Assembly (NCBI GenBank): GCA_040389185.1 | Contig: JAZKAJ010000011.1 | Location: 1,033-65,032 of the forward strand | Length of the DNA: 64,000 nt | Source of the DNA: Patescibacteria group bacterium | GTDB taxonomy: Bacteria > Patescibacteriota > Minisyncoccia > Phycocordibacterales > CAIRYW01 | Reading direction: 5' to 3' | Part shown: in pieces, positions 1-64,000 of the stretch | Position numbering within the stretch: position 1 is the stretch's first letter | Layout: every line of letters begins with the position of its first letter | Notes under the pieces: generated by a model | Database searches by the model: none | Seen by the model: only the letters and a program-made list of their open reading frames with translations | Told to the model about the DNA's origin: nothing | Position numbers and translations under genes: made by a program

Positions 1-675
1 GAGGAGTTTGATACGAGAAATAAGAAGATCATATGTTTCGTTGTCGAAATTAATGATATCGACAAGCACACCATCGAGTCGATATCTAAGACGCGTTACT
101 TTTTCTTCCGGTTCAATGTGAATATCCGATGCTTTAAGTGATATCGCCCCTGCCATTATGATACCGATGATCTTTGATACTCGATACACTCTTTTGACTG
201 CAATCGTTTCGTCAACAAGCTTTTGAATGTCGCTAATACTTTTTACTTTTTCACTCAGTTCCTGAATTTCTTCGCTTGAAATATCGAGGGACCCTGCTTT
301 GGTCGCCATGGCAAATGAGAGATCTTTGTATCGCCCCCATGCTTTTTCAAGACTCGCCATTGATACCATGTAGATATTTACTTTGTATTCCTTGTCTTGG
401 AGTTCTTTGATTATTTTTTTGACATCTTCTTTGTTAGGGGATTGGACAGCAATAGAGAGAATTTTTCCCACCATTTTAAATGTTGCACATTTTGCGGCTC
501 TAGCCTTATCTTCGGGTATCAGTCGAAGCGAATCGGTATTGATGGTGATTCCAGAGAGATCAACATAATCAACTCCATATTTTTTGGAAAGTATTTCCGC
601 GAGTTCCTCCTCCTCTTTTTTGCGGAGAGTATCAATTTGTGAACCTTGTTTGTCTTCGTCAAATACTATTGTCAT
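1..675 (-). CDS. pilB: Type IV pilus / T2SS assembly ATPase PilB/GspE, N-terminal part (C-terminus lies beyond the window start)
   Basis: Reverse-strand ORF starts at the ATG whose complement is 673-675 and is in frame through position 1. Translation MTIVFDEDKQ...KKYGVDYVDLSGITINTDSLRLIPEDKARA... is typical of the GspE N-terminal domain. The ATPase core then begins with ASDIHIEPEEKVTRLRYRLDGVL. Not in the ORF track because it has no stop within the window. Confidence 0.6.
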   Translation of the reverse strand, partial: MTIVFDEDKQGSQIDTLRKKEEEELAEILSKKYGVDYVDLSGITINTDSLRLIPEDKARAAKCATFKMVGKILSIAVQSPNKEDVKKIIKELQDKEYKVNIYMVSMASLEKAWGRYKDLSFAMATKAGSLDISSEEIQELSEKVKSISDIQKLVDETIAVKRVYRVSKIIGIIMAGAISLKASDIHIEPEEKVTRLRYRLDGVLVDIINFDNETYDLLISRIKLL

Positions 676-761
676 ATATGAAGTAGTATATCGTATTTGG
701 AATGGAGTATCTAGCGTAGGTTTTTGTATGAGGGACTAAAAGATTTGATATAATAGAACAT

Positions 762-1634
762 ATGAAACTAGATTCCGGATCAGTACATGTTAATAGTATT
801 ATGATCAAAGCATGTCTCTATTTCGGACTCATTTTTATAGGTGAGCTTGTGTTAGCTGAACTTCTTGAAAGATTTTATTCACCAGATAATGGCGCTCCAA
901 TTGCAGGATTTCTGAGTTGTATTGTTTTTGTTTTTTTCATGTATTGGCTCATGAAAACTTTTAGTGATGCTCAAAAGGGCTTTATGCAAACAGTGGCAAA
1001 AAAGTTTGGTTTTGATTATATCTACGAGAAAGGTCAAGAAAATGTTCTCGGTGGAAATCTTTCCCTATTCTCTTACGGGGATTTTAGATTTTTTAGTAAT
1101 GTGGTATTGGGAACTTACGATGGGCTTTCATTTAAAATTTTTAATTATTCATATTCAGATGGTATAAAAGTGGGGAGCCAAAAGGTTGAAAAGATGCTTT
1201 ATTCTGAAGACGGTAGGCATGTATTTACTGTTTTCGAATCCATTCACAAGTCTTCGGTATCTCAAATTATGATAAATCCTTCTTATAGTTTACTCAAGGC
1301 GGCAATAGACGGAAAGAAAACCCCATTTGTTCAAAAGCAGGAAGTGCCAAAACCAGCAGGTTTAAAGGAATTAAAACTCGAGGGTAATTTTAATGATTAT
1401 TTTCGTGTATTGTGCAAAGACGGTCACGAGGCGGAGGTTTATGAGTTGTTGACCCCTGATGTGATGGAATTTTTGATCAAAAATGCGAAAGATGTTGGAC
1501 TAGAGTTTAATACAGATCGAATGTATATGTATACCGATCATCTCATTTCGCAAATAGGGGAGATGAATAAAAATGTTGAATTGTTTGTAAGATTGAATAA
1601 CTTCATTGGACAACAATTAGAAAACATAAAATAA
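762..1634 (+). CDS. hypothetical membrane protein (two N-terminal TM helices, soluble C-terminal domain; possibly DUF3137-like)
   Basis: 290-aa ORF; hydrophobic N-terminus, then FSYGDFRFFSNVVLGTYDGLSFKIF region. No motif confidently recognised. Confidence 0.45.
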   Translation: MKLDSGSVHVNSIMIKACLYFGLIFIGELVLAELLERFYSPDNGAPIAGFLSCIVFVFFMYWLMKTFSDAQKGFMQTVAKKFGFDYIYEKGQENVLGGNLSLFSYGDFRFFSNVVLGTYDGLSFKIFNYSYSDGIKVGSQKVEKMLYSEDGRHVFTVFESIHKSSVSQIMINPSYSLLKAAIDGKKTPFVQKQEVPKPAGLKELKLEGNFNDYFRVLCKDGHEAEVYELLTPDVMEFLIKNAKDVGLEFNTDRMYMYTDHLISQIGEMNKNVELFVRLNNFIGQQLENIK

Positions 1635-1720
1635 TGATCGAGGCCAATATAGAAGTGCCTACTCTATTAGTAAGAATTAAAGCGGGGTATAATTAAATCG
1701 TTATTATTTAACATATTTTT

Positions 1721-2110
1721 ATGGCGATATTTACGGAATCTACAAAGACACTCAGGTGGTTTCTTATTATTCTTGGTCTCGTAGGAGTTGATATTACGGT
1801 TAATGGGTTAGGAGCTTTTCGTTATTTGGATGGATTAGGTGAGCTTGTTTTTATTATTTCAGCTATTATTAATGTGACGGTTTTATACTCTGGATTATTC
1901 TTTAATAGTCTCATTCAATCAAAGACGAATCTCATGATTAATTTCTTTTGGTTTTGTATTGTTTTTTATTTACTAAATACCATAAGACTTTATTTTATTG
2001 GCATACTAGGATTTAACAGAGTTGTGATTGAGATTATATTTCTGTTTATCCCCTATGTTATTATTGATAATATTAAAAGACTCTCTCAGAATAATATTCC
2101 TTGGAACTAA
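1721..2110 (+). CDS. hypothetical small multi-pass membrane protein
   Basis: 129-aa ORF, very hydrophobic, AT-rich; follows the upstream gene closely. Confidence 0.35.
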   Translation: MAIFTESTKTLRWFLIILGLVGVDITVNGLGAFRYLDGLGELVFIISAIINVTVLYSGLFFNSLIQSKTNLMINFFWFCIVFYLLNTIRLYFIGILGFNRVVIEIIFLFIPYVIIDNIKRLSQNNIPWN

Positions 2111-2113
2111 TAT

Positions 2114-2968
2114 ATGAATAAAGAAAAAATAATAAAATATGGTTTGTATTTAATTGCGCTCGCACTTCTCATTTATGTTGTAATTGATTATCCACTTTGG
2201 AATAGGCAAGAGCAACCCTCTTTACAAAACAATTCTCAATACACTAATACTGCACAAAATGAACCTGTACAAAGCGGGGAGGTAAAACAGGTTAATCCTC
2301 CAGAGCCAATAAGGAAACAACCACAGTTATCAGGGGATCATTTTCTGGACAATCAGGTGACTTTCTATACAGTTTCATCATCAGGAAAGAAAATAAAAAT
2401 CGAAATTGTGCCGTGCAAAGAAGGTGACAGAAGATTTTGTTTTGGAAGTGGCTCGATATTTGATCATAAAGATTTAAACGGGACAGATTATTGGAGTTTG
2501 ATTACAGATGGTGGGTACGATGGTATTGGTATAAATTATCACACTAAGGATTTTGATGAAAAAAATTATAATGTTTATGTTTACGATGATACCTCTAACA
2601 CTAATGATGCGGCTACAGCAATTGCAGATAATGTAATAAGAGGCAATGATACTTTACCTACAGAAGTAGGGCAATGCTCTGTGACCAAAGTAAAATTGGT
2701 TGGGAATAGACTCCAGGATGGACAAGGTGGACCTTTTATTAAAGATAGTGGAAGTAAGGTTGTGTATACAAACGGGGCGTATCAAACAAACTATGAACAG
2801 ATACCGGGTATAGATAATTCTAAGGTGGGGGATAGTGTGGTGCTTTGTCTAGTGTTACCCTCAAAGGCCTGCGCGCCAGGTTTGGATATGACAATGGATT
2901 TCAGTGCGACAAATGTTCGTACAGGAGAAAGTTGGGAGTCGTTAAACTATGAATGTACTGGAGTTTAA
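2114..2968 (+). CDS. hypothetical membrane-anchored/secreted protein
   Basis: 284-aa ORF with an N-terminal TM segment (LYLIALALLIYVVI) and a Gly/Asp/Thr-rich extracytoplasmic region; start codon 3 nt after the previous stop. Confidence 0.45.
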   Translation: MNKEKIIKYGLYLIALALLIYVVIDYPLWNRQEQPSLQNNSQYTNTAQNEPVQSGEVKQVNPPEPIRKQPQLSGDHFLDNQVTFYTVSSSGKKIKIEIVPCKEGDRRFCFGSGSIFDHKDLNGTDYWSLITDGGYDGIGINYHTKDFDEKNYNVYVYDDTSNTNDAATAIADNVIRGNDTLPTEVGQCSVTKVKLVGNRLQDGQGGPFIKDSGSKVVYTNGAYQTNYEQIPGIDNSKVGDSVVLCLVLPSKACAPGLDMTMDFSATNVRTGESWESLNYECTGV

Positions 2969-2987
2969 TGTACTTCTTTAAGTTTTA

Positions 2988-3029
2988 AAAACAAAACCCT
3001 TCGCCTTAGGCGAAGGGTTTTGTTTTTAA
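2988..3029. terminator. bidirectional intrinsic terminator hairpin
   Basis: aaaacccttcgcc-ttag-ggcgaagggtttt with flanking A and T runs, between convergent genes. Confidence 0.55.
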
Positions 3030-3050
3030 TTACTGTAAGAGACGAGGTAA

Positions 3051-3314
3051 TTAAAATCCAATAAACATCATTGCAAAGAAGACGACTGGTATTATGATGC
3101 TACTCAATATCAATCCGATCCCAAATCTTCTTTTATTTTGGTAGATCATAAAGATGGCGCCAAGAATTATGAGCAAAGGGAAAAGTGTGAGAAATCCTTT
3201 CCATACAAACTCATTCCAAATAGGATTTGAGAGTATGATTAGGCACCCAAGTGTTGCATAGATGATCGCACATCCAACCCCGACCAATATTCCAGTTTTG
3301 ATTTTATTTTGCAT
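3051..3314 (-). CDS. hypothetical small membrane protein
   Basis: 87-aa ORF, three predicted TM helices. Confidence 0.35.
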   Translation of the reverse strand: MQNKIKTGILVGVGCAIIYATLGCLIILSNPIWNEFVWKGFLTLFPLLIILGAIFMIYQNKRRFGIGLILSSIIIPVVFFAMMFIGF

Positions 3315-3321
3315 ACCTTTA

Positions 3322-4836
3322 TTAGATATCTAATTTAACAGAACTAATCATCTGTTGAAGTTTTTGGTCTGTGTCCGCAGCTTTTTCTAAAGGACTTATA
3401 CCAGAAAATTCTACCGCAATCTTTCCAAGAACAATCGAGTATCTTTTGTCAACAACTTCAACCCCATTCTTACCCTTAAGTCTTATCTCAATAACTGCCA
3501 CATTCTTGTTTTGAGGCCATTTTGCAAAAGTGTAGTTTTCGATTGCGCCACTTTGTTTTTTCTTTTCAAGTAAATTTCTGTAGTCTGTTTGGAGTGTGTA
3601 AGAATCAGGCCCTTCTTCTTTTAGATTGGTTATAAAAAGATCCGCATAACTATCTGTTTCATCAGAATTTTTGCTACTAAAAGTTGCGTCTGCACCATAT
3701 GATGAATTGGCCGCATATCTTTTCCAGTCCTTGTCATAATTAAACGCGATGCCGAACCCTCGAAATAGATTCACGTCTTTTCCATCAACTGTTATTTGTT
3801 GGGTTCCTCCTCCTTGTTCTGCATTTATTTGATCTGAGAAACTTTGCATATCTGCCTGGTTTGATTGTTCATTCATTGTTGCCGCCTTTGTCGCTTTTTC
3901 TTTCATACTGTCTAGAGAATTTTGTGTTGTGACAGTTATAAAATACATAAGTCCAATCCAAAGTCCAAGTCCGATGCAGGCAATGAGTATTGGTTTTTGG
4001 AGACTATTTCCAATCTCTCCCTCAGACTTAGTCTTCAGTGTTTTGTATATTGTTGAAGATACCGAAATCATGGACACTGCGCTTACAACACCTATTAGGA
4101 ATGTGAGGATTCCTGACACCCATAAAACAGCCCTTTGGAGTATTTGAATTGAACTTAGTATTTTTGCAATAACTGTCAATATGAAAGTTGCCGCCACAGA
4201 AAAAATAATCATAAGGATCATACTAAAGATTAGGACTGCGAACACTCTAAACCAGACTCCTTTTACATAGTAGATACTTTTAAGAATTGATTGCTTTACT
4301 GTTGTTCCTTGATCTATGAACAAAAACATAGCAAGGGATAAGGCAACAAAATAATAGATTCCCGGTATCAAGAAAACAACTGCTGAAAAAGTTGAAATAA
4401 AATACGCACTGATTAGTAGCCCCAAGACTTTAATTTTTTGTTTGAAACCTCCTCGGAGTGAATTAATAAGTGACATCTTTTCCTCTGCAAGACTTAATTT
4501 TATTAGTGAAGTTAAGAGGAACGAAAGCAATATGAGCATGATCCCACCGAATACAACCATTGATGCAAAAAATATTGTAAATGTTGGAGAACCTACTGAG
4601 CCGATGGTATTAATAATCCCTAAAGTATAAACATAATACAGATCCGACAGATGTGCCCCGGCTAACAAAATATTTATAATAATGGTCAAAAGGAGGCCAA
4701 TAATATAAAAAAGTCCAAAAGCGGCTATTGCGAGTGCTTTCGGAGTAAAGTTATGAAATATATTTTTAATTGAGTTTCTTACTGTTTCCCAGACTTTTAA
4801 TGTTATTGGTGCTGGGGCGTTTGTTATTTCGTCCAT
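3322..4836 (-). CDS. hypothetical polytopic membrane protein with a C-terminal extracytoplasmic domain
   Basis: 504-aa ORF; about 8 hydrophobic helices in the N-terminal 300 aa, then a soluble Asn/Asp/Lys-rich domain. Confidence 0.45.
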   Translation of the reverse strand: MDEITNAPAPITLKVWETVRNSIKNIFHNFTPKALAIAAFGLFYIIGLLLTIIINILLAGAHLSDLYYVYTLGIINTIGSVGSPTFTIFFASMVVFGGIMLILLSFLLTSLIKLSLAEEKMSLINSLRGGFKQKIKVLGLLISAYFISTFSAVVFLIPGIYYFVALSLAMFLFIDQGTTVKQSILKSIYYVKGVWFRVFAVLIFSMILMIIFSVAATFILTVIAKILSSIQILQRAVLWVSGILTFLIGVVSAVSMISVSSTIYKTLKTKSEGEIGNSLQKPILIACIGLGLWIGLMYFITVTTQNSLDSMKEKATKAATMNEQSNQADMQSFSDQINAEQGGGTQQITVDGKDVNLFRGFGIAFNYDKDWKRYAANSSYGADATFSSKNSDETDSYADLFITNLKEEGPDSYTLQTDYRNLLEKKKQSGAIENYTFAKWPQNKNVAVIEIRLKGKNGVEVVDKRYSIVLGKIAVEFSGISPLEKAADTDQKLQQMISSVKLDI

Positions 4837-4922
4837 AAATTATTTATAATTTGTAATACTGATATTGTATCATAGGCGTTTGTGTATTATAGTTTGGGTG
4901 TTAATAAATAACTTAAATTTAT

Positions 4923-5204
4923 ATGGATGGAATGGAACAACAGTCACCTCAAGAGGCTTTAGAATCAGACATGGTTATTCTTGCGGATTTAATGAGTCTC
5001 TATAAAAAAGAAAGAACACCAAATGAAAGTGTTGGAGAAAGGGTCCCTGAATCGGCAGAAATTACAGAGTTTATTGTAACAAGTATGGTGCCAAATTTAA
5101 CCAAGATTAATAACGTTAATGAAAAAGGGGAAATCAAGAATGCAATTGACCGACAACTTAAGGGGGCTGGTATTTCTATGCCTGTCGACCTTCTTCATGC
5201 TTAA
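4923..5204 (+). CDS. hypothetical protein
   Basis: 93-aa ORF immediately upstream of tsaE (stop at 5204, tsaE ATG at 5208). Confidence 0.3.
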   Translation: MDGMEQQSPQEALESDMVILADLMSLYKKERTPNESVGERVPESAEITEFIVTSMVPNLTKINNVNEKGEIKNAIDRQLKGAGISMPVDLLHA

Positions 5205-5207
5205 TAT

Positions 5208-5642
5208 ATGATTTCTCGATCTTTTGACGATACAAGACAATTTGCAAAGGAATTGATTGTTAAAATATCAAAGAACACTTCAGACCGAGCCGTAGTTTTA
5301 GATTTGAAAGGAGATTTAGGTGCAGGAAAGACTACTCTTGTGCAGATGATTGGAAGAGAACTCGGAGTTACAGAAACGATGCAGAGTCCCACATTTGTCA
5401 TAATGAAGTCCTACAAAACAACAAACCCTCGATTTAAAACATTGGTACATATTGATGCATATAGAATAGAACAAATAGATGAGGTGAAGATTTTGCGACT
5501 CGAAGAAGTTTTCGCTGAGTCTACAAATCTTGTTTGTATCGAATGGGCAGACAAAGTAAGAGAAATAATGCCTAATTGGACTGTAAAAATTGAGTGTACT
5601 CTTCTTGAAAACGACGAACATCAATACAGGATACACGAGTAA
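5208..5642 (+). CDS. tsaE: tRNA threonylcarbamoyladenosine biosynthesis protein TsaE (YjeE ATPase)
   Basis: P-loop GDLGAGKTTLVQ followed by SPTF and HIDAYRI motifs; length 144 aa is typical of TsaE. Confidence 0.75.
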   Translation: MISRSFDDTRQFAKELIVKISKNTSDRAVVLDLKGDLGAGKTTLVQMIGRELGVTETMQSPTFVIMKSYKTTNPRFKTLVHIDAYRIEQIDEVKILRLEEVFAESTNLVCIEWADKVREIMPNWTVKIECTLLENDEHQYRIHE

Positions 5643-5685
5643 CCTTATGTAAGATTCTTTCCACTTTTTCTGCTAAAATACCTTC

Positions 5686-8079
5686 ATGGCCACTAAATCT
5701 AAAAAAGACACAAAAACCCTCGTCCTCCTCGATGTTCACGCGATTATTCATCGTGCGTATCATGCCCTTCCAGATTTTGCTTCGAGCAAAGGTGAGCCAA
5801 CAGGTGCACTCTATGGGCTTTGCCTCATGCTCTTTAAACTTATTGAAGATTTCAAGCCGGACTATATCGCTGCTTGTTTTGATCTTCCGAAGCCCACTTA
5901 TAGACACCTAGCATACGACGGGTACAAAGCGGGACGAAAGAAAACTGATGATGAACTCGTCTCACAGCTTATTCGTTCGCGAGAAGTGTTTCGTGCATTT
6001 TCAATTCCAGAATACGACAAAGAAGGATTCGAAGCTGATGATATGCTCGGAACTATTGTTGAACAGATGAAAGATGAGAAGGGAATCGAGATTGTGATTG
6101 CATCAGGAGATATGGATACAATGCAGCTCATTGAAGGTGATCGGGTCAAAGTGTTTACTCTTCGCAAAGGTGTTAAAGACACTGTGACTTATGGCGAGAA
6201 AGAAGTGGTAGAGCGATTTGGATTTAAACCGTTACAGCTCACTGACTATAAAGGACTTCGAGGAGATACATCAGATAATATTATAGGGATCAAAGGTATT
6301 GGAGAAAAGACTGCAACAACGCTCATTCAAGAATTTGGAACGATAGAAAATATGTATGCAAAAATTGAAGCCGGCAAGAAAGAAGAATTCAAAAAGATCG
6401 GAGTGACTGAGAGAATTTACGAACTTCTCGCAAACAACAAAGACGAAGCGGTGTTTTCAAAAATGCTTGCGACAATTCGTCGTGATGCGCCAATCGATTT
6501 CAAACTCCCTGACTCAACCTGGAGAGAACATATTGAGACAGAAAAGGTCAAAAACATGTTGAAATCATTCGATTTTCGAAGCATGGTGCCACGAGTTGAT
6601 GTGGTATTCGGAGATACGAGCTTAGAAGCTGAGGAGCTTAGAAGCTTAGAAGGAAAAACAAAAAAACAGGAGGAGGTTGCTCATAATTTATCTGATGAAG
6701 AAATTGAGAAACTAAAGATTGCAACATTTGTTTTGAATTCAACAATCAGTAATCCGGAACTTTCTGATGTGATCGCCTTTTCTGAACACGAGGATGCAGA
6801 TGAGGCCAAGAAAAATATTTTAAATGAAATCAAAAAGAAGGGTCTTGAATTTGTATACGAAAAGATCGAACTTCCGCTCATTCCGATTATCAAAAAAATG
6901 CATGATATTGGTGTAGCTATTGATGCTGACTATCTCAAAAAGCTCGCTAAGGACTATCATAAAGAACTCGACAAAATAGACAAGAAAATATTTGAACATG
7001 CAGGACACGAGTTCAATGTTGATTCACCAAAGCAGCTCGGTGTTGTGCTTTATGATGAATTGAATCTCGTCGGCAAGAACATGAAAAAGACCGCGGGTGG
7101 TGCGAAGTCGACCAAAGAAAGTGAACTCGAAAAACTTAAAGACTTACACCCGATCATTTCACTCATCATGGAACATAGAGAGCTCGCAAAACTTCTGGGC
7201 ACCTATATCGATGTGATCCCAACACTTCTTGATGATAATGGACGACTCCATCCAACATTCATTCAGACAGGTGCTGCGACAGGGAGAATGGCTTCAAAGG
7301 ATCCTGGAGTACAAAATATTCCAATTAAAACAGAGCTCGGACGAGCGATCAGAAATGCATTCATAGCAGAAAAAGGATTCAAGCTTTGTGCCTTTGACTA
7401 CTCACAGATCGAGCTTCGAATCGCGGCAATACTTTCTGACGATCAAAAACTCCAAGAGATTTTCAAAAGTGGAGAAGATGTTCATTCAGGAGTAGCATCA
7501 CAAGTCTTTGGAGTACCGATAGAGGAAGTAACTAAAGATATGCGACGAAAAGCGAAGGTGATTAACTTCGGGATCCTTTATGGAATGGGAGTAAATGCGC
7601 TCAAAAGTAATCTCGGAAGTACTCGAGAAGAGGCGCAGAGATTCTATGATGATTACTTCAAAACATTCTCGACTCTCGCAGAATATCTCGAAAACACCAA
7701 GAAAGAGGCTGCCAAAAACGGTTTTGTTACAACGATGTATGGAAGAAGAAGATATTTTGAAGGTATCAAATCCCACCTTCCGTTTATCCGTGCCGCTGCA
7801 GAGCGAATGGCTATCAATGCGCCGATACAGGGGACACAGGCAGATATTGTAAAACTCGCAATGACTGAGATAGATCGGATTTATGGGGATGATAAAGATG
7901 TGAGACTTCTCCTTCAAATTCACGACGAGCTTATCTATGAGATTAAAGAAAGTAAGGTGAAGGAGGTGTCAGAAAAAATAAAAAGTGTGATGGAAAACAT
8001 AATGGATCCAAAGATGACAAAAGGTGTGCCTATCGTAGCCAATGCATCATGTGGAGATGATTGGGGAAACTTGAGGTAA
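5686..8079 (+). CDS. polA: DNA polymerase I (5' nuclease plus family A polymerase domain; short or absent 3'-5' exonuclease region)
   Basis: 797 aa. N-terminal 5'-3' exonuclease motifs (LLDVHAIIHRAYHA, GIKGIGEKTA); polymerase motifs DYSQIELRI, RRKAKVINFGILYG and QIHDELIYE. Confidence 0.9.
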   Translation: MATKSKKDTKTLVLLDVHAIIHRAYHALPDFASSKGEPTGALYGLCLMLFKLIEDFKPDYIAACFDLPKPTYRHLAYDGYKAGRKKTDDELVSQLIRSREVFRAFSIPEYDKEGFEADDMLGTIVEQMKDEKGIEIVIASGDMDTMQLIEGDRVKVFTLRKGVKDTVTYGEKEVVERFGFKPLQLTDYKGLRGDTSDNIIGIKGIGEKTATTLIQEFGTIENMYAKIEAGKKEEFKKIGVTERIYELLANNKDEAVFSKMLATIRRDAPIDFKLPDSTWREHIETEKVKNMLKSFDFRSMVPRVDVVFGDTSLEAEELRSLEGKTKKQEEVAHNLSDEEIEKLKIATFVLNSTISNPELSDVIAFSEHEDADEAKKNILNEIKKKGLEFVYEKIELPLIPIIKKMHDIGVAIDADYLKKLAKDYHKELDKIDKKIFEHAGHEFNVDSPKQLGVVLYDELNLVGKNMKKTAGGAKSTKESELEKLKDLHPIISLIMEHRELAKLLGTYIDVIPTLLDDNGRLHPTFIQTGAATGRMASKDPGVQNIPIKTELGRAIRNAFIAEKGFKLCAFDYSQIELRIAAILSDDQKLQEIFKSGEDVHSGVASQVFGVPIEEVTKDMRRKAKVINFGILYGMGVNALKSNLGSTREEAQRFYDDYFKTFSTLAEYLENTKKEAAKNGFVTTMYGRRRYFEGIKSHLPFIRAAAERMAINAPIQGTQADIVKLAMTEIDRIYGDDKDVRLLLQIHDELIYEIKESKVKEVSEKIKSVMENIMDPKMTKGVPIVANASCGDDWGNLR

Positions 8080-8165
8080 GTTAACAAGTGGCAAGTATTC
8101 AAGGATCCAAGTGAATTGAAAACTTGAACCTTGAGACTTGAATACTTTAAATTTTTAATTAAAAA

Positions 8166-8888
8166 TTGAGCATGATCTACTTTTACTACGGAACAGATAG
8201 AGAAAAGATTCAAAAGACTGCACGAGCAACTTTTGATGCTCTACAGAAGAAGAAGCCAGACGCGAGCTTCGTTTCTTTTGGTGTAGAAAATCTTGATGAA
8301 AATATACTCCAGGAGATTACTGCATCCCAAGGACTTTTTGAGCGAAAGGTTGTTGCGAAGATTGCTGATATAATGGAAGACAAAGAAAAAAGTGAACTTG
8401 TTTTGAAATTCTTGAAGGAAATGAAAGCAACAGAAAACATCATTGTCTGGTCAGAAGGCGAAGTTAATAAGGCACCACTTGAGAAAATAAAAAAATACGC
8501 AGAAAAAGTAGAAGAATTTGGAGTCAAACAAAAAGCAGAAAAGAAATTCCCGAGTATTTTTAAAATGACTGATGCGATAGGGGACAAAGACAAAAAGAAT
8601 GCGTGGGCACTCCTTAGAAATGAGCTTGATCAAGGGACTGCAGACGAGGAACTTCACGGAACAATATTTTGGCAAATGAAATCAATCCTTCTTGCAAAGA
8701 AAACAAAAGGGGCCGACGAAGCGGGGCTTAATCCATATGTATATAGCAAAGCAAAATCTTTTTCTCGAAACTGGGAAGAGAAGGAATTAAATAATGCTAT
8801 TTCAAGTCTTATTGATATGTACCACAAAGCGCACAGAGGACAAGTGAATTTTGAAACAGAACTTGAGAGATGGATGCTCTCAATATAA
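8166..8888 (+). CDS. holA: probable DNA polymerase III delta subunit (short form)
   Basis: N-terminus IYFYYGTDREKI resembles the HolA start (YLLYGEE...) and the gene sits next to polA. Weak similarity only. Confidence 0.4.
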   Translation: MSMIYFYYGTDREKIQKTARATFDALQKKKPDASFVSFGVENLDENILQEITASQGLFERKVVAKIADIMEDKEKSELVLKFLKEMKATENIIVWSEGEVNKAPLEKIKKYAEKVEEFGVKQKAEKKFPSIFKMTDAIGDKDKKNAWALLRNELDQGTADEELHGTIFWQMKSILLAKKTKGADEAGLNPYVYSKAKSFSRNWEEKELNNAISSLIDMYHKAHRGQVNFETELERWMLSI

Positions 8889-8903
8889 ACCTAATAAATA
8901 TTT

Positions 8904-9452
8904 ATGAATCATAAAACCAGAATTGTAATTATTGTCACTCTATTGATTGTTTTTGTTCTGGGTATATATGAGCTTCAATCTCTCGAAGAAAAAGTCAATT
9001 TAAAAAATGATCCTATAACATCTATAGATGCGACAAAATCACCTATTGCAAAAGAGGATCTTGCCAAACTTTCGAATGCCGAATGGAAAAACAGACTAAC
9101 TCCAGAGCAATATGCAGTTCTTAAAGAGGGTGGGACCGAGATTCCTTTTACAAGCGATCTGCTTCATGAGACTCGCCCAGGAACTTTTGTCACAGCAGAC
9201 TGTGGTGAGCCTGTATTTCGGTCAGAGGCTAAGTTTGATTCTGGTACAGGATGGCCTAGTTTTTTTGAACCGATTAAAGGGTCTGTTATTGAAAATACTG
9301 ATACAAGTTTTGGCATGGAAAGAATCGAGATTGCCTCTGCAATTTGCCATAGTCATCTAGGACATGTTTTCGATGATGCGCCACAAACTCCAACGGGACT
9401 TCGGTATTGTATAAATGGAGTCGCACTGATCTTTATACCTGATAAGAAATAA
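8904..9452 (+). CDS. msrB: peptide-methionine (R)-S-oxide reductase MsrB with N-terminal membrane anchor
   Basis: SelR-domain motifs CGEPVFRSEAKFDSGTGWPSF and HLGHVF...GLRYCINGVAL; N-terminal TM helix. Confidence 0.85.
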   Translation: MNHKTRIVIIVTLLIVFVLGIYELQSLEEKVNLKNDPITSIDATKSPIAKEDLAKLSNAEWKNRLTPEQYAVLKEGGTEIPFTSDLLHETRPGTFVTADCGEPVFRSEAKFDSGTGWPSFFEPIKGSVIENTDTSFGMERIEIASAICHSHLGHVFDDAPQTPTGLRYCINGVALIFIPDKK

Positions 9453-9578
9453 GAAACAAAAAAATGCCTCGAAAGAGGTGTTTTTGTTTCCCGTAGAGCT
9501 GCACCTCTTTTAATTTCTCTCTCGTATCAATTATCACAAGCTGCAGTAAAGCTTGGTACTACTAGTAATATATAAATT

Positions 9579-10397
9579 ATGATACAAAAGAAAATTTTTA
9601 CATTAGGATTGCTCGCTATTATGGCGCTATTTGCAGCTACGACAGTTTTTGCAGATACAAATCAGACTAATCAAGGCGGAGGACCAGGTGGATGGCAAGG
9701 GCAAGGTGCTCCACGAATGCAGGGAGGACCACGAATGATGAATGGAGGACCAGGTGGAAAAGGTATGATGGCAAAACCTGCAGTTGTAGGTAAAGTTGAG
9801 TCTATTTCAGGCAACACTCTCACGATAACAAGTAGAGGATTTGGTCAAAATGCCGCAACCACAACATATTCTGTAGATGCTTCTCACGCAATAATCTTTA
9901 AGGCAAATGCAACAAGTACTCTCTCAAGTATTGCGACTGGAGATAATGTGATGGTAGAGGGTTCTGTTTCTGGTACAAATGTTACTGCAACAACAATTCG
10001 TGACGGTCTAGGTATGATGGGAAGAGGGGGTGTACTACCAGAAGGATTTTCAGGCAATGGTCAGCCTGTGGTTGCGGGGAATGTTACAGCTATCAGTGGT
10101 TCTACAATTACAATCTCAAATGAAAGTAATGTGACTTACACAGTGGATGCAACTAACGCAAAAGTCATGAAAGGGCGAGATGCAGGAGTTATTGGAGATG
10201 TTGCCGCGGGTGATCATCTTGTTGTTCAGGGTACTGTAAATGGTAGCTCAATTTCTGCAACAACGATATTTGATCAGAAGGTACCAACAGGGAATGGAGA
10301 TAATTCTAACGGGCAAGGAGACAAAAACGGAGGACAAATCCACCCAGGATTCTTCGGGGCAATCAGAGGATTCTTTGGAAAGTTGTTTGGATTCTAA
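9579..10397 (+). CDS. secreted glycine-rich protein with two tandem beta-rich repeats (DUF5666-like)
   Basis: Signal peptide, GGPGG repeats, and an internal duplication (GNTLTITS...VSGTNVTATTIRDG versus GSTITISN...VNGSSISATTIFD). Confidence 0.5.
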   Translation: MIQKKIFTLGLLAIMALFAATTVFADTNQTNQGGGPGGWQGQGAPRMQGGPRMMNGGPGGKGMMAKPAVVGKVESISGNTLTITSRGFGQNAATTTYSVDASHAIIFKANATSTLSSIATGDNVMVEGSVSGTNVTATTIRDGLGMMGRGGVLPEGFSGNGQPVVAGNVTAISGSTITISNESNVTYTVDATNAKVMKGRDAGVIGDVAAGDHLVVQGTVNGSSISATTIFDQKVPTGNGDNSNGQGDKNGGQIHPGFFGAIRGFFGKLFGF

Positions 10398-10475
10398 TTT
10401 AAATTAAGCGACATTCGAAAATAGGGCCACCTCGAGAGAGGTGGTTTTGTTTTGTATAGAAAATGATAGTATTGG

Positions 10476-11066
10476 GTGATCACTATGTCGCTCGATATTA
10501 TTTTAGTTTTGGTCTCGGTATGTCTCTCGTTGTTTGGGAGCTATAGGTATATTTACGATACGATTAAAGGAACAACAAGACCGAATAGGGTTTCTCAGAG
10601 TCTTTGGGCAGTCGCACCACTTATTGGTGTTGGTGCCGCAATATCTTCCGGGGCAGGAGTTTTGACTACTGTGAGGACTTTTATGTCGGGCTTTATTCCA
10701 CTTGTCATATTTATTGTTTCATTCGTAAATAAAACAGGGTATTGGAAGACAACAAAATCTGATTATTTTTGTGGAATATTTTCTTTGGTTGCACTGGTAT
10801 TGTGGCTTTTGATTGATATGCCTGTATATGCAGTTTTATTTGCTGCGCTCGCTGATATGTTTGCAGCAATTCCAACAATCAAAAAATCCTGGACCAATCC
10901 AGAAAGTGAAACAGGCGCGGCTTATGTTATGAGTTTATTAAGTGTGATAGTTATTTTACCTACAATAAAAGTGTTTGATATTCAAAATACAGTTTTCCAA
11001 ATTTATTTGTTGTTTATAGATATTGTATTAATATTTTGTATTTATAGGAGGAGGATTTTTAGATAA
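10476..11066 (+). CDS. hypothetical polytopic membrane protein
   Basis: 196-aa hydrophobic ORF; stop at 11064-11066. Confidence 0.4.
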   Translation: MITMSLDIILVLVSVCLSLFGSYRYIYDTIKGTTRPNRVSQSLWAVAPLIGVGAAISSGAGVLTTVRTFMSGFIPLVIFIVSFVNKTGYWKTTKSDYFCGIFSLVALVLWLLIDMPVYAVLFAALADMFAAIPTIKKSWTNPESETGAAYVMSLLSVIVILPTIKVFDIQNTVFQIYLLFIDIVLIFCIYRRRIFR

Positions 11067-11069
11067 ACA

Positions 11070-11264
11070 TCATCCAGTTGGACCGCGAGTACGCTTATCG
11101 AACCTTACAGGTTCAGTACACCTTTTGGTGATTTTGTTTCGTTCCTCACAAAATCAGCTCAAAAGGTTTTCGATTCCAACACGCAAGTGCCCCACACTTG
11201 CTTGGACGCACAAAAATACAAAAACCTCAGACGTTGGACGTCTGAGGTTTTTGTATTTTTGTGC
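11070..11264 (+). repeat. tRNA 3'-half mimic structured element, type-2 copy D (partner tRNA-Lys), ending in a 26-bp perfect hairpin/terminator
   Basis: The conserved block gttggaccgcgagtacgcttatcgaaccttacaggttcagtacaccttttgg is shared with 52770-52823 in the opposite orientation. ggttttcgattccaac matches the tRNA-Lys T-arm and ttggacgcac matches the tRNA-Lys acceptor 3' strand. The hairpin gcacaaaaatacaaaaacctcagacg/cgtctgaggtttttgtatttttgtgc spans 11208-11264. Confidence 0.6.
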
Positions 11265-11388
11265 CCCAACTCAGTCTCGGAATATAGGTAATGAGACCAT
11301 GTAAGGGTTCTTTGAGTGATTTCGATATAGAAAATTTAACCCAGTCGGTCGGGGTTTTGTTTTTTCAAAATGAGACAAATGAGACAGT

Positions 11389-12183
11389 TCAAGACTTTTT
11401 CTTGCGTTTCATTTTCACACGTTTTTTTGCTTCCCTGCGAGCATATCGGTTTTCCAATCTCTTCTTCTCCTCAGCTTCACGCTCTGCCATTTCCTCAGGT
11501 GACACAACTCTCATGTGTTCCATGATTCGATATCCTTTAAGATGTTCGAATGGATCAACAAATCTGTACCAAGGTTCAGAATGATACCAAGTTTCTCCAT
11601 TCCTATCTTCTTTTACCATATACGATTTCACCATTTTCCTTTGCGGTAAGAAATCTTTGTTATCTTTTATTAAAAAGATATGGCAATGAACTCGGCTACC
11701 ATCCATAACCGTTCTTGGTTTGATGATTCCTGCTTCGATCCATTCTTTTAGTTTCTTTTTGTTCACATTAAAATCACTTTCCATGTCATATTCTGAATAC
11801 CGATTGTCTCTATTCTTTGCAATGGAAGGAAGGATTTCTTTTCTATTTATTGCTTTCTGGCATATAGAACATTTGATTCCATATTGGTCATACCAGTTTT
11901 CATTTTCCTGAGTTGAGTTACCGCAGATTGCACAACTGTATCCTCGACTTTCTAATATATACCCTTTAGGAAATTCTCTAAGTTTGTTTTTTCTTCTTCG
12001 ATCTTCTAGTGCAAATTCATAAATTAAGTTTGCATACCTTCCAAGATTAGCAAAAGCTTCCTCAGCTTCATCCCAAGTAACTTCTTTGCCACCTTCTCTC
12101 TCCATAATATTCTTCATCTCCTGAACATGTTCTTCGTGAGACTTACTCATATTATAATTATAACTCCATAATATTTTTTTCAT
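11389..12183 (-). CDS. hypothetical zinc-finger protein with lysine/arginine-rich C-terminal tail
   Basis: 264 aa; CxxC...CxxC (CAICGNS...CSICQK); C-terminus EKKRLENRYARREAKKRVKMKRKKKS. TGAGACAG motifs lie at both ends of the gene. Confidence 0.45.
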   Translation of the reverse strand: MKKILWSYNYNMSKSHEEHVQEMKNIMEREGGKEVTWDEAEEAFANLGRYANLIYEFALEDRRRKNKLREFPKGYILESRGYSCAICGNSTQENENWYDQYGIKCSICQKAINRKEILPSIAKNRDNRYSEYDMESDFNVNKKKLKEWIEAGIIKPRTVMDGSRVHCHIFLIKDNKDFLPQRKMVKSYMVKEDRNGETWYHSEPWYRFVDPFEHLKGYRIMEHMRVVSPEEMAEREAEEKKRLENRYARREAKKRVKMKRKKKS

Positions 12184-12344
12184 AAATGAGACAGTCTATG
12201 TGAGTAGTTTAAATCTGAGCTCGTAAAAATCATCTTATTTCATAAGATGATTTAATTGAATTGAACCTATAAATAAAAAATAATTTTACTTAGTTTGACT
12301 TTGATGTCGGAACAGCTAGTATTACCCCGGAAGCGCTCGAGTGA

Positions 12345-13721
12345 GTGCTAAACTCGCTCCTTGAGAGCAAAACAAACAGAAACACGACTATGATATCTAA
12401 CCTTAGAGGTCAGTCAAAACTGCGTTGCATGCAATGTGGGGCAGTTGTGCCCTTGTATGGAACAGTGCAGTTCACCTGCGGAAAATGCGGTGGATTGTAT
12501 GATGTCGAACATGAGTTCGGTCACATCACAAAAGGAGGACCCGATTATTGGAAAACAATCTTCGACGTTCGCACAAAACCATCGGGCAACGTCCTGTATT
12601 CCTCTGGGGTGTGGCGGTTCCATGAACTCATCATGCCCTCTCTCGATCCACAGGAAATTGTGTCGCTTGGCGAAGGTGTGTTCCAGATACTTTCTGCGGG
12701 CAAAAAGGTTCGTGACTGGGTCGGTGGCAACACCGATTTGTGGATCGTTCCTGAAGGTCTCACTCAAACTGGTTCCTTCAAGGATCACGGTGGCACAGTT
12801 GCCATGAGTGTTGCGAAAGCAATGGGCATCAAAACCATAGCTTGTGCATCCACTGGCGACACATCCGCAATGGCAGCCGCATACGCCGCCGCAGCAGGAT
12901 TGAAGTGTGTTGTTGTCTTGCCTGCGGGTAAGGTCACCAATGTGCAACTCGCTCAACCTGTCGCTCATGGTGCACGAATCATTACGATCCCCGGATCGTT
13001 TGATGACTGCATGCGCGTCGTTCGGGAACTCTGCGAAGCAGGCAGGGTTTTTCCAATCAACAGCATCAATCCGACGCGAATCGAAGGTCATCAAGCAACC
13101 GTCTTCCTTATGGCACAGTTCCTCCAATGGCAACTACCTGATGTGTTTGTGGTTCCTGTCGGTAACGGCAGCAACTCCTCATCCATCGGCAAAGCCATCC
13201 GTCTCCTCAAACAACTCGGTCTCGTCGCAGACAAGGAATGCAAGATTATCGGTGTCCAATCCGACTCTGCAAATCCGTTGGCGACAAGTTGGGAAAGTGT
13301 TCAAAGACTGGGACGGGTTGATATTGAGAAATGGCGCTCGGTCTATCAGCCGCGGAAAGACCTCGGAGAAACAGCTGCTACAGCGGCACGGATCGGAAAT
13401 CCGGTTTCTTGGGCCAAAGTCATGCGCGAAATCTGTGCCTCCGATGGTGCGGTGCTTACAGTGACTGAAGCTGAGCTTCTCGAAGCAACCCGAACACTCG
13501 GATCTTCTGGATTCTCTGGCTGTCCGCAAACTGGGACAGCTCTCGCGGGTCTCCGGCAAGCGATTGCTCGTGGATTCGTTAAACCAGGTGCGACGGTGTC
13601 GTTGGTGTCAACGGCAACCTCACTTAAGTTCCCTGATGTGGCGATGGAGTTTGGGGGTGACTTGATCACAAGTGCAGGGTCTTGCGACACTGAGGATATC
13701 GCGAGTATCATGGGAATCTGA
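12345..13721 (+). CDS. thrC: threonine synthase-like PLP enzyme with N-terminal zinc ribbon; markedly higher GC than surrounding DNA
   Basis: Zn ribbon CMQCG...CGKCG, PLP-lysine motif TGSFKDHGGT, glycine-rich loop VPVGNGSN. Local GC is visibly about 50-55% against roughly 35-40% elsewhere, and several long ORFs on other frames overlap it, as expected for high GC. The start may be the internal ATG at 12390. Confidence 0.7.
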   Translation: MLNSLLESKTNRNTTMISNLRGQSKLRCMQCGAVVPLYGTVQFTCGKCGGLYDVEHEFGHITKGGPDYWKTIFDVRTKPSGNVLYSSGVWRFHELIMPSLDPQEIVSLGEGVFQILSAGKKVRDWVGGNTDLWIVPEGLTQTGSFKDHGGTVAMSVAKAMGIKTIACASTGDTSAMAAAYAAAAGLKCVVVLPAGKVTNVQLAQPVAHGARIITIPGSFDDCMRVVRELCEAGRVFPINSINPTRIEGHQATVFLMAQFLQWQLPDVFVVPVGNGSNSSSIGKAIRLLKQLGLVADKECKIIGVQSDSANPLATSWESVQRLGRVDIEKWRSVYQPRKDLGETAATAARIGNPVSWAKVMREICASDGAVLTVTEAELLEATRTLGSSGFSGCPQTGTALAGLRQAIARGFVKPGATVSLVSTATSLKFPDVAMEFGGDLITSAGSCDTEDIASIMGI

Positions 13722-13742
13722 TGGAGTGCTCTGACGACAATG

Positions 13743-13777
13743 GGGAGGTGGTGCTTACGGGCCCACCTCCTTTTTTA
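13743..13777 (+). terminator. intrinsic terminator
   Basis: ggaggtgg-tgcttacgggc-ccacctcc followed by TTTTTT directly after the thrC-like stop. Confidence 0.6.
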
Positions 13778-14125
13778 TTTAAATTCCTTATCCGCAGTTC
13801 TAAACATAATAACCATCATTATAATAAATGCTACACCGATAGATATTGCAATTCCTTTTTCTGTAGAAGTTGAGACATCAAGTGCAAATTGAAATATAGC
13901 TATAATCATTTGAACGATAGCAAAGAATGCAATGACTTTTGAAAATTTTTTGTTTGATGCATCTAAATCAACCATTGTTTTGTTTGTCCTCAGTGTTGCC
14001 TTTATCTGAAGCTCATTCATCTTCATTTGTTGTTTAGAAAAAGCAATCCCTGTAGAAATTTCTCCAATAGAATCGAGTGCGTCTAATATATCTTTATCTT
14101 CGGGTAAATATTGTTCTTTTTTCAT
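13775..14125 (-). CDS. hypothetical small membrane protein
   Basis: 116-aa ORF with two C-terminal TM helices. Confidence 0.35.
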   Translation of the reverse strand: MKKEQYLPEDKDILDALDSIGEISTGIAFSKQQMKMNELQIKATLRTNKTMVDLDASNKKFSKVIAFFAIVQMIIAIFQFALDVSTSTEKGIAISIGVAFIIMMVIMFRTADKEFK

Positions 14126-14373
14126 AAATTATATTGTAACATTTTGAGCTTTTATGGAAAATTTCAATTTACTTTTTTCTGTCCATAAATACCCTTATTT
14201 CCCAACACATTTTCGTGTGGATAAATTTACGAGATTCCCACAAAACGCATTTTGAATATATTAGAATGATGTTAAGGAAGAGGAGTTGTGAAATTACAAG
14301 AGTGTTAGTTTAAAGAACATTCCTGTAACTTTAGAAGCCTTCCTACAAATTAATAGTTAGTAAAAATAAAAGA

Positions 14374-15720
14374 ATGAAAAAACTTGATGAAAAGTTGGTT
14401 GTTAAGTATGTCCAAATTTCTGAGATTAAGCCCTCAGAATATAATCCACGAAAGTGGGATGCGGAACAGAAGGAATCGCTTAAGCAAAGTCTTACTCAAT
14501 TCGGTATAGTTGATCCACTGGTTTGTAATAGTGCAGAAGGGAGAATGAATATTCTCCTTGGTGGTCACTTCAGATTGGAAGTGTTGAAGGAACTTGAATA
14601 TAAAGAAGTTCCAGTGGTTTACATCAATATCTCAGATATTGAAAAAGAGAAGGAACTCAATATCAGATTAAACAAGAATACGGGAGAATTCGATTTAGAT
14701 CTGTTGGCAGAATTTGATGAGGCACTCCTTTCTAATATTGGATTTGATTCAGAAGAACTCGATACCATCTTCAACAATGATGAGGACGAAGAGGAACAAT
14801 TTGATCTCAAGAAAGAACTAGAGAAACTTAATATCAATGAAATCAAAGTAAAGAAGGGTGACGTATATGAACTCGATGGATCAAGACTTATGTGTGGCGA
14901 CAGCACGATTGAAGAAGATATGCTTTCCCTTATGGGTGAGCATAAGGCAGACATGGTAATGACTGATCCGCCATATATTCTTGATTACCTGCATGGTAAG
15001 ACAAGGCACGGAGAAGCAACAGAAGGGTTTGGATCAAAGAAAAACAGAAGATATCTTGAGACAGATGTTTTGCCTGATAACTTCACAGAACTTTGGATGG
15101 GAAATATACAAAAAATACAGAAAGAAAACTTTCATATTGTTTGCTACGAGAACTGGAAGAATATTCGTACTATCTGGAACGAGATGGAGAAGCATTGGAA
15201 AGTCCGCAATATGATTGTCTGGCATCTTCCTAATCGTGTACAGGGATATTCAGGAAAGTACAAACTCTTTAACAAGTACGATATTGCCATGGTTGGTACG
15301 ACTGAAGACGAAGTGAATCTCAACACTGAAAAGGAGGATGAGATTGTTGATAACGAGTATGAGACAGCACTCTATGCAACATCAGGATCACCACATTGGG
15401 AAAGTTACGGAGCTGGTAAGAAGATTTGTCCAACTGATTTTATTGAGTTTAAAGCCGCGGATGAGAAATCTTCAGGACAAGGAATCATCTTCGGTACAAA
15501 ACCGCTTGAGATCCTTATGCCTTACATAAAGATACTAACAGAGAGGGATGATCTTGTAGTAGAGCCTTTTGGTGGAAGTGGGTCGACATTAATAGCATCC
15601 ATCAAAATGAAAAGAAGATGCTTTCTTATGGAGAAATCTCCAGTCTATGTTGAGGTAATCCTTCGAAGATGGAGAATACAGACTGGTAAGGAGCCGGTAA
15701 AAATTTATGAGAGAGCATAA
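14374..15720 (+). CDS. ParB-like nuclease domain fused to a beta-class N6-adenine/N4-cytosine DNA methyltransferase
   Basis: The N-terminal ParB/Srx-like region (VQISEIKPSEYNPRKWD...GGHFRLEVL) precedes catalytic motif IV DPPY, which in turn precedes SAM motif I FGGSGST. That order (IV before I) marks the beta class. Such fusions are typical of phage or island orphan methyltransferases. Confidence 0.8.
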   Translation: MKKLDEKLVVKYVQISEIKPSEYNPRKWDAEQKESLKQSLTQFGIVDPLVCNSAEGRMNILLGGHFRLEVLKELEYKEVPVVYINISDIEKEKELNIRLNKNTGEFDLDLLAEFDEALLSNIGFDSEELDTIFNNDEDEEEQFDLKKELEKLNINEIKVKKGDVYELDGSRLMCGDSTIEEDMLSLMGEHKADMVMTDPPYILDYLHGKTRHGEATEGFGSKKNRRYLETDVLPDNFTELWMGNIQKIQKENFHIVCYENWKNIRTIWNEMEKHWKVRNMIVWHLPNRVQGYSGKYKLFNKYDIAMVGTTEDEVNLNTEKEDEIVDNEYETALYATSGSPHWESYGAGKKICPTDFIEFKAADEKSSGQGIIFGTKPLEILMPYIKILTERDDLVVEPFGGSGSTLIASIKMKRRCFLMEKSPVYVEVILRRWRIQTGKEPVKIYERA

Positions 15721-16096
15721 AGAAGATAAGATAAGATTTCTTGAGGAACTGCAGAAGATAGGAAATGTATGGACTGCGTGTGGAAGAATTAAGATTCCAA
15801 GATCGACAATATATCGTTGGTTAAAGACTGATCCAGAATTTAATGAATTGGCCCGAAAAGCAATGAAAATCGGTCGAATCAGCCTAAGTGAAATGACAGA
15901 GGGTGTAGTAATTAAGAAAGCTATTGTAGAAAAAGATTTGAAAGCTTCAATGTATATTCTGAGCCACAATCATCCTAGGTATATAAAACGAGAGCCACTG
16001 CCACCTAAAGATGAAAATCAGGCAATGAATTTGGCTGATCTAATTAAGAAGAGTATAAAAAAGGATGGAACGAATGAGGATTCTTTCGGACTGTGA
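15707..16096 (+). CDS. HTH-domain protein (phage terminase small-subunit-like or regulator)
   Basis: 129 aa; helix-turn-helix IPRSTIYRWLKTDPEF; overlaps the methyltransferase stop by 14 nt (translational coupling). Confidence 0.35.
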   Translation: MREHKEDKIRFLEELQKIGNVWTACGRIKIPRSTIYRWLKTDPEFNELARKAMKIGRISLSEMTEGVVIKKAIVEKDLKASMYILSHNHPRYIKREPLPPKDENQAMNLADLIKKSIKKDGTNEDSFGL

Positions 16097-16158
16097 TTAA
16101 TTACAGATCTTTATTTAAAAGAACCAGTAGTTCATACTACTGGTTCTTTTAAATAAAT

Positions 16159-16806
16159 TTACTTCACTATCGAACATCCATTCACAAGCACATTACCAAG
16201 CTTTCCAGAGAGCTCACCTTTAAGAGTTAATCGATCTCCCTTGGATACTGTTGCCAATTGAGTCTCATCAGCTTTTGAGAACATACACTGAACATTCTCA
16301 AAAGAATACTGGCTTCCGTCGGTAAGTGAAATGTATGGAGTATCAACAATGTCTTTGCCAATGGTATCAACAAGGCCTGACACTTCGACAATATTGTTCT
16401 TGTACTTTGCATCAGCAGAAACTTCATTTGCTTTGTAGTCAGCAAGAAGTTTTGTTGCTGTTACTTTGATTGCTGGTTGTTCTGGTACTGGCACAGACAC
16501 ACTTTTATCTGTTACTACTGACGGCATAACATTACTTGATGAAGTTGTACCTATTATCACAAAGAGTACTAAGACAAGAAAGACTTTCAATCCTCGAGAA
16601 AGATTGATATGTAATTTCTCCTTTATTAATTTGTTACTCGGTGGCAATACAATGATTGCGATAAGGAGAAACAAAATTCCTGAGAGAGGCTTAGTAAAAA
16701 TTGTACTTACTGCTGTAAGTAACATGACTACACCAAATACCCAAGAGAATACAGAACCTAGAGTTATGTTTTTAGTCTTAACTGAAGACTGGTTGTTGTT
16801 TTCCAT
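16159..16806 (-). CDS. membrane-anchored OB-fold protein (tRNA_anti-like / BOF-type domain)
   Basis: 215 aa; N-terminal TM, then YKANEVSADAKYKNNIVEVSGLVD...GDRLTLKGELSG typical of OB-fold anticodon-binding-like domains. Confidence 0.4.
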   Translation of the reverse strand: MENNNQSSVKTKNITLGSVFSWVFGVVMLLTAVSTIFTKPLSGILFLLIAIIVLPPSNKLIKEKLHINLSRGLKVFLVLVLFVIIGTTSSSNVMPSVVTDKSVSVPVPEQPAIKVTATKLLADYKANEVSADAKYKNNIVEVSGLVDTIGKDIVDTPYISLTDGSQYSFENVQCMFSKADETQLATVSKGDRLTLKGELSGKLGNVLVNGCSIVK

Positions 16807-17070
16807 TGTAGCGAGTTTTTATAACATGACAGGTAGACAAAAAGCCCTCCGCCATGGCGATGGTCCGAAGACCACCCACATCCGTTTCCAGATATGACTC
16901 GCTACAAGTACCCTGACGAAGGGTTTTTTATCTTGTAGCGAGCTTTTCGACCATATCCTTTAAAACTTTTAAGGGTTTCAAAGGGGTTAGGTCTCTTATT
17001 AAGTTGTACTAAACAATAATACCAAGATTATAGGTATTAGTCAGTACCTTAGCTCGGATTAGGAATTTTA

Positions 17071-17091
17071 GGTAATCGAGTTACCAACAGC
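17071..17091. promoter_or_regulatory. candidate recombinase half-site GGTAA-tcgag-TTACCAACAG (shares an 11-mer with 18505-18515)
   Basis: gttaccaacag at 17080-17090 is identical to 18505-18515; small inverted repeat ggtaa/ttacc. Confidence 0.3.
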
Positions 17092-17478
17092 TTAGAATTG
17101 TGCTTTTTGACCCCAATTACCATCATCCCAGGCGGGTTTATCCGTTCCTGTGATATGAAATTCTCCATCATCCATCATTTCGCCGTAATAGACAGTGCCT
17201 GGTAGCCAGGCGGTTTCTCCAAGAAATTCTGATATAGCTTCTCCAGACTTCTGATAAACATAATTTATAATATTGTCTCCAGAATAATCACGAACATGAG
17301 TGTAAGGCATTACAGGGTTTGGAATTCCCATAAGAAAAAGGGTTGTCTTTTCTTTACCTGTCACTTCTTTTAATTCTGATCGTAGAAGAAACCGCAATCC
17401 TGTTCCAAGATACTCACCAGTACTCAACATATAACTTTTACTTGCAGTTTTAATTTCTGTTTCTTTATTCTCACTCAT
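17092..17478 (-). CDS. hypothetical protein
   Basis: 128-aa ORF; no recognisable motif. Confidence 0.35.
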   Translation of the reverse strand: MSENKETEIKTASKSYMLSTGEYLGTGLRFLLRSELKEVTGKEKTTLFLMGIPNPVMPYTHVRDYSGDNIINYVYQKSGEAISEFLGETAWLPGTVYYGEMMDDGEFHITGTDKPAWDDGNWGQKAQF

Positions 17479-17516
17479 TGTTTAATGATATTTAATATCG
17501 GTTAAATTGATAATGG

Positions 17517-17894
17517 TTATTTTTTAAGCTTCAATATCTGTGCCCAGCCTTTCTCATGAATGTCCTTTGCAAGAATAACTAATCGTCCCGCAAAAAAAGC
17601 AACACCCATACCCAAGACAGATAAACAAAGACCCGAAGCGAATGGATTTGTAAGTAAATTTGATAGACGTGGGTCAAGTTTTTCTAATCCACCATAAGCA
17701 GCAATCAGGGCGATTCCCCAGAATGCACTAAATCCTATATATTCGAATTCACTAAGTTTTTTATCCAAGTTTACTGTTTTCCTGTAAGACCACACAGTTA
17801 TAAAACCTGTGAAGATAATATAGAAGTAAACATATGCGTCATCTGTTGGATTCATATTTTTTAATTTTCTAATAATTATGACCCGTTCCTCCAA
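17517..17894 (-). CDS. hypothetical membrane protein
   Basis: 125 aa, three hydrophobic helices. Confidence 0.35.
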   Translation of the reverse strand: MEERVIIIRKLKNMNPTDDAYVYFYIIFTGFITVWSYRKTVNLDKKLSEFEYIGFSAFWGIALIAAYGGLEKLDPRLSNLLTNPFASGLCLSVLGMGVAFFAGRLVILAKDIHEKGWAQILKLKK

Positions 17895-17918
17895 ATTAAG
17901 GAGGAACGGGTTCTGTCA

Positions 17919-18203
17919 CTATCTCGCTGGAACTAAATCACCACACCAAGCTGTATATTGTAAGACAAGAATATTTGATGTCTTACCTGTACTGTTGGAT
18001 GACGTCTTTGCAAGAATGTGGACCTGCTGACAAGTTGCTGTAGTGTTTAGGGTGTATTCGGCAGTCGGAAGACTGTATCGAGCACCGTTACCTGCAGTGA
18101 TTGTCTTAACGAATCCTGCACGCTGCATTGCAGTATGAAGGATGTTATAATCGTTAGGATAGATAGCGTTGTGCAATTCTACTCTGATAAAGTATGAATT
18201 CAT
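17919..18203 (-). CDS. hypothetical small protein
   Basis: 94 aa (FIRVELHNAIYPNDYNILHTAMQRAGF...); first gene of a three-gene minus-strand block. Confidence 0.35.
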   Translation of the reverse strand: MNSYFIRVELHNAIYPNDYNILHTAMQRAGFVKTITAGNGARYSLPTAEYTLNTTATCQQVHILAKTSSNSTGKTSNILVLQYTAWCGDLVPAR

Positions 18204-18241
18204 TTTGTTTTCTAAGATTGGTTAATAAAATCGACCGTTAA

Positions 18242-18275
18242 CAAAAAGCGATGACCCCTCGGTCATCGCTTTTTG
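18242..18275. terminator. bidirectional intrinsic terminator
   Basis: aagcgatgacc-cctc-ggtcatcgctt flanked by AAAAA and TTTTT. Confidence 0.55.
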
Positions 18276-18483
18276 TATGGAATTTTTTTAGAGTAAATAA
18301 CTACTTATGATTCTATAATTTTAGTGATGATCGAAGGCTGTGAAGTTTGTTGTTTTGTTATGTTATGTTTTTTGCCTTCGAGATTGATGTCTCGTACGAA
18401 TATTGATCTATGTAGTTTTCAATGAACTTAACGATAATATATCACTATTTTTTATTTGCACAAACCGGGTAAAGTTTATATCC

Positions 18484-18515
18484 CTGTTGGTAAATTGGGG
18501 ATAAGTTACCAACAG
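18484..18515. promoter_or_regulatory. 32-bp imperfect palindrome CTGTTGGTAA-N12-GTTACCAACAG, candidate serine-recombinase site
   Basis: Perfect 10-bp inverted arms; lies about 30 nt upstream of the recombinase ORF; 11-mer shared with 17080-17090. Confidence 0.45.
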
Positions 18516-18541
18516 TCCAACCTGGACTCTCAAGAGGGGTT

Positions 18542-19879
18542 GTGTCATTCATTGAGTATATGAGTAGCGCAACAAATGCACCATTAGGAACAACAGCTAA
18601 AATAGTAATACCTGTAAAGGTGAAATACTGTCTTTACGCTAGAAAAAGCACAGAATCGGAAGAAGCTCAGATTCTTTCGATTGATAGCCAAATAAGGGAA
18701 ATGCAACAAATGGCAGACAGGGAGTGTTTGGAGATAGTTGAAATAAAGAGAGAATCACACTCCGCCAAAGAAGCAGGACAACGACCTGTGTTTAATGAGA
18801 TTGTAGAAGAAATTAAACTTGGAAAATTTAATGGAATTCTGACTTGGGCGGCAGATAGAATAAGTCGTAATGCGGGGGATCTTGGAAGAATTGTAGATCT
18901 AATGGATGCTGAGAAGCTTCATGATATTAGAACCTATAGCCAAAGATTCACCAACAATCCCAATGAGAAATTTCTTCTTATGATTCTTGGCTCACAAGCA
19001 AAGCTTGAGAATGACAATAAGGTGTTGAATGTAAAAAGAGGACTTAAAGCACGGTGTGAGATGGGACTCTGGCCTTGTGTACCGCCGACTGGATATTTAA
19101 GAAACAAGAATGTTGATAATAAATGTTTACCTGAAATAGATTCATATAGAGGAGCAATAATTAAGAAATGTTTTGAAAAAATAGCTTATGAAAAATGGTC
19201 AGGTAGAAAAGTATATAAATGGTTAAGAGACGAAGTAAACTTTAAAACAAAGACAGGTAAAATATATACTTTGAGCAATCTATATCTTACGTTACGGAAT
19301 CACTTCTATTACGGCACTTTTGAATATCCAAAAGACAGCGGTCATTGGTATACAGGTAAACATACACCCCTCATAACCAAAGAGTTGTTTGATAAGGTAC
19401 AGGAAGGAATAAGTAATTACAATGATCGAAACGAACACAAGGAATTCGCTTTTACAAAGATAATGTCTTGCGGACTGTGTGGATCTGGGATTACTGCTGA
19501 TGAGAAATTTAAGAAACTGGCGAATGGCAGTGTTCAGAGATATGTGTATTATGGTTGCACAAGATTTAATGATCGTGATTGTAAATCAGGATGGATCAAT
19601 GAAGTTGATCTTATAGAACAATTAGCTAATCTAATGGGCAATATTGATCTCGATGAAATTGGCATGAAGGAAAAGATAAAAGAAGAAATAGAACGACATA
19701 AGAAGTTTAGTTTGGGGCTACTAGGCGAAAAAGCTAAAGTAATTAAGACAACTGATATTGATATTCGAAATTATGCCAAATATGTTCTCCGCGACGGTGC
19801 CTCATGGGAGAAAAGAGAGTTATTGGGATGCTTAAGAAGTAAGATTTCCCTAAATGCAAAAAAGATAGAGATTCACTAA
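18542..19879 (+). CDS. large serine recombinase (resolvase catalytic domain plus recombinase domain plus zinc ribbon)
   Basis: Catalytic-serine motif CLYARKSTESEE; GDLGRIVDLMD and LLMILGSQAKLENDN regions; C-terminal Cys cluster CGLCGSG...YYGC. The true start is probably the ATG at 18560. Confidence 0.85.
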   Translation: MSFIEYMSSATNAPLGTTAKIVIPVKVKYCLYARKSTESEEAQILSIDSQIREMQQMADRECLEIVEIKRESHSAKEAGQRPVFNEIVEEIKLGKFNGILTWAADRISRNAGDLGRIVDLMDAEKLHDIRTYSQRFTNNPNEKFLLMILGSQAKLENDNKVLNVKRGLKARCEMGLWPCVPPTGYLRNKNVDNKCLPEIDSYRGAIIKKCFEKIAYEKWSGRKVYKWLRDEVNFKTKTGKIYTLSNLYLTLRNHFYYGTFEYPKDSGHWYTGKHTPLITKELFDKVQEGISNYNDRNEHKEFAFTKIMSCGLCGSGITADEKFKKLANGSVQRYVYYGCTRFNDRDCKSGWINEVDLIEQLANLMGNIDLDEIGMKEKIKEEIERHKKFSLGLLGEKAKVIKTTDIDIRNYAKYVLRDGASWEKRELLGCLRSKISLNAKKIEIH

Positions 19880-19888
19880 GCCGGTAAG

Positions 19889-20128
19889 CTATTCCATTGC
19901 ATTCTTTTTGATTCTATACCATTCTCTTACATCAAGTTGTAAATAATCTTTACAGTCCAAAAGAATTTTAGATAACTCTTTATGTCTATACATATCTTCT
20001 AGCGGTGGCGCTGGTCGAATATCTCGTCGAATATTGGAATCCCTATCATAAACTTGAAACGCATAATTTATTGTGGTATCAATTTTTTTATACTCTTCAT
20101 AAAGCTTTAAGTATTCTTTTTCTTCCAT
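19889..20128 (-). CDS. hypothetical small protein (third gene of the nuclease operon)
   Basis: 79 aa; 17-nt gap from the upstream gene on the same strand. Confidence 0.4.
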   Translation of the reverse strand: MEEKEYLKLYEEYKKIDTTINYAFQVYDRDSNIRRDIRPAPPLEDMYRHKELSKILLDCKDYLQLDVREWYRIKKNAME

Positions 20129-20145
20129 GCAATTTATGTTATTGA

Positions 20146-20463
20146 TTATTTAATCGAATAAGCGAACTGAAGCATGCCGTTTGTTTGCGGATAAAAATCA
20201 AATAAAGTCTCAAAATTATCTTGATTTTCAGATGTCTGGAATTTGACATACTTTAAATTGGTCTTTTCTTCAAACCACTTTTTTAAAACTTCATCAACCT
20301 TTATATCTTTTGTTTGCTTCTTGAAGAGTCTGGATAGAAATACTATGTCAGCACAAACAATAATTTTACATAAAATACTACCATTATCGTCTTCAATAAA
20401 ACTCCTTTGCCAAAAAACATCAGCATGCCAATCCTCTTTAATATTTCCTAGAATTAATTTCAC
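20146..20463 (-). CDS. hypothetical small protein (second gene of the nuclease operon)
   Basis: 105 aa; its start overlaps the upstream gene's stop by 4 nt (ATGA), implying translational coupling. Confidence 0.4.
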   Translation of the reverse strand: MKLILGNIKEDWHADVFWQRSFIEDDNGSILCKIIVCADIVFLSRLFKKQTKDIKVDEVLKKWFEEKTNLKYVKFQTSENQDNFETLFDFYPQTNGMLQFAYSIK

Positions 20464-21683
20464 AGTTTTGATCTTAAATTTTTAAGGTTTTCGAGTAATT
20501 CATCATAGAGAATGAAGTTTATATTTTTCAATGATGATCCAAGCTTCCTGAAATCAGCTGACTCTTTTTTATTTTTGAACTGCTTGCTTGTACCAGCAAT
20601 AATATATCCTCGCGGTCTTACCACCTGTATATCAATACCTTTTTTATTTTTTACAGCACGAATATATGCGTCAGAATTATGAACGATCTCATCAGTGTAA
20701 TTTTCTATTTGAGCAATAGCCATTGAAACATCCGGCTTCCAATAATAATTATCATGATCTTTATCAAAACTAAGCAATGAAACATCATGTTTCTTTATTT
20801 CAAAAACATCAACAAATCCATATACATCCACTAATACGAAGTCGGGGTAGCTAACACTAATACTTACATTTTGTTTTTCAATTGCAGTGACATAATTGGC
20901 CATAAATCGAAACACCTTTTCACTAAGAAATTTTTGCCAATCATTTTCGGAAATGCTTTTTTTAGCCAAATTTGCCTCAAACTCTTTAATAACTTCATCA
21001 AGATAAATTCTATCTGTAGTAGTTTTAGCGCTTTTAATTAGTGTAGCGCGCCCATTTTTTATTCCTCGTTTTTTACCTTTAAGAGAACCTTCAAATATTT
21101 TCGGGAAGAAGTTATTAAGCGACTCAAGATCCTCCTCATTTAGCCTTTGAGCTACTTTCTTACGTCGTAAGAGAGCAGCAATCTCACCTGCCTTATACTC
21201 ATCAAAATCGTCAGTAGAAATCTTTATGTCTTTTGGAAACTTAGTACTTAAAAAAGATGCTACAGCACTTCGTAACTCATTATTACTGTCTTCGTTAATA
21301 CGACCAAGTTTAATAAGAAGATTTTTTATGTCTAAAAGCGGCAGAACAACAGAAACCTTATGCTTTCCTTTATGAACCTTCTTTGTCTTCTTGGAAACAA
21401 TAAGTTCAAGAACTTTGGATCCCGCTAAATGCTCCTTCAGAGCAGTAAGGAGGAAAATTCCTTTTTTTCCAAAACCATAACCTTTTTTATTAAGATAAAG
21501 TCCTGAAGGAAGACCTTGATAACCTTCGAGAGTAATACTTGATACTTGTTTTGATTTTGCAGGTTGTAAATAGTAGATGGTCTTATCTGATTTAGGATAT
21601 ACCTCATATACACAAAAGTCAGGTTTATCAGACGCATAATGACGTTCTGGAATTTCAATCTTTTTATCTTTTTTTGCAACCAT
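20460..21683 (-). CDS. PD-(D/E)xK nuclease-domain protein, Shedu (DUF4263)-like or RecB/Cas4-like C-terminal domain, lysine-rich N-terminal region
   Basis: 407 aa. The C-terminal region shows the ordered motifs YPDFVLVD, then DVFEIKK ((D/E)xK), then AIAQIENY (QxxxY), as in RecB-family and Shedu-type nucleases. The N-terminal 280 aa are K-rich with no recognised domain. The Shedu assignment is made from motifs only. Confidence 0.5.
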   Translation of the reverse strand: MVAKKDKKIEIPERHYASDKPDFCVYEVYPKSDKTIYYLQPAKSKQVSSITLEGYQGLPSGLYLNKKGYGFGKKGIFLLTALKEHLAGSKVLELIVSKKTKKVHKGKHKVSVVLPLLDIKNLLIKLGRINEDSNNELRSAVASFLSTKFPKDIKISTDDFDEYKAGEIAALLRRKKVAQRLNEEDLESLNNFFPKIFEGSLKGKKRGIKNGRATLIKSAKTTTDRIYLDEVIKEFEANLAKKSISENDWQKFLSEKVFRFMANYVTAIEKQNVSISVSYPDFVLVDVYGFVDVFEIKKHDVSLLSFDKDHDNYYWKPDVSMAIAQIENYTDEIVHNSDAYIRAVKNKKGIDIQVVRPRGYIIAGTSKQFKNKKESADFRKLGSSLKNINFILYDELLENLKNLRSKL

Positions 21684-21790
21684 ATATAAGCTACTTTATA
21701 CCATAAAAATAGCCCAATTTCATTGGTTAAAATAACTTAAACTATAGACTATGTTGGACTTGACCCAACTTAGTAGGTCTCACATGTGGG

Positions 21791-21863
21791 TGCGTCCAGT
21801 TGGAATCGAACCAACGACCGTCTCCTTAAAAGGGAGCTGCTCTACCGACTGAGCTATGGACGC
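21791..21863 (-). tRNA. tRNA-Lys (anticodon UUU)
   Basis: Cloverleaf: acceptor GCGTCCA/TGGACGC; D-arm GCTC-AGTCGGTA-GAGC; anticodon loop CTTTTAA; T-arm GTTGG-TTCGATT-CCAAC. CCA is not encoded. Confidence 0.85.
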
Positions 21864-21924
21864 AATACGTGAAAATATATCAGAAAATCAGAAAAAGTCC
21901 ACTTTCACGAGTGAGTAGTTCTTA

Positions 21925-22347
21925 TTAAATCATCAAGTCTATGGCATAATATCCCGCTCCAGAGATGAAGAGGGAAAGCATTATTGCAGCGAGGAGTACA
22001 TAGACATTCAAATCTCTTTCGATTGTTGATGTTCCACTCCTTTGTATCAGTAATCCTACAATACAAATGATGAAAAAAATGAGTGCTACGAGTTGAGTCA
22101 TAAATCCCATAAGGAGCATTATTCCTCCCAAGAGTTCTGCGATAGTGATGACGTACGCATAGAATTCATAGGGTTTAAAATGAATTTCTCGAAAGAAAAT
22201 GAGTTTGTTTTGCCACTCGGAAGTCATACCTCTGTAGCCGAAATAAATGAAATATGCCCCACCAACAATTCGGAGGATAAATGGAACGATAAGGCTCCAA
22301 CTAAGGAGATATGGAAATATGCTTTGCATACACATATTATACAACAA
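21925..22347 (-). CDS. DoxX-family membrane protein
   Basis: 140 aa, four TM helices; RIVGGAYFIYFGYRGM and ELLGGIMLLMG motifs are typical of DoxX. Confidence 0.55.
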   Translation of the reverse strand: MLYNMCMQSIFPYLLSWSLIVPFILRIVGGAYFIYFGYRGMTSEWQNKLIFFREIHFKPYEFYAYVITIAELLGGIMLLMGFMTQLVALIFFIICIVGLLIQRSGTSTIERDLNVYVLLAAIMLSLFISGAGYYAIDLMI

Positions 22348-22447
22348 CTAAGATAAATCTGGCTACAAGGTCTTAATAGACCTTCCAGACCCTCCTGGTG
22401 TATGATTACTTTATTAGGACTAATTATTATTTCACTCATTAATTATT

Positions 22448-22927
22448 ATGAACAATGCAGAACATTTAGCGGAATTATTGGAATCTTTAAAGAAGACTAC
22501 AGGTATTATCAGTACGCTTGCCGAAAAGGGGGGGATTGATTCTGCTGTTGTTTATTTCACAGTTGATAAGAATTTGAATTTGTATTTCTTTACACGAGCA
22601 AACAGTGCGAAAAGTAAAAATATAATGCAAAACAGTCTCATCTCATTCGTGACATATTCAGAGGAATTGATGCAGACATTCCAGCTTCGAGGTGACGCAT
22701 CAGCTATTGAAGATCCTTCTGAACAAGCTGTTGCATTCGAGGCACTGTTGAAAATAGCTAACAAGCAAAGTAATGGAAATCCTCCAATTGCGCAGATGAT
22801 GCAAAGTGAGATAACGGTTTTCAAAGTTATTCCACTTTGGGCACGATTCAGTAATTTCGGGGTATCAAATGATTCAAACAAGATTGAAGAATTGAAAGTT
22901 GCCGAATTCCTAGGAGAACAGCTCTAG
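22448..22927 (+). CDS. pyridoxamine 5'-phosphate oxidase-like FMN-binding protein (general stress protein 26 family)
   Basis: 159 aa; VVYFTVDKN...LYFFTRANSAKSKNI pattern of the split-barrel PNPOx-like fold. Confidence 0.5.
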   Translation: MNNAEHLAELLESLKKTTGIISTLAEKGGIDSAVVYFTVDKNLNLYFFTRANSAKSKNIMQNSLISFVTYSEELMQTFQLRGDASAIEDPSEQAVAFEALLKIANKQSNGNPPIAQMMQSEITVFKVIPLWARFSNFGVSNDSNKIEELKVAEFLGEQL

Positions 22928-22931
22928 AACC

Positions 22932-23408
22932 ATGAAGGCTCGCAAGGTAATTATTATTTTGGATAATATCAGAAGCAACCATAATGTAGGCTCTATTTTC
23001 CGTACCGCAGATGCTCTCGGTGTATCCAAAATTTATCTTTGTGGGACAACACCGAAACCAATAGATAGGTTTGAAAGACCTGTAGGGGAAATAGCCAAGA
23101 CTGCGCTCGGAGCGGAGAAGAGTATTTCTTGGGAGTATGCAAAAACTACTCTGGGTGTAATAAAAAGATTGAAAAAGAATGGAACAGAGATTATTGCGAT
23201 TGAGCAATTTGATAATTCAGTCGATTATAAAAAAGTAAAACCAAAAGAAGATGTTGCATTCGTACTCGGCAATGAAGTAGACGGAGTAAACAAAAACATT
23301 TTAAAACTTTGTGATGTTGTGGCAGAGATTCCAATGAAAGGAGGGAAGGAGTCTTTGAATGTTGCTGTCGCATGTGGTACTGCATTATTTCGCATACTAA
23401 ATTATTAA
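22932..23408 (+). CDS. SpoU/TrmH-family RNA 2'-O-methyltransferase
   Basis: VIIILDNIRSNHNVGSIFRTADALG, then FVLGNEVDGV and ESLNVAVACG (SPOUT knot motifs). Confidence 0.75.
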   Translation: MKARKVIIILDNIRSNHNVGSIFRTADALGVSKIYLCGTTPKPIDRFERPVGEIAKTALGAEKSISWEYAKTTLGVIKRLKKNGTEIIAIEQFDNSVDYKKVKPKEDVAFVLGNEVDGVNKNILKLCDVVAEIPMKGGKESLNVAVACGTALFRILNY

Positions 23409-23451
23409 AAATAAATAACAATCTCACGATCGTGAGATTGTTATTTATTTT
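23408..23451. terminator. 44-bp perfect palindrome (bidirectional terminator-like), copy 1
   Basis: aaaataaataacaatctcac-gatc-gtgagattgttatttatttt; near-identical second copy at 23954-23995. Confidence 0.6.
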
Positions 23452-23472
23452 GATCAGTATATAATTTATATT

Positions 23473-23958
23473 ATGTCACTCATACTTGATATATTGGAGG
23501 AGTTGTCGAATGTGGAAATACGTTACAAAGGAGGTGTTGGGATCAATCTTTTTGGTATGCCGAGATTCGAGTCTCAAAATAAACAGTCTTTGAAATCTAG
23601 TTTTTATAGATTAAGTCGGGGTGGTTATATTGAAAAAGAGGCTAGCGGATGGAGGTTAACGGAAACCGGTAAAAAATATTTAAAATCTGACCATTCAAAC
23701 TATAAGACTTTTTCATCACCTTTTAAAAAAGAAAGTCCTAAAAATCTTATTGTAATATTCGATATACCAGAAGAGCGCAGGTCAGAAAGAGACTGGTTTA
23801 GAAGTCATCTAAGAAGATTTGATTATTTGATGATTCAAAGGAGTGTGTGGGTAGGGCCCTCTCCGTTGCCGAAGGAATTTCAGGACTATCTTAAGAAGTT
23901 AAAATTAAAATCCTGCTTAAAGACCTTTAAACTTTCTAAAAGTTATAAGGCTAAATAA
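23473..23958 (+). CDS. winged-helix domain protein with a C-terminal Cas2-like motif
   Basis: 161 aa. N-terminal wHTH-like region (YRLSRGGYIEKEASGWRLTETGKKYL). C-terminal LIVIFDIPEERRSERDWFRSHLRRFDYLMIQRSVWVG resembles the Cas2/PaaX-C core (beta1 xDIP...RR...L...G..RIQ.SVW). Confidence 0.35.
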   Translation: MSLILDILEELSNVEIRYKGGVGINLFGMPRFESQNKQSLKSSFYRLSRGGYIEKEASGWRLTETGKKYLKSDHSNYKTFSSPFKKESPKNLIVIFDIPEERRSERDWFRSHLRRFDYLMIQRSVWVGPSPLPKEFQDYLKKLKLKSCLKTFKLSKSYKAK

Positions 23959-23995
23959 AATAACAACTTCACGATCGTGAAGTTGTTATTTTATT
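23954..23995. terminator. 42-bp perfect palindrome, copy 2
   Basis: aataaaataacaacttcac-gatc-gtgaagttgttattttatt; same tcacgatcgtga core as copy 1, with arm substitutions that preserve pairing. Confidence 0.6.
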
Positions 23996-23997
23996 CT

Positions 23998-24717
23998 CTA
24001 TTTCTTCATTCCCAGTTCTGTGAGAAACTGCTGAAGCTCACCACCCGTGATTCTTCGAACAGTATTTTCTTTCATTGCTCCGACTTTGATATTCATGATT
24101 CGGACACGGGTTAGATCCTTCACTTGGTTTTTGAGTGCTTCTACCATTCTTCGTACCTGTCGTTTTTTACCTTCAGTAATAACGATACTGAATTTTCTGT
24201 ATCCCAATATTGTCACAAGACAAGGCTTTGTTTTGTAAGTGAGCTTTGAGTATTCTTCTTTGATGACCACTCCTTTTTCGAGGGCTTTGGCGAATGCTTC
24301 GTCGATCTTTGTTTCTGTCTCTACAATGTATTCCTTTTCGTGATTTTCTTCGGGATTCAAGAGTTTGCCTGTGATTCGTCCGTCGTTTGTGAGAATAATA
24401 AGCCCATGCGAATCCTTATCGAGCCGTCCGAGAGGGAAAACCTTTGCTCCTTCAGTCTTTCCTTTAATCATCTTGTTGATATCCATATCATCCCCTTTGG
24501 CAGAGTGAGTAAGAACGTCTCGTGGTTTGTTGTATGCGAAATAGAGGTGTCCAATTTCTTTGGAATCCTTTTTGACCGTGACTTTATCTGTCGGTTTTAC
24601 ATCATCGCCAAGTTGTGCGATTTTGCCATTGATTGATACTCTTTTGGCTTTGATCATCTCGTCTGCTTTACGGCGAGATGCGATATTTTGTTCTGCGAGG
24701 TATTTATTGATTCTCAT
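23998..24717 (-). CDS. rRNA pseudouridine synthase, RsuA/RluB family (S4 domain plus catalytic domain)
   Basis: N-terminal S4 (MRINKYLAEQNIASRRKADEMIKAKRVSING); catalytic-aspartate motif LGRLDKDSHGLIILTNDG. Confidence 0.8.
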   Translation of the reverse strand: MRINKYLAEQNIASRRKADEMIKAKRVSINGKIAQLGDDVKPTDKVTVKKDSKEIGHLYFAYNKPRDVLTHSAKGDDMDINKMIKGKTEGAKVFPLGRLDKDSHGLIILTNDGRITGKLLNPEENHEKEYIVETETKIDEAFAKALEKGVVIKEEYSKLTYKTKPCLVTILGYRKFSIVITEGKKRQVRRMVEALKNQVKDLTRVRIMNIKVGAMKENTVRRITGGELQQFLTELGMKK

Positions 24718-24818
24718 CTGCTTAATCTACACTTTTATTAAGGTTTTGCAAATCAATTTAATAAAAAATGCCCGAGGATGAAAATCCTTGGACATTTTGA
24801 CAATCTTTTTGACCCACT

Positions 24819-25469
24819 TTACTCTTCGCTGTCTTCCGAATGCCTGAGGCCGAAGTGCTTAAGAAAATGGAACAATTCAAGGACTCGCTTTTCAGGTGTA
24901 TCATCACCTGGATGATGTCCTGTCTCGGGATGGTCTGTGAGATTAAGGTGTTTTTTCAAATCGGATGTAGGAGTAGCTGCGAGATCGCTTAGAGTATTCA
25001 CTCCTGCTTTGCAGAAGACTTTTGTCCAGCGAGAACCACAGAGTGAGAGTGGGAGTGCATCGATCGCCGCCTTTTCTTTTGGTCCAGGTTTGACGGTAAG
25101 TCCAAATTGCAGATTAAGATCGTAGATTGCTCTTTGTATTTCAGCGTGGCCGGGTGGACCAACGTTTGAAATGTAGAAATCTTGCGCCTTTCTCACAAGT
25201 TGTCCTAAAAGCAGATAACCATTCATCTTCAGTGCCTTCGCAACACGATTTGAGATGTCGTAAGTGACCACAAAATTGTCGATAGGCATGGCCAACAGAG
25301 CATCCATATCGATTGTTGAAGTAATCGCAATCTCGATATGCATTCCGCGTGCCATTTTCGTTGTGAGCACCACTGTTTCATTTGAACTTATAATCTTCTG
25401 CTGTTTGAGCCATCTCTGGATGAGTGTTTGTAGTTGGCGGCTCTTTTTTGTGAACAGTTCGTGTTTCAT
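24819..25469 (-). CDS. hypothetical protein with two helix-hairpin-helix-like motifs
   Basis: 216 aa; HhH-like segments ISNRVAKALKMNGYLLLGQLV and RWTKVFCKAGVNTLSDL. Confidence 0.3.
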   Translation of the reverse strand: MKHELFTKKSRQLQTLIQRWLKQQKIISSNETVVLTTKMARGMHIEIAITSTIDMDALLAMPIDNFVVTYDISNRVAKALKMNGYLLLGQLVRKAQDFYISNVGPPGHAEIQRAIYDLNLQFGLTVKPGPKEKAAIDALPLSLCGSRWTKVFCKAGVNTLSDLAATPTSDLKKHLNLTDHPETGHHPGDDTPEKRVLELFHFLKHFGLRHSEDSEE

Positions 25470-25581
25470 GGATGTGTTTTCGGTGGGTTGATTGTGAAGG
25501 AGCAGGAGTTTAAATTTTCCTCACTATTTTCAAACCAAAAATAGCATCCAGACTGTAGTAAGTCAAACTATCTAAATTGCT

Positions 25582-26502
25582 TTATTTCTGATGCACATCA
25601 CAAAAGTGTGCACTTCTGCCACCGATCACTTTTCTTTTAATTGTTCCGGTGCACCCACGTTTTTCACATTTTGTTCCTGTTTTTCTATATGCTTTGTGTT
25701 CTGCCTGAAATTTTCCTCGTTCACCTAGGATGTTTCGATAGTCGCTCATTGAATCACCACCAAAATCGATTCCTTTTTTGAGAGTTTCCCTCGTTGCTTC
25801 AAACATTGTTTCGAATTCTTTGTCAGTGATATTTTTTATTAATCTTTCTGGGTGAATACTTGCTCTCCAGAGTATTTCGTCTGAATAGATATTGCCGATA
25901 CCAACAACAATTTTAGGATCGAGAAGCACAGTCTTTATTTTGCCACCCATTCTCTTTTGGAGTCTTTGTTTGAATTCTTCTTTTGTAAACTCTGGGTCAA
26001 GTGGTTCTGGGCCGAGATCTTTCAGATGAAGTGTCTGGCCGATATCTTCTTTTGGAATGTAAGTAACTTTGGCAAACTTTCTCATATCTGAAAGTGCGAG
26101 GTATTTGCCATCAGAGAGCGTAATAATAAATCTGACGTGTCTGTTGAATGGATCTTTGAGTGATTCGGGGGAGACACCTTTCCAGGGATCTTTTTTATCA
26201 GTCTTATCAAACATATATGTGCCGTACATGAGATGCCCTGTCATTTTGAGATGAATAAGAATTATACTTTCATCGTCCAATTCAATCAAAATGTTCTTTG
26301 CTCTTCTTTTGGCGCTTACTATTTTTCTTCCGACAACTTGTTTTTTGAAATAGGTGAAAAACTTTGCATCTTTAATATGATCTTTCCCTGTATGAAATCC
26401 ACTTATATTGCCGTAGTTGGTCCAGGTATCAGAAATAGAGAGACCTTTGAGATAGGTGTTAATTCCGTTTACGGTAGTTTGGACTTCCGGGAGTTCAGGC
26501 AT
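25582..26502 (-). CDS. mutM: formamidopyrimidine-DNA glycosylase / endonuclease VIII family (Fpg/Nei)
   Basis: N-terminal MPELPEV (catalytic Pro2/Glu3); H2TH region; C-terminal zinc finger CEKRGC...CDVHQ. Confidence 0.75.
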   Translation of the reverse strand: MPELPEVQTTVNGINTYLKGLSISDTWTNYGNISGFHTGKDHIKDAKFFTYFKKQVVGRKIVSAKRRAKNILIELDDESIILIHLKMTGHLMYGTYMFDKTDKKDPWKGVSPESLKDPFNRHVRFIITLSDGKYLALSDMRKFAKVTYIPKEDIGQTLHLKDLGPEPLDPEFTKEEFKQRLQKRMGGKIKTVLLDPKIVVGIGNIYSDEILWRASIHPERLIKNITDKEFETMFEATRETLKKGIDFGGDSMSDYRNILGERGKFQAEHKAYRKTGTKCEKRGCTGTIKRKVIGGRSAHFCDVHQK

Positions 26503-26536
26503 TTATCCTAGAAAATTTTAGCTGTTAAAAAAGTTG
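26500..26536 (-). promoter_or_regulatory. conserved 5' leader/promoter block (copy 1) upstream of fpg
   Basis: atcctagaaaattttagctgttaaaaaagttg (32 nt) is identical at 27378-27409 upstream of the NUDIX gene; similarity continues more weakly for about 100 nt further upstream. Confidence 0.5.
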
Positions 26537-26781
26537 ATCAGATTACTATACTTTCTAACTCAATCTTACTTTATACTGTTAATCCTTACATATAATCTTA
26601 CTTTGACCAACTTTTTCTTGTTATGTAATCTTTAGTTGAAAAATATACTATTCAAGCTTTATGTATGAAAATGGCTGTAGATTTTAATAAAAAATTGCCA
26701 GATTGCTTAACGACAGCTAAAATTTTAGAGGATGAAGATAAATCAAAAGTTATAGATCAAAAATCAAAAATAAATTCAAAG

Positions 26782-27375
26782 TCAGATAATGCTGTATTTC
26801 TCTGGGTTTCGGAATATATCAAAGAGGGTTTCGACTTTGTCTTGAATGATGAATTCATCTACGAATGTTGGCTTGTGGAAGAATTTTCTCTGCTTCGCAA
26901 GAGTGATAAGTTCATCAAACGATACTTCTCTTGAGGTTGTTCTTTCTCCAGCATCTAATTTCGGTTTTTTCTGTGCAATCAAGTTTTTTGCTATGAATAC
27001 GTAGACATTAGATTGAACATCTTTTGATTTTTGTTCTGAGTTTACAAGATAAAAATCTTTAAACACCATTCCTGTTTCTTCCTCAAGTTCACGTCGAGCA
27101 GCATCGAATATGTCCTCATCATTATTGATTCCTCCTGCAACAATCGTATCACTGGCTTTCAACCAGTGTGGCTGTTGCTCCTCGAGTATTACTATTTTTT
27201 CATCAATTACTGGGTAAACGATTACGCTATCAAATCTTTTTACGGATTCAAATATTATTACTGAACCATCAAATTGTTTCTGCTCCCATTGATATACAGA
27301 CCATCTGTCTCCTTGGAAGACCTTTTTGGCGTGGTCGGGCAGGGGATGGTGATTGTGAGGCTTTGGTCGGTGCAT
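26782..27375 (-). CDS. NUDIX hydrolase
   Basis: Nudix box GGINNDEDIFDAARRELEEETGM. Confidence 0.75.
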   Translation of the reverse strand: MHRPKPHNHHPLPDHAKKVFQGDRWSVYQWEQKQFDGSVIIFESVKRFDSVIVYPVIDEKIVILEEQQPHWLKASDTIVAGGINNDEDIFDAARRELEEETGMVFKDFYLVNSEQKSKDVQSNVYVFIAKNLIAQKKPKLDAGERTTSREVSFDELITLAKQRKFFHKPTFVDEFIIQDKVETLFDIFRNPEKYSII

Positions 27376-27410
27376 TTTATCCTAGAAAATTTTAGCTGTT
27401 AAAAAAGTTG
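27373..27410 (-). promoter_or_regulatory. conserved 5' leader/promoter block (copy 2) upstream of the NUDIX gene
   Basis: Same 32-nt block as 26505-26536 with a 1-nt T-run difference next to the start codon. Confidence 0.5.
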
Positions 27411-27610
27411 GAAATTATTGTTTTGATTGGTTCTTTGGCTTGGTTGATAAAGATTGGTTTTATGTTGAAATTATAATCTAACGAACTTTTTATTGTTATG
27501 CAATATTGGAGTAACTTGGACTATTTTTAGCATATTATATATAGAAATCATAATGCTTCTGTTCATTCATTCGGCTATATTGCACAACAACAGCTAAAAC
27601 TTTAGAGGAT

Positions 27611-28168
27611 TTATTTGTTCAAAATTTTAAGTGCCTGTTTGATTTTCTCTTGGGTTGTTCCCTCGGTAATTTCTTTGAGTGCTTTTCGCGCATCGTTCTG
27701 ACTGTATCCAAGTGATTGGAGTGCTTCTACCACATCTACATCTCCACTTCCGTGAGAAACGCTTTCATCGTGTTCGAATTTACCCTTAAGTTCAAGTACG
27801 ATCTTGTCTGCATTCTTTTTACCAATGCCAGAAACTTTGGTGAGGTGACTCGTGTCGCCTGAAGAGACCGCCTTTTTGAGTGCACCTATTGTTGTGACAT
27901 TAAGAATTCCGAGCGCTGTTCGCGGGCCAATTCCTGAGATGCCGATAAGAAGCTCAAAGAACTCAAGCTCATCTTTGGTATTGAATCCGAAGAGGTCTTC
28001 TGCATCTTCACGAACTACATGGTGGACCCAGAGAGACCTCTCATGGTCTGTGACACCGCTTTGGATCGTGTCTGTGGTAGCGAAGATTTTGTATCCAATA
28101 TTGTTCACCTCGAGGACGAGGAAACGGTCGGATTTGTCTAAGATTGTGCCTTTGAGGTGAATTATCAT
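27611..28168 (-). CDS. ruvA: Holliday junction branch-migration protein RuvA
   Basis: MIIHLKGTI..., then the HhH pair LIGISGIGPRTALGIL and the C-terminal domain. The longest ORF extends to 28264, but the RuvA-like start is the internal ATG (complement of 28166-28168). Confidence 0.8.
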   Translation of the reverse strand: MIIHLKGTILDKSDRFLVLEVNNIGYKIFATTDTIQSGVTDHERSLWVHHVVREDAEDLFGFNTKDELEFFELLIGISGIGPRTALGILNVTTIGALKKAVSSGDTSHLTKVSGIGKKNADKIVLELKGKFEHDESVSHGSGDVDVVEALQSLGYSQNDARKALKEITEGTTQEKIKQALKILNK

Positions 28169-28244
28169 AAGGTTTAGTATAATGTATAATGTATTAAGTA
28201 TAAAGTGGGGAATTTTGATTATTTTATAATATTTTGGATATTTT

Positions 28245-28775
28245 ATGGAACGCAATCTGCACAATCATGCAAACGAAGAGGTTTATAGTATGGAATTGTA
28301 TAAATCGAGACTAGTGTATACAATCACTTCTTGTGTGGAAGAGGTTCGTGGCCAAATGGGGTATACAAAAAATCAGAGACATGTTGAAGATGGTCGTGCT
28401 TTTCGAGGTGTCTACGACAAAGAAACCCTGGCACTCATAGATGATTGTTTGAAGGGTTTCGAAAGTGCAGTTAGATATATTGAGCGGGAGAGTAACCGAG
28501 ATGCGCTGGGAAAAAAAGCTGAATTCATAGTGAGCAGTATTGATGTACTCAAGTCAAATATTGCAAATATTTACTCAGGAATTGATGATATGAATACTTT
28601 TAATATCGAAGACGAACTCGGGGTGCCTAGTGCGAAAAAGTGGGAAAATATATCTATGGCTACTTATGATGCCGGTCTTGGAACTAGGGAGAGCGAAATG
28701 AAAATATACAAAATAAGATTGGCGAATTTGTGTGAAAATTTACATCGACTTTTCCCTAGTGAAGATCAGGATTAA
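28245..28775 (+). CDS. hypothetical protein
   Basis: 176-aa ORF; no motif; the start may be the internal ATG at about 28290. Confidence 0.3.
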   Translation: MERNLHNHANEEVYSMELYKSRLVYTITSCVEEVRGQMGYTKNQRHVEDGRAFRGVYDKETLALIDDCLKGFESAVRYIERESNRDALGKKAEFIVSSIDVLKSNIANIYSGIDDMNTFNIEDELGVPSAKKWENISMATYDAGLGTRESEMKIYKIRLANLCENLHRLFPSEDQD

Positions 28776-28826
28776 GGACAGGAAACTATAGTTGATATTA
28801 TTAGAATGCTGTGCTATATTGGTCAA

Positions 28827-29090
28827 ATGCCAATTACATCATCAGCAAAAAAAGCACAGAGAGCTTCTAAAAAGAAGGCGGTATATAATATTCGCCGAAA
28901 AAAGGGGGTTGATACTGTTGTTCACGAGATTAAGAAACTAATCAAAGCTAACAAAAAGGAAGAGGCAACAAAACTTCTCCCAAAGGCATACCAAGCGTAT
29001 GATAAGGCTGCGAAAGCAAATACTCTAAGTTCGAACACAGCATCAAGAAAGAAAAGCAGACTATCAAAGTTTATAAAAAACTCAAAGTAA
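28827..29090 (+). CDS. rpsT: 30S ribosomal protein S20
   Basis: MPITSSAKKAQRASKKKAVYNIRRKK...KAYQAYDKAAKANTLSSNTASRKKSRLSKF; basic and alpha-helical as in S20. The longest ORF starts at 28806. Confidence 0.75.
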   Translation: MPITSSAKKAQRASKKKAVYNIRRKKGVDTVVHEIKKLIKANKKEEATKLLPKAYQAYDKAAKANTLSSNTASRKKSRLSKFIKNSK

Positions 29091-29091
29091 G

Positions 29092-29126
29092 AAAAACAAA
29101 ACCCGCGAAAGCGGGTTTTGTTTTTG
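29092..29126 (+). terminator. intrinsic terminator
   Basis: aaaacccgc-gaaa-gcgggtttt followed by gttttt. Confidence 0.6.
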
Positions 29127-29153
29127 TGTGACATGTGATAATTTGATGTCAGC

Positions 29154-29225
29154 CCCTTTGTCGTTCAATGGATAGGACACATCCTTGCGAAGGATGTGAT
29201 AGAGGTTCGATTCCTCTCGAAGGGA
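29154..29225 (+). tRNA. tRNA-Arg (anticodon GCG as read; unusual)
   Basis: Acceptor CCCTTTG/CGAAGGG (one G-U pair); D-arm GTTC-AATGGATA-GGAC; anticodon arm CATCC-TTGCGAA-GGATG; T-arm AGAGG-TTCGATT-CCTCT. Confidence 0.7.
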
Positions 29226-29446
29226 TACAATTAAAAAAAACGTACCGGTTCGTACGTTTTTTTTAATTGTATCCCTTCGAAAAAGTGCTGAACGCACTTT
29301 TGTAGAGGAATCGAACGCCGGAATATATTTTTCGGAGTTGAGAAAAATACGAGGTGGTGACCAGACAAATTCTGCAGGTAGCAGAATTTAGTCGAGGTCG
29401 ATACTCCTCTAGTAGAGGAATCGGGGTACTGAACCTGTAAGAATCG
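29226..29446 (-). repeat. tRNA 3'-half mimic structured element, type-1 copy C (partner tRNA-Arg-GCG), minus-strand sense
   Basis: A 29-bp perfect hairpin (29217-29280) embeds the tRNA 3' end. Read on the minus strand, the element carries sense copies of the T-arm (ggcgttcgattcctct) and the acceptor 3' strand (cgaagggata). The small hairpin aagtgcgttcagcactt lies between those two copies. The type-1 core is cgactaaattctgc-tacct-gcagaatttgtctggtcacca. A partial type-2 block lies at 29422-29446. Confidence 0.6.
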
Positions 29447-29479
29447 ATATTTCATTTTTATTTTTGCTATAATATCTAG

Positions 29480-30040
29480 ATGAACGCTAATGCATTGGAA
29501 CAAGAACCAAAATTCACCATTGAAACACCTAAGGAAGGTGATGAGACAGAGATTGGGAAAATGCATTTACAATCATGGCACGAATCATATACTGATCCAA
29601 AAAGAGGGGTAACAAAAGAAGTGATTGATGAATTTAGAAGTGATACCACGACTGAGAATGGTGACGAGAGAAGAAGAGGTTTTTTCAGAGAAGCGGCAGA
29701 ACATCCAGACAAGATTCTTTACAAAATAGTTAGAAATAGTAAGGGGGAGATTGTGGGCTTTCTTCATTGTACCAAAGGAGAAGAGTTTAATGACCTCGAT
29801 GCAATTTATCTTTTGAATGAAGCAAAAGGGGAAGGTGTTGGAGGAAAACTGATGGAAGAGTTCCTAGCTTGGTCTGACAAGAAAAAACCTTCACATCTTG
29901 AAGTCTTTTCTGCGAATGAAACGGCATTGGGTTTTTATGAAAGATATGGCTTCGCGAAAACTGACAAAGCTCCGAAATTGTATAAAGACAGACTTGAGTA
30001 TATTGAAATGATGCGCCCGGCAGAAGAACAGCAAGATTGA
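29480..30040 (+). CDS. GNAT-family N-acetyltransferase
   Basis: 186 aa; acetyl-CoA binding region GEGVGGKLMEEF and ERYGFAKTD. Confidence 0.65.
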   Translation: MNANALEQEPKFTIETPKEGDETEIGKMHLQSWHESYTDPKRGVTKEVIDEFRSDTTTENGDERRRGFFREAAEHPDKILYKIVRNSKGEIVGFLHCTKGEEFNDLDAIYLLNEAKGEGVGGKLMEEFLAWSDKKKPSHLEVFSANETALGFYERYGFAKTDKAPKLYKDRLEYIEMMRPAEEQQD

Positions 30041-30052
30041 ATATAATAGTGT

Positions 30053-30643
30053 ATGTCTAAACACCTCATTCTCGCCTCAAAATCAGCTGGTAGAAAACTT
30101 ATTTTGGAAAAACTCGGTATTCCATTTGAGGTAATTGTCAGTAACTTCGAAGAAGATATGTCGCTTCCTCTGTCAGCACCAGAACTTGCTTTGTATTTAT
30201 CAAAAGGTAAAGCCGGGACTCTTGTGGAAAAATATCCAGAAGCAATCATTATAGCCGCAGACACCTTTCTTGTTTTTGAAGATAAATTCTTGGGCAAACC
30301 AAAAGATGAGAGTGACGCAAAAGTAATGCTTAAAAAACTTTCAGGTCGTACACATATTGTTGTCACAGGTATGACCGTTCGACAAGGGAAGAAGGAAATC
30401 TCTGAAGTGGTAAATATAGAGGTGACTATGAAAAATTTTGATGAACAAAAAATTAATGAATATGTCGCATCTGGTGAGCCTCTTGATAAGGCTGGATCAT
30501 ATGCCATTCAAGGCAAAGGTGCAGAACTCGTAGAGAAAATAAACGGAGATGTAGACAGTGTTGTAGGTTTGCCACTAAATAGGCTTGTAGAAATTCTAGA
30601 AGATGAATTTGGAGTTCAAGCTAAAACCCCAAAAACTCCATAA
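30053..30643 (+). CDS. maf: Maf-like nucleoside triphosphate pyrophosphatase
   Basis: LILASKSAGRKLILEKLGIPFEV...AADT...GKP...AGSYAIQG motifs of the Maf/Ham1 fold. Confidence 0.8.
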   Translation: MSKHLILASKSAGRKLILEKLGIPFEVIVSNFEEDMSLPLSAPELALYLSKGKAGTLVEKYPEAIIIAADTFLVFEDKFLGKPKDESDAKVMLKKLSGRTHIVVTGMTVRQGKKEISEVVNIEVTMKNFDEQKINEYVASGEPLDKAGSYAIQGKGAELVEKINGDVDSVVGLPLNRLVEILEDEFGVQAKTPKTP

Positions 30644-31088
30644 ACCGGATAGAAAGAGGCTCATCCATTTTTTCTTCTGGAACGTAGTCAAGGAGAAAAT
30701 CTCTAACAGTTTCAGCATCAACATAATCTGTTTCAATTGTAATAACGAGGATTGGATTTAGTAATCTTCCGGTTCGAAGCAGGAGTTTTGGGACATGATA
30801 CTTGCTCTCAAGTACAAAGAAGGCTTTGAAATTTATATGAGGGTAGAGTCTGTCATTGATGAGTAATCCGTCTTTGTTTAGTTCGTAGTCAAGGAGCTGT
30901 GGAGGTTTCTTGGCGAGAGAAAGACTGGTGAGTCCTGCGAGAAGAATGAATATTGCAAAAATGGTGTTGTCGTACATATACGCAATAACAGCGACAGAAA
31001 CAACAATAATTGAAACAGCCCAAAACCAGTCGGCCGTTTTTTCTTTGTATTCAAATTCAAATCCTGTCCATCGAATGCGTTCGTTCAT
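30621..31088 (-). CDS. hypothetical membrane protein (two TM helices plus PH-like C-terminal domain)
   Basis: 155-aa ORF; overlaps the maf stop. Confidence 0.35.
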   Translation of the reverse strand: MNERIRWTGFEFEYKEKTADWFWAVSIIVVSVAVIAYMYDNTIFAIFILLAGLTSLSLAKKPPQLLDYELNKDGLLINDRLYPHINFKAFFVLESKYHVPKLLLRTGRLLNPILVITIETDYVDAETVRDFLLDYVPEEKMDEPLSIRFMEFLGF

Positions 31089-31185
31089 GATAATATTTTA
31101 TCACAACTAGATTTTTTGTGTAAAACAAAAAGAACGAGTGTTGATCACGCTCGTTCTTTTCGACATAATTTTTTGAGCAATACTA

Positions 31186-31542
31186 TTACTTTTCTTGATT
31201 ATTCAATTTCACTGCAGCTTCAGGAGTAGAAACTGTTTTACCCATAAGAAACAATTTGATGATACTTGTTGCAACAACGAGGTATACGAACATTGCGAGA
31301 ATAGTGGTCCATTCAAACGTGCTTCCGGCTACATAAGTGATACTGAACACATTCAAAAATGGAGCGGCAAAAATGTAGGTAATTCCATAAATAAAGCTTG
31401 AGAATCCCGCCGCAGGATTTGCGCCGAGGAGTTTCAAAACAAAACGAAATGCTAAGAGTATTTCTACAAGACCTAGAATATACCAAACTATTTGTGTGCC
31501 TCTGTATAAAGGCTTAGTGGTAGGTGAGTTAAATGAGTCCAT
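31186..31542 (-). CDS. YggT-family membrane protein
   Basis: 118 aa; RFVLKLLGANPAAGF motif and four TM helices. Confidence 0.45.
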   Translation of the reverse strand: MDSFNSPTTKPLYRGTQIVWYILGLVEILLAFRFVLKLLGANPAAGFSSFIYGITYIFAAPFLNVFSITYVAGSTFEWTTILAMFVYLVVATSIIKLFLMGKTVSTPEAAVKLNNQEK

Positions 31543-31610
31543 AAAATTTTTGTGAGTTATTAAATTAATACCTTCATATATGAAGACGACCTACAGTCCT
31601 GTCTATTACA

Positions 31611-32006
31611 TTATTTATTTAACGTTTCTTTCACTTTTTCTACCAGGTCCCCAATAGCCCAATCGGATTTTACGAGATACTCTACATTAGCATCACTGAA
31701 AATGGTTTTGTTCCTGTGTTCGTCATCTGCACCGAGATTTGTGAGGAGAATGACAGGGACATCCTCGCCCCATTTGTTTGCAGCGCGAATTCTTTTGAGC
31801 ATTTCCATTCCGTTCAATTTTGGCATGACCATATCCAAAAGAATAATGTCAGGAGTTTTTTTGAGTGCTATTGCAAGGCCTACTTCTCCATCTTTTGCAT
31901 CTATGATAGAAAATCCCTCTCGCTTAAATTTCATACAAAGTGCGTTTCGAAGTGACACCTCGTCTTCAACTATGAGTAATAATTTTTTTGTGTGAGAGGT
32001 CGGCAT
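31611..32006 (-). CDS. stand-alone response-regulator receiver (REC) domain protein
   Basis: LLIVEDE...D (phospho-acceptor, ILLDMVMP)...K; 131 aa, no output domain. Confidence 0.75.
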   Translation of the reverse strand: MPTSHTKKLLLIVEDEVSLRNALCMKFKREGFSIIDAKDGEVGLAIALKKTPDIILLDMVMPKLNGMEMLKRIRAANKWGEDVPVILLTNLGADDEHRNKTIFSDANVEYLVKSDWAIGDLVEKVKETLNK

Positions 32007-32007
32007 T

Positions 32008-32463
32008 TTATTTTTTAGGCTCGAGACACAGATTTATCTCTTTGATTATATTTTCAAGTTTGTGCTCAGCTTTTATGTAGTAGTGATTTACGCCAAGTTT
32101 TGCATATGTTTTTACGAGATCACTGTTTGAGGTATTTGAAACCACAAAGATAGGAATTTTACTCCACTTGCCATCATTGGCTTTGAATTTAGTTACAAAA
32201 TCAAGTCCATCTTCTTTGCCCAAAAGATTATGGTCGAGCCATATTGCATCGACTCGTTCTAGGTTTTCAATATGTTTTAGGGCTTCAATAATACTGTCTT
32301 TTGTCACAGTACCTTTACCATCCTCTTCAAGAGGGGACCCGAAAGCTCGGATTACACTTCGTGATGTAATTACATCGAAATTGTTTTTTTCAAGTTTCAT
32401 TTTGACTGCCTCGAGTAATGGCTTTTCGTCTTCGATCACTAAAATTGTTTTTTTATTTTTCAT
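32008..32463 (-). CDS. stand-alone response-regulator receiver (REC) domain protein
   Basis: ILVIEDEKPLLEAV...IWLDHNL; 151 aa; 1-nt gap to the downstream REC gene. Confidence 0.7.
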   Translation of the reverse strand: MKNKKTILVIEDEKPLLEAVKMKLEKNNFDVITSRSVIRAFGSPLEEDGKGTVTKDSIIEALKHIENLERVDAIWLDHNLLGKEDGLDFVTKFKANDGKWSKIPIFVVSNTSNSDLVKTYAKLGVNHYYIKAEHKLENIIKEINLCLEPKK

Positions 32464-32476
32464 ATACTATTTTAAA

Positions 32477-33781
32477 TTAAAAATTAACTGGTAATTCGAC
32501 ATTAAATGTTGTGCCCTTATCTTCGACTGATTCAAACCACACCTTTCCTTTGGAATTATCTATGATTGATTTGACCATATAGAGTCCTAGTCCTGTGCCC
32601 TCGGTATCTTTTTCTCTTACATTATCTGCCCGGAAAAGTTTGGTGAATATTTTGCTTTGCTGGTTTTTTGGAATCCCATATCCTGTGTCGGTAATTTTGA
32701 AAAGCAGTGTTTTCTTTTTGTTCACAAGATTGAGTGAGAGTTCGATCTTGCCTTTATTTGGCGTATATTTAATTGCATTCGATAAAAGATTTTGGATGAC
32801 CATTCGAAGAAGCTTCGGATCAGTTTGAATGAGTGGTATATTGGTTCCAAATAGGGGAAAGAGTGAGATCTTCTTTTGATCGATCTGTGGCTTCTGCTCG
32901 TTCACTACTCCTCGGACGAGTGCAGTAACATCTGTTGGTTCTGGCTCAAGGACAAATGTCCCCAGATCCATTCGAGAAACACTAAGGAGCGCATTCACGA
33001 GACCTACCATTCTTTGGTTGCCACGATATACTTCATCCAAATATTTTTCCTGATCGCTATTTAATTTGCCGACATCTCCAGCAAGAAGCATTTCGGTGTA
33101 CCAATTAATCGTTGAGAGGGGTGTGCGAAGTTGATGCGAGGCAAGTGAGACGAATTCTGTTTTTGCTTTGTCTATTTCTTTTTCTTTTGTAATATCTCGG
33201 AATGTTTCAACAACTCCAATGATCTCTCCATCGAGAATGATCGGTGTTACAATACTGCTTGTAGGGAAGCGACTGCCGTCTTTGCGGATATAATAAAATG
33301 GATTTGTAAGGTCAGCTATGACTATTTCGCCTGATAGAACCTTGGTCAAAATTCGTTCGTTGAACTCTACTATCTCACCTTTTTCTGATTCTCTCGGGAT
33401 CACTTCAATAATACTTTTTCCTAATACTTCTTCTTCATTCCATCCCACCATTCTCTCAAAGGCCTGGTTTACATAGGTTATTTTGCCTTCCTTATCTACT
33501 ACAACAAGTCCATCTCCAATACTCTCAAGTATTGCATCACTGATCGCTTTGGTATGAAGAATGTTTTGTTCACTTAATTCCAGCTCGATCGTTTTTTGTT
33601 CAAGGTGAGCATTATTTATTTCCAAATCTTCAAGCACGTTTAAAATCGCTCTTCTGGATAGTCTGATATCCTCGTCATCTATTTTGTTGTCACCTAGTAC
33701 ATCTAAAATTGCTGCCTGATGGTCTTCAAGTTCTTTTTTGTATAGCAGTTCTTTGTTGCTCTGTACTCGATTATGAGGCAT
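32477..33781 (-). CDS. PAS-domain sensor histidine kinase
   Basis: PAS region; H-box SHQLRTPLSTI; N-box LLSNAIKYT; G-boxes DTGYGIP and GTGLGLYMV. Confidence 0.85.
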   Translation of the reverse strand: MPHNRVQSNKELLYKKELEDHQAAILDVLGDNKIDDEDIRLSRRAILNVLEDLEINNAHLEQKTIELELSEQNILHTKAISDAILESIGDGLVVVDKEGKITYVNQAFERMVGWNEEEVLGKSIIEVIPRESEKGEIVEFNERILTKVLSGEIVIADLTNPFYYIRKDGSRFPTSSIVTPIILDGEIIGVVETFRDITKEKEIDKAKTEFVSLASHQLRTPLSTINWYTEMLLAGDVGKLNSDQEKYLDEVYRGNQRMVGLVNALLSVSRMDLGTFVLEPEPTDVTALVRGVVNEQKPQIDQKKISLFPLFGTNIPLIQTDPKLLRMVIQNLLSNAIKYTPNKGKIELSLNLVNKKKTLLFKITDTGYGIPKNQQSKIFTKLFRADNVREKDTEGTGLGLYMVKSIIDNSKGKVWFESVEDKGTTFNVELPVNF

Positions 33782-33786
33782 GTCTT

Positions 33787-34365
33787 TTATTTTTTCGTTG
33801 ACAAAACTTCCAATTCCTTTTTGAGCTCAATCATTTTGAGTTCTCTACCAACCATAGCTTTGTTAAGTAACTGAAGATCGTGCACTCTATCCTCGATCTC
33901 TTTTGTTCTTTCAAGTACTTTTAGTTCAAGTCCTGTTGTGTATTCGGCAAGTTTCTGCTCGAGTTGTTTTCTTTCAGTAATGTCTTCCATTGCAAGCACG
34001 ATCATATGGGCAGTATCAATATCAATCTGTCTTGCGTTGAGGAGTATGGTTTTTTCACCTATGTTTTGGAACGTGTGCTTTACTTCATAATCTTTGACTA
34101 CTTTTTTGAGGGGGAGTATTTCTTCAAGAAGACTTTTGAGGATTGGAATATTCCACTGACCGTTTCCAAGTTCGTAGAGGAATACGTTTTCAGTTTGTTC
34201 GGGTGTCACTTCAAAATTTTGATAAAATGTTGGGTTTGCTGAAACGACTCGAAGATTAGAATCGAGAATGAGAAATGATTCACGGGCTACTTCAACCAGT
34301 GTTTTCATATAGTGGAGAGCAAGCTCTTGAGATTCTTTGGATTTATTTTTTTTGTTTTGATGCAT
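33787..34365 (-). CDS. PAS-domain protein with C-terminal coiled coil
   Basis: 192 aa; PAS-like fold region; immediately upstream of the kinase (5-nt gap). Confidence 0.5.
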   Translation of the reverse strand: MHQNKKNKSKESQELALHYMKTLVEVARESFLILDSNLRVVSANPTFYQNFEVTPEQTENVFLYELGNGQWNIPILKSLLEEILPLKKVVKDYEVKHTFQNIGEKTILLNARQIDIDTAHMIVLAMEDITERKQLEQKLAEYTTGLELKVLERTKEIEDRVHDLQLLNKAMVGRELKMIELKKELEVLSTKK

Positions 34366-34632
34366 TGTTTTGATTGGTTTAAGAGGTAACTAACGATAAA
34401 GCCGTTTGAAACGCTCGTATATTACAGGAGCCAAAGTAATTGACTTACTTTAGGGTTATCTATAATAGCCGTGGAAGTTTCAAACCATTACAAGACTTTA
34501 TGCTACGCAATGAAAGCTATTATTTGTATAGTGTGTTAAGCTTGTTCCTCAGGTATTTCATTCTCTTCCCGGACTACAACATTTATGTATTTGCTGTAAT
34601 AACACGCCGCATAGAACGGCTCTACTTATATA

Positions 34633-35160
34633 ATGACTACAAAACAAGAGGCAGAGCAGGAAGCTCAGATGACTCTTGCTCATGCTGATTTTGATAAGAT
34701 GCTCAATTCTTATGCCTTTTTCAAGGTGAATAATCGGGAGATAGGACAGGATCTTGTACAGGATACGTTCATGAAAACCTGGAACTATCTTTTAAAGGGT
34801 GGAAAAATCGATACAATGAAATCTTTTCTCTACCACGTCTTGAATAATCTGATCGTTGATGAATATCGAAAAAGAAAGAACAAAAGTTCTTCGCTTGATG
34901 TCTTGCTTGATGCAGGTTTTGAACCAGGAATTGATGAATCAGATCGACTCATTAATATTTTTGATGGCAAATCAGCAATACTTCTCATACAGAATCTGCC
35001 TATGGCATATCAGGCTGTGATGACAATGCGGTATGAAAAAGACCTTTCGCTTAAAGAAATATCGATCATTACAGGCAAGTCTGAAAATTCAATTGCTGTG
35101 CAGGTACATAGAGGACTAGGAAAGTTGAAAATCTTATACAATAGTCACGTAAAGCTGTAA
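34633..35160 (+). CDS. ECF-type RNA polymerase sigma factor
   Basis: Region 2 (QDTFMKTWNYL) and region 4 HTH (LSLKEISIITGKSENSIAVQVHRG). Confidence 0.8.
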   Translation: MTTKQEAEQEAQMTLAHADFDKMLNSYAFFKVNNREIGQDLVQDTFMKTWNYLLKGGKIDTMKSFLYHVLNNLIVDEYRKRKNKSSSLDVLLDAGFEPGIDESDRLINIFDGKSAILLIQNLPMAYQAVMTMRYEKDLSLKEISIITGKSENSIAVQVHRGLGKLKILYNSHVKL

Positions 35161-35212
35161 TCCAGGATTTTTACTTTGCTGCATACGTACAGTGATTTGA
35201 TATAATTATCTT

Positions 35213-35878
35213 ATGGATTATCCTTTTATTTCAAAACAAAAAATATATTTTTTGGTATTAGTGATTCTATTTGTTGTCACGCTTGCATCAATCTCCCTTT
35301 TTAAAAATAGGGGAGTGAAAGTCTCATCCGATAATACTAAATCAGTTTCTGACAATGTTGCTGTCAAAGATGAATCGGCCTCATTTGTGATGCCGATCTC
35401 GGATGCTAGCTCACGCATCACCAAAAAACATTTTGGCACTTATGTGACCCCAAAGAATTCTCCCGTATCTCCTGAAGTATTTACTGGTTTCCATACAGCG
35501 GTTGACTTCGAAACATTTCCAAGTGAAAAAGATATTGATGTGCCTATATATGTGATCTGTTCGGGGAAGATTTTAGTGAAGCGAGTTGCAAATGGATATG
35601 GTGGAATGGTAGTGCAAAGTTGTGCGCTTCAGGGTAGTCCGATTACGGTTGTCTATGGACATCTTCGGCTCGCAGATATGAAAGCAATCGTTGGAGATAC
35701 TCTCAAGTCAGGAGAATTCCTTACGAATCTCGGAACTGGATATAGTACTGAAACAGCGGGAGAAAGAAAACACTTACACTTAGGAATCCACAAAGGTGCG
35801 ACTCCTGATACGAGGGGATATATCGCAAACAAAAGTGATCTTCAAAATTGGATAGATTTTGAGCCGTACGTAAAATAA
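35213..35878 (+). CDS. membrane-anchored M23-family (LytM-like) peptidase-domain protein
   Basis: N-terminal TM; HTAVDF (HxxxD) and HLHLGIH (HxH) zinc-ligand motifs; directly downstream of the ECF sigma gene. Confidence 0.55.
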   Translation: MDYPFISKQKIYFLVLVILFVVTLASISLFKNRGVKVSSDNTKSVSDNVAVKDESASFVMPISDASSRITKKHFGTYVTPKNSPVSPEVFTGFHTAVDFETFPSEKDIDVPIYVICSGKILVKRVANGYGGMVVQSCALQGSPITVVYGHLRLADMKAIVGDTLKSGEFLTNLGTGYSTETAGERKHLHLGIHKGATPDTRGYIANKSDLQNWIDFEPYVK

Positions 35879-35896
35879 AGTATAAACAAATAAAAA

Positions 35897-35926
35897 ACAA
35901 AAGGACCGCGAGGCCCTTTTGTTTTT
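35897..35926 (+). terminator. intrinsic terminator-like hairpin
   Basis: caaaagg-accgcgagg-cccttttg followed by a T run. Confidence 0.4.
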
Positions 35927-35949
35927 CTGATGTAAAACGGTCGAATGTC

Positions 35950-36192
35950 TTACACGCTATCTACATGTTCTCCTACTATAGCGTAGTCTGATTGATCGTT
36001 CATGATGAGTACTCCACTGTGCTCATCAATATTTGGAGCAGTCAGCATTGCAGAATATGCATCATTAGCTACTGTTGTCTTTACGAAACCTGACTGATCA
36101 ACATAGGCGAACGTAGCTGCGAAGGATGCTGCTGGGAGAGCAAATACCGCTGCTGCTATTACGACTAACTGAAGATTTGTTATTTTTGTCAT
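35950..36192 (-). CDS. hypothetical small secreted protein
   Basis: 80 aa with signal-peptide-like N-terminus (LQLVVIAAAVFALPAASFAA). Confidence 0.35.
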   Translation of the reverse strand: MTKITNLQLVVIAAAVFALPAASFAATFAYVDQSGFVKTTVANDAYSAMLTAPNIDEHSGVLIMNDQSDYAIVGEHVDSV

Positions 36193-36270
36193 ATATTTAT
36201 TTTAAGTAATTGTTTATTATCTACAGCAAACCATCGATTCGCTTGCTGTCCTTTCGCTTATGATGACGCG

Positions 36271-36993
36271 TTGACTCCTGATTCATTACAAGGTCAAATA
36301 TTTGGTATAATTACTCATAACAGCATGAATACTGAAATCAAAATTGAACCTTCCTGGAAACGCTATTTAAGCGATGAATTTGTTAAGTCGTATTTTGAAG
36401 AACTCCGAAAGTTTGTAAAGTCAGAGTATCTCAAAAATAAGGTTTTCCCAGAACCTAAGAATATATTTAGGGCATTCGATCTCTGCCCATTCGACAAAGT
36501 AAAAGTAGTAATCATTGGCCAAGATCCGTATCATGGAGTAGGGCAAGCCAACGGTCTTTCCTTTGCAGTAGGAGAGAATGCGGCGATACCGCCATCTCTT
36601 AAAAACATTTTCAAAGAGATTGAAAGTGATCTTGGTATAAAGCCTTTCCAAAATGGAGATCTGACGAGATGGGCAAAACAAGGAGTGCTCCTTTTAAATG
36701 CGACTCTTACGGTCCGAGCGGAAAGTCCAGGATCACATCAAAATCAAGGATGGGAAGAATTCACTGATGCTGTGATCAAAGCGCTTTCAGAACATCGGAC
36801 AGGGCTTGTGTTTATTCTCTGGGGTAACTACGCAAAGAAAAAAGGCGCACATATAGATCGGACAAAACATTTTGTATTAGAGTCTGCACACCCTTCACCA
36901 TTTTCTGTGACGAAATTTCTCGGATGCCGACATTTCAGCCGAACAAATGAGTATTTGAAAGGAGAGGGGAAGAGTGAGATTGATTGGAAATAA
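36271..36993 (+). CDS. ung: uracil-DNA glycosylase (family 1)
   Basis: GQDPYH water-activating motif, GVLLLNATLTV, and HPSPFS leucine-loop region. The start may be the internal ATG at 36325. Confidence 0.85.
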   Translation: MTPDSLQGQIFGIITHNSMNTEIKIEPSWKRYLSDEFVKSYFEELRKFVKSEYLKNKVFPEPKNIFRAFDLCPFDKVKVVIIGQDPYHGVGQANGLSFAVGENAAIPPSLKNIFKEIESDLGIKPFQNGDLTRWAKQGVLLLNATLTVRAESPGSHQNQGWEEFTDAVIKALSEHRTGLVFILWGNYAKKKGAHIDRTKHFVLESAHPSPFSVTKFLGCRHFSRTNEYLKGEGKSEIDWK

Positions 36994-37033
36994 AATGAAA
37001 ATAAAAAATACGCGCTTGGGTACAAGCGCGTTA

Positions 37034-37178
37034 GGATTCCCAGTCAGCCTCTTTGAGTGCTTCTCTTGCTCCGTTCGTGAGATTGGAGCCAGATGGTCGT
37101 GGTTCTGGCTTTTGGGCAGGTGGATGGCAGTGTGGGCACGAGAAGTCTTTCCCGCATGTTGTACATTTCGTAGTCATA
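37034..37178 (-). CDS. possible small zinc-ribbon protein (48 aa)
   Basis: MTTKCTTCGKDFSCPHCHPPAQKPEPRP... contains CxxC...CPHC; below the ORF-track size cutoff. Confidence 0.25.
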
Positions 37179-37222
37179 GGTGTGTATCTCCATGGATTAA
37201 AATACCACAGTTCAATATACTG

Positions 37223-38401
37223 TCAAATACTTAGGTTTTTCCGAAGCCTTGCTTTTAGTTGTTCTTGTATTTTAGGACTTTCTTTAAGTAGTTTTGATTT
37301 GAGTATATCTGCAAAGACTAGGAGTTCTAGAGGTATTTTTTCATCCATCGGCACATTACCTGTTACATAATCATACATCCAAATAGGGTACTGTTTCGTT
37401 TGTTGGATAAGTTCAGCCCTGCTTATTTTTCGTTCAGCATCTTCCAATCTCTCGTTCAACACTTCATCTGTTTCATTGAAAGCACTATCCCAGAATTTTG
37501 CGCGATATTGTTCATCTCGCACTTCTTGCATTCGCACCACCTCCTTTTTCCATTCATCATTTTCAAACATCTTCCGCATATGCGGAAGGATTTTGCCTTG
37601 GACTAATTTCCAATCTGCAGCCTCAAGAGTGTCCTTGTGTTTGGTTGCTACTGCTTGTCCTTTTTGGTCGGTGCCTGGGAGGAGATATATATCTTCTTGT
37701 TTGCTTATGCGCTCCAGCACTGCGATGTTTTCAAGAATTTCATGCACCACCGCTTGATTAAAATCAACAACCAATAGTATTCGAGATTGACCATCATTAT
37801 CTTTATTTGTTTCTATCCTCACTATTTCAAATCCGTCTTTTCGTTCGATGGTTAGACTTTCCATATCAAGAGGCGTTTCTGTTTGATAGCCAAGCAAATA
37901 ATTTTTGCCTTCGAATTCGACAGCGATATACGGATGATCGGGAGTGATTGCCATCCTGACTGCGAAACCTTCATCTTTGAGGTCTGTGCCGAGTGCAATT
38001 GCTTTACCTAAGCAATTGAGTGCTGAGCCACCTTCGGGATCTTCGGCGAGTCTGGGTGTAAATCCCCAGCCTTGATATGAGTCTATAGCATTTACGCGCG
38101 CTAAATTATTGATATCATCAAGTGTTTTGGTTTGTTCACCCGTGACTTTAATTCCTGCAGGATCGATGCCGAGCTTTTCAAATGTCTGACTAATTGAATC
38201 GTGCACACTTTTTATTTTACCTGCTTGTGTGACAGGGAGTTCAAGCATTTCTCTTTGAATTGTCTCAGATATTTGATCGACATTTGATTGTGTTAAATCA
38301 ATATTCGGATCATTAACAAAAACAAGTTCATTGGCAACTCTGTGCCATGCTTTCTGCTCTGCCTCGGTCAGATGTTCAAATGTTTGTACCTGTTGTTCCA
38401 T
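37223..38401 (-). CDS. hypothetical protein
   Basis: 392-aa ORF, soluble, no recognised motif. Confidence 0.4.
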   Translation of the reverse strand: MEQQVQTFEHLTEAEQKAWHRVANELVFVNDPNIDLTQSNVDQISETIQREMLELPVTQAGKIKSVHDSISQTFEKLGIDPAGIKVTGEQTKTLDDINNLARVNAIDSYQGWGFTPRLAEDPEGGSALNCLGKAIALGTDLKDEGFAVRMAITPDHPYIAVEFEGKNYLLGYQTETPLDMESLTIERKDGFEIVRIETNKDNDGQSRILLVVDFNQAVVHEILENIAVLERISKQEDIYLLPGTDQKGQAVATKHKDTLEAADWKLVQGKILPHMRKMFENDEWKKEVVRMQEVRDEQYRAKFWDSAFNETDEVLNERLEDAERKISRAELIQQTKQYPIWMYDYVTGNVPMDEKIPLELLVFADILKSKLLKESPKIQEQLKARLRKNLSI

Positions 38402-38420
38402 ATTTTTGAGCAGTAATAGT

Positions 38421-38978
38421 TTACTTCCGCATATTCATATAATAGAGAATGAGTACAAATGAGAGAGTAGCAGAGGCAATCATAAAATAAATAAGAACCT
38501 CAAACCCAAAGAAAGTTGCAATAAGTCCACCAAAGATTGCGGCGATTCCACTTAGAATATCTTGGAGTGCTTCAAAGATTCCCCATTCATATGATTTAAT
38601 TTTTGCATCAGTGTGATCATCGAGCTCGGCATCAAACGCGGGATTAGCCGTCGCATTTCCAAGGGCAATGAGAACCTGCGCCATAAAAAGTGTAAACACA
38701 TCAGCGATAACGAGATACATCGCAATACCGAGAACCCAGATAAACCATCCCAAGACCATAAGAAGTTTTCGATGTTTTTGACTCCAGCTAGATCGGTGGA
38801 TGATCATTGTTGCGATTCCGCTTACGATAAGAAAAGTTGCGACTGCACCGGTAGCTTCAAGAATGTCTCCGCCAATTTTTTGCACAAAGATTGCATAAAT
38901 CGGTCCGATGATTCCTTCTGCGAATGTTGAGATTGCATAGGAGAGAACGAGGATTCGATAAAAACGATTTGGTGTCAT
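38421..38978 (-). CDS. hypothetical six-TM membrane protein (half-MFS-like)
   Basis: 185 aa, six hydrophobic helices. Confidence 0.4.
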   Translation of the reverse strand: MTPNRFYRILVLSYAISTFAEGIIGPIYAIFVQKIGGDILEATGAVATFLIVSGIATMIIHRSSWSQKHRKLLMVLGWFIWVLGIAMYLVIADVFTLFMAQVLIALGNATANPAFDAELDDHTDAKIKSYEWGIFEALQDILSGIAAIFGGLIATFFGFEVLIYFMIASATLSFVLILYYMNMRK

Positions 38979-39055
38979 AAAGGTATTTTAACAAGTTTGA
39001 GAGATGTGTCGAGGTTCGTCGTTTAAGATGGGGTGGATTCGAGATAGCTTTTTGG

Positions 39056-39490
39056 GTGGGGAGGAGTATCATTAATTCAAAGCACATTGAGTTAGTCAAC
39101 AATCAACCACAAAATGATATGGCTCACTACGAAATTTCAATGCTGGAAGATGGACAAGCCCGCGTTCGTTGGTTTGAAAGTGATCTTTGCATCTCGATTC
39201 GAAAGGGTAGGTGTTTCAATACACCAGCGGGCGGTTTACTAAGTGCTCGTGCTTATAAGGATCTTCAATACCGAAAGCCGCTCCTTATGTATTTTTGGAG
39301 TCCTTTCGGATCATCTGTAGATGTGTTTGCCACGTACCTCATATCTACATCAAACATGTTGCCCAATGTTCTCGTTTTCAATGATGAGGAACTTTGTACA
39401 CTTTATTTAACAGATCCGAATCTTGTACACCCAGTGTTGATGCTCATGGAAAAGGATCAACCGTTGACCATGCTGAGACCCCCTGCGTGA
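39056..39490 (+). CDS. hypothetical protein
   Basis: 144-aa ORF; no motif. Confidence 0.3.
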   Translation: MGRSIINSKHIELVNNQPQNDMAHYEISMLEDGQARVRWFESDLCISIRKGRCFNTPAGGLLSARAYKDLQYRKPLLMYFWSPFGSSVDVFATYLISTSNMLPNVLVFNDEELCTLYLTDPNLVHPVLMLMEKDQPLTMLRPPA

Positions 39491-39519
39491 ATGCGGGGCG
39501 GTTTTTTATTTGATAAAAT

Positions 39520-39819
39520 ATGGATATGAAAAAGATAAAGACTAAAATTGTAGAAACCAGAGTACCTACAGATCTTGCGAAAGCATTAAAGGCTCATCCT
39601 AAAGCTCTTGCACAATGGAAAGCGAATACTCCACTCGCACGAAGAGATTGGGTGTTGTGGCTCAGTACTGCAAAAAAAGAAGAAACTCGCGTACGAAGAA
39701 TTGAGAAAGCTATTTCCATGCTTTCTTCTGGAAAGAAAAGGATCTGCTGTTTTGGTGGAATCAATTGGTTAATCAAGATTGGAGAATTGAATAAGAAGGG
39801 TAAAAAAATAACTAAGTAA
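39520..39819 (+). CDS. YdeI/OmdA-family protein (DUF1801-like)
   Basis: TPLARRDWVLWLSTAKKEETRVRRIEKAISMLSSGKK pattern. Confidence 0.5.
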   Translation: MDMKKIKTKIVETRVPTDLAKALKAHPKALAQWKANTPLARRDWVLWLSTAKKEETRVRRIEKAISMLSSGKKRICCFGGINWLIKIGELNKKGKKITK

Positions 39820-40013
39820 TGATTTGGTCAAAAGAAAGACGAGAAGGTGTAAAGAGTACCTTTTATAATTTTCTCTACGCTTTATTACTTTTGGTTATTG
39901 TTTTTTATTTTGGGCCAGATATATATACGACAGAAGGAACAAAGCTTGTAATCTTTGTTTTCTATGTGATTTGTTTGTGGGTACTAGGAAAGATTTTTAA
40001 AAAATTAAATTAG
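39819..40013 (+). CDS. hypothetical small membrane protein
   Basis: 64 aa, two TM helices; start overlaps the previous stop. Confidence 0.3.
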   Translation: MIWSKERREGVKSTFYNFLYALLLLVIVFYFGPDIYTTEGTKLVIFVFYVICLWVLGKIFKKLN

Positions 40014-40954
40014 ATTTTTAATCGTGAACCAGACCCTAGAATGATTAGTACAATTGCAATTGAAAAGTGTGGCAAATGCCCGATGAGCTCTATGGGCCCA
40101 AGTAGATAGAGTGTGGTGATAAGAAATACTGCAAGTGCCAGTGTTGTTGTTCGAGTGACAAGACCTAGGAGGAAGAAAAGTCCGAAAAGTGCTTCAGATA
40201 CTCCAGCAGAATATGCAAACCAATAATTAGAGTATGAGTGAAATCCTAGCATCTCCATAAAATTCCAGTGATATTTTGAGAGGAAGTTGGCAGTGAGTGA
40301 CGGGTCAAGAATCTTTTCTGAGAATCCAAGTATCATGAGATTCAGTCCCGTACCAACACGGAGAAGGGGAAGTCCATATGGATGCAGCTTGTGTCTAAGT
40401 TTTAGAAAGGCATCAGTGTCTACAATCTTCCATTTTGATCTTCCTATGATCATTGCATACATAGCAAAGCCTAGCATTTCAAATGTATCCATCACATCCA
40501 TGAATCCAAATTCTTTTACCGAGAGACTAAATAGAATAAGAATAAGTAATCCTGCAATTCTCTCGTATATTCCAAATAGAATCATTGCTCCGGCAATACC
40601 TTGGATGCCGAGAAGCAATACATCATGAGTATGAAGTGGGGGAGCGAATACAAATTCATTGTAAGTAAATATCAAAAATGAGAGTCCAAATCCCATACTA
40701 GCAAATGACAAAATGTTCGGTGCCCACTTTTCAGTAAATACGTCAAACCATTTTGGAGTCTGTAATTTTTTCTCAAGATAGACTCCGATGAGGACTATAA
40801 TAAGAACAATAGCTATTGAAGCAATGACAGGTAAGTCGGACCATGAGTATGGTCTGACAAATGTTGTCTCGTGAGCAAACCATCTGACGTGTGCTTCTGT
40901 TATAAATGGAATGGAGAGAATCACGAAAGCAAACAGAGATATTTTTTTGAACAT
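40010..40954 (-). CDS. hypothetical polytopic membrane protein
   Basis: 314 aa, about 8 TM helices; 4-nt overlap with the convergent small ORF. Confidence 0.4.
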   Translation of the reverse strand: MFKKISLFAFVILSIPFITEAHVRWFAHETTFVRPYSWSDLPVIASIAIVLIIVLIGVYLEKKLQTPKWFDVFTEKWAPNILSFASMGFGLSFLIFTYNEFVFAPPLHTHDVLLLGIQGIAGAMILFGIYERIAGLLILILFSLSVKEFGFMDVMDTFEMLGFAMYAMIIGRSKWKIVDTDAFLKLRHKLHPYGLPLLRVGTGLNLMILGFSEKILDPSLTANFLSKYHWNFMEMLGFHSYSNYWFAYSAGVSEALFGLFFLLGLVTRTTTLALAVFLITTLYLLGPIELIGHLPHFSIAIVLIILGSGSRLKI

Positions 40955-40981
40955 TATTTATTTTAATTTGATAAATGAAAA

Positions 40982-41557
40982 CTATTTGCTGCGCCTAGAA
41001 TGTCGACGGAAGAAATAAAAGAGAATAAGGATGATGTAGGCGGTGAGTGACATCATCGGGATCGTAATATATCCAAAAGTGACAAAGAATATCTTTGCAC
41101 ATGAAGCTCCTTGTGAAGTACACATACTTAATATATCTGGGTTAAACATTTGTCCATAGTATTGAAATAGGGCAACTGTAGCACCACAAATCGAAAGCAC
41201 AAGACTATAGAGAAACACCATTTCATCTTCAACCTTCCTGATCTTTTCATTATAGAGCGCTATAGCAAAAATGATCACTTGAGGATAGAGGAACACTCTC
41301 TGCCACCAACAGAGTTCGCATGGATCAAATCCGATAATGTTTGAATAGATGAGACTTGTTGCAAGTCCTGTAAGACTAATCAAAAAACCAGCAAGCATCG
41401 CGTGCTCTGCTGCTTTTTGTGAGAGGTGGTGAAGAATCTGCGCTGGGTGTTTGAGAGTGATGAGAACAAGTGCAAGTGCGGAAAAGATTATCCCGATCTG
41501 TGCGAAGACGGTGAACCAGGAAAGTATGAGGGTGATTTGTTCTCCAAAAGGTGACAT
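40982..41557 (-). CDS. dsbB: DsbB/BdbC-family disulfide bond formation protein
   Basis: Four TM helices with a Cys pair CELCWWQRVFLYPQ plus a second Cys pair in the later periplasmic loop. Confidence 0.6.
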   Translation of the reverse strand: MSPFGEQITLILSWFTVFAQIGIIFSALALVLITLKHPAQILHHLSQKAAEHAMLAGFLISLTGLATSLIYSNIIGFDPCELCWWQRVFLYPQVIIFAIALYNEKIRKVEDEMVFLYSLVLSICGATVALFQYYGQMFNPDILSMCTSQGASCAKIFFVTFGYITIPMMSLTAYIILILFYFFRRHSRRSK

Positions 41558-42108
41558 AAAATTATAATAGCATTTCTTTTTAGATTAACTAAGTTGATTG
41601 TATATTGTTAGATATTAATAACTCTTTCTAATACAATACAATCGTTTTGTATATCATTCAGGTCTCATTATGTTCATTTTATTTTCTCTCCTTATTATTT
41701 CAAATAATTAGATATTTGTTGCAGGCGCAAGGTAAGTAAGTCAAGAACTGGAGTAAGAATTTTTCATTGAAAAAATGCTCCTGACTTGTATGAGAACTAA
41801 TATGAAAAAATGACACATTCGATGATATTGAACTCTTGAAAACTTGCATACAGATTGAAGATAACTTCGGCAATCTGAAACAGATTGCGTAATCTCACTT
41901 TAGCTGTCTGTTGATCTCCCGAAGGATACTTTGTAAACTACTTTTCTTCTATCTTCGCATACATATTAGTTTAGAAAATATAGTTGGTAATCCTTGCTGT
42001 TTCTGATTTCGCAAAGTGAGAAGGGTATTAGATCGGACGCTGTATACGAGAACACTTGTCTACGCGCTTCTTGCTCGTCGAAATAAGAAGTACTCTTGTG
42101 GCACAAAA

Positions 42109-42960
42109 TTACTTTCCTTTATACTTACCATCAAGCAGATCTCTCATTCCTTTATATTCAAATTGAACAGTTTTTGTTACCCATTTATTATTACGGATAG
42201 TGTGAGCATATCTAACCTTAGGTTCTTCATGGGTATTTTCTAAAACCTCCTCAGCAACAACGGGAGAAACCGCTATCGTAGATGCTTCGAATTTAGGCTT
42301 TAAAATTTCCATAACTTTTTCTCGGGTTTCTTTGATTTTTTTTGGATCCCACACCTCCTCCTCTTTTGGAGTACCTTCTTCAAGTAAAGAATAGATTTTT
42401 TCCTTTTCTTCGGGAGTTATTTCAAGATCTTTATCTGCCGTGAGTTTAAGCATTGCTTGTGAGAACATGACCCACGCCCGAAGCATATGAAAATCATTGG
42501 TAACAATTTCCACTTTTTTTACATCACCAAGATCTTCTTTGTGTGCTTGAATATATTCAAGAGTTGCACCTGCATTTCCAAGAGTCGAACCTTGCCCACC
42601 AATTGAAACCACATCTTCTTTTGCAATGCCTTCGGTATCTACGAGGCGCTTGGCAGCTTCATCAGCTCTTGAATCTCCGCTTTTTTCGTTCCCTCCTGTT
42701 GCCAAGACGATTATTTCTTCACCTATTTTCTTTGCATCTTCATAAGCAATCTTCACTGCTTCCTGTCTTGAAAACCCTCCTGAGACTTCACCAGGAAGAC
42801 TTGTGCCTGCATTCGTCTGGTTGGGAGTAAAAAGTTTAAATGCCCATTTTTTCTTACCTCCTCCATCTTCGATATTCCTTGGTGTCATTCGGGCACCCAA
42901 ATAGACCATAACTCTTTTTTTCTGTTCAATAATTTCTGCACTCGGTGGTTTTTCTATCAT
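42109..42960 (-). CDS. DUF218 (YdcF/ElyC)-domain protein
   Basis: VLATGGNEKSGDSRADEAAKRL...VVSIGGQGSTLGNAGATLEY...IVTNDFHMLRAWVMF matches the DUF218 pattern. Confidence 0.5.
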   Translation of the reverse strand: MIEKPPSAEIIEQKKRVMVYLGARMTPRNIEDGGGKKKWAFKLFTPNQTNAGTSLPGEVSGGFSRQEAVKIAYEDAKKIGEEIIVLATGGNEKSGDSRADEAAKRLVDTEGIAKEDVVSIGGQGSTLGNAGATLEYIQAHKEDLGDVKKVEIVTNDFHMLRAWVMFSQAMLKLTADKDLEITPEEKEKIYSLLEEGTPKEEEVWDPKKIKETREKVMEILKPKFEASTIAVSPVVAEEVLENTHEEPKVRYAHTIRNNKWVTKTVQFEYKGMRDLLDGKYKGK

Positions 42961-43493
42961 TTTTTAATTTTTATGCTAACTCTTAATCTTATTGCAATAC
43001 TATTATACCCCAAATTACGAAATGACCAAACCACACAATCTGATACAATACAAGAGCAACCGTAAGGTAGCTCTTGTATGTATGTTAAAAACATCCATCA
43101 AAATCTACAACACATTGCGAAATATTGGTACTAAAGTATTTTACACACTTAAACTTCAAAATACTACACTAGATAAATTTATGTTTATGTTTTGGTGTAG
43201 TCAAGCCAAAATGGAAAACGAGAAGGAAATTAATGGATGTAATGTGGTTATGAAATCAAATGAGAGAGCTTACAAGGCTTGGTCAGCGAAGATTGGTGGT
43301 CTAACTTGACTATGAGGTGGAGAAATATCTGCCGAGGAATTTGTCGAAAGAAGAATTTTTTTTCTGAGATTGAGATATTGGGTTTAATGAAGTTGATTGC
43401 CAACCGCTAGGGAGGCATTGATTATGCAAACCATTGACAAACGTGCATTTATTTGATATACTGAGTTTCAGTTCTTTAACAAGAAACACTGTG

Positions 43494-43547
43494 TGAGACT
43501 AGCTTTTTGTACCCTAATTTAGTTTAGGGTCTAAAAAGCTAGTCTCA
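43494..43547. repeat. 54-bp near-perfect palindrome upstream of a high-GC ORF
   Basis: tgagactagctttttgtaccctaa-tttagt-ttagggtctaaaaagctagtctca; 24-nt arms with 2 mismatches. Confidence 0.6.
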
Positions 43548-43603
43548 ACCTAAGACAAGCCGCTGCGGCGTGATCAGTCAAATCAATACAGGGATAAATA
43601 TCG

Positions 43604-44278
43604 ATGAAAAAAACATTGAGCACGTCTGCACTGGTAACCGCAGACAGTCCGAAAGAACAGAGAGCTACCAAAAAGTCCCGTTATACCCTGGCTCAATCAA
43701 TTCTCGGTGTGGATTTCATCACGCCAGAAGAGGTAGCCAAGGCTCGCGGGGCAATCTACACTGACGAGCAGATCAAGGCACTCGCCGAAAGTCTGCCGTC
43801 GGAAGACATGCTGAAGTGGTGCAAGGAAAATGGTTACGCCGTCATGCCCGCACCGCCCCAAGCGATGTCGTTGCTTGACGTTCGTAGTATCAAGTCCGAC
43901 CACTTCTACAACAAGACTGGGTGGCGGTATGCCGACCAGAAGTTTGCCCGTGAGGACAAGACGTCGTTCGGATGGCTTGCCATCAAGAAGACGCCAGTCT
44001 CGAACTCAGCTAGCAAAAACTGGGATGAGCAAAGCAAGCTCCTGTCCGCACTCGAGAAGGTGCCGAACGCTGCCGAAATGAGCTGGTTCATCACGACCTA
44101 CTTTGAGGTTCGTGGTGTCCGACTCTTCGAAGGTGTTTACGTTCGGACGTCCAGTCTCGACTCGGACGGCAACCACGTCCTCGTCGGCGGCTTTGACTCC
44201 GAGGGTCTCGGCGTCGACCGCTACTGGGCCAACGACCGCCACGACGTCCTTGGTGTCTCGGCCAGCAGGAAGCAGTGA
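43604..44278 (+). CDS. hypothetical protein encoded in a high-GC (foreign-looking) segment
   Basis: 224-aa ORF; GC visibly above 55% with many overlapping alternative-frame ORFs; no recognised motif. Confidence 0.4.
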   Translation: MKKTLSTSALVTADSPKEQRATKKSRYTLAQSILGVDFITPEEVAKARGAIYTDEQIKALAESLPSEDMLKWCKENGYAVMPAPPQAMSLLDVRSIKSDHFYNKTGWRYADQKFAREDKTSFGWLAIKKTPVSNSASKNWDEQSKLLSALEKVPNAAEMSWFITTYFEVRGVRLFEGVYVRTSSLDSDGNHVLVGGFDSEGLGVDRYWANDRHDVLGVSASRKQ

Positions 44279-44477
44279 TCCTTGAACCATTGAGCCTCCG
44301 CGAAAAATTTTTTCGTGGAGGCTCTGTCATTTTTATATTATTAAATCTAAGATATTTATATCTTGCTAATGTAACTTGGATCACGGTTCAAGTTCGCGAG
44401 ATATCTCACTTTGAAATATCGCCAGAATACTAATGCTTTACAAATCACGGTAGAGTGCGATTAAAGATAGAGAGAGC

Positions 44478-44605
44478 TCGTGTACTGAAACTGCAGAATG
44501 AGTAGTTAGGATATGTGCCTGCACCGGCTTCGCCGATGGCCTGGCGGACGGTATCTGCGTGAGAGAGGGGGGACGGTGAAGATGAGTTTGTATTTGGGCA
44601 TAGAT
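44478..44605 (-). pseudogene. frameshifted 5' fragment of a paralogue of the 47108-47431 gene
   Basis: About 88% nucleotide identity to 47307-47433 (start codon and first about 42 codons, MPKYKL(I/V)FTVP...). An extra C in the CCCCCC run shifts the frame. The fragment has GC-enriched third positions and is truncated at 44478. Confidence 0.6.
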
Positions 44606-44721
44606 TAAAGTGTAGCTTAGTTTTGGGAGGGAGAGGGTTTTGAAATATTTTTAGGGCGCAGGTAATGCCTTGGATCTAGGAGGTGTAATTCTTTGTTATA
44701 AGGAAAACAAAAATCAAGGGA

Positions 44722-45999
44722 TTATTTATTCTCCAAAATCTTGGGAACATTGAACATTGCGATTGTAATGTCGTCAGGTTTAGTAATATATTTACTGGTC
44801 ATTTCGCTTTTTATTTCAGCTTCATTTTTCACATCTTTGAATTTCATAGGATCGAAAGATTCAAGTGTGCCTTGTGTGAGCATAGTTTTTCGAATGTGAT
44901 ATTCATTAATGAAACCAGACGCTGTTCCTAGGACAGAGGGTGGTGTGAGCTTAAGTGTAGGATATTTCAATTCATATTTATCAAGCCAAGCTTCATTATA
45001 CTCTTTTGTTCTGGATTGATAGTTGTCAGAGAACCAGTCTGTAGCACATGTTATTGAATCTACATTTTGAACAGTGTGTATATTTTGTTTCAAATCAAAT
45101 GTGGTCTGTCGGCTTCCATCAGTAACACCAAGCGCTATACCAGTATCAGCATCATTTATATTGTCATCTCCATAAGAGATCAAGTTTCCATCTTTTGTTT
45201 TCACGTATACTGGTGAATCACCAAGCTGAAGTATGTTCACAGAACCATCGTCATTGATTCTACAAAGGGACATTGTGGTGTGGCCATTAAATTTATCTGC
45301 TTTAATTGCTGGATCTTTTGCTCTCACATCTTCAATAAATTTCTCAATAAGCGATTCTAGACCTCCATCTTCAAAGGCTTGTTCCCATGAATTGTTATCT
45401 TTTGTGAGCTCGTGTGATAAAAATCTGGCTATATCTCCGGAGTGTGGAGCGCCTCCCATCCCATCGGCAACACAGAATGTTTTTCGGTCTGGAGATATGC
45501 CAAATCCATCTTGCCCATGACTTTTTTCTTGTCTGTGTCTCATATTTGCATGAATGATTTTATAGCCGTCATCATCCAAATCGCCAAGCACTATTTTTTC
45601 ATTGCCTAATTCTAGTCCTTGATTGCCGTAAGTTTCATTTAGAGTTTCGTTGGTAATCGGACGATCTTTGAATTCCAAAGGTTCTTTTGAGAAAGAGAAT
45701 TGTGGTGGAGTATTAGGTATTGTTTGAACCATCTTCGGTTGAGATGCTGCTACTATTGGGACAGGTGTCGATTCTACGTTTCCATTTTTCACAAGTTGTT
45801 CTTTCAGAAATGTGTCAAAAAGACCAGTTCTCGTAGTCGGTGGCACAGGCTTTGATGGTATTTTTTGTGGTACCACTTGGCTCTCAATTTGTTTGCGTTT
45901 TAATAGATTATCAAATGATTCGGTCTGAGGTAACTCATCTTGAACAGGTTGCTGTCCGTTCTCCATAGATTTACGCAAGAGATCATCAAAATTACTCAT
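44722..45999 (-). CDS. PP2C-family Ser/Thr protein phosphatase with Pro-rich N-terminal region
   Basis: FCVADGMGGAPHSGD (PP2C DGxGG motif) and LQLGDSPVYV (GDS motif); 425 aa. Confidence 0.65.
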   Translation of the reverse strand: MSNFDDLLRKSMENGQQPVQDELPQTESFDNLLKRKQIESQVVPQKIPSKPVPPTTRTGLFDTFLKEQLVKNGNVESTPVPIVAASQPKMVQTIPNTPPQFSFSKEPLEFKDRPITNETLNETYGNQGLELGNEKIVLGDLDDDGYKIIHANMRHRQEKSHGQDGFGISPDRKTFCVADGMGGAPHSGDIARFLSHELTKDNNSWEQAFEDGGLESLIEKFIEDVRAKDPAIKADKFNGHTTMSLCRINDDGSVNILQLGDSPVYVKTKDGNLISYGDDNINDADTGIALGVTDGSRQTTFDLKQNIHTVQNVDSITCATDWFSDNYQSRTKEYNEAWLDKYELKYPTLKLTPPSVLGTASGFINEYHIRKTMLTQGTLESFDPMKFKDVKNEAEIKSEMTSKYITKPDDITIAMFNVPKILENK

Positions 46000-46040
46000 G
46001 TAAGGATTATATCAAAATATAGAAATACTGCTAAATATTT

Positions 46041-46266
46041 TGGGTGAGGCGAGAGTTTCGACCTCGACTAAATTTTTCTACCCGAAAAATTTGTCTGGTC
46101 ACCAGCTCACACCGCCGATGAGCTCATCGGCGACTACGCTTCGCTTCGTGTGTTCCGCTGTTCGAATCTCGCCTGTTTTTCGGAGAAAAACCAAGTTGCT
46201 TCGCAACTTGCCTCCGCCAATAAGAAAAAACACCTGCATCTGCACGGTGTTTTTTCTTATTGGCGG
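46041..46266 (+). repeat. tRNA 3'-half mimic structured element, type-1 copy A (partner tRNA-Ser)
   Basis: Its 5' end tgggtgaggcgagagtttcgac is antisense-like to the tRNA-Ser 3' end. The core is cgactaaatttttc-taccc-gaaaaatttgtctggtcaccagctcac, followed by the perfect hairpin cgccgatgagctcatcggcg. Sense T-arm/acceptor copy ccgctgttcgaatctcgcc and acceptor end cctccgcca follow. A 21-bp perfect hairpin closes the element at 46214-46266. Confidence 0.6.
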
Positions 46267-46534
46267 GCCACTGGAGTTAAGTGATAGAGGACTCAAGTGT
46301 CATAAGGATATTCTAGGATTTTTACAGAGAATATTCGAGGCACTTGAGTCTAAGGTGGACTTTCTATAAAATGAGACAACTGAGACAGTTTTGAGAGGTT
46401 TGAAATACGCGCATTGTAAAATTGAAAATTCGTGGTATTGTTTTCGCGTTAGTCTAACCGTTCGACAGTATCTAAAGAACTGTCTCATGGTAAGACAGTT
46501 CTTCGATATCTAACGAATCAACCTCTCGTAACCT

Positions 46535-47038
46535 ATGAAAACACCGATTACCGCCGGCCGCGTCTTTTCGCAGCTCTCTTATACAACCATCATCAAAGTC
46601 ATTGCTGCACTTACTGTGATGCACAATTCTGAGAAAGAGTGCAGGGGTGGAATCCTTGCTATTCTGGTGCAAGGACCAGAAGGAAGCACCCTCGAATCTC
46701 GCGAACTCGGAGCCCCGGGAGAAAAGGCATTTGATTCTGCCTATTTCGCCCACGAAAAAATCCGTCGCCTCGCCACTCGTCGCCTGACTGCGGGAAGCGA
46801 AGGGGAATATGCATCTTCGCAAAGTGCAGATCCTGAGAAGGGTCAGTACGGCGGCTGCGTCGTGTCGTGGCACGGGAAGTATGAAATCTTTATCTCATTC
46901 TCGGGAGCACCCGCTGTCGTGGATGAGGTCGTCACTTATGTCGTCGCTGAAGCCCTCGGGTTCACGGTTTCGACTGAGTATCAGAACGATCTTCTTCCGC
47001 AAGCTCGCGCACTACTCGAGCGTTGTCGCAGGCCATGA
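46535..47038 (+). CDS. hypothetical protein in a second high-GC segment
   Basis: 167-aa ORF; visibly high GC; preceded by (T)GAGACAG motifs at 46372-46392 and 46485-46505. Confidence 0.4.
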   Translation: MKTPITAGRVFSQLSYTTIIKVIAALTVMHNSEKECRGGILAILVQGPEGSTLESRELGAPGEKAFDSAYFAHEKIRRLATRRLTAGSEGEYASSQSADPEKGQYGGCVVSWHGKYEIFISFSGAPAVVDEVVTYVVAEALGFTVSTEYQNDLLPQARALLERCRRP

Positions 47039-47107
47039 AATAAGGCAAGTGTCGTTGATATCCCACGTGGAGTCCTGAGCAATCGGGACTCCATTTTTAT
47101 TTTTTTA

Positions 47108-47431
47108 TTAGAATTTTCTTGTTTCGAGAGGGAATAAATCGTATGCAATTTCTTCGTATGGGTGACTTGCTCGGAGTGCTTTTAATACTTCATCAACTTT
47201 ATCTGCATCAATCTGACATTCAATTCTTTCTTCCTCCACCTCTTCAAATTTTCCGACTTCACCGATTGCTGGTGTTGCACCTGTTTCAGGCTTGAATCTT
47301 CCTATGCCTCGTGTACTGAAACTGCAGAATGAATAGTTGGGATATGTGCCTGCACCAGCTTTGCCGATAGCTTGGCGAACAGTGTCTGCGTGGGAGAGGG
47401 GAACTGTGAAGACGAGTTTGTATTTGGGCAT
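47108..47431 (-). CDS. conserved hypothetical small protein (alpha/beta, about 107 aa)
   Basis: MPKYKLVFTVPLSHADTVRQAIGKAGAG...HPYEEIAYDLFPLE; a frameshifted paralogous fragment lies at 44478-44605. Confidence 0.45.
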   Translation of the reverse strand: MPKYKLVFTVPLSHADTVRQAIGKAGAGTYPNYSFCSFSTRGIGRFKPETGATPAIGEVGKFEEVEEERIECQIDADKVDEVLKALRASHPYEEIAYDLFPLETRKF

Positions 47432-47435
47432 AGGG

Positions 47436-48467
47436 TTATTTTACCACTCTTTTAGATCTTAAGGGTTTGAGTTCAGGGAACAAGTTCAAGTTAAAAATTT
47501 TATTCAATAATAGATTCCTTGTTATTTCATCCATTTTAAGCATGAGACTTAATAATGCTACTGAATTCTCGCGCCACTCCTCACTCGTCCTTGACCAGTC
47601 CCAAACAATCTCTCCTTCATCCTGGATGATGTTTGATGATTTTGGAATCAGTGCCTCGTGCACGGTTTTGTGTCTTATTTTTTGCCTTATTTCCCAAATT
47701 ACTTTTAAGTATTCTTCTACCCGTTCAGTATCTTTGATTATTTCTGAAAGGCGATGCTCGATCCACTCCTTTGATGTTGTTTTACTATGAGAATGAATTT
47801 TTCCATGAACACTACATTCAACTATTCCAGGACATTTAGGTGCTGTTCCTATTATTGATTCCGTTATAGAGAATAGAACCAAGATGCGCAGAAAGGATGA
47901 ATTTCTAATAGTTCTTTCGGTGGTAATCCTTGTATTTTCTTTACTATTAAAATAAGCCTTAATTAAGGATTTGTTTTCTCTAGACTGGTCTAGATATTTT
48001 TTATATAAATCCGCGTATCTTAAAATATGTGGGTAATTATTTGGGAAATATATTTTATTTGATATGTCAGAATAATCTAAAAGATAATTACACTCACCTT
48101 CGGGTATCATCTTATCCGTATCAAAATTTGTACTTTCGTACCATTCCAGAGAAATATAATCATTAAAAATTATGTTATGAAATATTACCCATTCGTTGAT
48201 TGTGTTTTGACTACATTCACTAAATTCAATATTCATTGAGTCCCAATACATCGTCCCAAATCCAACCTCTATCTTAACTCGGGTTGCGGGAGAGATTGTT
48301 AACCCGTTAATAGTAACTTCTTTGTTTGGGGCATGTTGAGTTGGTAGTGTAAATTTCACGAGTCTAATTATATATCTACATATATAATTGTCGATAAATG
48401 AGGAGGCGAGAGTTTCGATCGTTACACGATCAGTACCCCGATTGGATAATTTGTTTCGATACCTCAC
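47436..48467 (-). CDS. hypothetical protein with C-terminal Rx4H (HEPN-like) motif
   Basis: 343 aa with IRQKIRHKTVHEA near the C-terminus. The 5' end of the longest ORF overlaps repeat element E (48400-48467), so the true start may be downstream. Confidence 0.35.
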   Translation of the reverse strand: MRYRNKLSNRGTDRVTIETLASSFIDNYICRYIIRLVKFTLPTQHAPNKEVTINGLTISPATRVKIEVGFGTMYWDSMNIEFSECSQNTINEWVIFHNIIFNDYISLEWYESTNFDTDKMIPEGECNYLLDYSDISNKIYFPNNYPHILRYADLYKKYLDQSRENKSLIKAYFNSKENTRITTERTIRNSSFLRILVLFSITESIIGTAPKCPGIVECSVHGKIHSHSKTTSKEWIEHRLSEIIKDTERVEEYLKVIWEIRQKIRHKTVHEALIPKSSNIIQDEGEIVWDWSRTSEEWRENSVALLSLMLKMDEITRNLLLNKIFNLNLFPELKPLRSKRVVK

Positions 48468-48573
48468 ACATTATGCTCAATCGGGCTTCGAATCTCGCAA
48501 GCAGTGCGCCCCGGCACTGCACTCCTCCGCCCAACAAAAAAGGCGCCCATATAAGGCGCTCTTGTTTTGTATT
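48400..48573 (+). repeat. tRNA 3'-half mimic element, degenerate type-1 copy E, abutting the tRNA-Ser 3' end
   Basis: gaggaggcgagagtttcga is antisense-like to the tRNA-Ser 3' end. Also present: aatttgtttcgatacctcac (core-like), the T-arm copy gggcttcgaatctcgc, the hairpin gcagtgcgccccggcactgc and the acceptor copy ctcctccgccca. A long inverted repeat with the real tRNA end spans 48510-48590 and encloses the ggcgcc-catataa-ggcgc terminator. Confidence 0.5.
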
Positions 48574-48661
48574 GGGCGGAGGAGGCGAGATTCGAACTCG
48601 CGGTACCTTGCGGCACTCCTGTTTTCAAGACAGGTGCACTAAACCACTATGCGACTCCTCC
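48574..48661 (-). tRNA. tRNA-Ser (anticodon UGA), type II with long variable arm
   Basis: Acceptor GGAGGAG/CTCCTCC; 3-bp D-stem with large D-loop; anticodon arm CCTGT-CTTGAAA-ACAGG; variable arm GTGCC-GCAA-GGTAC; T-arm GCGAG-TTCGAAT-CTCGC. Confidence 0.8.
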
Positions 48662-48721
48662 AATATTTGGCTATGTTAGCAGAAAAAGCTGGAATTCACA
48701 AATTGGGGTATACTATTCTAT

Positions 48722-49114
48722 ATGAGAATTTTGGGTATTGATTATGGTTCAAAGAGGGTAGGGCTTGCAACTGCTGATACAGAGAGCGGTATGGCGTTTC
48801 CTCGTTCTGTTATAAATAACGACAAGGATCTTTTGAAGACTATTGGCGAGATTAAAAAAAAGGAAAATATCTCAAAAATTATTCTTGGTGAAAGTAAAAA
48901 CCTGAACGGTACGGATAACGATATTATGGAAGATATTCGGAAATTCAAGGCGGTTCTTGAAGCTGAACTTGATGTCGAGGTAATATTACAGCCAGAATTT
49001 TATAGCACTTATGGTGCATCAAGGATCCAGGGGGATAGCGCTATGATAGATGCATCAGCAGCAGCCATCATTTTGCAGTCATATGTTGATCAATTAAAAA
49101 ATATAAAACAATAA
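48722..49114 (+). CDS. ruvX: Holliday-junction-resolvase-like nuclease RuvX/YqgF
   Basis: MRILGIDYGSKRVGLATAD start and overall 130-aa YqgF pattern. Confidence 0.85.
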   Translation: MRILGIDYGSKRVGLATADTESGMAFPRSVINNDKDLLKTIGEIKKKENISKIILGESKNLNGTDNDIMEDIRKFKAVLEAELDVEVILQPEFYSTYGASRIQGDSAMIDASAAAIILQSYVDQLKNIKQ

Positions 49115-49115
49115 A

Positions 49116-49505
49116 ATGTCAGACGAAATAAAAGTAGAAGAAAAGGTGGTAGAAGAAATGAAAGTTGATCCAAAGATAAGTATTGATGATCTAAAGAAAA
49201 TCGAGGTAACACTGGGCAAGATCCTCAGTGCTGAAAAAATAGAAGGATCAGACAAGCTTTTAAAACTCAAAGTTGATTTCAAAGAAGAGTCAGGTCCTCG
49301 ACAGATCCTCTCAGGGATTCAAAAATATTTTCCTGACGAATCCGTGCTTGTGGGGCAGAAATGTATGTTCGTCACAAACCTCGCACCTCGAATGATGATG
49401 GGTATGGAAAGTAATGGAATGCTCTTCGCGCTCGGAGGAGGAGACAAACCATTTTCACTTTTGAAGGCGGATGATGCGGTGGAAGAGGGAACGAGTGCCA
49501 ATTAA
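49116..49505 (+). CDS. tRNA-binding domain protein (CsaA/Trbp111-like, EMAP fold)
   Basis: KLKVDFKEESGPRQILSGIQKYF...MFVTNLAPRMMMGMESNGMLFAL typical of the OB-fold tRNA-binding domain. Confidence 0.7.
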   Translation: MSDEIKVEEKVVEEMKVDPKISIDDLKKIEVTLGKILSAEKIEGSDKLLKLKVDFKEESGPRQILSGIQKYFPDESVLVGQKCMFVTNLAPRMMMGMESNGMLFALGGGDKPFSLLKADDAVEEGTSAN

Positions 49506-49534
49506 AAGCTCAGGCTTTTAATTGAATTTCTAAG

Positions 49535-49645
49535 TTCTAATTCCTAATTTCTAAAAAAATACAAATCAGTCGCTTCCCGAAGGGAAGCGACTGATTTTTT
49601 AATCATTTCATTAGAAATCGTAATTTAGAAATTAGGAATTAAAAT
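49535..49645. terminator. nested palindrome: terminator hairpin inside an 18-bp outer inverted repeat
   Basis: Inner aatcagtcgcttccc-gaa-gggaagcgactgatt followed by TTTTTT; outer ctaattcctaatttctaa (49535-49552) with its exact reverse complement at 49628-49645. Confidence 0.55.
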
Positions 49646-49659
49646 TTAAGGACCATCCT

Positions 49660-50751
49660 GTGATGTCTGTCCTTAAATTTTCTGGTATACTTATTACAAT
49701 GATCAAAAAGATTTTTGAATTTTTTCCTACACCGAGATTTCTAAAATTCTCTTATGTTGGCCTCGATATTGGTCGAGAGTCACTTCATTTTGCTGAACTT
49801 GTAAGTACGGGAGAAAGTTTCAAGCTTGGACGATATGGGCGCAGAGCTTTTGAGCCGGGTGATAATATCCTCACAAACGAATCTCTCAAAAAAACACTCC
49901 GAGAAATTAAAAAGACAGACGGAGTTACTTATGTAAAAGTGGCACTACCAGAAGAAGAAACATATCTCTTTACGGTGGAGGTGGCAGGAGATACACCACA
50001 GGAGATCAAGAACAACATCGAATTTCATCTTGAAGAAAATGTGCCTATTCAGGATGCCGACGCACTTTTTGACTATTATATCCTCCCAAAAAAGGATATT
50101 AAGATTGCGGTAGTATCGGTGGTATCTCGGCAAGTGGTCAACAAATACAATTCTCTTTTGGAAGAATGCGGAATGACTGCAGTATCATATATGGTGGAAT
50201 CAGGGGCGCTCTCACGATCAATTGTAAAGAAGAATTATGTAGGAAGTCATCTTCTTGTATATCTCTCGAGAGAGAAGACGATGCTCGGAGTTGTTGAATA
50301 TGGATTTGTACAATTTAGCTCTACGACAAGTTTTGGTGGAGCGCAGCTTACGAGTGCTATCCAAAAACAATTCAATGTGGATATTGAAGAGGCGAGAAAG
50401 ATCAAATATAAAGAGGGACTTTTCAAGACAAGTGGGGATGGTGAATCTTTTGCAACAGGTCTTGCAACCACGATCTCGGTTCTTCGAGATGAGATTCAAC
50501 GAGTGTCAGCGTATTGGCTGAAGCAAACAAACGGGGGAGGATCTCCAGTAGAAAAAATAATTCTCTGTGGAAAGGATGCGGCGATTCCTGGATTTGCGGA
50601 CTACCTTTCATCATCACTCAAGATGCCAGTGAAGGTTTCAAATGTGTGGGCGAATATTAATTATTACAAAAACCTCGTACCCGAGATTTCTTTTGAGGAT
50701 TCACTTTCTTATGCAACAGCGCTTGGACTCGTGCTTCCAACTAATGATTAA
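49660..50751 (+). CDS. pilM: type IV pilus assembly protein PilM (actin-like ATPase fold)
   Basis: GLDIGRESLHFAEL... actin-fold start; conserved gene order with pilN/pilO. The true start may be 49699. Confidence 0.7.
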   Translation: MMSVLKFSGILITMIKKIFEFFPTPRFLKFSYVGLDIGRESLHFAELVSTGESFKLGRYGRRAFEPGDNILTNESLKKTLREIKKTDGVTYVKVALPEEETYLFTVEVAGDTPQEIKNNIEFHLEENVPIQDADALFDYYILPKKDIKIAVVSVVSRQVVNKYNSLLEECGMTAVSYMVESGALSRSIVKKNYVGSHLLVYLSREKTMLGVVEYGFVQFSSTTSFGGAQLTSAIQKQFNVDIEEARKIKYKEGLFKTSGDGESFATGLATTISVLRDEIQRVSAYWLKQTNGGGSPVEKIILCGKDAAIPGFADYLSSSLKMPVKVSNVWANINYYKNLVPEISFEDSLSYATALGLVLPTND

Positions 50752-50784
50752 ATTTATCTAATTCAAAAATAACCGTTTATTAAA

Positions 50785-51318
50785 ATGTTTACACTACTTC
50801 CCGAACAACACAAAAAAAGATTATATCGAGAATATCGAATGAGGCTCGTTGTCATAGCTCTTATTTTTGTTTCCCTCTTTTTTATTATCGGATGTGCGCT
50901 TTTGTTTCCATCATATATTTCACTTAAATCAGAAAAGATATCGTACGAAGCAGATCTCACTAGTCTTACCAACCAGGTAGAAATAAAAGATAAAGAGGGA
51001 CTTACGGCAACCATGAATGCGATCCAATCAAATCTCTCGCTTGCAAAACCTGACGAGACGATGATCTATAGAGCTGTCGGTATGCTTTTGGACAATGTGA
51101 CAAACGATATATCTATTTCTTCTATCAATTACACCAGGGGTGATAAATCACAAAGTTCACTTAATATACAAGGAATAGCAAAAGATCGAACAAGTCTCAT
51201 TACTTTCTCAAACAATTTAAAAAAAGAGCTTATGTTTGAAAAAGTTGATTTACCTGTATCCAATCTTGCCAAACAAATCGACGTCCCTTTTAATATGACA
51301 CTTTTGGGTAAGTTTTAG
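50785..51318 (+). CDS. pilN: type IV pilus assembly protein PilN
   Basis: Short cytoplasmic N-terminus (KKRLYREYRMR), one TM helix, periplasmic domain; position between pilM and pilO. Confidence 0.6.
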   Translation: MFTLLPEQHKKRLYREYRMRLVVIALIFVSLFFIIGCALLFPSYISLKSEKISYEADLTSLTNQVEIKDKEGLTATMNAIQSNLSLAKPDETMIYRAVGMLLDNVTNDISISSINYTRGDKSQSSLNIQGIAKDRTSLITFSNNLKKELMFEKVDLPVSNLAKQIDVPFNMTLLGKF

Positions 51319-51327
51319 ATTAAAAAA

Positions 51328-51951
51328 ATGAAAAACAAGATAAACATTTTAATTATATTTGCACTCGTGATCACCGGGCTATCATCTGGCCTTTATATTT
51401 ATTTTTATAATTCTCTCGCATCAAACAAAGCAGAGGCGGGAGACTTGAAGTCAAAATCACAAACGCTTGAGTCAACACTAAAAAGTCTGGATGTTATCGA
51501 ACAGAATCTCAAAGGTACTGTCGAAGATGGCAACAAGATCTCGGAGCTTTTTTTGGGGCAAGATTCAATTGTTGATTTTATTCAAATGATCGAAGGCTTG
51601 ATGAAGAATGTTGACGTCACTGGCTCAGTTGACTCAGTTGTTGAACAAAATACACCGGAGCTTGATGCACTCGGTAAGGAGAAAATAAATATGGTTGTTT
51701 CGGCAAAGGGTAATTGGTCGGGGCTTATAAATCTCTTAGGGCTCCTTGAGAGATTACCTTACAAATCAACTGTTAATTCATTTTCACTTCGAAACGATGA
51801 AGTTACACTTGAAGCAACCAAAGGCAAGACCGCAACAACAACAAAGGTGTGGAAGCTTCAAGTGAACCTAGATGTCTGGGCAGTAAAGAAGGTGGATCTT
51901 AAGACTCCAGATCAAGGAACAGGAGAAACGCCAGATCAGGTAAACGAATAA
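51328..51951 (+). CDS. pilO: type IV pilus assembly protein PilO-like
   Basis: One N-terminal TM, a coiled-coil region, then a periplasmic domain; its start is 10 nt after the pilN stop. Confidence 0.5.
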   Translation: MKNKINILIIFALVITGLSSGLYIYFYNSLASNKAEAGDLKSKSQTLESTLKSLDVIEQNLKGTVEDGNKISELFLGQDSIVDFIQMIEGLMKNVDVTGSVDSVVEQNTPELDALGKEKINMVVSAKGNWSGLINLLGLLERLPYKSTVNSFSLRNDEVTLEATKGKTATTTKVWKLQVNLDVWAVKKVDLKTPDQGTGETPDQVNE

Positions 51952-51960
51952 TCAAAACAA

Positions 51961-52272
51961 ATGAAAAAATTTTCTATTACAATTTTCTTTAAAAAAATTA
52001 AGCATTCATTTGCGAATATTGGTAGTGATGCTGATAAAGACTGGAAGATCGTTCTTTCTTTGTTTATGTTGTCTATTCTCATCTCGATCATTTGGCATAC
52101 CAACCTATATTTAAATATCGGAACTAGCGATAACACTATCTCAAGCGAAGCGGCAAAATCCCCAATAAATACCAAAGCGCTTGGCGGAATGATCGTGAAA
52201 TACGACGATAGGGCGGGGGAGTTTCAAACTATTGCGACTGACAAAAAAGTCTTCGTTGACCCAGCTCGATAA
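51961..52272 (+). CDS. hypothetical small membrane protein (pilus operon tail)
   Basis: 103-aa ORF, one TM helix; 10 nt after the pilO stop. Confidence 0.3.
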   Translation: MKKFSITIFFKKIKHSFANIGSDADKDWKIVLSLFMLSILISIIWHTNLYLNIGTSDNTISSEAAKSPINTKALGGMIVKYDDRAGEFQTIATDKKVFVDPAR

Positions 52273-52497
52273 TTGTGTTAATTTGTATAGAATCCATCTC
52301 AAAATTAAGCGCGTATTCAAACATCTAATAAGAATGCTTGAATATCTAAAACCAAAAATTTCGGTAAAAAATAAAGTTTCGTCGGTCGACATAACACAGT
52401 TATGACTTCCTCCTCATCCTTTATTTTTTCCTTCGAAATTTTTGATTTTATATTATTCATTAATTTTGAGATTGATTCTAGGTATTTTCGCCCAATT

Positions 52498-52569
52498 GCC
52501 CCTGTAGTTAAATGGATATAACTGCGGACTTCTAAGCCGTTATTCGAGGTTCGATTCCTCGCGGGGGCA
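52498..52569 (+). tRNA. tRNA-Arg (anticodon UCU) with an A31/G39 mismatch at the base of the anticodon stem
   Basis: Acceptor GCCCCTG/CGGGGGC; D-arm GTTA-AATGGATA-TAAC; anticodon arm GCGGA-CTTCTAA-GCCGT; T-arm CGAGG-TTCGATT-CCTCG. Confidence 0.6.
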
Positions 52570-52682
52570 CAAAGATAAACAAAAAGCCCTATCGTTTTTC
52601 AACAATAAGGCTCTTATAAATTTGGATTACGATTTACAAAATCTAATCCATAGAATCAAATATCTGAGATTTTTTATATGTT

Positions 52683-52830
52683 ATGCCCCCGAGCAAGCCT
52701 GGGATGGCTTGCGTCCAGGAATCGAAAACCTTTTGAGTATAATTTATGATTTTAAGAAATAAATTATCCAAAAGGTGTACTGATCCTGTAAGGATCGATA
52801 AGCGTACTCGCGGTCCAACCGGGAGCACTG
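52683..52830 (-). repeat. tRNA 3'-half mimic element, type-2 copy F (partner tRNA-Arg-UCU), minus-strand sense
   Basis: Block 52770-52823 is near-identical to the reverse complement of 11074-11127. Read on the minus strand, the element carries ctcaaaaggttttcgattcc, then the hairpin gcaagcc-atc-ccaggcttgc, then tcgggggca. That last segment matches the Arg-UCU acceptor 3' strand. Confidence 0.55.
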
Positions 52831-52835
52831 CCAAT

Positions 52836-53609
52836 TTAGTTTTGTAACCAAAGCACTTCAAATACAGATTTCATACTTTCTGCAATACTTTTGCTTCTTA
52901 TTACTATTCCATGTTCATTTCCTTTTGCATGAGAAGTGATGCCAACATTATCTCCATAAATGTCTATCTCGTTCTTGAATTTGAAAAGATCAGGCGAGAT
53001 AAATTTGAGTTCTCTGAGCTCCTTTTTATTTCTCTCTGGATGTAATCTAGTTTCAAACTTAGTATTTGAGGGAAGAATACCACGAGTAGGAATACTGAGA
53101 TTAACTCGTTTTTTCCAATAGTTTTCTAAAAACTTGTCTTCGAATCCTTCTTCAAGTGATTCACCTGATGCAAAAGATAGAATCTCTTTTGGTTTTTGTT
53201 TCAGTGTATCTTGTAAAACAGATTTGATACCTTCTTTACCTCCAAAAAATAGAACAGTAGGCTTATCCTCGTTTACTGTGAAGAACGCTCTAAACTCATC
53301 TTGGAATTCATCAACTTTCTTTATGGTCTCGGTCAATTCATCTTTCTTGTTTTCCAACTTTTCTTTTATTATATCAATATCTTCGGGAACAAAGTATTTC
53401 ACTGAGCTATTTTTCTTAGCTCTAATTTTGATGAAACCTTTTTTGGATAGTCGTTTTAATGCTTCGTACGTAGTCACTCTATTAAGTCCGGCAGACTCAG
53501 AGATTGTACTTGCCGGGCCAGAGCCAATCTCTAGGGAAGCCATAAATACCCTTGCTTCAATAGGGTTTAGGTCGAGTGAAGACAGCAATTCTTTTATTTC
53601 TTTCTTCAT
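52836..53609 (-). CDS. TrmB-family transcriptional regulator
   Basis: N-terminal wHTH NPIEARVFMASLEIGSGPASTISESAGLNRVTTYEALKRLSKKGF; 257 aa. Confidence 0.6.
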   Translation of the reverse strand: MKKEIKELLSSLDLNPIEARVFMASLEIGSGPASTISESAGLNRVTTYEALKRLSKKGFIKIRAKKNSSVKYFVPEDIDIIKEKLENKKDELTETIKKVDEFQDEFRAFFTVNEDKPTVLFFGGKEGIKSVLQDTLKQKPKEILSFASGESLEEGFEDKFLENYWKKRVNLSIPTRGILPSNTKFETRLHPERNKKELRELKFISPDLFKFKNEIDIYGDNVGITSHAKGNEHGIVIRSKSIAESMKSVFEVLWLQN

Positions 53610-53742
53610 TTGTCGTAATTATATTACAAAATATATGACTAAATTATCCTTATATATTAAGTATATTTAGGTATATATACTTAATTTAGTAATTACTATT
53701 TTACTATAGATACTATACATTGTAAAGTGTGCATAGTTAAAT

Positions 53743-54447
53743 TTGATCATTTACATCTACCCAAACCCTAATCAAATCATGAAACTCATCAGTAACACTA
53801 TTACACACAAAGGTCAGGAATTCACACCACCTGATAAAAAAGGCTTTAGCGTTGTTTTCCATAACGAACATCAAATTATCGCCGGAACATCTGATTGTTG
53901 TTGCGGCAGCATCTACTCAGGCACTGTGGAGGTGATTGGAGAAATTTCCAGACTCGTATTCAAGGAGTTTGTCGCTCCAACAAACGTACTCGACATGATT
54001 CCTATCTTCGTTGACCATAAGAAGACTGGTTTTATGGATGATCAGGCAGTGCTGATTGCTGGGCATGGTTGCGATGGCAAAGGTGTCTTTCTTCTCTCTG
54101 TCAGCGAATCAAGATCAATTCAAATTATGAGCACAAATGTTTATACCAGAAACTCCGCTCTAGGCCCAGCTGATAACTGCCGTCCGAGGTTTAAGCTCGC
54201 GGTAGATAGTAAACTCAGTGTTGCATTTCATAATGCAGGTTTCTATCCGAAGGCGGACGATGCTCAAGATCATCGTTTCTCGAGGTATGACGGCAGAAAT
54301 TTAGAGTGGTTTATCAATCCTGTTCCTGGCAACATTATTGATCTTACTTCAGTACTTGAAACTTACGGTTTCAGTGCAGAAAACACCTTCAAGATTCTGC
54401 AGGGGATGGAAAAGTGGGAAGGGCTCAGGAATAAATTGCCTACATAG
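53743..54447 (+). CDS. hypothetical protein (Cys-rich)
   Basis: 234-aa ORF with CCCGS and GHGCDGKG segments; the start may be the internal ATG near 53773. Confidence 0.35.
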   Translation: MIIYIYPNPNQIMKLISNTITHKGQEFTPPDKKGFSVVFHNEHQIIAGTSDCCCGSIYSGTVEVIGEISRLVFKEFVAPTNVLDMIPIFVDHKKTGFMDDQAVLIAGHGCDGKGVFLLSVSESRSIQIMSTNVYTRNSALGPADNCRPRFKLAVDSKLSVAFHNAGFYPKADDAQDHRFSRYDGRNLEWFINPVPGNIIDLTSVLETYGFSAENTFKILQGMEKWEGLRNKLPT

Positions 54448-54505
54448 GGAATGATGTCTTGAGACACTTATTAACGTACTAACTTAGGTTGGTACGTTTT
54501 TTATT

Positions 54506-55201
54506 TTACTCCTTTCTAAAATCTGGAGGAGTCATACCCTTAATCCAATAACTGAAATAGATAAATGGAGTGTCTATGAGGGCAAGTGGTACTTTGAAAA
54601 TCCATCCAGTACAAATAAGTGTTAAAAGTGTTTCTGTGCTAACAGAACCTAAGAATGCTAGTGGAAAGAAAACTAAACTATCTATTGCAAGGGAAGTGAT
54701 AGTTCCCAAATCATTTCTAAGCCATAATTTTTTGTCTGAAGTTTTTATTTTAATTACTCTATAGAACCAAATATTAAATCTTTGTGATATGAGGTATGAA
54801 ATAAAACTCGCTGTTACTATTCGGGGGATTGGGGTGAATAATGTCACCATTGCATCAGCTATGTTTGCTGTTTCCGGTGCAGAAGTAAATTGTAAAGCAA
54901 GCATGCTGCATATTATAAGCATAATTTGCCCCACGAATCCCATCCAGATTGATTGATATGACACCTGCTTTCCTTCATGTTCAGTTAGAATATCTGTTGC
55001 AATATAAATAGATGCATAAAATGCTTCTCCTGCTGTTGTGTTAAAACCAAATATTGGAATTAATTTATTTACAAAGATACTTGTCATTACGGCGTTTGCT
55101 ATTATTGTTGCAATGAGATAATGAGTACCTGCCTTCCATGCGAGGAGTACAATCGTAAAATCAATAATCGCTATTTCTAAAAATATTAATGCGTTATTCA
55201 T
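54506..55201 (-). CDS. yhhQ: queuosine-precursor transporter YhhQ (DUF165) family membrane protein
   Basis: AGEAFYASIYIATDILTE and SLAIDSLVFFPLAFLG motifs. The start is taken at MNNALIFLE; the longest ORF extends to 55294. Confidence 0.6.
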   Translation of the reverse strand: MNNALIFLEIAIIDFTIVLLAWKAGTHYLIATIIANAVMTSIFVNKLIPIFGFNTTAGEAFYASIYIATDILTEHEGKQVSYQSIWMGFVGQIMLIICSMLALQFTSAPETANIADAMVTLFTPIPRIVTASFISYLISQRFNIWFYRVIKIKTSDKKLWLRNDLGTITSLAIDSLVFFPLAFLGSVSTETLLTLICTGWIFKVPLALIDTPFIYFSYWIKGMTPPDFRKE

Positions 55202-55937
55202 GGTTTTTATATTTAGCTTCAAAGATTTCAAATGAAACCGGATGGATTTCACTCGATTGTTCTTTATATATAAGTCCCATTTCAAATCCGGCACCCGATA
55301 CTATTTCTTGGAGAGTGTCTAATTTTCCAAGCGTGCTACTAAATCCAATAAGTAGGCGACCGTTTGGTTTGAGATGGAGGTGAGCCTCCTCGATGAATTT
55401 TCTAGTCGATCTGTATTTTGGATCAAAAACAGATCTCTGGATGCTGCTTATATTTTCTTCATCAATGTATCCAAAAGGGGTATTCCAGAATATAGTGTCG
55501 AATTTTTCATCCTGTCTGATTGGTGCGTATAAATCACCTTGTCGGGCGTCTATTTTGTCTATTAGTCCAAACCTTTGGATATTTAATCTTGTATTTTCGA
55601 CTGCGCTTGGATTTATATCTACCGCCACAACTTTTGATGATCCGTTTAAAATTGCATTTATCGAAATCGCTCCTGTCCCGGGTCCAATTTCAAGCATTTC
55701 TTCACCAGGTCTCACAGGCAAGTGTTTTGCGAATATTTCTGTGTCATTAAAGTATTTTGGTGAAAAGACGTTAGGAAGTACAACAAAACTCCGACCGAGT
55801 ACTTCGGTAGTATAGGGGCCACTTTCTTCTTGGCTTTGATCGAGAAGCATTTGGGTGCCTTCAAGATAATCTCGGTAATTCAGTTGTTCTGATCTAACTA
55901 ATTCCATAATAGGGAAGTATAGTAGGGTAGTTGACAT
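55194..55937 (-). CDS. class I SAM-dependent methyltransferase, HemK/PrmC-like (NPPF-type motif IV)
   Basis: SAM motif I LEIGPGTGAISI, acidic loop VVAVDIN, motif IV IFWNTPFG. Confidence 0.65.
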   Translation of the reverse strand: MSTTLLYFPIMELVRSEQLNYRDYLEGTQMLLDQSQEESGPYTTEVLGRSFVVLPNVFSPKYFNDTEIFAKHLPVRPGEEMLEIGPGTGAISINAILNGSSKVVAVDINPSAVENTRLNIQRFGLIDKIDARQGDLYAPIRQDEKFDTIFWNTPFGYIDEENISSIQRSVFDPKYRSTRKFIEEAHLHLKPNGRLLIGFSSTLGKLDTLQEIVSGAGFEMGLIYKEQSSEIHPVSFEIFEAKYKNHE

Positions 55938-55963
55938 AATTCAAAAAACAAGGTAATTTATAT

Positions 55964-56827
55964 TTGATAGTCAACAAAAAGTTGACTAAGCTCTATATGA
56001 TAATCTCCAAAAAACAAAGTATTGAAGATCTGGTTATTGAGATCCTCGCTAAAAAGCCATATACAAATGGATCGGATTTGGTATTGGTAATAAACAAGCT
56101 TCGTGCAAATACAACGAAACAGGCGGTATATAAGTCGCTCGGGTTTCTCCTTGATAATGAGGTGGTGGCGAAAGTGGACGGGACATATTTCTTGAGTCTT
56201 GTATGGGTAAAAAGAATTCAGAAAATGTTTGGCACAAGTACTCAAAACACCGATGCGGTTTTTGATCTTAAGAATGGAGAATCTATTTCGTATCAATTTC
56301 CAAGTCTTTTATCTCTCGACACATACTGGGCTCACATCACAAATATACTGATTGATTATGTACCTCAAAACATTCCTGTTATTCTTTTTGATCCACACTA
56401 TTGGTTCGTTATAGGGAGAAGTGAGGTTGAGAAAGATATTCTGGAGGTTTTTGAAAAGAAGCAAAAACACATCTTTGCAACTATTGGAGGTGATACTATT
56501 CTCGACAAGAAATTCAGAGACGAATACCGAAGCAAATATTTCGGGGTTAATATTGGGGGTAAAGAGAAATTTAAACTGGAGCAGTATCTTCATATATTTG
56601 GAGACTTTATTATTGAAGTATTTATCGACCGGAAACTTTCTTTGGACATAGAACATTTTTATAGGACTCGAAAAAGTATTACAAAAGAAGATGAAGAAAT
56701 TTTCGAAAAAATAATCAACAAGAAATATAAAGTTCGAATGAAAATTTCGAGAAATATGCGAAAATCAGGTGAGCTTCGAAAGAGGTTCTCAAAAGATTTT
56801 TATATGCCACGGATATCTGATTTATAA
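55964..56827 (+). CDS. hypothetical protein (possible N-terminal winged helix)
   Basis: 287-aa ORF; no firm motif. Confidence 0.35.
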   Translation: MIVNKKLTKLYMIISKKQSIEDLVIEILAKKPYTNGSDLVLVINKLRANTTKQAVYKSLGFLLDNEVVAKVDGTYFLSLVWVKRIQKMFGTSTQNTDAVFDLKNGESISYQFPSLLSLDTYWAHITNILIDYVPQNIPVILFDPHYWFVIGRSEVEKDILEVFEKKQKHIFATIGGDTILDKKFRDEYRSKYFGVNIGGKEKFKLEQYLHIFGDFIIEVFIDRKLSLDIEHFYRTRKSITKEDEEIFEKIINKKYKVRMKISRNMRKSGELRKRFSKDFYMPRISDL

Positions 56828-57607
56828 TTGCCTAATACTCCTTCAGGGTTTAATATCTATGATATGGTACCAACAAAAATCCTCGCATCTGGAAAATTTT
56901 CTCCTCAAGATTTGATCGTTTCCGTAAGTGAATCTAATCGGAAGATTGATTCTTCTATTGAAAGTCAGATCGATGCAGTCTGGGAAGCGAAGAAAAAAGA
57001 TGCTGATGAAAAAGGTCAGATTTGCTATAACGGCACTTCATACAGACTTAATTCTTTAGAGGCTAAAGAGAACAAGATCTTTCTTGATTTTGGTACGCTT
57101 GAATTTAAAACTAGAGTGTCGCTTCTGCAAATTCCAGAATACTTTAACTTGCCTCCCGAATATTATAAAAAGGGTTGTACTGTGGATTCAACGATAAAAA
57201 CTGCAGATAGAAGGTACCTAATGGTTGAACTTTCGGGGAAGTCACTCAATCATAATGTAACAGATGTTTTAGGTGGTCTGATTGAAAAACCTCTCGAATT
57301 ATCTACAGGAAATGATATTTTTAATGCACTTTATATTGAGTTGGAAGAGGAGGGAAGTATTCATAAATCAGATGTAAAAGAAATCTATCTCAAATCTATC
57401 TACTTGGCATGTCAGACAGATATACATTTTTATTTTGAAGTTGAACTTAATTTGGATATAGAAGAGCTTCGTGAAAAATTTGATAAAGAAAATGAGGATC
57501 AAGATATTGAATCAATTAAGGATTTTTCTCGCGAAGAGTATCTTGATCATTTGAAAAACCACAAATCGAAAAATAAGCAATTGATCGCTGAACTTTTGGA
57601 AATTTAG
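56828..57607 (+). CDS. hypothetical protein
   Basis: 259-aa ORF; its start abuts the previous stop. Confidence 0.35.
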   Translation: MPNTPSGFNIYDMVPTKILASGKFSPQDLIVSVSESNRKIDSSIESQIDAVWEAKKKDADEKGQICYNGTSYRLNSLEAKENKIFLDFGTLEFKTRVSLLQIPEYFNLPPEYYKKGCTVDSTIKTADRRYLMVELSGKSLNHNVTDVLGGLIEKPLELSTGNDIFNALYIELEEEGSIHKSDVKEIYLKSIYLACQTDIHFYFEVELNLDIEELREKFDKENEDQDIESIKDFSREEYLDHLKNHKSKNKQLIAELLEI

Positions 57608-57634
57608 TTTAATGTCTTATGTTAAAATAACCCC

Positions 57635-58165
57635 ATGGTATTCCCAGGACACATTGCAGCAGGGTATTTAACAGCTCTTGGAGTTGTTACATTTGCGGGC
57701 TTCTCACTTACTCCAAATGAGCAAGCACTTCTTCTCACACTTGGTTCTCTTTTGGGTGATGCACCTGACATAGATGTGTTTTATAGTTTCTTGAAAAAGA
57801 AAACAACAGGCATCTCGGCTCTCCAAGGCCATCGTGACCACATAACTCATATGCCTCTTTTGTGGCTTCTCATTGGGCTCTTTGTTTATGTATTCACTGA
57901 TTCAAATTTTGGGAAGGTATTAGGACTTCTCATATGGCTTTGTTCATGGAGTCATCTCTTGTGTGATTCGATATTCTCATCTGTTGGTATCCAATGGCTT
58001 AAACCATTCTCAGAAAAAAGATTCACACTGTTTCGAAAACCTGATATGACTTTGTCGAGCTGGAAAGAGTTGTTACCACATCTTGTGAAAAGTCCAATTT
58101 TTTACCTTGAATTTATTGTTGCATTTACTGCGATTGCGGTTTTTATAGTAAGAAATTTTTTTTAG
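57635..58165 (+). CDS. hypothetical membrane protein, possibly a DUF457 metal-dependent hydrolase
   Basis: 176 aa, several His in TM segments (HIAAGY, HRDHITH, WSH). Confidence 0.35.
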   Translation: MVFPGHIAAGYLTALGVVTFAGFSLTPNEQALLLTLGSLLGDAPDIDVFYSFLKKKTTGISALQGHRDHITHMPLLWLLIGLFVYVFTDSNFGKVLGLLIWLCSWSHLLCDSIFSSVGIQWLKPFSEKRFTLFRKPDMTLSSWKELLPHLVKSPIFYLEFIVAFTAIAVFIVRNFF

Positions 58166-58216
58166 AGTTACATCCCTTATTTTTATAGCTTAATTGATTG
58201 GTGTTATACTCAACAA

Positions 58217-59248
58217 ATGGAACAAGACCTCCTAAACCATATTTCAGAAGTATATAATCTCTCGTCATTAATATATGTGGGCTCATCAGCCCAAGGAATT
58301 AGTGCTCATAATGCAATTGTTAAAACAACTGGTGGCACGTTTTTTTTCATTAAAAATTATAAAAAGACTGATGCGGATAGAAGAGAGAATTCGGAAGCGG
58401 TTGAAATCTTCGTGTCGGAGAATTCTTCATTACCGGTCGTACTCCCTTTAAAAACAGCTTCAAATCAAGCGCATTACATTATTGATGAAAAAATGTATGC
58501 AGTTTTTCCTTACCTAGAGCATAAGGAATATAAACCAGAATTATTGGAAGAAAAAATAAAGTTGGCAGAGTCTCTCGGTGCAACTCTCGGCACAATCCAT
58601 TCGATTTCAATGAAAGTGCCTATTAATAAATCAATTCAGCCTATTGTTTCTTGGATAGTGCCCACCAAAGAAAAGAGTATTGAAAATTTAGAAAAAATAA
58701 TAGAAACGATAAATAATAAAAAGGTTCATGATGAGTATGATAAGAAAGCACTTAATTTTGTTGATCTCAAAATATCTTTGTTGAAAGAAAGTAGTTTTCG
58801 GGGAAGGGGTGCCACATTCGAGACTATTTGTCACGGAGATTTTCACAAAGGAAATATTCTTTTTGATGAAAAAGGATCAATAATTGGTATATGCGATTGG
58901 GATATAAGTGGTAGAGCAAATCCGTATCTTGAATTCATTAGATCATTTAACATGTGTGTGATACGAAGAGATTTTGAACACTATCAAGAAAAAGGTGAGT
59001 ATTCAAAAGCTTTTTGTGCGGGATATCTAAAAAATTGTGGTTTTGAATTTGATTTTAATGAATTGGAATATGCGATTGAGTGGTGGTATCAACTTACCTT
59101 AAGTATTAGCTGGCCTATGAGCGATCATTACTATTTGGATCACACAAAAACTGATGCATCACTCGACTCAGAAATTTTAAAAGTTTCGTTTTTGAAAGAG
59201 AATCGAGCTCAGCTTCTGGAGTATATAAGATCTTGTATACAAAATTGA
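58217..59248 (+). CDS. aminoglycoside-phosphotransferase-fold kinase (APH/choline kinase family)
   Basis: Catalytic loop ICHGDFHKGNILFD and metal-binding GICDWDISG. Confidence 0.65.
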   Translation: MEQDLLNHISEVYNLSSLIYVGSSAQGISAHNAIVKTTGGTFFFIKNYKKTDADRRENSEAVEIFVSENSSLPVVLPLKTASNQAHYIIDEKMYAVFPYLEHKEYKPELLEEKIKLAESLGATLGTIHSISMKVPINKSIQPIVSWIVPTKEKSIENLEKIIETINNKKVHDEYDKKALNFVDLKISLLKESSFRGRGATFETICHGDFHKGNILFDEKGSIIGICDWDISGRANPYLEFIRSFNMCVIRRDFEHYQEKGEYSKAFCAGYLKNCGFEFDFNELEYAIEWWYQLTLSISWPMSDHYYLDHTKTDASLDSEILKVSFLKENRAQLLEYIRSCIQN

Positions 59249-59298
59249 GGGATTTTTTTAAATAAAAAATTACCGACACTTTCGTGCCGGCTTTAACT

Positions 59299-59826
59299 TT
59301 AAAATTGCTTGTTAGCTTCTCTCCGTCTAAGGATGATCTTTTTGACACGAGCCCTTTGCCCGAGGAGATCTGCTATTGGAAAAAGAACGGTAAAAATACA
59401 ATCCGTGACAGCTTCGAGAATGCGAGGAAGTCCCCAAGCAATCACCACCTTCACATTTTTGATCTTCTTTGTGAACCAGATGACTCGCAAGTAATGTGTG
59501 GGAGCAACGAAGAGGGTGATTGGATCACTCGGGAGAGTATTATTCTCAATAAAATCAATTTGACCCATTGTCTCGTAGCCCTCATTGAAGACCCTGATCT
59601 GGTGCGCCGGGACGCCTAACTTCAGAAGAGTTTCGAGATAAAGATCTGCCTCAGATTGATAGTCGTCAACCTTAAGGGCGGTGATCACCCATACTTCACT
59701 TGAAGGATCAAGTGTTGCAAGTGTGGCTGTGTGAACAAGTCCGGAATACCAATCTTGTTGCTCTCGAGACCCAATGCGTCCCTTGTGGGGAAGTGGACTT
59801 TTTGGTAACGGAACAATTATATTCAT
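59299..59826 (-). CDS. DUF218 (YdcF/ElyC-like) domain protein
   Basis: QSEADLYLETLLKLGVPAHQIRVFNEGYETMGQIDF...TLFVAPTHYLRV pattern; second DUF218 gene in the window. Confidence 0.45.
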   Translation of the reverse strand: MNIIVPLPKSPLPHKGRIGSREQQDWYSGLVHTATLATLDPSSEVWVITALKVDDYQSEADLYLETLLKLGVPAHQIRVFNEGYETMGQIDFIENNTLPSDPITLFVAPTHYLRVIWFTKKIKNVKVVIAWGLPRILEAVTDCIFTVLFPIADLLGQRARVKKIILRRREANKQF

Positions 59827-59902
59827 ATATCAAATGTTTATCGCGATTCTCATTTATTGTCAATGCAAAGTGACTTCGGGTTTCACTTGATAGTTTTTTT
59901 GC

Positions 59903-60577
59903 TTGCATATGCACAATTTTATTTCTATCATAATCAATATGAATAATTTTTTTTCCGATCTTTCAAAACATGAACTCTCAATTCTTCGTCGTCTCAATAC
60001 GCCGATTAAAGTTCAAAACTTCATTGATGACATTCCAACCAACTTTGAATTAGACGGGGAGACCAACAAGTCTCCTCGAAGAACACTTCGGGAAAACAAA
60101 GCTCACTGCCTTGAAGGTGCACTACTCGCGGCGCTCGCACTTTGGATAAGCGGCCACAAGCCATTAATTATGGATATGAAATCAACAGATAATGATGTTG
60201 ATCATGTGATCGCACCATTTAAAATAAATGGATATTGGGGATGCGTGAGCAAAACTAATCATGCAACGATAAGATATCGTGATCCTGTTTACAAGACTAC
60301 TCGAGAACTTGCGATGTCATATTTTCACGAGTGGTTTATGGATGTTGATGGAGCAAAGACGCTTCGAAGTTTTTCGGAACCTTATGATCTTCGCAAATTC
60401 AAAAAGAATTGGACAACTGAAGAAAAAGACCTTTGGGAAATATCTGAACTTCTTGATAGTTTGAAACATTTTAAAGTGGCGCCAGAAAAGAATATTAAGA
60501 TGGTGCGAATTGCCGATACAATGGAGAGAAAGGCGGGGAAGATTCAGGAGTGGGGGAGGGATGGAAAAAGATTGTAA
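59903..60577 (+). CDS. hypothetical protein
   Basis: 224-aa ORF; no motif recognised. Confidence 0.35.
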   Translation: MHMHNFISIIINMNNFFSDLSKHELSILRRLNTPIKVQNFIDDIPTNFELDGETNKSPRRTLRENKAHCLEGALLAALALWISGHKPLIMDMKSTDNDVDHVIAPFKINGYWGCVSKTNHATIRYRDPVYKTTRELAMSYFHEWFMDVDGAKTLRSFSEPYDLRKFKKNWTTEEKDLWEISELLDSLKHFKVAPEKNIKMVRIADTMERKAGKIQEWGRDGKRL

Positions 60578-60584
60578 TATATAG

Positions 60585-60784
60585 TATACAGGAGTCTCTC
60601 CTTCGACTAAATTTTGCTACCCGCAAAATTTGTCTAGGCACCAGCTCACTTGTTTTGAAAGCTTTCAAAACATAGCTCCGCTGTTCGAGTCCTAACGAAA
60701 GTGCGTTTAGCACTTTCTTATCGCCCACAAAAATACAAAAACACCAGATATTATCTGGTGTTTTTGTATTTTTGTGGGCGATAC
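60585..60784 (+). repeat. tRNA 3'-half mimic structured element, type-1 copy B (partner tRNA-Val), ending in a 31-bp perfect hairpin that includes the tRNA-Val 3' end
   Basis: Its 5' end tatacaggagtc is antisense-like to the tRNA-Val T-arm. The core is cgactaaattttgc-taccc-gcaaaatttgtctaggcaccagctcac, followed by the hairpin tgttttgaaagctttcaaaaca. Sense T-arm copy ccgctgttcgagtcct and the hairpin aagtgcgtttagcactt follow, then the acceptor copy atcgccca. The palindrome 60720-60782 contains the A-rich run cacaaaaatacaaaaac. Confidence 0.65.
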
Positions 60785-60847
60785 AGGACTCGAACCTGTG
60801 ACCATCCGAGTGTAAATCGGGCGCTCTACCAACTGAGCTAATCGCCC
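60775..60847 (-). tRNA. tRNA-Val (anticodon UAC)
   Basis: Acceptor GGGCGAT/ATCGCCC; D-arm GCTC-AGTTGGTA-GAGC; anticodon loop TTTACAC; T-arm ACAGG-TTCGAGT-CCTGT. Confidence 0.85.
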
Positions 60848-60898
60848 TCACTTGGAAAGAATAAACTATTTTGACAGATTATTCAAATAATTGAACCT

Positions 60899-61597
60899 GT
60901 GTGTTATACTTATTGGTATATAGTTATGAAATTTGAAGAACAACAAAAAGCAATAAAGATGAGACGGAAGGGTCTTTCTCTCAAAGAAATAGCCAGATCT
61001 CTTGGAGTTGCTAAGGCTAGTGTAAGTGTTTGGGTTAGAGATGTTGTGCTGAGTGATAAGACTAAACAGGATCTTAGAATGAAAGGATCTTCTCGTGATG
61101 TAATAGAAAAAAGGAGAGATATTCGATTGTTAAGAGAAAAAGAAAAGGTGGATATATTGAAAACGGAAGCAAAGAAAGATTTTGATCACATAACTCAAAG
61201 AGAGTTAAAGATAATAGGCTGCATGCTCTATCTTGCTGAAGGCGGAAAAACTAAAAAGGGAATGGCTCGAATCTCGAACAGTGATCTAGAAGTCATAAAA
61301 ATAATGCTCCGGTTTTTTAAGGAGATATGTTTAGTTCCAGATGAAAAATTCAAAGGACATATTCATACTCATTCTGAAAATAATGCAAAAAAATGTGAGA
61401 ATTATTGGTCCGATCTGACAGGTATACCAAAAACTCAATTCTTCAAAACTTATGTAAAATTAAGTAAAGCGGGAAGTGGAAACAGGGGAACGTTGCCATA
61501 TGGAACTTTTGATTTATATGTTTGTGACACAAAAATTTTCTTAAAAATTATGGCCTGGATAGAGAAGATTTGTTTCCTGGTTAATAATAAAGCATAA
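60899..61597 (+). CDS. HTH-domain protein with a possible LAGLIDADG-like segment
   Basis: N-terminal HTH LSLKEIARSLGVAKASVSVW; the later segment IIGCMLYLAEGGKTKKG loosely resembles a LAGLIDADG motif. The start is probably the internal ATG at 60926. Confidence 0.35.
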   Translation: MCYTYWYIVMKFEEQQKAIKMRRKGLSLKEIARSLGVAKASVSVWVRDVVLSDKTKQDLRMKGSSRDVIEKRRDIRLLREKEKVDILKTEAKKDFDHITQRELKIIGCMLYLAEGGKTKKGMARISNSDLEVIKIMLRFFKEICLVPDEKFKGHIHTHSENNAKKCENYWSDLTGIPKTQFFKTYVKLSKAGSGNRGTLPYGTFDLYVCDTKIFLKIMAWIEKICFLVNNKA

Positions 61598-61621
61598 AAT
61601 TCATGTTATAATACACAAATC

Positions 61622-62548
61622 ATGATTACAGCATCCATCCTCACCATCTTCGGTCTCGCCTTATTCGAAATCATCTCAAGTGCGGACAACGCTATTGTTA
61701 ACGCAGAGGTCCTCGAAACCATGTCTCCAAAGGGGAGAAAGTGGTTTCTTTTTTATGGAATTATCTTCGCGGTCTTTGTTGTTCGAGGACTTCTTCCTTG
61801 GCTTATTATTTATGTTACAAATCCATCACTTGGATTCTTTGGGGCGTTTACTGCAGCACTTTCAAGCGACCCAATAGTTGCAGAGTCAATTCACCGTTCA
61901 GCACCAATACTAATGGCAGGTGGTGGAATATTCCTTGTTTTTCTTTTCTTTCATTGGCTCTTTCTCGAGAAGAAAACGTATGGACTCGTGGGCGAAGCAT
62001 TCTTTCATAGACAGGGAGTTTGGTTTTTTGCTGTCGTATCTGCAATTCTCGCGGCTGTGGTGTGGGAAGCGCTTAAGGTTGATCCTATAATGGCATTCGG
62101 TGCTGTCATTGGTTCCACCGCTTTTTTCATCACACATGGATTTAAAGAGAATGCAGAGAAAGCCGAAAAAGATCTTTTGCATGGACATTCAAAAAAATCA
62201 GACTTGAGCAAAATTCTTTATCTCGAAGTGATCGACGCAACATTTTCTATCGACGGGGTACTCGGCGCATTCGCGTTTACACTTTCTGTCCCGCTTATTC
62301 TCATTGGTAATGGGATTGGAGCATTCATACTTCGGAAGCTTACAATCTCAAACGTGGATAATGTAAAGAAATATATCTTCCTCAAAAACGGCGCGATGTA
62401 TTCAATTTTTTTCCTTGGAGTCATTATGCTGCTTCATGCATTCGGATTTGATCTTCCTGAGTGGGTTTCTCCTGTAGTGACATTTGCTACTGTTGGATAC
62501 TTTTTTCTCAAATCTCATTACCACCTTGTTAGAAATAAAACTATATAA
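61622..62548 (+). CDS. TerC/DUF475-family integral membrane protein
   Basis: EIISSADNAIVNAEVL motif and a second half-repeat LEVIDATFSIDGVLGAF; about 8 TM helices. Confidence 0.55.
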   Translation: MITASILTIFGLALFEIISSADNAIVNAEVLETMSPKGRKWFLFYGIIFAVFVVRGLLPWLIIYVTNPSLGFFGAFTAALSSDPIVAESIHRSAPILMAGGGIFLVFLFFHWLFLEKKTYGLVGEAFFHRQGVWFFAVVSAILAAVVWEALKVDPIMAFGAVIGSTAFFITHGFKENAEKAEKDLLHGHSKKSDLSKILYLEVIDATFSIDGVLGAFAFTLSVPLILIGNGIGAFILRKLTISNVDNVKKYIFLKNGAMYSIFFLGVIMLLHAFGFDLPEWVSPVVTFATVGYFFLKSHYHLVRNKTI

Positions 62549-63272
62549 TTTTGTGAATGATATTAAAATCCTCTTTGAAGACAAAGATATTGTCGCGATC
62601 AATAAGCCTGCGGGTATCGTTGTTCATGGTGATGGAAAAATGAAAGACAAGACGATCTCTGACTGGGTAGTCAAAAAATATCCTGAAACAAAAGATGTGG
62701 GGGAGTCTATTGAACTTGAAAGTGGCGAGATGATAGACCGACATGGGATTGTGCACAGACTCGACAAAGACACTTCTGGAGTGCTTTTGATCGCAAAGAC
62801 ACAGGAAGGATATCTGCATCTCAAAGCACAATTCAAAGAAAGAAAGATCAAAAAAACTTACAACGCATTTATATACGGAAAGATGAAAGATGAACGAGGG
62901 ATCATCAATCGTCCGATCGGACGAGCGACAGGAAGTGTCCGTAAATGGGCAACAGGCAATAAGACTCGAGGAGAGCTTCGAGAAGCTGTGACAAAGTTTA
63001 AGGTAGTGAAGAATGCAATGCCAGCGTCTCTCTTGGAGCTTTGGCCACAGACAGGGCGAACTCATCAGATTCGTGTGCATATGCAAGCTCTGGGGCACCC
63101 AGTGGTCGCAGACTCCTTGTATGCGCCGAGTCGTGAAGCTGTATATGGATTCAAAAGACTTGCACTTCACGCAAAAAGACTGATATTTAATGATCTCAAA
63201 GGTGGACTCATCGAGGTCGAGGCACCGTTTCCAGAAGACTTTAAGGAGGCGATGAGGGAAATAGGACTATAG
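62484..63272 (+). CDS. RluA-family pseudouridine synthase
   Basis: ILFEDKDIVAINKPAGIVVH and catalytic HRLDKDTSGVLLIAKT. The longest ORF overlaps the preceding gene in another frame, so the true start is probably near 62553 (GTG) or a later ATG. Confidence 0.75.
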   Translation: MLLLDTFFSNLITTLLEIKLYNFVNDIKILFEDKDIVAINKPAGIVVHGDGKMKDKTISDWVVKKYPETKDVGESIELESGEMIDRHGIVHRLDKDTSGVLLIAKTQEGYLHLKAQFKERKIKKTYNAFIYGKMKDERGIINRPIGRATGSVRKWATGNKTRGELREAVTKFKVVKNAMPASLLELWPQTGRTHQIRVHMQALGHPVVADSLYAPSREAVYGFKRLALHAKRLIFNDLKGGLIEVEAPFPEDFKEAMREIGL

Positions 63273-63338
63273 ATACAAGCATTGCAATGGCTTGAATTCT
63301 ATGATAAAGTCTCTAAATCAATTTAAGTTAAATTATAT

Positions 63339-63755
63339 ATGAAAGCGACTGCAAAAACAGCAAATGTAAACATAGAAGAAAGACGAACTCAGGATATCCG
63401 ACCTGGAGATGTTGTTAAGGTACACCAGAAAATTCAAGAAAAAGGAAAGACTCGAATCCAGATCTTCGAAGGTATGGTTCTTGCACGAAAGCACGGAGTA
63501 GAAGCAGGGGCTACTATTACTGTACGACGTGTTGCTAATGGATACGGAGTAGAAAAAATCTATCCTATGTATTCTCCACTTATCGAGAAAATCGAGGTTG
63601 TCAGACGAGCAAAGGTTCGAAAGGCAAAGCTCTATTATGTCCGAGACAAAGCTCAGAAAGAACTTTCAAAGAGAATGCGAGCAGAGATGATGAGAAAAGA
63701 TGAAACTCCAGCGGCAGAAAATGCGGGAGCAGAACTAGTCAGCGAGTCCAATTAA
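63339..63755 (+). CDS. rplS: 50S ribosomal protein L19
   Basis: [34 protein letters not shown]...[29 protein letters not shown] matches L19 end to end. Confidence 0.9.
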
Positions 63756-63790
63756 GGATTCGTCGGTCTTTTCAATCAAAATGAAAAAAT

Positions 63791-63819
63791 AAACGAGTCC
63801 TTAATTGGGCTCGTTTTTT
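63791..63819 (+). terminator. intrinsic terminator
   Basis: aacgagtcc-ttaatt-gggctcgtt followed by TTTTT after rplS. Confidence 0.5.
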
Positions 63820-64000
63820 GTTGTGGGTGGGTGCTCACACAAAAAAATGTTCTTTAACTCCAAACAAGTTATGTTTATGCATTCAAACGAAAAAATCGTT
63901 AGGTTGGGCGTTGATCCGTCCATAGAAAGTTCGATCATTTTGGAAGCAAATTATGAACAGGGAATGCTCGGCAGAATGATTATAAATGCTTCAGGTGACG

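What the first reader, a model, noticed from the sequence alone, without database searches (positions are those of the whole stretch)
19889..21683. Candidate undescribed defence module: Shedu-like PD-(D/E)xK nuclease plus two translationally coupled small proteins
The 407-aa protein (20460-21683) has C-terminal motifs in canonical order: YPDFVLVD, then DVFEIKK, then AIAQIENY. That is PD...(D/E)xK...QxxxY, as in RecB/Cas4-family and Shedu (DUF4263) nucleases. Its N-terminal region is long, K-rich and unassigned.

Its stop overlaps by 4 nt (ATGA) the start of a 105-aa ORF, and a 79-aa ORF follows 17 nt later. This is a tight three-gene operon with no recognisable partner domains.

Classical Shedu is a single-gene system. 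A nuclease with two obligate small partners, carried on a recombinase island next to a methyltransferase, would be a new configuration: the partners could be a sensor, an inhibitor or an antitoxin.
Basis: inference. Interest (0 to 1): 0.85.

Follow-up and report, generated by a model that had tools for sequence, protein, structure and literature searches.

The report
Shedu nuclease with two small partners
This is a genuine Shedu anti-phage nuclease gene followed by two small, real but uncharacterised genes, carried on a 3.3-kb mobile cassette beside a tRNA gene; the nuclease is a known type, while the small partners are an undescribed and optional add-on.

Summary
Three minus-strand ORFs of 407, 105 and 79 aa lie at the stated coordinates. 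One correction: the 4-nt overlap is GTGA, not ATGA.

The 407-aa protein is a true Shedu nuclease (SduA). It scores 91 bits on Pfam SduA_C (cutoff 27), its PD-(D/E)xK residues are invariant, and its best structural matches are solved SduA structures.

Both small ORFs are real genes under purifying selection.
- p105 is a rare family (24 clusters in 5.8 billion proteins) with a confident α/β fold that matches no characterised fold. In every context seen it follows sduA. Its start overlaps the sduA stop in all but one locus.
- p79 is a second small family. It follows sduA in three arrangements, but also follows a TdeIII restriction enzyme, an Abi_alpha protein and a Hypoth_Ymh protein.

Neither is obligate. 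p105 occurs in 7 of 18 loci of the relevant SduA sub-clade, and sister loci with SduA 80–83% identical to the window's lack it or carry unrelated genes in that position.

The operon is cargo of a roughly 3.3-kb large-serine-recombinase cassette at the tRNA-Lys 3′ end.

Verdict: a known system with an undescribed accessory configuration, and moderate interest. A two-component Shedu (KELShedu) is already published, but its partner has a different fold and lies upstream.

The parts
21787..21864 (-). tRNA-Lys (anticodon TTT). Its 3' end abuts the cassette and is the inferred integration target.
   Evidence: ARAGORN. Related cassettes abut the 3' ends of tRNA-Arg, tRNA-Ser or tRNA-Gln.
21769..21783 (-). 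Motif GTGAGACCTACTAAG, 3 nt after the tRNA 3' end. It is the inferred tRNA-proximal end of the cassette.
   Evidence: Conserved at the same position in L001 and L028. L001 and L028 are near-identical from this motif inward and unrelated outward.
21695..21703 (-). Extended -10 promoter TGGTATAAA. Its last base lies 11 nt before the sduA ATG, which implies a near-leaderless mRNA.
   Evidence: TTTTTGTGGTATAAY is conserved at the same distance from the ATG in L001, L028, L029, L030, L033, L068 and L103. The generic promoter scan was uninformative.
20460..21683 (-). sduA: a 407-aa Shedu nuclease. It has an N-terminal beta-rich domain and helical linker (about residues 10-265) and a C-terminal DUF4263 PD-(D/E)xK domain (residues 245-397; D281, D292, E295, K297, Q325, Y329).
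   Evidence: Pfam PF14082 at 91.2 bits against a cutoff of 27. Fifteen PADLOC SduA models match. Invariant residues come from a 24-sequence alignment. PDB sequence hit 8TI8. Foldseek gives 8PS4 at E 3e-10 and 8TI9 at TMt 0.74-0.76.
20146..20463 (-). p105: a 105-aa accessory protein linked to sduA. Its GTG start overlaps the sduA stop (GTGA). It is a small alpha/beta family with no assigned fold.
19889..20128 (-). p79: a 79-aa protein of a small family found directly 3' of diverse defence effectors.
   Evidence: phmmer finds 9 further representative clusters of 75-82 aa. The domain is fused to a zinc ribbon after p105 in L004, L044, L052 and L111-L113, and directly after sduA in L067. It also follows TdeIII, Abi_alpha and Hypoth_Ymh genes. 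dN/dS of the fused form is 0.07-0.16.
18542..19879 (+). Large serine recombinase or integrase (445 aa from the GTG; the true start may be the ATG at 18557), convergent with the sduA operon.
   Evidence: Pfam Resolvase, Recombinase and Zn_ribbon_recom. phrog_95 integrase at E 3e-56. Nearest NCBIfam is SCC CcrB. Homologues at 55-73% identity flank sduA in at least 13 loci.
18505..18548 (+). Conserved block GTTACCAAC...CCTGGACTCTCAAGAGGGGTTGTGTCAT just upstream of the recombinase gene. It is inferred to be the recombinase-proximal end or a control region of the cassette.
   Evidence: Present upstream of the recombinase in L001, L004, L019, L028, L029, L030, L042, L043 and L058. Sequence further upstream is unrelated between loci. 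DNA similarity to L001 and L004 starts at 18521.

Best explanation
The locus is a Shedu anti-phage system carried as cargo of a small integrative cassette of about 3.3 kb (window roughly 18505-21786). The cassette is mobilised by a large serine recombinase and sits at the 3' end of tRNA-Lys in a Patescibacteria genome.

SduA is the effector. From what is known of the Shedu family (an inference for this protein), it should form a tetramer whose C-terminal PD-(D/E)xK domains are held in check by the N-terminal domains until an infection cue, probably a feature of phage DNA, releases DNA cleavage.

The two small ORFs are real, conserved, optional accessory genes occupying an exchangeable slot just 3' of sduA.
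- p105 is translationally coupled to SduA and has been seen only after sduA. I infer that it is a Shedu-specific subunit made in step with SduA that binds it and tunes its activation, either as a safety catch or as an added sensor.
- p79 is a more general small protein that trails several kinds of defence effector. I infer that it is a generic modulator of such effectors.

Shown: the Shedu identity, that the small ORFs are protein-coding, the linkage pattern, the optional distribution and the cassette context. Inferred: physical interaction, the direction of regulation, and the mobility of the cassette.
For: Shedu identity:
- Pfam SduA_C scores 91.2 bits against a cutoff of 27.
- Fifteen PADLOC SduA models match, best E 2e-24.
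- Catalytic D281, E295, K297, Q325 and Y329 are invariant in 24 homologues.
- The best PDB matches are SduA structures.

p105 is a real gene tied to sduA:
- It forms a family of 24 clusters of about 105 aa.
- dN/dS is 0.08-0.20.
- The AF2 model has pLDDT 94.4.
- It follows sduA with an ATGA/GTGA overlap in the window, L001, L004/L037, L043/L044, L052, L056, L103/L104, L111-L114 and the P0130 contig.
- It stays at the sduA 3' end when the recombinase lies on the other side (L004 type) and when two other genes separate it from the recombinase (L103).

p79:
- Family found, alignment.
- The p79 domain follows sduA in three architectures.

Optional distribution and exchangeable slot.

Cassette:
- Related recombinases flank sduA, and a tRNA gene abuts the cassette in many loci.
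- Both cassette ends and the promoter are conserved.

Precedent for a small Shedu partner that binds the nuclease and tunes it: KELShedu.
Against:
- Loci whose SduA is 80-83% identical to the window's (L028, L029, L030, L031, L034) lack p105, so SduA evidently works without it.
- Unrelated genes occupy the same position in L028 and L029, the latter with the same overlapping start. This fits a cargo hotspot as well as it fits a regulatory slot.
- In L003 another gene separates sduA from p105.
- p79 also follows non-Shedu genes, so its link to SduA may be incidental.
- No att repeats or empty sites were found, so mobility is inferred only from comparison between loci.
- No experiment shows defence activity for this clade.
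Confidence: 0.6

Rival explanations
1. The small ORFs are independent cargo. The stretch between sduA and the recombinase is simply a hotspot where unrelated small genes (other mini-defence, toxin-antitoxin or anti-defence genes) accumulate, with no functional interaction with SduA.
For: The slot content varies widely between sister loci: nothing in L019 and L042; p105 only in L001; p105 plus p79 in the window; a 229-aa ORF in L028; a 132-aa ORF in L029; p105 plus a 435-aa ORF and a HEPN-like 164-aa ORF in L103. p79 relatives follow unrelated defence genes. SduA orthologues without partners are common.
Against: p105 has never been seen away from sduA in about 14 contexts. It keeps a 4-nt start/stop overlap in two subfamilies that share only 17-26% identity. 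The order sduA-p105-p79 is preserved although the rest of the cassette is rearranged. Independent cargo would not be expected to keep translational coupling to one particular upstream gene.
Confidence: 0.22
2. The small ORFs serve the mobile element and not the defence system. They would be, for example, a recombination directionality factor or excision regulator for the large serine recombinase; such factors are typically small, diverse and unannotatable.
For: In the window they lie between sduA and the recombinase, and the p79 stop is 9 nt from the recombinase stop. p105 co-occurs with a recombinase of at least 61% identity in most loci with enough flank. Directionality factors for serine integrases have no common fold (general knowledge).
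Against: p105 tracks sduA, not the recombinase. In L004-type cassettes the recombinase is upstream of sduA on the far side. In L103 two genes intervene. Many cassettes with a related recombinase have no p105 or p79 (L019, L028, L029, L030, L042, L058). p79 relatives occur beside TdeIII, Abi_alpha and Ymh genes with no recombinase called on those contigs, although the contigs are short.
Confidence: 0.08
3. One reading: an obligate three-component system in which the nuclease cannot function safely or at all without both small proteins, acting as sensor, inhibitor or antitoxin.
For: The operon is tight, translational coupling is conserved, and the three-gene order recurs. In KELShedu both components are needed for defence.
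Against: Only 7 of 18 sub-clade loci have p105 and 5 of 18 have the p79 domain. L001 and L103 have p105 without p79, and L067 has the p79 domain without p105. Loci whose SduA is 80-83% identical to the window's stand alone or have other neighbours. An antitoxin that is dispensable for near-identical toxins is unlikely.
Confidence: 0.08
4. The small ORFs are chance ORFs in AT-rich DNA and are not genes.
For: They are short, have no database annotation or domain, and show no obvious Shine-Dalgarno sequences.
Against: Diverged homologues exist with dN/dS of 0.07-0.20. The p105 model has pLDDT 94. Conserved residues are seen across 22 and 14 sequences.
Confidence: 0.01

Closest known systems
Classical single-gene Shedu (SduA; B. 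cereus 8TI8/8TI9, E. coli 8PS4; Doron 2018, Gu et al. 2025, Loeff et al. 2025)
   Same: It has the same C-terminal DUF4263 PD-(D/E)xK domain with intact catalytic residues. It has the same overall plan of N-terminal regulatory domain, helical linker and nuclease. It is carried on mobile DNA, as is common for Shedu.
   Different: The N-terminal region has no sequence match to solved Shedu N-terminal domains or to any Pfam family above its cutoff. In this sub-clade the gene is often followed by translationally coupled small genes, whereas the Shedu survey describes Shedu as a single-gene system and lists RM, BREX, transposon and prophage neighbourhoods and histidine kinases for type 1F.
KELShedu two-component system (KELA + KELB; Sci Adv 2025, PMC12577705)
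   Same: A DUF4263 nuclease is encoded in a tight operon with a protein of about 105-111 aa that has no enzymatic domain. In KELShedu the partner binds the nuclease and tunes its activation, which is the role I infer for p105.
SCC-type cassettes (large serine recombinase Ccr plus cargo, inserted at a fixed chromosomal site) and recombinase-linked defence cargo generally
   Same: A large serine recombinase whose nearest NCBIfam model is CcrB (E 1.5e-32) sits beside a short cargo. The cassette is inserted at a conserved housekeeping RNA gene end. Defence genes travelling with recombinases is a recognised pattern.
   Different: This cassette is much smaller, about 3.3 kb with one recombinase. Its targets are tRNA 3' ends that differ between cassettes (Lys, Arg, Ser, Gln). 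The score is far below the CcrB equivalog cutoff (113 against 900 bits). Excision and att sites are not demonstrated.
DUF1488 (PDB 2gpi), the best structural neighbour of p105
   Different: Identity is only 11%, there is no Pfam DUF1488 hit, and DUF1488 itself has no known function. The match therefore gives no functional lead.

Membership tests
Shedu (SduA / DUF4263, PF14082) | DUF4263/SduA_C domain scoring above the curated threshold | tested here: met
   PF14082 scores 91.2 bits against a cutoff of 27, covering residues 245-397 and profile positions 3-159 of 159. Fifteen PADLOC SduA models match.
Shedu (SduA / DUF4263, PF14082) | Intact PD-(D/E)xK catalytic motif (PD ... ExK) plus the downstream QxxxY | tested here: met
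   D281, D292, E295, K297, Q325 and Y329 are invariant in the 24-sequence alignment A1.
Shedu (SduA / DUF4263, PF14082) | Fold of the nuclease domain matches solved SduA structures | tested here: met
   Foldseek gives E. coli SduA 8PS4 at E 3e-10 and the B. cereus nuclease domain 8TI9 at TMt 0.74-0.76. The profile hit to 8TI8 has E 7e-7. The model has a mean pLDDT of 75.9.
Shedu (SduA / DUF4263, PF14082) | Homotetramer with N-terminal domains regulating the nuclease | not testable with these tools
   No multimer prediction was available. The feature is inferred from family knowledge.
Shedu (SduA / DUF4263, PF14082) | Confers anti-phage defence that depends on the nuclease active site | not testable with these tools
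   This needs phage-challenge assays.
KELShedu-type two-component Shedu | Small partner encoded immediately upstream of the DUF4263 gene | tested here: not met
   p105 and p79 lie downstream. Upstream of sduA are the promoter and tRNA-Lys.
KELShedu-type two-component Shedu | Partner binds the nuclease N-terminal region and dsDNA, and both are required for defence | not testable with these tools
   This needs biochemistry. Comparative data argue that the partners here are not required.
Toxin-antitoxin or nuclease-immunity pair | The protective partner always accompanies the toxic nuclease | tested here: not met
   p105 is present in 7 of 18 distinct sub-clade loci. L028, L029 and L030, whose SduA is 82-83% identical to the window's, lack it.
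Large serine recombinase integrative element | Resolvase catalytic domain, Recombinase domain and zinc-ribbon domain | tested here: met
   PF00239 at 68.9 bits, PF07508 at 44.9 bits and PF13408 at 25.5 bits, all above their cutoffs. phrog_95 integrase at E 3e-56.
Large serine recombinase integrative element | Defined att sites at both ends, and an empty target site in relatives | tested here: inconclusive
   Both ends carry blocks conserved between loci.

The most novel reading that the evidence does not exclude
SduA, p105 and p79 form a multi-subunit Shedu. p105 would be a new-fold, fast-evolving regulatory or sensor subunit specific to Shedu. p79 would represent a previously unrecognised class of small 'universal' co-factors plugged onto the 3' end of unrelated defence effectors (Shedu, a type II restriction enzyme, Abi_alpha, Ymh). 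The whole would be disseminated across phyla, including CPR bacteria, by minimal tRNA-targeting serine-integrase cassettes.
Probability: 0.25. Interest if true: 0.7.

Novelty: new variant of a known kind. Interest (0 to 1): 0.45.

Why it matters
Shedu is treated as the archetypal single-protein defence system in which one polypeptide both senses and cleaves. A sub-clade in which the nuclease gene is repeatedly followed by translationally coupled, fast-evolving small proteins suggests that Shedu regulation can be split off to separate, swappable subunits. Only one published case, KELShedu, has shown this so far, and it uses a different partner.

The p79 family, which trails several unrelated defence effectors, could be a shared accessory worth testing across systems.

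The 3.3-kb cassette of recombinase plus Shedu shows how a defence gene may spread among very distant lineages. It also gives a compact, clonable unit for experiments in organisms (CPR bacteria) whose immunity is little studied.

If the small proteins turn out to be unrelated cargo, the locus is just another Shedu on a mobile element.

Tried and rejected
- **att repeats:** I searched for direct repeats of the tRNA 3' end across 8000-22200, for an inverted or direct second copy of GTGAGACCTACTAAG, and for inverted repeats across 17800-21900. No convincing pair was found.
- **Generic promoter/terminator scan:** counts equalled the shuffled expectation and no terminator was found, so I relied on conservation between loci instead.
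- **Domain and family searches for p105 and p79:** Pfam, PADLOC, PHROGs and NCBIfam gave nothing credible.
- **PDB profile searches:** p105 gave only weak interleukin-1-beta hits (E 7e-4), which I rejected as chance because the confident model is alpha/beta and not a beta-trefoil. p79 gave nothing.
- **Viral origin or anti-defence idea for p105:** there was no relative in 2.9 million viral contigs and no BFVD fold match below E 0.05.
- **p79 viral scan:** it could not run because the alignment was too diverse.
- **afdb50 fold library:** unavailable.
- **Detached Shedu domain idea:** hhalign tests of p105 or p79 against the SduA alignment, and of p105 against p79, gave probabilities below 1%.
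- **DNA-mimic idea:** the small proteins are only mildly acidic (pI mostly 4.8-5.9 for p105 and 4.5-8.4 for p79), which is not distinctive.
- **N-terminal region of SduA against PDB sequences:** no hit.
rejected. The contexts differ between loci and are mobile.
Full report
**1. Observation**

The three ORFs are present on the minus strand exactly where stated: 407 aa (20460-21683, ATG), 105 aa (20146-20463) and 79 aa (19889-20128, ATG). The 407-aa protein contains YPDFVLVD, DVFEIKK and AIAQIENY in that order. The 105-aa ORF starts with GTG inside ...CTGTGAAA..., so the 4-nt overlap with the sduA stop is GTGA, not ATGA. The next ORF starts 17 nt after the 105-aa stop.

A 445-aa ORF (18542-19879, plus strand) converges on the operon, and its stop lies 9 nt from the p79 stop. 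tRNA-Lys(TTT) lies at 21787-21864 on the minus strand, about 100 nt upstream of sduA.

**2. The nuclease is a bona fide Shedu protein**

- Pfam SduA_C (PF14082) matches residues 245-397 at 91.2 bits against a cutoff of 27.
- Fifteen PADLOC SduA models match, the best at E 2e-24.
- A search of 5.8 billion proteins returned at least 194 homologues. Most are 405-412 aa and align over the full length at 55-83% identity. They come from Kaiser-, Nomura-, Vogel-, Staskawicz- and Saccharibacteria, Ignavibacteria, Omnitrophota, Planctomycetales, Elusimicrobiota and Nanoarchaeota bins, and NCBI already names some 'Shedu immune nuclease family protein'.
- In a 24-sequence alignment D281, D292, E295, K297, Q325 and Y329 are invariant, and the N-terminal half is also strongly conserved.
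- A profile of the family hits B. cereus SduA (8TI8, E 7e-7).
- The AF2 model (pLDDT 75.9) finds E. coli SduA 8PS4 (E 3e-10) and the B. cereus nuclease domain 8TI9 (TMt 0.74-0.76) as its best PDB matches.
- The N-terminal 240 residues have no sequence match in the PDB and only a sub-threshold Pfam hit (PHA01746-like, 20.9 bits against a cutoff of 24.4).

More strongly, this is a member of the family, and standard defence annotators would label it Shedu.

**3. p105 is a real gene linked to sduA**

Alone it found only itself (an NCBI Patescibacteria MAG protein) and one 59%-identical protein. tblastn and HMM searches of sduA loci fetched from genomes then found diverged copies right after sduA in L001, L004 and, one gene further on, L003.

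A profile search then gave 24 clusters, all 91-107 aa and none with a Pfam domain. They form two subfamilies that share only 17-26% identity.

In every context I could inspect, p105 follows sduA. These contexts are the window, L001, L003, L004/L037, L043/L044, L052, L056, L103/L104, L111-L114 and the P0130 contig. In all but L003 its ATG overlaps the sduA stop as ATGA (GTGA in the window).

Other properties:
- dN/dS is 0.08-0.20, so it encodes a protein. Its dN is about 3.5-4 times that of sduA in the same locus pairs.
- AF2 gives a very confident compact alpha/beta domain (pLDDT 94.4, pTM 0.86), with four antiparallel strands, two helices, a fifth strand and a third helix.
- Nothing was found in BFVD, PHROGs, Pfam, PDB sequences or viral contigs.

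**4. p79 is a real gene too, but not Shedu-specific**

An exhaustive phmmer search of 1.84 billion representatives found nine further clusters of 75-82 aa at 34-51% identity.

An HMM of these detects the same domain in two other places:
- at the C-terminus of 125-139-aa ORFs that follow p105 in L004/L037, L044, L052 and L111-L113, where it is preceded by a CxxC...CxxC zinc ribbon;
- in a 124-aa ORF that follows sduA directly, without p105, in L067.

Y10, E12, Y13, R48, W70 and I73 are invariant. dN/dS of the fused form is 0.07-0.16.

Stand-alone p79 relatives sit after other genes:
- A 283-aa Hypoth_Ymh protein, with overlapping stop and start (L105).
- An Abi_alpha protein plus a 123-aa ORF (L106).
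- A TdeIII type II restriction endonuclease, E 3e-49 (L109).
- An HTH-like fragment (L108).

p79 therefore trails diverse defence effectors.

**5. The partners are optional and the position is an exchangeable slot**

Among about 100 sduA loci from genome and metagenome scans, p105, p79 and the related recombinase are concentrated in one sub-clade of the SduA tree. Of 18 distinct sub-clade loci with enough downstream sequence, 7 have p105 and 5 have the p79 domain.

Presence is patchy:
- L001 (p105, no p79) is sister to L029, which has an unrelated 132-aa ORF whose start likewise overlaps the sduA stop.
- L103 (p105 plus a 435-aa and a HEPN-like 164-aa gene) is sister to L028, which has an unrelated 229-aa ORF.
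- In L019 and L042 the recombinase follows sduA directly.

SduA proteins with and without partners show similar identity to the window's SduA (75-83%). 'Obligate' is therefore not supported.

**6. Genomic vehicle**

The convergent ORF is a large serine recombinase. It has the Resolvase, Recombinase and Zn_ribbon_recom domains, matches phrog_95 integrase, and its nearest NCBIfam model is SCC CcrB. Homologues at 55-73% identity flank sduA in at least 13 loci.

These cassettes abut the 3' end of a tRNA gene, and the tRNA differs between them:
- Lys in the window.
- Arg(GCG) in L001, L004, L111 and L114.
- Ser(TGA) in L010 and L019.
- Gln in L029 and L103. The tRNA-Gln-adjacent loci L005, L033 and L068 show no related recombinase on the sequence available.

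Conserved features of the cassette:
- The motif GTGAGACCTAC directly follows the tRNA in the window, L001 and L028. L001 and L028 are near-identical from there inward and unrelated outward.
- An extended -10 (TTTTTGTGGTATAAY) lies 12-15 nt before the sduA ATG in eight loci, implying a near-leaderless transcript.
- A block of about 45 nt (GTTACCAAC...CAAGAGGGGTTGCGTCAT) precedes the recombinase gene, with unrelated sequence beyond it.

The conserved unit in the window is therefore roughly 18505-21786, about 3.3 kb. In L004-type cassettes the sduA operon is inverted relative to the recombinase, yet p105 and the p79 fusion stay attached to sduA. I found no repeat pair marking att sites, so mobility is inferred.

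It sits among phage-like and foreign genes, including a 53%-GC PALP enzyme.

**7. Mechanism**

Shown:
- a Shedu nuclease with an intact active site;
- two conserved small protein-coding genes co-transcribed with it, and for p105 translationally coupled to it;
- the cassette context.

Inferred from family knowledge: SduA acts as an autoinhibited tetramer whose N-terminal domains gate the PD-(D/E)xK domains until a phage-associated cue releases DNA cleavage.

My best reading is that p105 is a Shedu-specific accessory subunit that binds SduA and tunes activation. Four observations support this:
- p105 has been seen only after sduA;
- the overlap is conserved in two very diverged subfamilies;
- p105 stays with sduA through cassette rearrangements;
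- it evolves faster than sduA, as expected for a regulatory or sensing interface.

p79 would be a more general small modulator of defence effectors. Because close SduA orthologues lack both, they can only modulate a function that SduA has on its own.

The main rival is that the slot is a cargo hotspot and the small genes act independently. A role as recombination directionality factors is less likely, because the genes track sduA and not the recombinase. The obligate three-component reading and the non-gene reading are contradicted by the distribution and by dN/dS together with the fold prediction.

**8. Comparison with what is known**

The large Shedu survey (bioRxiv 10.1101/2023.08.10.552793) describes Shedu as a single-gene system with 79 N-terminal-domain clusters. 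It lists only RM, BREX, transposon and prophage neighbourhoods, plus histidine kinases for type 1F.

Serine recombinases as markers of defence cargo are known in general, but the study I found concerns small serine recombinases and does not mention Shedu.

**9. Verdict**

The system itself is known (Shedu). The configuration is a new variant of a known kind: it combines a Shedu-specific, translationally coupled small protein with no assigned fold, a defence-trailing small protein, and a minimal tRNA-adjacent serine-recombinase cassette. I could not find this combination described.

Interest is moderate at 0.45. The finding is useful for the question of how Shedu is regulated and spread, but it is not a new kind of system, and the functional link of the small proteins remains to be shown.

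Noticed in passing
window 17517-18203 (minus strand): The 94-aa ORF at 17919-18203 matches Pfam GhoS (23.1 bits, cutoff 21) and NCBIfam YmfI_phage (E 8e-9). Next to it is a 125-aa membrane-like ORF at 17517-17894. This may be a GhoS/GhoT-like type V toxin-antitoxin pair just outside the recombinase end of the cassette.
   Followed up: no
window 12345-13721 (plus strand): A PALP-family (threonine-synthase-like) gene has 52-54% GC in a background of about 36% GC. It is clearly foreign DNA within the wider island.
   Followed up: no
window 14374-16096 (plus strand); L105 119-3222: A ParB_N plus N6/N4 DNA methylase gene overlaps a terminase-small-subunit-like HTH gene, which looks phage-derived. 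A similar set (N6_N4 methylase, HTH_Tnp_1_2 and a 480-aa ORF) lies beside the p79 homologue in L105.
   Followed up: partly
L029 6215-6613; L028 1825-2514; L058 1392-2099: Unrelated genes occupy the p105 position in sister cassettes. L029 has a 132-aa ORF whose start overlaps the sduA stop. L028 has a 229-aa ORF, which appears in fragments in L058. Neither has a credible Pfam match.
   Followed up: partly
L103 4075-8137: This is a larger version of the cassette. After tRNA-Gln it carries a 79-aa ORF (not p79-like) and a DUF559 endonuclease-like gene upstream of sduA. A 435-aa ORF and a weak HEPN-like 164-aa ORF lie between p105 and the recombinase.
   Followed up: partly
window 21695-21703 and the equivalent positions in L001, L028, L029, L030, L033, L068, L103: The conserved extended -10 element ends only about 11 nt before the sduA start codon, and there is no Shine-Dalgarno sequence. 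sduA is probably translated from a leaderless or near-leaderless mRNA.
   Followed up: partly
L001-L019 and L028-L079 (sduA loci): Full-length SduA orthologues at 58-83% identity occur in bins assigned to very distant lineages (CPR groups, Ignavibacteria, Omnitrophota, Planctomycetales, Elusimicrobiota, Nanoarchaeota). This points to recent horizontal spread of this Shedu clade.
   Followed up: partly
window 16159-16806 (minus strand): A 215-aa protein has an N-terminal membrane segment and a tRNA_anti-like OB-fold domain (PF12869, E 1e-24). It lies between the phage-like genes and the cassette.
   Followed up: no

Follow-up and report, generated by a model that had tools for sequence, protein, structure and literature searches.

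A truncated PaaX-like protein of Patescibacteria encoded between twin palindromes that may be its own binding sites

Introduction

Patescibacteria have tiny genomes in which very few regulators are recognisable. In a 64-kb stretch of DNA from one of these bacteria (the window, by which we mean all of the DNA analysed), a gene for a small protein, here termed mini-PaaX, lies between two closely similar palindromes, and this arrangement raises the question of what the protein is and what the palindromes are to it. A sequence-only reading of the locus had left three answers side by side: paired bidirectional terminators, sites bound by the encoded protein as a dimer, or the ends of a small mobile cassette. 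Full-text literature searches returned no published description of either the mini-PaaX family or the palindromic element. Mini-PaaX paralogues equipped with their own cis-element and a leaderless promoter would be among the first directly testable regulatory modules of the phylum.

Results and Discussion

Mini-PaaX is a truncated PaaX-like protein

The mini-PaaX gene (positions 23473-23958, plus strand) is an open reading frame of 161 aa, in which an N-terminal winged helix (approximately residues 1-76; nucleotides 23473-23700) precedes a C-terminal Cas2-like ferredoxin fold (approximately residues 88-155; nucleotides 23734-23937). The AF2 model (pLDDT 79.8) displays a winged helix-turn-helix (wHTH) followed by a β-α-β-β-α-β fold, and its best structural neighbours are the PaaX-family entries 3kfw, 8a39 and 3l09; Cas2 and VapD come next, with the Cas2 entries 5zyf, 5g4d, 4qr0 and 3exc matched at probabilities of 0.87-0.97. 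The structural neighbours of the N-terminal part are wHTH repressors. At the sequence level, residues 93-155 match the Pfam domain PaaX_M (PF20803; E = 2.2e-15, 56.9 bits versus a cut-off of 24), whereas CRISPR_Cas2 (PF09827) narrowly passes its gathering cut-off (24.6 versus 23.8 bits), the Cas2 model TIGR01573 falls below its own (23.0 versus 24.5), and the PADLOC Cas2 models reach E values of approximately 1e-5 at best. Cas2-like in fold, the protein is in sequence a much better match to PaaX_M than to Cas2. A PDB sequence search with the family profile yielded only weak matches to S19e (wHTH) and Cas2, and missed PaaX. The wHTH plus Cas2-like architecture proposed from the sequence is therefore borne out; of the Cas2/PaaX-C pattern proposed for the second half, the Cas2-like part stands, but the PaaX domain that is matched is the middle one, PaaX_M, and Pfam found no PaaX_C in this protein, which ends at residue 161.

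The PaaX model TIGR02277 (length 279) is collinear with mini-PaaX, residues 36-153 aligning to model positions 33-150, at a score of 32.9 bits compared with an equivalog cut-off of 264.55. PaaX itself, the phenylacetyl-CoA-responsive repressor of paa operons in E. coli and Pseudomonas (PDB 8A39, 3L09, 3KFW), likewise consists of a wHTH and a central Cas2-like domain in the same order. Mini-PaaX differs from it in being half the size and lacking the C-terminal helical domain that binds phenylacetyl-CoA, in the absence of paa (phenylacetate catabolism) genes both among its window neighbours and in homologous contexts, and in being confined to Patescibacteria (more than 1100 homologues), with several paralogues in a genome. 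These paralogues are old, approximately 50% identical, rather than recent copies.

With Cas2 and its standalone relative VapD, mini-PaaX shares the ferredoxin-like fold and the Cas2 hallmark motifs, namely [FY]DI ending β-1 and Q-x-S-V-[FW]. The Asp that ends β-1 (D97) and Q-x-S-V-W are invariant in the family, and most invariant residues (including D97, R106, W108, R110, Q122, S124 and GPSPLP) lie in the Cas2-like half, which is conserved far more strongly than the wHTH half; such conservation hints at a role beyond dimerisation. Unlike Cas2, the protein is fused to a wHTH, and, in agreement with the sequence-only reading, there is no CRISPR array in the 64-kb window (TRF detected a single 8-bp microrepeat) and no cas gene among the flanking genes checked. 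PADLOC returned nothing beyond the weak Cas2 matches, so that the family corresponds to no catalogued defence component, and PaaX_M and Cas2 are the only domains recognised, with no HUH/Y1 (IS200/IS605-like) transposase domain. Hundreds of homologues in databases are labelled either 'CRISPR-associated endonuclease Cas2' or 'PaaX'. Given Cas2 scores barely at or below the cut-offs, the lack of an array and neighbours that are not cas genes, the former label is misleading; both are wrong for this family. The 161-aa product is a truncated PaaX-like protein and not a CRISPR Cas2.

The twin palindromes belong to a family that accompanies the gene

The upstream palindrome (positions 23408-23451, no strand assigned) has 22-nt arms, AAAATAAATAACAATCTCACGA and TCGTGAGATTGTTATTTATTTT, and the downstream one (23954-23995, likewise without strand) has 21-nt arms, AATAAAATAACAACTTCACGA and TCGTGAAGTTGTTATTTTATT; neither contains a loop. 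Both are 100% self-complementary, as the sequence-only reading had stated, and they are 85% identical to one another. The former begins at the final base of the stop codon of a SpoU-family RNA methyltransferase gene (22932-23408, plus strand; PF00588, E = 5e-34) and is centred 43 nt 5' of the mini-PaaX ATG. The latter includes the mini-PaaX stop codon and reaches to within 2 nt of the stop of a convergent gene for an S4 plus pseudouridine synthase protein of the RsuA/RluB type (23998-24717, minus strand; PF00849, E = 1e-18; PF01479, E = 9e-11), and is thus common to both genes. About 10 further long perfect palindromes are found in the window, at gene ends, and many genes of the source genome end in long perfect A-run/T-run hairpins. 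Palindromy itself is therefore common here; the sequence family and the twin arrangement are what set the pair apart.

Indeed, the core TCACGATCGTGA, with up to 1 mismatch allowed, and the 28-nt pattern TAACAAYYTCACNNNNGTGARRTTGTTA, with up to 3, both hit the two flanking sites and nothing else in the 64-kb window, which hence holds no orphan copy by either scan, and for neither of them were two matches reached in any of 100 shuffles. The core singled out by the sequence-only reading is consequently restricted to the two sites, but it is not the conserved part: at L081, an orthologous locus (66% protein identity) with a SpoU-like gene upstream and the same sequence 3' of the second palindrome as in the window, the arms TAACAATCTCAC...GTGAGATTGTTA are retained at either flank, whereas the four central nucleotides read TATG and CATG in place of GATC. 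Another homologue, P0003 at locus L082 (58% identity), possesses a twin pair of its own, GTAAACA...yAC-GATC-GTr...TGTTTAC.

Comparison of the 80 best homologous loci from the genome collection revealed members of the same palindrome family on either side of most of the genes. Pairing extends to at least 12 of 16 arm positions in 60/78 upstream and 61/78 downstream regions, compared with 10/266 control windows, and a homologous element lies just 3' of the stop codon in 61/78 loci. Half of the perfect palindromes with arms of at least 12 nt (47 of 94, in 596 kb) fall within the roughly 3% of sequence that flanks the genes, and 114 of 119 matches to a PWM of the element adjoin a gene of the mini-PaaX family. 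Most palindromes follow a consensus of approximately 30 bp, ACA-N3-TCTGC-N4-GCAGA-N3-TGT, and those of the window subfamily are built of the blocks ACA-AYYT-CAC-N4-GTG-ARRT-TGT. The conserved blocks ACA, TCTGC, GCAGA and TGT persist even where the proteins of the genomes compared share only about 50% identity. Twin copies within one locus are 86% identical, versus 55% between loci; a copy's own partner is its top-ranked match in 23/32 loci, and paralogues of one genome differ in their palindrome arms. Where the orientation of the flanking copies could be decided, inverted pairs (10 loci) outnumber direct ones (4 loci).

The arms are not uniform along their length. Positions 14-17 from the centre, outside the conserved blocks, vary freely and yet are 94-98% complementary (31-36% in shuffles), differing even between close orthologues with an almost identical recognition helix, a pattern suggestive of selection for a hairpin or cruciform structure, or else of an origin by palindrome copying. 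Such covariation is not expected from a simple operator model. Positions 8-10, in turn, are only 61-72% paired in many lineages, where the hairpin is weaker and the conserved blocks are still kept. Among arm mismatches on the sense strand there is no excess of G:T over A:C (23 versus 18 upstream, 18 versus 26 downstream), and the constraint on the palindrome would appear to act at the level of DNA rather than mRNA. Loci with a CAC or GAC core (the window, L004, L024, L036, L047 and L077) have no Arg at the position of K41, and many TGC-core loci have one there while many others do not, a comparison of core types that is confounded by phylogeny.

The upstream palindrome overlaps the promoter of mini-PaaX

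A sigma-70-type promoter with 10/12 consensus matches extends over positions 23438-23465 of the plus strand. Its -35 box, TTGTTA (23438-23443), lies within the right arm of the upstream palindrome, and its -10 box, TATAAT (23460-23465), follows after a 16-nt spacer. Since 7 nt separate the end of the -10 box from the ATG and a Shine-Dalgarno sequence is absent, the mini-PaaX mRNA should be leaderless. This layout is shared across the family: TATAAT (up to 1 mismatch) occurs in 70/79 loci, the distance from its end to the ATG being 6-8 nt in 61 of them, and a Shine-Dalgarno-like sequence was found in 0/79 homologous loci. Of the 60 loci with a good upstream palindrome, 40 have its centre 44-47 nt 5' of the ATG, and the distance from the centre to the -10 box is 32 or 35 nt in 33/47. 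A palindromic site overlapping the core promoter of mini-PaaX is hence conserved together with the gene across species.

The explanation that we prefer, and hold with moderate confidence, is that the palindrome pair would constitute the cognate sites of a mini-PaaX dimer, the upstream copy being a putative autoregulatory operator. Among the three answers offered by the sequence-only reading, dimeric binding sites are the one best supported by the comparison of loci, in which the palindrome family travels with the gene, keeps a fixed distance to the promoter and consists of like twins. Mini-PaaX may dimerise via its Cas2-like domain, in the manner of PaaX, which would place the two winged helices of the dimer on the symmetric blocks of the palindrome. 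In the sequence, the upstream copy is centred approximately 43-47 nt before the leaderless start and its right arm is the -35 box, and its occupancy would for this reason be expected to set the transcription of mini-PaaX, most likely through autorepression, as PaaX does at the Px promoter. A self-regulating switch is what we consider most likely, given the position of the upstream copy on the promoter of mini-PaaX itself. The downstream copy would represent a second site, possibly one that serves as a roadblock or that stabilises a loop for repression. PaaX of E. coli offers a precedent: it binds a long palindrome in which the half-sites lie far apart (TGATTC-N27-GAATCA), and occludes RNA polymerase from its own promoter, which is thereby repressed (PMC9493321). 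The putative sites of mini-PaaX, in contrast to the PaaX site, are found on both sides of the gene, with more copies dispersed elsewhere and even inside genes.

Orphan and intragenic copies resemble an insertional repeat

A pattern scan of a metagenome sample gave 124 matches, 86 of which are due to chance, not being palindromic outside the fixed bases; the 38 retained as true copies have at least 15 of 17 arm pairs. Only 13 of these 38 lie beside a family gene, and 25, approximately two thirds, are orphans, whose density we estimate at about 8 per Mb (from 5 orphans in 590 kb). Orphan copies sit 3' of unrelated genes, near other promoters, or in frame inside genes. In some cases only do their arms match the type of the adjacent gene. 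The sequence-only reading had treated palindromes behind many unrelated genes as a sign of generic terminators; they do occur behind and inside such genes, but as a specific dispersed repeat. The orphans could be additional binding sites, or they could be products of the element's own spread; the idea that they form a regulon was rejected as too weak, a -10 box lying at the canonical 31-36 nt from the centre on only 7 of 48 orphan sides.

The intragenic copies are found in at least six unrelated genes, always in frame and always encoding peptides resembling T-N-S-A-M-A-E-F-V. In MiaA, the insert is present in 28 of the 120 closest homologues and missing from approximately 80, and its position is identical in four orthologues, a pattern that one old insertion could account for, with no need of ongoing mobility. 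Such presence/absence polymorphism, together with in-frame copies, is the behaviour of an insertional repeat. Short palindromes inserted in frame thus remodel protein loops in these streamlined genomes. Rickettsia palindromic elements (RPEs) also insert in frame into protein-coding genes and are likewise present or absent among orthologues; the orphan element differs from them in being much shorter (approximately 34-44 bp), perfectly palindromic and associated with a dedicated gene family, a comparison that does not extend to the pair in the window.

The closest parallel for the whole arrangement is that of the REP-associated tyrosine transposases (RAYTs) of Proteobacteria, vertically inherited genes lying, like mini-PaaX, between two short and often inverted palindromic repeats (REPs); in both cases the same repeat is dispersed elsewhere and several gene/repeat families can coexist in one genome. 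The palindrome might accordingly be a dispersed insertional repeat and mini-PaaX its dedicated partner, a sequence-specific nuclease or handler of Cas2 fold responsible for its mobilisation, copying or maintenance, the gene being flanked by its own repeats as RAYTs are by REPs and the overlap with the promoter being secondary. We regard this as possible, though rather unlikely; the weight that we do give it comes from the prevalence of orphans, from the in-frame location of some of them, as in miaA, and from their presence/absence polymorphism. Orphans outnumber gene-flanking copies about twofold, flanking copies are inverted more often than direct, each of the several paralogues of a genome has its own arm variant, the outer arm positions covary, and the Cas2 hallmark residues are invariant. 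Inheritance of mini-PaaX genes at fixed positions also agrees with this account, as RAYT genes too are inherited at fixed positions.

Several points nevertheless argue against it. Mini-PaaX is not an HUH/Y1 transposase, and Cas2-fold proteins are not known to work as transposases of any kind. The repeat density, at about 8 orphans per Mb and none in the 64-kb window, is far lower than that of REPs, and, in contrast to REPs, copies also occur inside genes and the upstream copy lies in a promoter at a fixed distance. This rigid geometry, seen in at least nine old paralogue groups, is predicted by an operator and not by insertion, and the single insert position in the four MiaA orthologues requires no more than one old event. 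Finally, the account still needs the proposed binding, and so extends rather than replaces cognate sites of the encoded dimer. In such an extended form, we would tentatively envisage, as a doubtful case, an undescribed partnership in which wHTH-Cas2-fold paralogues are each paired with their own variant of a 34-44-bp perfect palindrome, flanking the gene and scattered through the genome, in-frame insertions in housekeeping genes included, and in which the protein recognises the repeats and also cuts, copies or maintains the repeats. If true, this would be a functional analogue of RAYT/REP and a non-CRISPR role for a Cas2-like nuclease on palindromic repeats. A protein that spreads or maintains the dispersed and intragenic copies would define a new class of repeat-associated protein on the Cas2 fold, and copies maintained in this way would bear on how the action of Cas2-like proteins on palindromic repeats arose.

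Termination is a probable second role of the window copies

As RNA, the upstream palindrome of the window folds into a hairpin of -24.2 kcal/mol (z = -8.1), and the downstream one into hairpins of -22.7 kcal/mol on the plus strand and -24.1 kcal/mol on the minus strand; the latter palindrome was also flagged as terminator-like by a terminator scan. In Rfam, the two palindromes gave only sub-threshold matches to miRNA hairpins. Each of them borders on a stop codon and is flanked left and right by A/T-rich runs, as bidirectional terminators are. Since they are perfect hairpins next to stop codons, the window copies probably have a second, local role as intrinsic terminators: the upstream copy would end the transcript of the SpoU-like gene, and the downstream one, besides serving mini-PaaX, is the likely terminator of the pseudouridine synthase gene. 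The paired terminators of the sequence-only reading thus remain plausible for the window, where the hairpins of -22 to -24 kcal/mol stand at the stops of three genes. They cannot be the general function of the element: many homologous loci have a divergent gene upstream, which leaves the upstream copy nothing to terminate.

One might go further and deny any protein-DNA relationship, taking the palindromes for hairpin terminators or insulators that happen to contain a -35 box, with the likeness of the twins resulting from gene conversion between neighbouring repeats. We consider this improbable. The abundance of long A-run/T-run hairpins at gene ends in this genome, the strong folding of both palindromes at stop codons and the stem-like covariation of the outer arm positions would all agree with it, as would the unrelated palindrome families of these genomes. 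Generic terminators, however, would not retain ACA, TCTGC, GCAGA and TGT at about 50% protein identity, and would not be expected beside one gene family, as the PWM matches are. Moreover, the frequently unpaired positions 8-10 coexist with persisting blocks, the sense strand lacks a G-U bias, and some orphans directly follow a separate generic terminator (L085, L033).

Mini-PaaX genes occupy conserved chromosomal positions

The sequence-only reading had also envisaged a mobile cassette, in which the palindromes would be transposon-like inverted repeats or attC-like ends and the gene would have been brought into the gap between the SpoU and pseudouridine synthase genes; the two similar, often inverted repeats around the gene, the several paralogues per genome and a window position shared by none of the 80 best loci could be read in this way, but this is very improbable in view of at least nine locus groups with the same neighbours at about 50% protein identity, the conservation of the window arrangement at the orthologous locus L081, the age of the paralogues, the absence of a transposase, integrase or recombinase among the genes neighbouring mini-PaaX, and the lack of relatives in 2.9 million viral contigs. 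The integron attC version was rejected outright, as centre and arms are conserved in sequence, the genes are syntenic and there is no integrase.

In the window, the neighbours of mini-PaaX encode, besides the SpoU methylase and the pseudouridine synthase, a PNPOx-like protein, Fpg and a Shedu-like protein. Its homologues are solitary genes at housekeeping positions, in contexts that comprise RNase H, Nudix, RecJ, ComEC and Tmk.

Domain architecture and family of mini-PaaX

The 161-aa protein encoded at 23473-23958 (+) in the window, hereafter mini-PaaX, matches the central Cas2-like domain of PaaX (Pfam PaaX_M) over residues 93-155 (E 2.2e-15), CRISPR_Cas2 scoring barely above the cut-off, and is collinear with the NCBIfam PaaX equivalog over residues 36-153 (32.9 bits, for a cut-off of 264.55). 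In the AlphaFold2 model (pLDDT 79.8), residues 1-76 form helices and a beta-hairpin wing, and residues 92-153 a beta-alpha-beta-beta-alpha-beta arrangement. The closest solved structures are the PaaX-family proteins 3kfw, 8a39 and 3l09, followed, for the C-terminal half, by Cas2 and VapD and, for the N-terminal half, by the winged helix-turn-helix (wHTH) domains of PadR, MarR and CggR. The fold proposed in the sequence-only reading, a wHTH coupled to a Cas2/PaaX-C-like segment, is thus borne out, with the correction that the match is to PaaX_M and not PaaX_C. Both domains are shared with E. coli PaaX, but mini-PaaX ends at the point where the PaaX effector domain would start. It scores far under the equivalog cut-off and is not a PaaX orthologue; nor is it a CRISPR Cas2. 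The 64-kb window contains no CRISPR array, and the neighbouring genes checked around mini-PaaX include no cas genes.

The family comprises more than 1100 proteins of ~160 aa, exclusively from Patescibacteria, inconsistently labelled in databases as Cas2, PaaX or hypothetical; the source of the window is itself a Patescibacteria MAG, and the record of the identical protein reads 'V4469_02390, Patescibacteria group bacterium'. Conservation is striking in the Cas2-like half (invariant D97, R106, W108, R110, Q122, S124, W126, GPSPLP, F136 and Y139), the wHTH half being variable. Species-representative genomes yielded 372 relatives, often two or three per MAG, from which 80 homologous loci were sampled. 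Three loci of one synteny group contain a second, weak and partial family match (L018:4616-4780, L045:4638-4802 and L019:5969-6226, all on the minus strand; E about 3e-8 to 5e-8), located on the strand opposite the main gene and 140-165 bp (L018, L045) or ~1.5 kb (L019) downstream of it, which may represent a convergent paralogue, either decayed or highly diverged.

Twin palindromes at family loci

The previously noted bracketing of this gene by twin perfect palindromes was confirmed: two loop-free palindromes, with arms of 22 nt (23408-23451) and 21 nt (23954-23995), flank mini-PaaX and share 85% identity. The first base of the upstream copy is the last stop-codon base of a SpoU-family methyltransferase gene (22932-23408, +), while the downstream copy includes the mini-PaaX stop codon, and a convergent S4/pseudouridine synthase gene (23998-24717, -) has its stop 2 nt past the end of this copy. 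Within the 64 kb, neither the core common to both nor a 28-nt degenerate pattern of the whole element occurs anywhere but at these two sites, and two matches were never reached in shuffled sequences for either. Palindromy per se is nothing unusual here, since the window (38% G+C) holds ~10 further long perfect hairpins, mainly at gene ends, and hairpins of this type evidently serve as terminators in the source organism. Two sequence-related pairs among the other long perfect palindromes of the window (11208-11264 with 60719-60783, and 2985-3029 with 29092-29125), with arms common within each pair (CACAAAAATACAAAAAC in one, AAAAACAAAACCC in the other) and differing apical stems, suggest that the genome harbours additional families of dispersed hairpins.

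Across the 80 loci, nearly all family genes possess a related ~30-bp palindrome both upstream and just past the stop, with the consensus ACA-N3-TCTGC-N4-GCAGA-N3-TGT and outer arms that are variable yet complementary. Pairing extended to 12 or more of the 16 arm positions in 60/78 upstream and 61/78 downstream regions, as compared with 10/266 control windows. Half of the perfect palindromes with arms of at least 12 nt detected in 596 kb fall within the ~3% of sequence adjoining family genes, as do 114 of the 119 matches to a PWM of the element. Copies are 86% identical within a locus but 55% between loci, the own partner copy was the top-ranked match in 23 of 32 loci, and arms differ between paralogues of a single genome. 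The palindromes of the window belong to a minority subtype with the core CAC-N4-GTG, instead of the usual TGC-N4-GCA. In the closest orthologous locus, L081 (protein 66% identical, same neighbours on both sides), the arms TAACAATCTCAC...GTGAGATTGTTA are kept at both positions and the central four bases are changed; a 58%-identical relative has a twin pair of its own. G-U-compatible pairs are not preferred among sense-strand arm mismatches, which argues for a constraint on DNA rather than mRNA.

Promoter geometry and predicted autoregulation

The -35 box of the mini-PaaX promoter (TTGTTA, 23438-23443, +) lies inside the right arm of the upstream palindrome, separated by a 16-nt spacer from the -10 box (TATAAT, 23460-23465), which ends 7 nt before an ATG that no Shine-Dalgarno sequence precedes in the window. 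TATAAT with at most one mismatch was found in 70 of 79 homologous loci, in 61 of them ending 6-8 nt before the ATG; none of the 79 has a Shine-Dalgarno-like sequence, so the family mRNAs are leaderless. The palindrome centre precedes the -10 box by 32 or 35 nt in 33/47 loci (44-47 nt ahead of the ATG), a fixed distance that identifies the right outer block (TTGTnn or TTGACA) as the -35 hexamer. The downstream copy, placed at varying distances from the stop and facing a convergent gene in most synteny groups, is not a promoter element.

PaaX of E. coli recognises a long palindrome whose half-sites lie far apart (TGATTC-N27-GAATCA), and represses its own promoter by keeping RNA polymerase away (PMC9493321). 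By analogy with PaaX, and from the anatomy of the locus, we infer that a mini-PaaX dimer would bind both flanking palindromes, the best of the functions initially envisaged for them; the upstream site, overlapping the -35 box, would mediate autoregulation, probably repression, and the downstream copy might act as a second site, either a loop anchor or a roadblock. Both window copies probably also function as terminator hairpins for three genes (RNA hairpins of -22.7 to -24.2 kcal/mol, z about -8), so that bidirectional termination, also suggested initially, is retained as a local role in the window only. Mini-PaaX would be a truncated PaaX-type autoregulator with twin cognate palindromes; no description of the family or the element was found in the searchable literature.

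Dispersed and intragenic copies

Scanning of metagenome contigs with the family consensus, followed by removal of chance matches, left 38 true extended palindromes, all on low-G+C contigs, only 13 of which adjoin a family gene (judged with an HMM run over every reading frame up to 1 kb away). The orphan copies either follow the stop codon of an unrelated gene, lie close to some other promoter or sit in frame within a gene; from the PWM matches at the family loci, orphans are estimated at 8 per Mb. In one of these loci, an orphan copy (L013:2118-2149) with the arms and core of the palindromes on either side of the local family gene lies ~38 nt ahead of the start of a purD-like gene (N-terminus MNKLKILIIGSGGREHA; opposite strand) and may be an additional regulatory target.

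Intragenic copies (L143:1684-1709, L090:938-963, L195:1214-1239, L202:5001-5026, L066:6162-6193, and others in L134, L154, L158, L110 and L179) are always translated as a T-N-S-A-M-A-E-F-V-like peptide. Their hosts are MiaA, alanine racemase-like, RT-like, Fmt-like and TatD-like proteins (by reading of translations) and uncharacterised ORFs (L179, L066). Four MiaA orthologues carry the insert at the same position, with different though still complementary arms, and among the 120 closest MiaA homologues it is present in 28 and absent from about 80. The family palindrome is thus a dispersed repeat of the insertional type as well, and its in-frame insertion into unrelated genes resembles that of Rickettsia palindromic elements. 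A second, unrelated palindrome family, translated SPRSDLGES or FHRSDLWK, occupies the same MiaA surface loop in other Paceibacteria lineages (L204:301-1209, CTTTCCCCTAGGTCGGACCTAGGGGAAAG; L205:209-1123, TTTCCACAGGTCGGACCTGTGGAAA), and this loop is apparently a preferred site for palindromes to insert.

Such orphan, insertional copies beyond the gene flanks raise the possibility, which we consider rather unlikely, of a REP/RAYT-like relationship between a dispersed palindrome and a Cas2-fold protein. Arm positions 14-17 vary freely yet are 94-98% complementary (31-36% in shuffles), and are not the same in orthologues whose recognition helices are near-identical, a pattern that a plain operator does not predict. 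The flanking copies, where their orientation is decidable, are inverted in 10 loci and direct in 4, and the vertical inheritance of the family genes is likewise in line with such a relationship. The arrangement is similar to that of REP/RAYT systems, but the partner protein here has a Cas2 fold. A new class of repeat-associated proteins is a real option; it extends the model of mini-PaaX binding to its palindromes and does not contradict it.

Genomic neighbourhood

The suggestion that the palindromes are the ends of a small mobile cassette is rejected, as neighbour clustering revealed at least 9 groups of loci in which the flanking genes are conserved (for example ComEC, RNase H, Nudix, family gene, RecJ, HIT and PGK, or, in another group, Tmk upstream of the family gene) even though the proteins are only about 50% identical between genomes, no recombinase gene occurs near mini-PaaX in the window, and no relatives were found in viral contigs. 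The family genes are ancient paralogues that have been transmitted vertically.

A 407-aa protein encoded ~1.8 kb upstream of mini-PaaX (20460-21683, -) has the C-terminal nuclease domain of Shedu SduA (PF14082, E 1e-25) and is, judging from this match, likely an anti-phage defence protein. On the other side, a 216-aa protein (24819-25469, -) shows only weak similarity to PF03118, the C-terminal domain of the RNA polymerase alpha subunit (E 6e-6); an alpha-CTD-like protein that stands alone in this way is unusual.

Follow-up and report, generated by a model that had tools for sequence, protein, structure and literature searches.

Small structured elements that mirror tRNA 3' ends beside tRNA genes in Patescibacteria

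Bidirectional intrinsic terminators place a GC-rich stem between an A-tract and a T-tract, giving a hairpin with a U-run on both strands, and between convergent genes they occupy a site between two 3' ends. Recombination of integron attC with attI, or of CTX-phi attP(+) with dif, is predicted to yield a product composed of a copy of the target, a hairpin loop, an inverted copy, the element and a second copy of the target. The palindromes at tRNA 3' ends in the 64,000-nucleotide stretch of Patescibacteria DNA analysed here (the window) share the terminator layout, which is also the style found at its non-tRNA genes, but differ in that their arms run 8-10 bp into the mature tRNA and its mirror copy, resulting in perfect stems of 27-32 bp. 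Known terminators need no such arm extension.

The first-pass annotation had placed tRNA 3' ends inside unusually long palindromes, and this proved to be real, with perfect stems of 29, 32, 27 and 21 bp and one 20-nt inverted repeat at 90% identity returned by both a repeat finder and a separate hairpin scan. The 29 bp given for tRNA-Arg-GCG stood, while the stems given as 31 bp (tRNA-Val) and 26 bp (element D) measure 32 and 27 bp. The similar hairpins pointed out at elements A and D belong to the same phenomenon, and the run said to be shared between palindromes is a 17-mer, CACAAAAATACAAAAAC, common to those starting at 11208 and 60719. The palindromes linked to tRNA sequences, followed by those unrelated to tRNAs, are as follows (no strand assigned).

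29217..29280: 29-bp perfect palindrome (29217-29245 / 29252-29280, loop 6); acceptor 3' strand, TACAATT, A8 and CGTAC, loop CGGTTC, mirror image
60719..60783: 32-bp perfect palindrome (60719-60750 / 60752-60783, loop 1); T65, acceptor 3' strand, discriminator, CAAAAATACAAAAA, CACCAGATA, mirror image
11208..11264: 27-bp perfect palindrome after element D (11208-11234 / 11238-11264); right arm ends ..TTTTTGTGC at 11264
46214..46266: 21-bp perfect palindrome, predicted terminator, after element A (46214-46234 / 46246-46266); right arm ends ..TTGGCGG at 46266
48522..48584: imperfect (90%) 20-nt inverted repeat (48522-48541 / 48565-48584); acceptor 3' strand, GCCCAA and A-tract around a predicted GC hairpin terminator
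2985-3029, 16110-16157 and 23408-23451: tRNA-unrelated, 22 bp each
23954-23995: tRNA-unrelated, 21 bp
18241-18276 and 49563-49597: tRNA-unrelated, 16 bp each
29092-29125: tRNA-unrelated, 15 bp

Chance was controlled with 20 first-order Markov shuffles of the window, each of which held no perfect stem of at least 14 bp with a loop of at most 12, compared with 11 in the window itself. Seven of these 11 have no relation to tRNAs, and of those, six lie directly past a gene end, three of them between convergent genes. Only the 27-32 bp palindromes are special; long perfect palindromes as such are not tRNA-specific.

Judged from their sequence, the long palindromes are predicted Rho-independent bidirectional terminator hairpins composed of A-tract, GC-rich stem and T-tract. 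In all five tRNA-type palindromes the 5' arm segment is A-rich, the centre GC-rich and the 3' arm segment T-rich, and a T-run follows the GC-rich stem-loop on both strands. They are located at the 3' ends of transcription units, namely at tRNA 3' ends, with their non-tRNA counterparts at ORF ends. Perfect palindromes of the same A-tract/stem/T-tract build elsewhere in the window reach 15-22 bp, four of 21-22 bp being at ordinary gene ends, and the rpsT terminator is conserved in relatives. Given that six of the seven non-tRNA palindromes lie past gene ends, long perfect palindromes appear to be a genome-wide terminator style. Palindromes unrelated to tRNAs had been named beforehand as evidence against the tRNA link, and such evidence was in part found, since the palindrome cores look like the ordinary terminators at non-tRNA gene ends. 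The acceptor 3' strands of tRNA-Arg-GCG, tRNA-Val and tRNA-Ser nevertheless lie within palindrome arms, because the tRNA coordinates from ARAGORN and Rfam overlap the stems; the arm ends inside the tRNA at position 66 in tRNA-Ser and one base further in, at position 65, in tRNA-Arg-GCG and tRNA-Val. The tRNA-linked arms are 8-10 bp longer than those of the non-tRNA terminators because the far arm also takes in a reverse-complement copy of the tRNA acceptor 3' strand plus discriminator, whereas the arms of the non-tRNA palindromes do not run into the flanking genes.

This inverted copy forms the border of a larger unit, 120-230 bp in length and without ORFs. Read on its own strand, a unit opens with the T-stem 3' strand of the tRNA in reverse complement, in some cases together with the acceptor strand. 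There follow a conserved core of several hairpins, which comes in at least three types, then a copy of positions 54-65, A-C, a hairpin of about 20 nt, T, a copy of positions 66-73 and the predicted terminator. On the tRNA strand, the unit is a short insert between direct repeats of the tRNA 3' end. The tRNA genes and units of the window are given below.

29154..29225, plus strand: tRNA-Arg(GCG) (ARAGORN, Rfam, sequence); T-loop 29206-29212, T-stem 3' strand 29213-29217, acceptor 3' strand 29218-29224, discriminator A 29225
29272..29412, minus strand: element B, type-1 core; 5' copy CTAGAGGAGTATCGACC 29396-29412, core 29317-29395, T-loop and T3' copy 29303-29316, hairpin 29281-29302, acceptor 3' and discriminator copy 29272-29280
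29413..29448, minus strand: older type-2 unit, truncated; Pb hairpin with loop TTACA, then GATTCCTCTA; abuts element B at a palindromic junction, TCCTCTA-C-TAGAGGA
60774..60847, minus strand: tRNA-Val(TAC) (ARAGORN, Rfam)
60585..60727, plus strand: element C, type-1 core; 5' copy 60585-60601, T-loop/T3' copy 60683-60695, hairpin 60696-60717, acceptor copy 60718-60727; begins 8 nt past the stop of same-strand ORF 59903-60577
48573..48662, minus strand: tRNA-Ser(TGA) (ARAGORN, Rfam)
48400..48534, plus strand: element E, type-2 core; 5' copy GAGGAGGCGAGAG 48400-48412, Pb hairpin 48417-48431, T-loop/T3' 48486-48499, hairpin 48500-48521, acceptor copy 48522-48534
52498..52570, plus strand: tRNA-Arg(TCT) (ARAGORN, Rfam)
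52684..52823, minus strand: element F, type-2 core; acceptor copy 52684-52692, hairpin 52693-52713, T-loop/T3' 52714-52728, Pb 52782-52796, Pa 52802-52811, 5' end 52812-52823; 114 nt from the tRNA-Arg(TCT) end, without shared palindrome, directly after the stop of same-strand TrmB-like ORF 52836-53609
46042..46219, plus strand: element A, type-1 core, tRNA-Ser-like ends; 5' copy 46042-46055, T-loop/T3' 46160-46173, two hairpins 46175-46210, acceptor-like CCTCCGCCA 46211-46219
11074..11210, plus strand: element D, type-2 core, tRNA-Lys-like ends; 5' copy 11074-11084, Pa 11085-11094, Pb 11100-11114, T-loop/T3' 11167-11181, hairpin 11182-11201, acceptor copy TTGGACGCA 11202-11210; begins 8 nt past the stop of ORF 10476-11066
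21787..21864, minus strand: tRNA-Lys(TTT) (ARAGORN); positions 54-73 identical to the element D copy

A unit thus accompanies four of the five tRNA genes, and the fifth, tRNA-Lys, matches element D with a 10.5 kb island in between that starts at 11264, where the right arm of the element D palindrome ends; by this match it was probably the original convergent partner of element D. In the same manner, a 2.1 kb insertion starts at 46266, the end of the right arm of the element A palindrome.

Thirteen units, from 8 loci, were found to reproduce positions 54-73 of the neighbouring tRNA. A-C-hairpin-T interrupts the copy at 65/66 in every case, and even the unusual T-loop TGCAAAT of a tRNA-Met is included. 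The source of the copy is the reverse complement of the tRNA 3' strand and not the 5' strand, as told by CCCTTCG versus CCCTTTG in tRNA-Arg-GCG and by GCGGAG, not GCGGGG, for tRNA-Met. The T3' copy differs from the neighbouring tRNA in 6 of the 13 units and the acceptor plus N73 in only two, consistent with a junction at 65/66. Covariation links the 5' T-stem-like strand to the unit's own T3' copy (GTTGG/CCAAC, CTTGG/CCAAG, GTAGG/CCTAC, GGGGG/CCCCC), while the scaffold variants (core, hairpin and A-tract) are nearly identical across units of different tRNA identities. The templated copying of the tRNA end suggested by the first-pass annotation therefore holds insofar as a second inverted copy gives the palindromes their extra length, but it is not a local one-off event: the copy reaches the T-loop (54-73) around a conserved hairpin and belongs to a conserved structured element family also present in other Patescibacteria genomes. 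The evidence speaks neither for nor against the other suggestion, a cruciform recognised by a protein or nuclease.

That the units form such a family is supported by several observations. Conserved motifs have 3-4 matches in the window against 0-0.6 expected, folding z-scores of the units range from -6.7 to -13, and both-sided changes occur in 14 of 28 pairs of the type-1 core. The unit strand is C-rich and G-poor, and its core has 10 A.C against 3 G.T among the non-Watson-Crick pairs. In 12 of 13 units the folding energy is lower for the tRNA-sense strand, a base-composition effect, and shuffle z-scores do not separate the two strands. No Rfam 15 family reached or approached its gathering score in the units, the only matches being spurious miRNA or leader hits on the terminator hairpin, and E-value-mode Rfam scans of element A and the L009 unit returned nothing relevant. 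Genuine pattern matches beyond the window came only from Patescibacteria metagenome-assembled genomes and unlabelled metagenome contigs; the first 13 loci were chosen by element motif, and unbiased loci supply only about 10 tRNAs. Literature searches found no description of such tRNA-adjacent elements. The units apparently represent an undescribed family of small, structured, gene-less DNA inserts beside Patescibacteria tRNA genes. Several other identities were considered and rejected. PolA, PilM, histidine kinases and named Patescibacteria homologues argue against an archaeal origin and against split or intron-bearing tRNAs; ARAGORN and Rfam, which detect only the five true tRNAs in the window, are negative for a tmRNA or tRNA-like gene; and group I/II introns, T-boxes, HEARO/omega RNAs and retron msr gave no Rfam match even at E up to 5-10. 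Alignment shows the LOOT RNA at 16859-16993 to be of unrelated structure, IMG/VR scans for phage or plasmid carriage were empty or gave chance matches without the hairpin, the ORFs beside elements A and D have neither mutual similarity nor a Pfam match that would make them related integrases, and the GTGCG unit starts are merely the complement of tRNA-Lys ends.

Comparison of orthologous loci revealed variable occupancy. Among relatives, the number of units at the tRNA-Arg-GCG and tRNA-Lys loci ranges from zero or one to as many as three, and their core types differ. Beside rpsT, the tRNA-Arg-GCG site exists in both the empty and the occupied state, as in tRNA-targeted integrative elements. 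The window, L022 and L023 have units there, of different types, whereas L024 and L021 have none; in the empty L024 the tRNA shares a 16-bp terminator with rpsT. Rather than GNAT homologues, around which no conserved context was found, rpsT homologues supplied the usable loci, and in the closest rpsT relatives, P0053 and P0054 (94% and 86% identity), rpsT has no adjoining tRNA-Arg or the contig ends too early. Displaced tRNA ends were found in several loci. L023:10286-10325 equals the window's tRNA-Arg end and trailer at 28 of 33 positions and continues into the rpsT terminator. At L022:4325-4384 and L003:242-289, too, the tRNA 3' end is repeated directly on the distal side, with an older trailer or terminator behind it. 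Within the window, the right arm of the element A palindrome (..TTGGCGG, 46266) and the 5' end of element E (GAGGAGGCGAGAG, 48400) rejoin as the reverse complement of the tRNA-Ser 3' end. A tRNA 3' segment thus flanks the insert on both sides clearly in L023, L022, L003 and the window E/A pair, and only partially, as the T-stem strand plus 0-3 acceptor bases, in elements C, D and F. In the L009 unit, T3'/acceptor reads CCAAC/TGGACGCA, as it does in the tRNA-Lys of the window, where L009's own tRNA-Lys has CCTAC/TGGGCGCA; the unit is predicted to carry a foreign tRNA identity. The element-free L021 and the window share about 10 bases of trailer start (TACAA.TAAA), suggesting that part of the palindrome arm may be ancestral and not brought in.

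Given the direct repeats of the tRNA 3' end around the insert, we read the units as non-autonomous insertion modules that enter tRNA 3' ends, regenerate them and bring a terminator, a reading to which we give even weight for and against. According to this model, the insert would enter the 3' part of the tRNA gene, regenerate the tRNA end and supply a new terminator, and the old 3' end would be shifted outward together with its old terminator and any older units, so that repeated entry could build arrays. We infer mobility and its mechanism from what the comparison directly supports, namely the anatomy, the core covariation, the restriction to Patescibacteria, the variable occupancy and type, and the displaced old 3' ends. 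Against it, the old 3' end is not always visible (the distal copy is incomplete in elements C, D and F), element F has a Lys-type 5' end mismatched to its own 3' copy, both strands of the L023 tRNA T-stem differ from relatives, which a simple 65/66 crossover does not predict, and units of different tRNA identities share variants of core, hairpin and A-tract, for which the model needs frequent retargeting but offers no mechanism. No integrase, transposase or reverse transcriptase was found beside any unit, the neighbouring ORFs being housekeeping genes; the ORF-less units came with no integrase, element-encoded or trans-acting, the serine recombinase at 18542-19879 belongs to the separate 10.5 kb island, and IMG/VR scans found no free or viral unit copies. 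A special form of the model, which we regard as rather improbable, has cassette-like modules moving as single-stranded DNA, entering for example by natural transformation, with the hairpin acting as a folded attachment site that a host recombinase joins to the tRNA gene. The arms of this site would comprise the terminator together with tRNA positions 54-73, a 65/66 crossover would face the bulge formed by the small hairpin, and the folded stem would mimic the duplex 3' end of the target tRNA gene; such a candidate reaction would yield the observed order and arrays downstream of tRNAs. The order target, hairpin, inverted copy, element and target is present in all well-preserved units.

Core covariation would fit a functional RNA equally well. 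Two alternatives read the units as RNAs. The units could be small structured RNA genes or 3'-UTR modules convergent to the tRNA, their 5' and 3' tRNA-like segments forming a closing helix and the hairpin terminating both transcripts, perhaps with the RNA mimicking its neighbour's acceptor/T-arm for processing, stability or as a decoy. We consider this unlikely but deserving of attention: the core helices covary and fold strongly, the 5' T-stem-like strand covaries with its own T3' copy, a terminator ends every unit, elements C, D and F lie directly past same-strand ORF stops, and the element F strand has its own wobble-containing terminator at 52577-52611. On the other side, no conserved promoter was found upstream of the units, the acceptor 3' copy mostly has no pairing partner within the unit, a C-rich, G-poor strand with 10 A.C against 3 G.T is the reverse of a usual functional RNA strand, and the nested or truncated units, displaced old tRNA ends and variable orthologous occupancy are left unexplained. 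The same wobble bias (10 versus 3) and G>C composition favour the opposite, tRNA-sense strand, on which read-through would co-transcribe a tRNA-like RNA lying downstream of the tRNA and subject to the same processing as tRNAs. Its layout would be acceptor 5' strand, small hairpin replacing the D and anticodon arms, T-stem 5' strand, large core replacing the T-loop, T-stem 3' strand, acceptor 3' strand and discriminator, and the palindrome would arise because its acceptor 5' strand is complementary to the tRNA acceptor 3' strand. On this strand, the position of the conserved hairpin corresponds to the point at which the tRNA body branches off the acceptor/T minihelix, the acceptor strands can pair in full in L022, L003, L002, L013 and element E, and a terminator follows the distal copy in L003 and L022. 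However, a strong predicted terminator and T-tract separate the tRNA from the putative RNA, a T-stem 5' strand followed by the T-loop complement (AATCGAA) is an inverted DNA copy and not a tandem tRNA duplicate, the acceptor 3' part is absent or degenerate in elements C, D and F, neither ARAGORN nor Rfam reports a tRNA or tmRNA there, and occupancy varies among relatives; we therefore find this possibility quite doubtful.

The palindromes might instead be terminators only, quasi-palindromic at first and then perfected and extended into the tRNA end by intrastrand template switching at replication, with the neighbouring conserved sequences being unrelated repeats. Every terminator in the window is a perfect palindrome, in some cases with a loop of 0-1 nt, which points to a process that perfects palindromes throughout the genome; the copy is an exact reverse complement of the tRNA 3' strand, and L021 shares the trailer start TACAA.TAAA with the window. 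This explanation is very unlikely in our view, given that the mirror copy runs past the conserved inserted hairpin to the T-loop and always adjoins one of few conserved cores, that the same architecture is found in other genomes, that non-tRNA palindromes lack an extension into flanking genes, and that the L009 copy is unlike its neighbouring tRNA. Still harder to credit is a programmable guide RNA, consisting of a scaffold with variable segments 54-65 and 66-73 around the hairpin and a complementary 5' segment, that would act like IS110 bridge RNAs or CAST homing guides and steer to tRNA genes a recombinase or nuclease whose gene lies elsewhere. In its favour, a conserved scaffold is interleaved with tRNA-specific segments that are swapped between near-identical units. 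Against it, none of the units has an associated protein gene in its vicinity, the two variable segments run collinear with the tRNA and in the same sense, in contrast to the guides of bridge RNAs, and no match was found in Rfam or the literature.

If the units are insertion modules, they constitute an unnoticed class of tiny, structured, protein-less mobile DNA at Patescibacteria tRNA genes, in which the target is self-repaired, terminators are supplied and turnover is fast, bearing on DNA gain and loss in very small genomes, on tRNA-gene annotation and on assembly breaks in metagenome-assembled genomes of these lineages, and possibly implying a new site-specific recombination chemistry. Should the single-strand cassette form be true, ultra-small bacteria would have a counterpart to integron cassettes or CTX-phi integration that targets tRNA genes; should the units be RNAs, they would be a new tRNA-mimicking RNA family paired one-to-one with cognate tRNAs. 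Either way, perfectly symmetric palindromes would mark terminators throughout the genome, which helps terminator prediction in uncultured lineages.

Among known systems, quasipalindrome correction by template switching resembles the present case in producing perfect palindromes from inverted copying of one arm's flank, but alone it cannot give the inserted conserved hairpin, the continuation to the T-loop or the conserved cores. tRNA-like RNAs (the tRNA-like domain of tmRNA, YrlA/Y-RNA-like RNAs, acceptor-T minihelices) share a T-loop-like sequence, T-stem and acceptor strands, a discriminator and a large insertion in place of part of the tRNA body; by contrast, the acceptor/T identity of the units is not fixed and follows the neighbouring tRNA, their T-stem encloses the whole core, and ARAGORN and Rfam are negative. 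The units do not behave as MITEs, since their terminal inverted segments change with the neighbouring tRNA and no related IS was found. With tRNA-targeted integrative elements (phage, ICE and island att sites, and their CIME-like or MITE-like ORF-less derivatives) they have in common an insert in the tRNA 3' part with a regenerated end and a displaced direct repeat, tandem arrays with the newest unit beside the tRNA, and occupancy that varies between relatives, whereas they differ in being only 120-230 bp long without integrase, in their covarying structured core, in the extra hairpin-split inverted copy of the tRNA end, and in a tRNA specificity that changes on a nearly constant scaffold. Compared with integron cassettes and CTX-phi, they lack an IntI or Xer site consensus and cassette ORFs and have a tRNA gene as target; yet the order of parts in the units matches the predicted attC x attI or attP(+) x dif product exactly, a likeness that is topological only. 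In both cases, too, arrays extend from the target, and the presumed crossover faces an asymmetric feature, which in the units is the 65/66 hairpin.

The first-pass annotation had described unusually long palindromes at tRNA 3' ends, and these were confirmed by a repeat finder and by our own hairpin scan, with perfect stems of 29, 32, 27 and 21 bp.

Long palindromes (repeat finder and hairpin scan) and tRNA genes (ARAGORN, Rfam)
29217-29245 / 29252-29280, perfect palindrome at tRNA-Arg-GCG, 29 bp
60719-60750 / 60752-60783, perfect palindrome at tRNA-Val, 32 bp
11208-11234 / 11238-11264, perfect palindrome after element D, 27 bp
46214-46234 / 46246-46266, perfect palindrome after element A, 21 bp
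48522-48541 / 48565-48584, imperfect repeat at tRNA-Ser, 20 nt, 90%
29154-29225, plus strand, tRNA-Arg-GCG
60774-60847, minus strand, tRNA-Val
48573-48662, minus strand, tRNA-Ser

By this placement, one palindrome arm contains the acceptor 3' strand and discriminator of tRNA-Arg-GCG, tRNA-Val and tRNA-Ser. The inner limit of the arm is position 66 in tRNA-Ser and, one base deeper, position 65 in the other two, where T65 pairs by chance with a conserved A. Counting perfect stems 14 bp long or longer, the hairpin scan detected 11 in the window and 0 in each of 20 Markov shuffles. The tRNA-linked stems are thus real, but long perfect palindromes are not specific to tRNA ends, because 7 of the 11 are unrelated to tRNAs.

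Perfect stems unrelated to tRNAs
2985-3029, 22 bp
16110-16157, 22 bp
23408-23451, 22 bp
23954-23995, 21 bp
18241-18276, 16 bp
49563-49597, 16 bp
29092-29125, after rpsT, 15 bp

In all seven the outer part of the 5' arm is A-rich, the centre GC-rich and the outer part of the 3' arm T-rich; six lie directly 3' of a gene, three of them between convergent genes, and from sequence they are predicted bidirectional intrinsic terminators. These terminators are perfectly symmetric, with loops of sometimes 0-1 nt, and such exact symmetry suggests that some pressure or process acts across the genome to keep it. Two of the four palindromes of 21-22 bp (2985-3029, 16110-16157, 23408-23451, 23954-23995) lack any unpaired centre. 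The tRNA-linked palindromes are built around this core too, which leaves the additional 8-10 bp reaching into the tRNA to be explained. A strand-specific terminator (52577-52611, minus strand) lies between element F and tRNA-Arg-TCT; two of its pairs are G.U when read from the minus strand but would be C.A from the plus strand, so that transcripts running from the TrmB-like gene across F probably end there.

Past a conserved hairpin of ~20 nt, the mirror image runs on through the T-stem 3' strand and T-loop. Exact string matching in 13 units (tRNA-linked elements from the window and other genomes) gave the order tRNA positions 54-65, A-C-hairpin-T, positions 66-73 and terminator A-tract, and a tRNA-Met with the unusual T-loop TGCAAAT has this loop copied in its unit as well. 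What is copied, as the reverse complement, is the tRNA 3' strand and not the 5' strand, and at acceptor G.U pairs the copy follows the 3' strand (CCCTTCG in Arg-GCG, GCGGAG in Met). Mismatches to the tRNA occur in the T-stem copy of 6 of the 13 units but in the acceptor copy of just 2, consistent with a discontinuity at 65/66. A partner unit is present for four of the five tRNAs of the window; that of tRNA-Arg-TCT, element F, lies 114 nt off with no common palindrome, while the end of element D is identical to positions 54-73 of the fifth, tRNA-Lys, with a 10.5 kb island in between. We conclude that the palindromes are predicted bidirectional terminators whose extra length comes from the tRNA end, copied in inverted orientation.

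A conserved core adjoins the mirror copy. The type-1 motif TCGACTAAATT..CTACCY..AATTTGTCTGG.CACC (elements A-C) has three matches in the window and the type-2 hairpin ATCGA..CTTACAGG..CAGTAC (D-F) has four, against a motif-search expectation of 0-0.6. Whole units fold with z-scores of -6.7 to -13, and in ten aligned type-1 cores 14 of 28 consensus pairs carry compensatory changes on both sides, events that, like all covariation and mismatch counts here, are non-independent because the genomes are related. Units start with a short segment complementary to their own T-stem 3' copy and often, further on, to the acceptor strand, and this segment covaries with the copy across tRNA identities (GTTGG/CCAAC, CTTGG/CCAAG, GTAGG/CCTAC, GGGGG/CCCCC, GCGAGA/TCTCGC). 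The analysis covered about 25 units. An element motif served to pick the first 13 loci, and only ten tRNAs came from unbiased orthologous loci. No Rfam family matched the elements, and literature searches found them nowhere described.

Nearly all unit helices are purely Watson-Crick. The non-canonical pairs of the type-1 core comprise 10 A.C and 3 G.T on the element strand, which become wobble pairs if read on the opposite, tRNA-sense strand; three more copy-to-copy mismatches (in C and at two loci outside the window, L002 and L009) likewise favour this strand. Raw folding energy was better on it in 12 of 13 units, a difference that vanished against composition-matched shuffles. We lean, tentatively, towards the tRNA-sense strand as the folding strand.

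A degenerate type-1 hairpin pattern matched 5 contigs among 185,579 species genomes, all Patescibacteria MAGs, and 8 metagenome contigs, six with the element and two by chance, with zero matches in viral contigs. Two of the matched MAGs carry the label Saccharibacteria, from which we claim no cross-phylum spread. The inverted copy thus belongs to a structured element family so far confined to Patescibacteria. An extra conserved module, ..GAAACCCACGGTTTC..TTCCTCCACGGGRAA..TTCCCGACC.., lies beside tRNA-linked units at four loci outside the window.

Copies of the extra module
L001 (Taylorbacteria), 3390-3480
L005 (Taylorbacteria), 4340-4470
L006 (unlabelled metagenome contig), 600-690
L010 (unlabelled metagenome contig), 4880-4960, opposite orientation

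Downstream of the L005 unit, a stretch at 4500-4600 (minus strand) is similar to the 5' portion of a tRNA-Leu/Ser-like gene (GGCAGTGGCGGAA..); ARAGORN called no tRNA there, and the tRNA gene may be interrupted or degenerate.

On the tRNA-sense strand, every well-preserved locus reads tRNA, terminator palindrome, mirror copy with hairpin, core and then the tRNA 3' end once more as a direct copy, which runs on into older sequence at four loci. At L023, the rpsT region of a relative, ATTCCTCTCAAAAGTGATACAATAAAAAAAC lies 118 nt downstream of the present tRNA-Arg-GCG, matches the window tRNA-Arg 3' end and trailer at 28 of 33 positions and leads directly into the rpsT terminator. The more distant relative L024 has no element and a plain 16-bp terminator common to rpsT and tRNA, exactly the arrangement that would be ancestral to that of L023. 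In a further relative, L022, a distal GGTTCCACTGGACGCACC precedes an older palindrome, now decaying, and an older unit; at L003 an older terminator comes after AGGACTCCGCAACA. Within the window, ..TTGGCGG closes the right arm of A's palindrome at 46266, and E opens with GAGGAGGCGAGAG at 48400; a join of the two restores the tRNA-Ser 3' end, in reverse complement, save one base (TTGGCGGGAGG versus TTGGGCGGAGG in the tRNA), so that the 2.1 kb separating them was inserted later, and E would have entered between A and tRNA-Ser. This insertion (46267-48399), which interrupts the old tRNA-Ser 3' end, holds ORFs at 46535-47038 (plus), 47108-47431 (minus) and about 47436-48400 (minus), with no Pfam match. 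Where one unit abuts another, in B (TCCTCTA-C-TAGAGGA), L009 and L023, the junction looks as if the older palindrome had been deleted.

Orthologous regions of four relatives, recovered through rpsT homologues, revealed turnover. L024 and L021 have no unit at the tRNA-Arg-GCG site, whereas L022 has one of type 2 there with a 50-nt palindrome, L023 a degenerate one and the window one of type 1; the orientation of this tRNA relative to rpsT also differs among genomes (L021-L024 versus window 28806-29450), while the rpsT terminator is kept across the relatives compared. No tRNA-Arg was found beside rpsT in the closer relatives L029 and L030, the L029 contig ending ~80 nt past the gene. The tRNA-Arg-GCG with its flanking module seems often rearranged. 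Near polA, between one and three units, differing in type, accompany tRNA-Lys, and the T-stem and acceptor sequence of the L009 unit equals the window tRNA-Lys, not L009's own. An inserted hairpin, CGAAAGTGCGTTTAGCACTTTC, is common to the Val unit of the window and the Arg-GCG unit of L022, and an A-tract, CACAAAAATACAAAAA, to the Lys units of three genomes and the same Val unit.

The island between element D and tRNA-Lys (11265-21786) encodes the following.

Features of the 10.5 kb island
12345-13721, PLP enzyme, GC-rich
14374-15720, ParB-DNA methyltransferase fusion
16159-16806, tRNA_anti-like protein
16859-16993, minus strand, LOOT RNA (Rfam RF03000, 76 bits)
17919-18203, GhoS-like protein
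18542-19879, large serine recombinase
20460-21683, Shedu SduA-like protein

LOOT RNA was rejected as a relative of the elements, its structure being unrelated. The junctions TTTGTGC|CCCAAC (11264/5) and CATGTGGG|TGCGTCC (21786/7) suggest insertion of the island into the tRNA-Lys acceptor end, at its TGC, and an attP-like TGGG-TGC-CCCA. A 21-mer, AATGAGACAA(A/C)TGAGACAGTT, with a chance expectation of 0, sits ~100 nt inside both this insert and that after A (11369-11389 and 46370-46390) and may be an end or operator motif common to two otherwise unrelated inserts; more TGAGACAGTT copies occur at 46478-46487 (minus) and 12187-12196.

The likeliest reading, at about even odds, is that the elements are small non-autonomous inserts in tRNA 3' ends. 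Such an insert would enter the 3' end of the tRNA gene, regenerate the tRNA end and supply a terminator. Against it stand the lack of any enzyme found, an old acceptor end invisible in some units, the chimeric element F, the L023 tRNA, unlike its relatives on both T-stem strands, and the switch of units between tRNAs, which lacks explanation. That the elements are instead a convergent small RNA is rather unlikely, and a tRNA-like RNA co-transcribed on the tRNA strand is more doubtful still; palindromes as purely template-switch products we hold to be very improbable, and a guide RNA even more so.

As for how inserts would integrate, an attachment site folded from a single strand, on the model of integron attC and CTX-phi, is an unlikely route, ranking in probability between the two RNA readings; we keep it as a novel but lesser case, as neither a recombinase nor a free form or single-stranded intermediate has come to light. 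Such a site yields, in order, target copy, hairpin, inverted copy, element and target copy, and this expected order is the one observed at the units.
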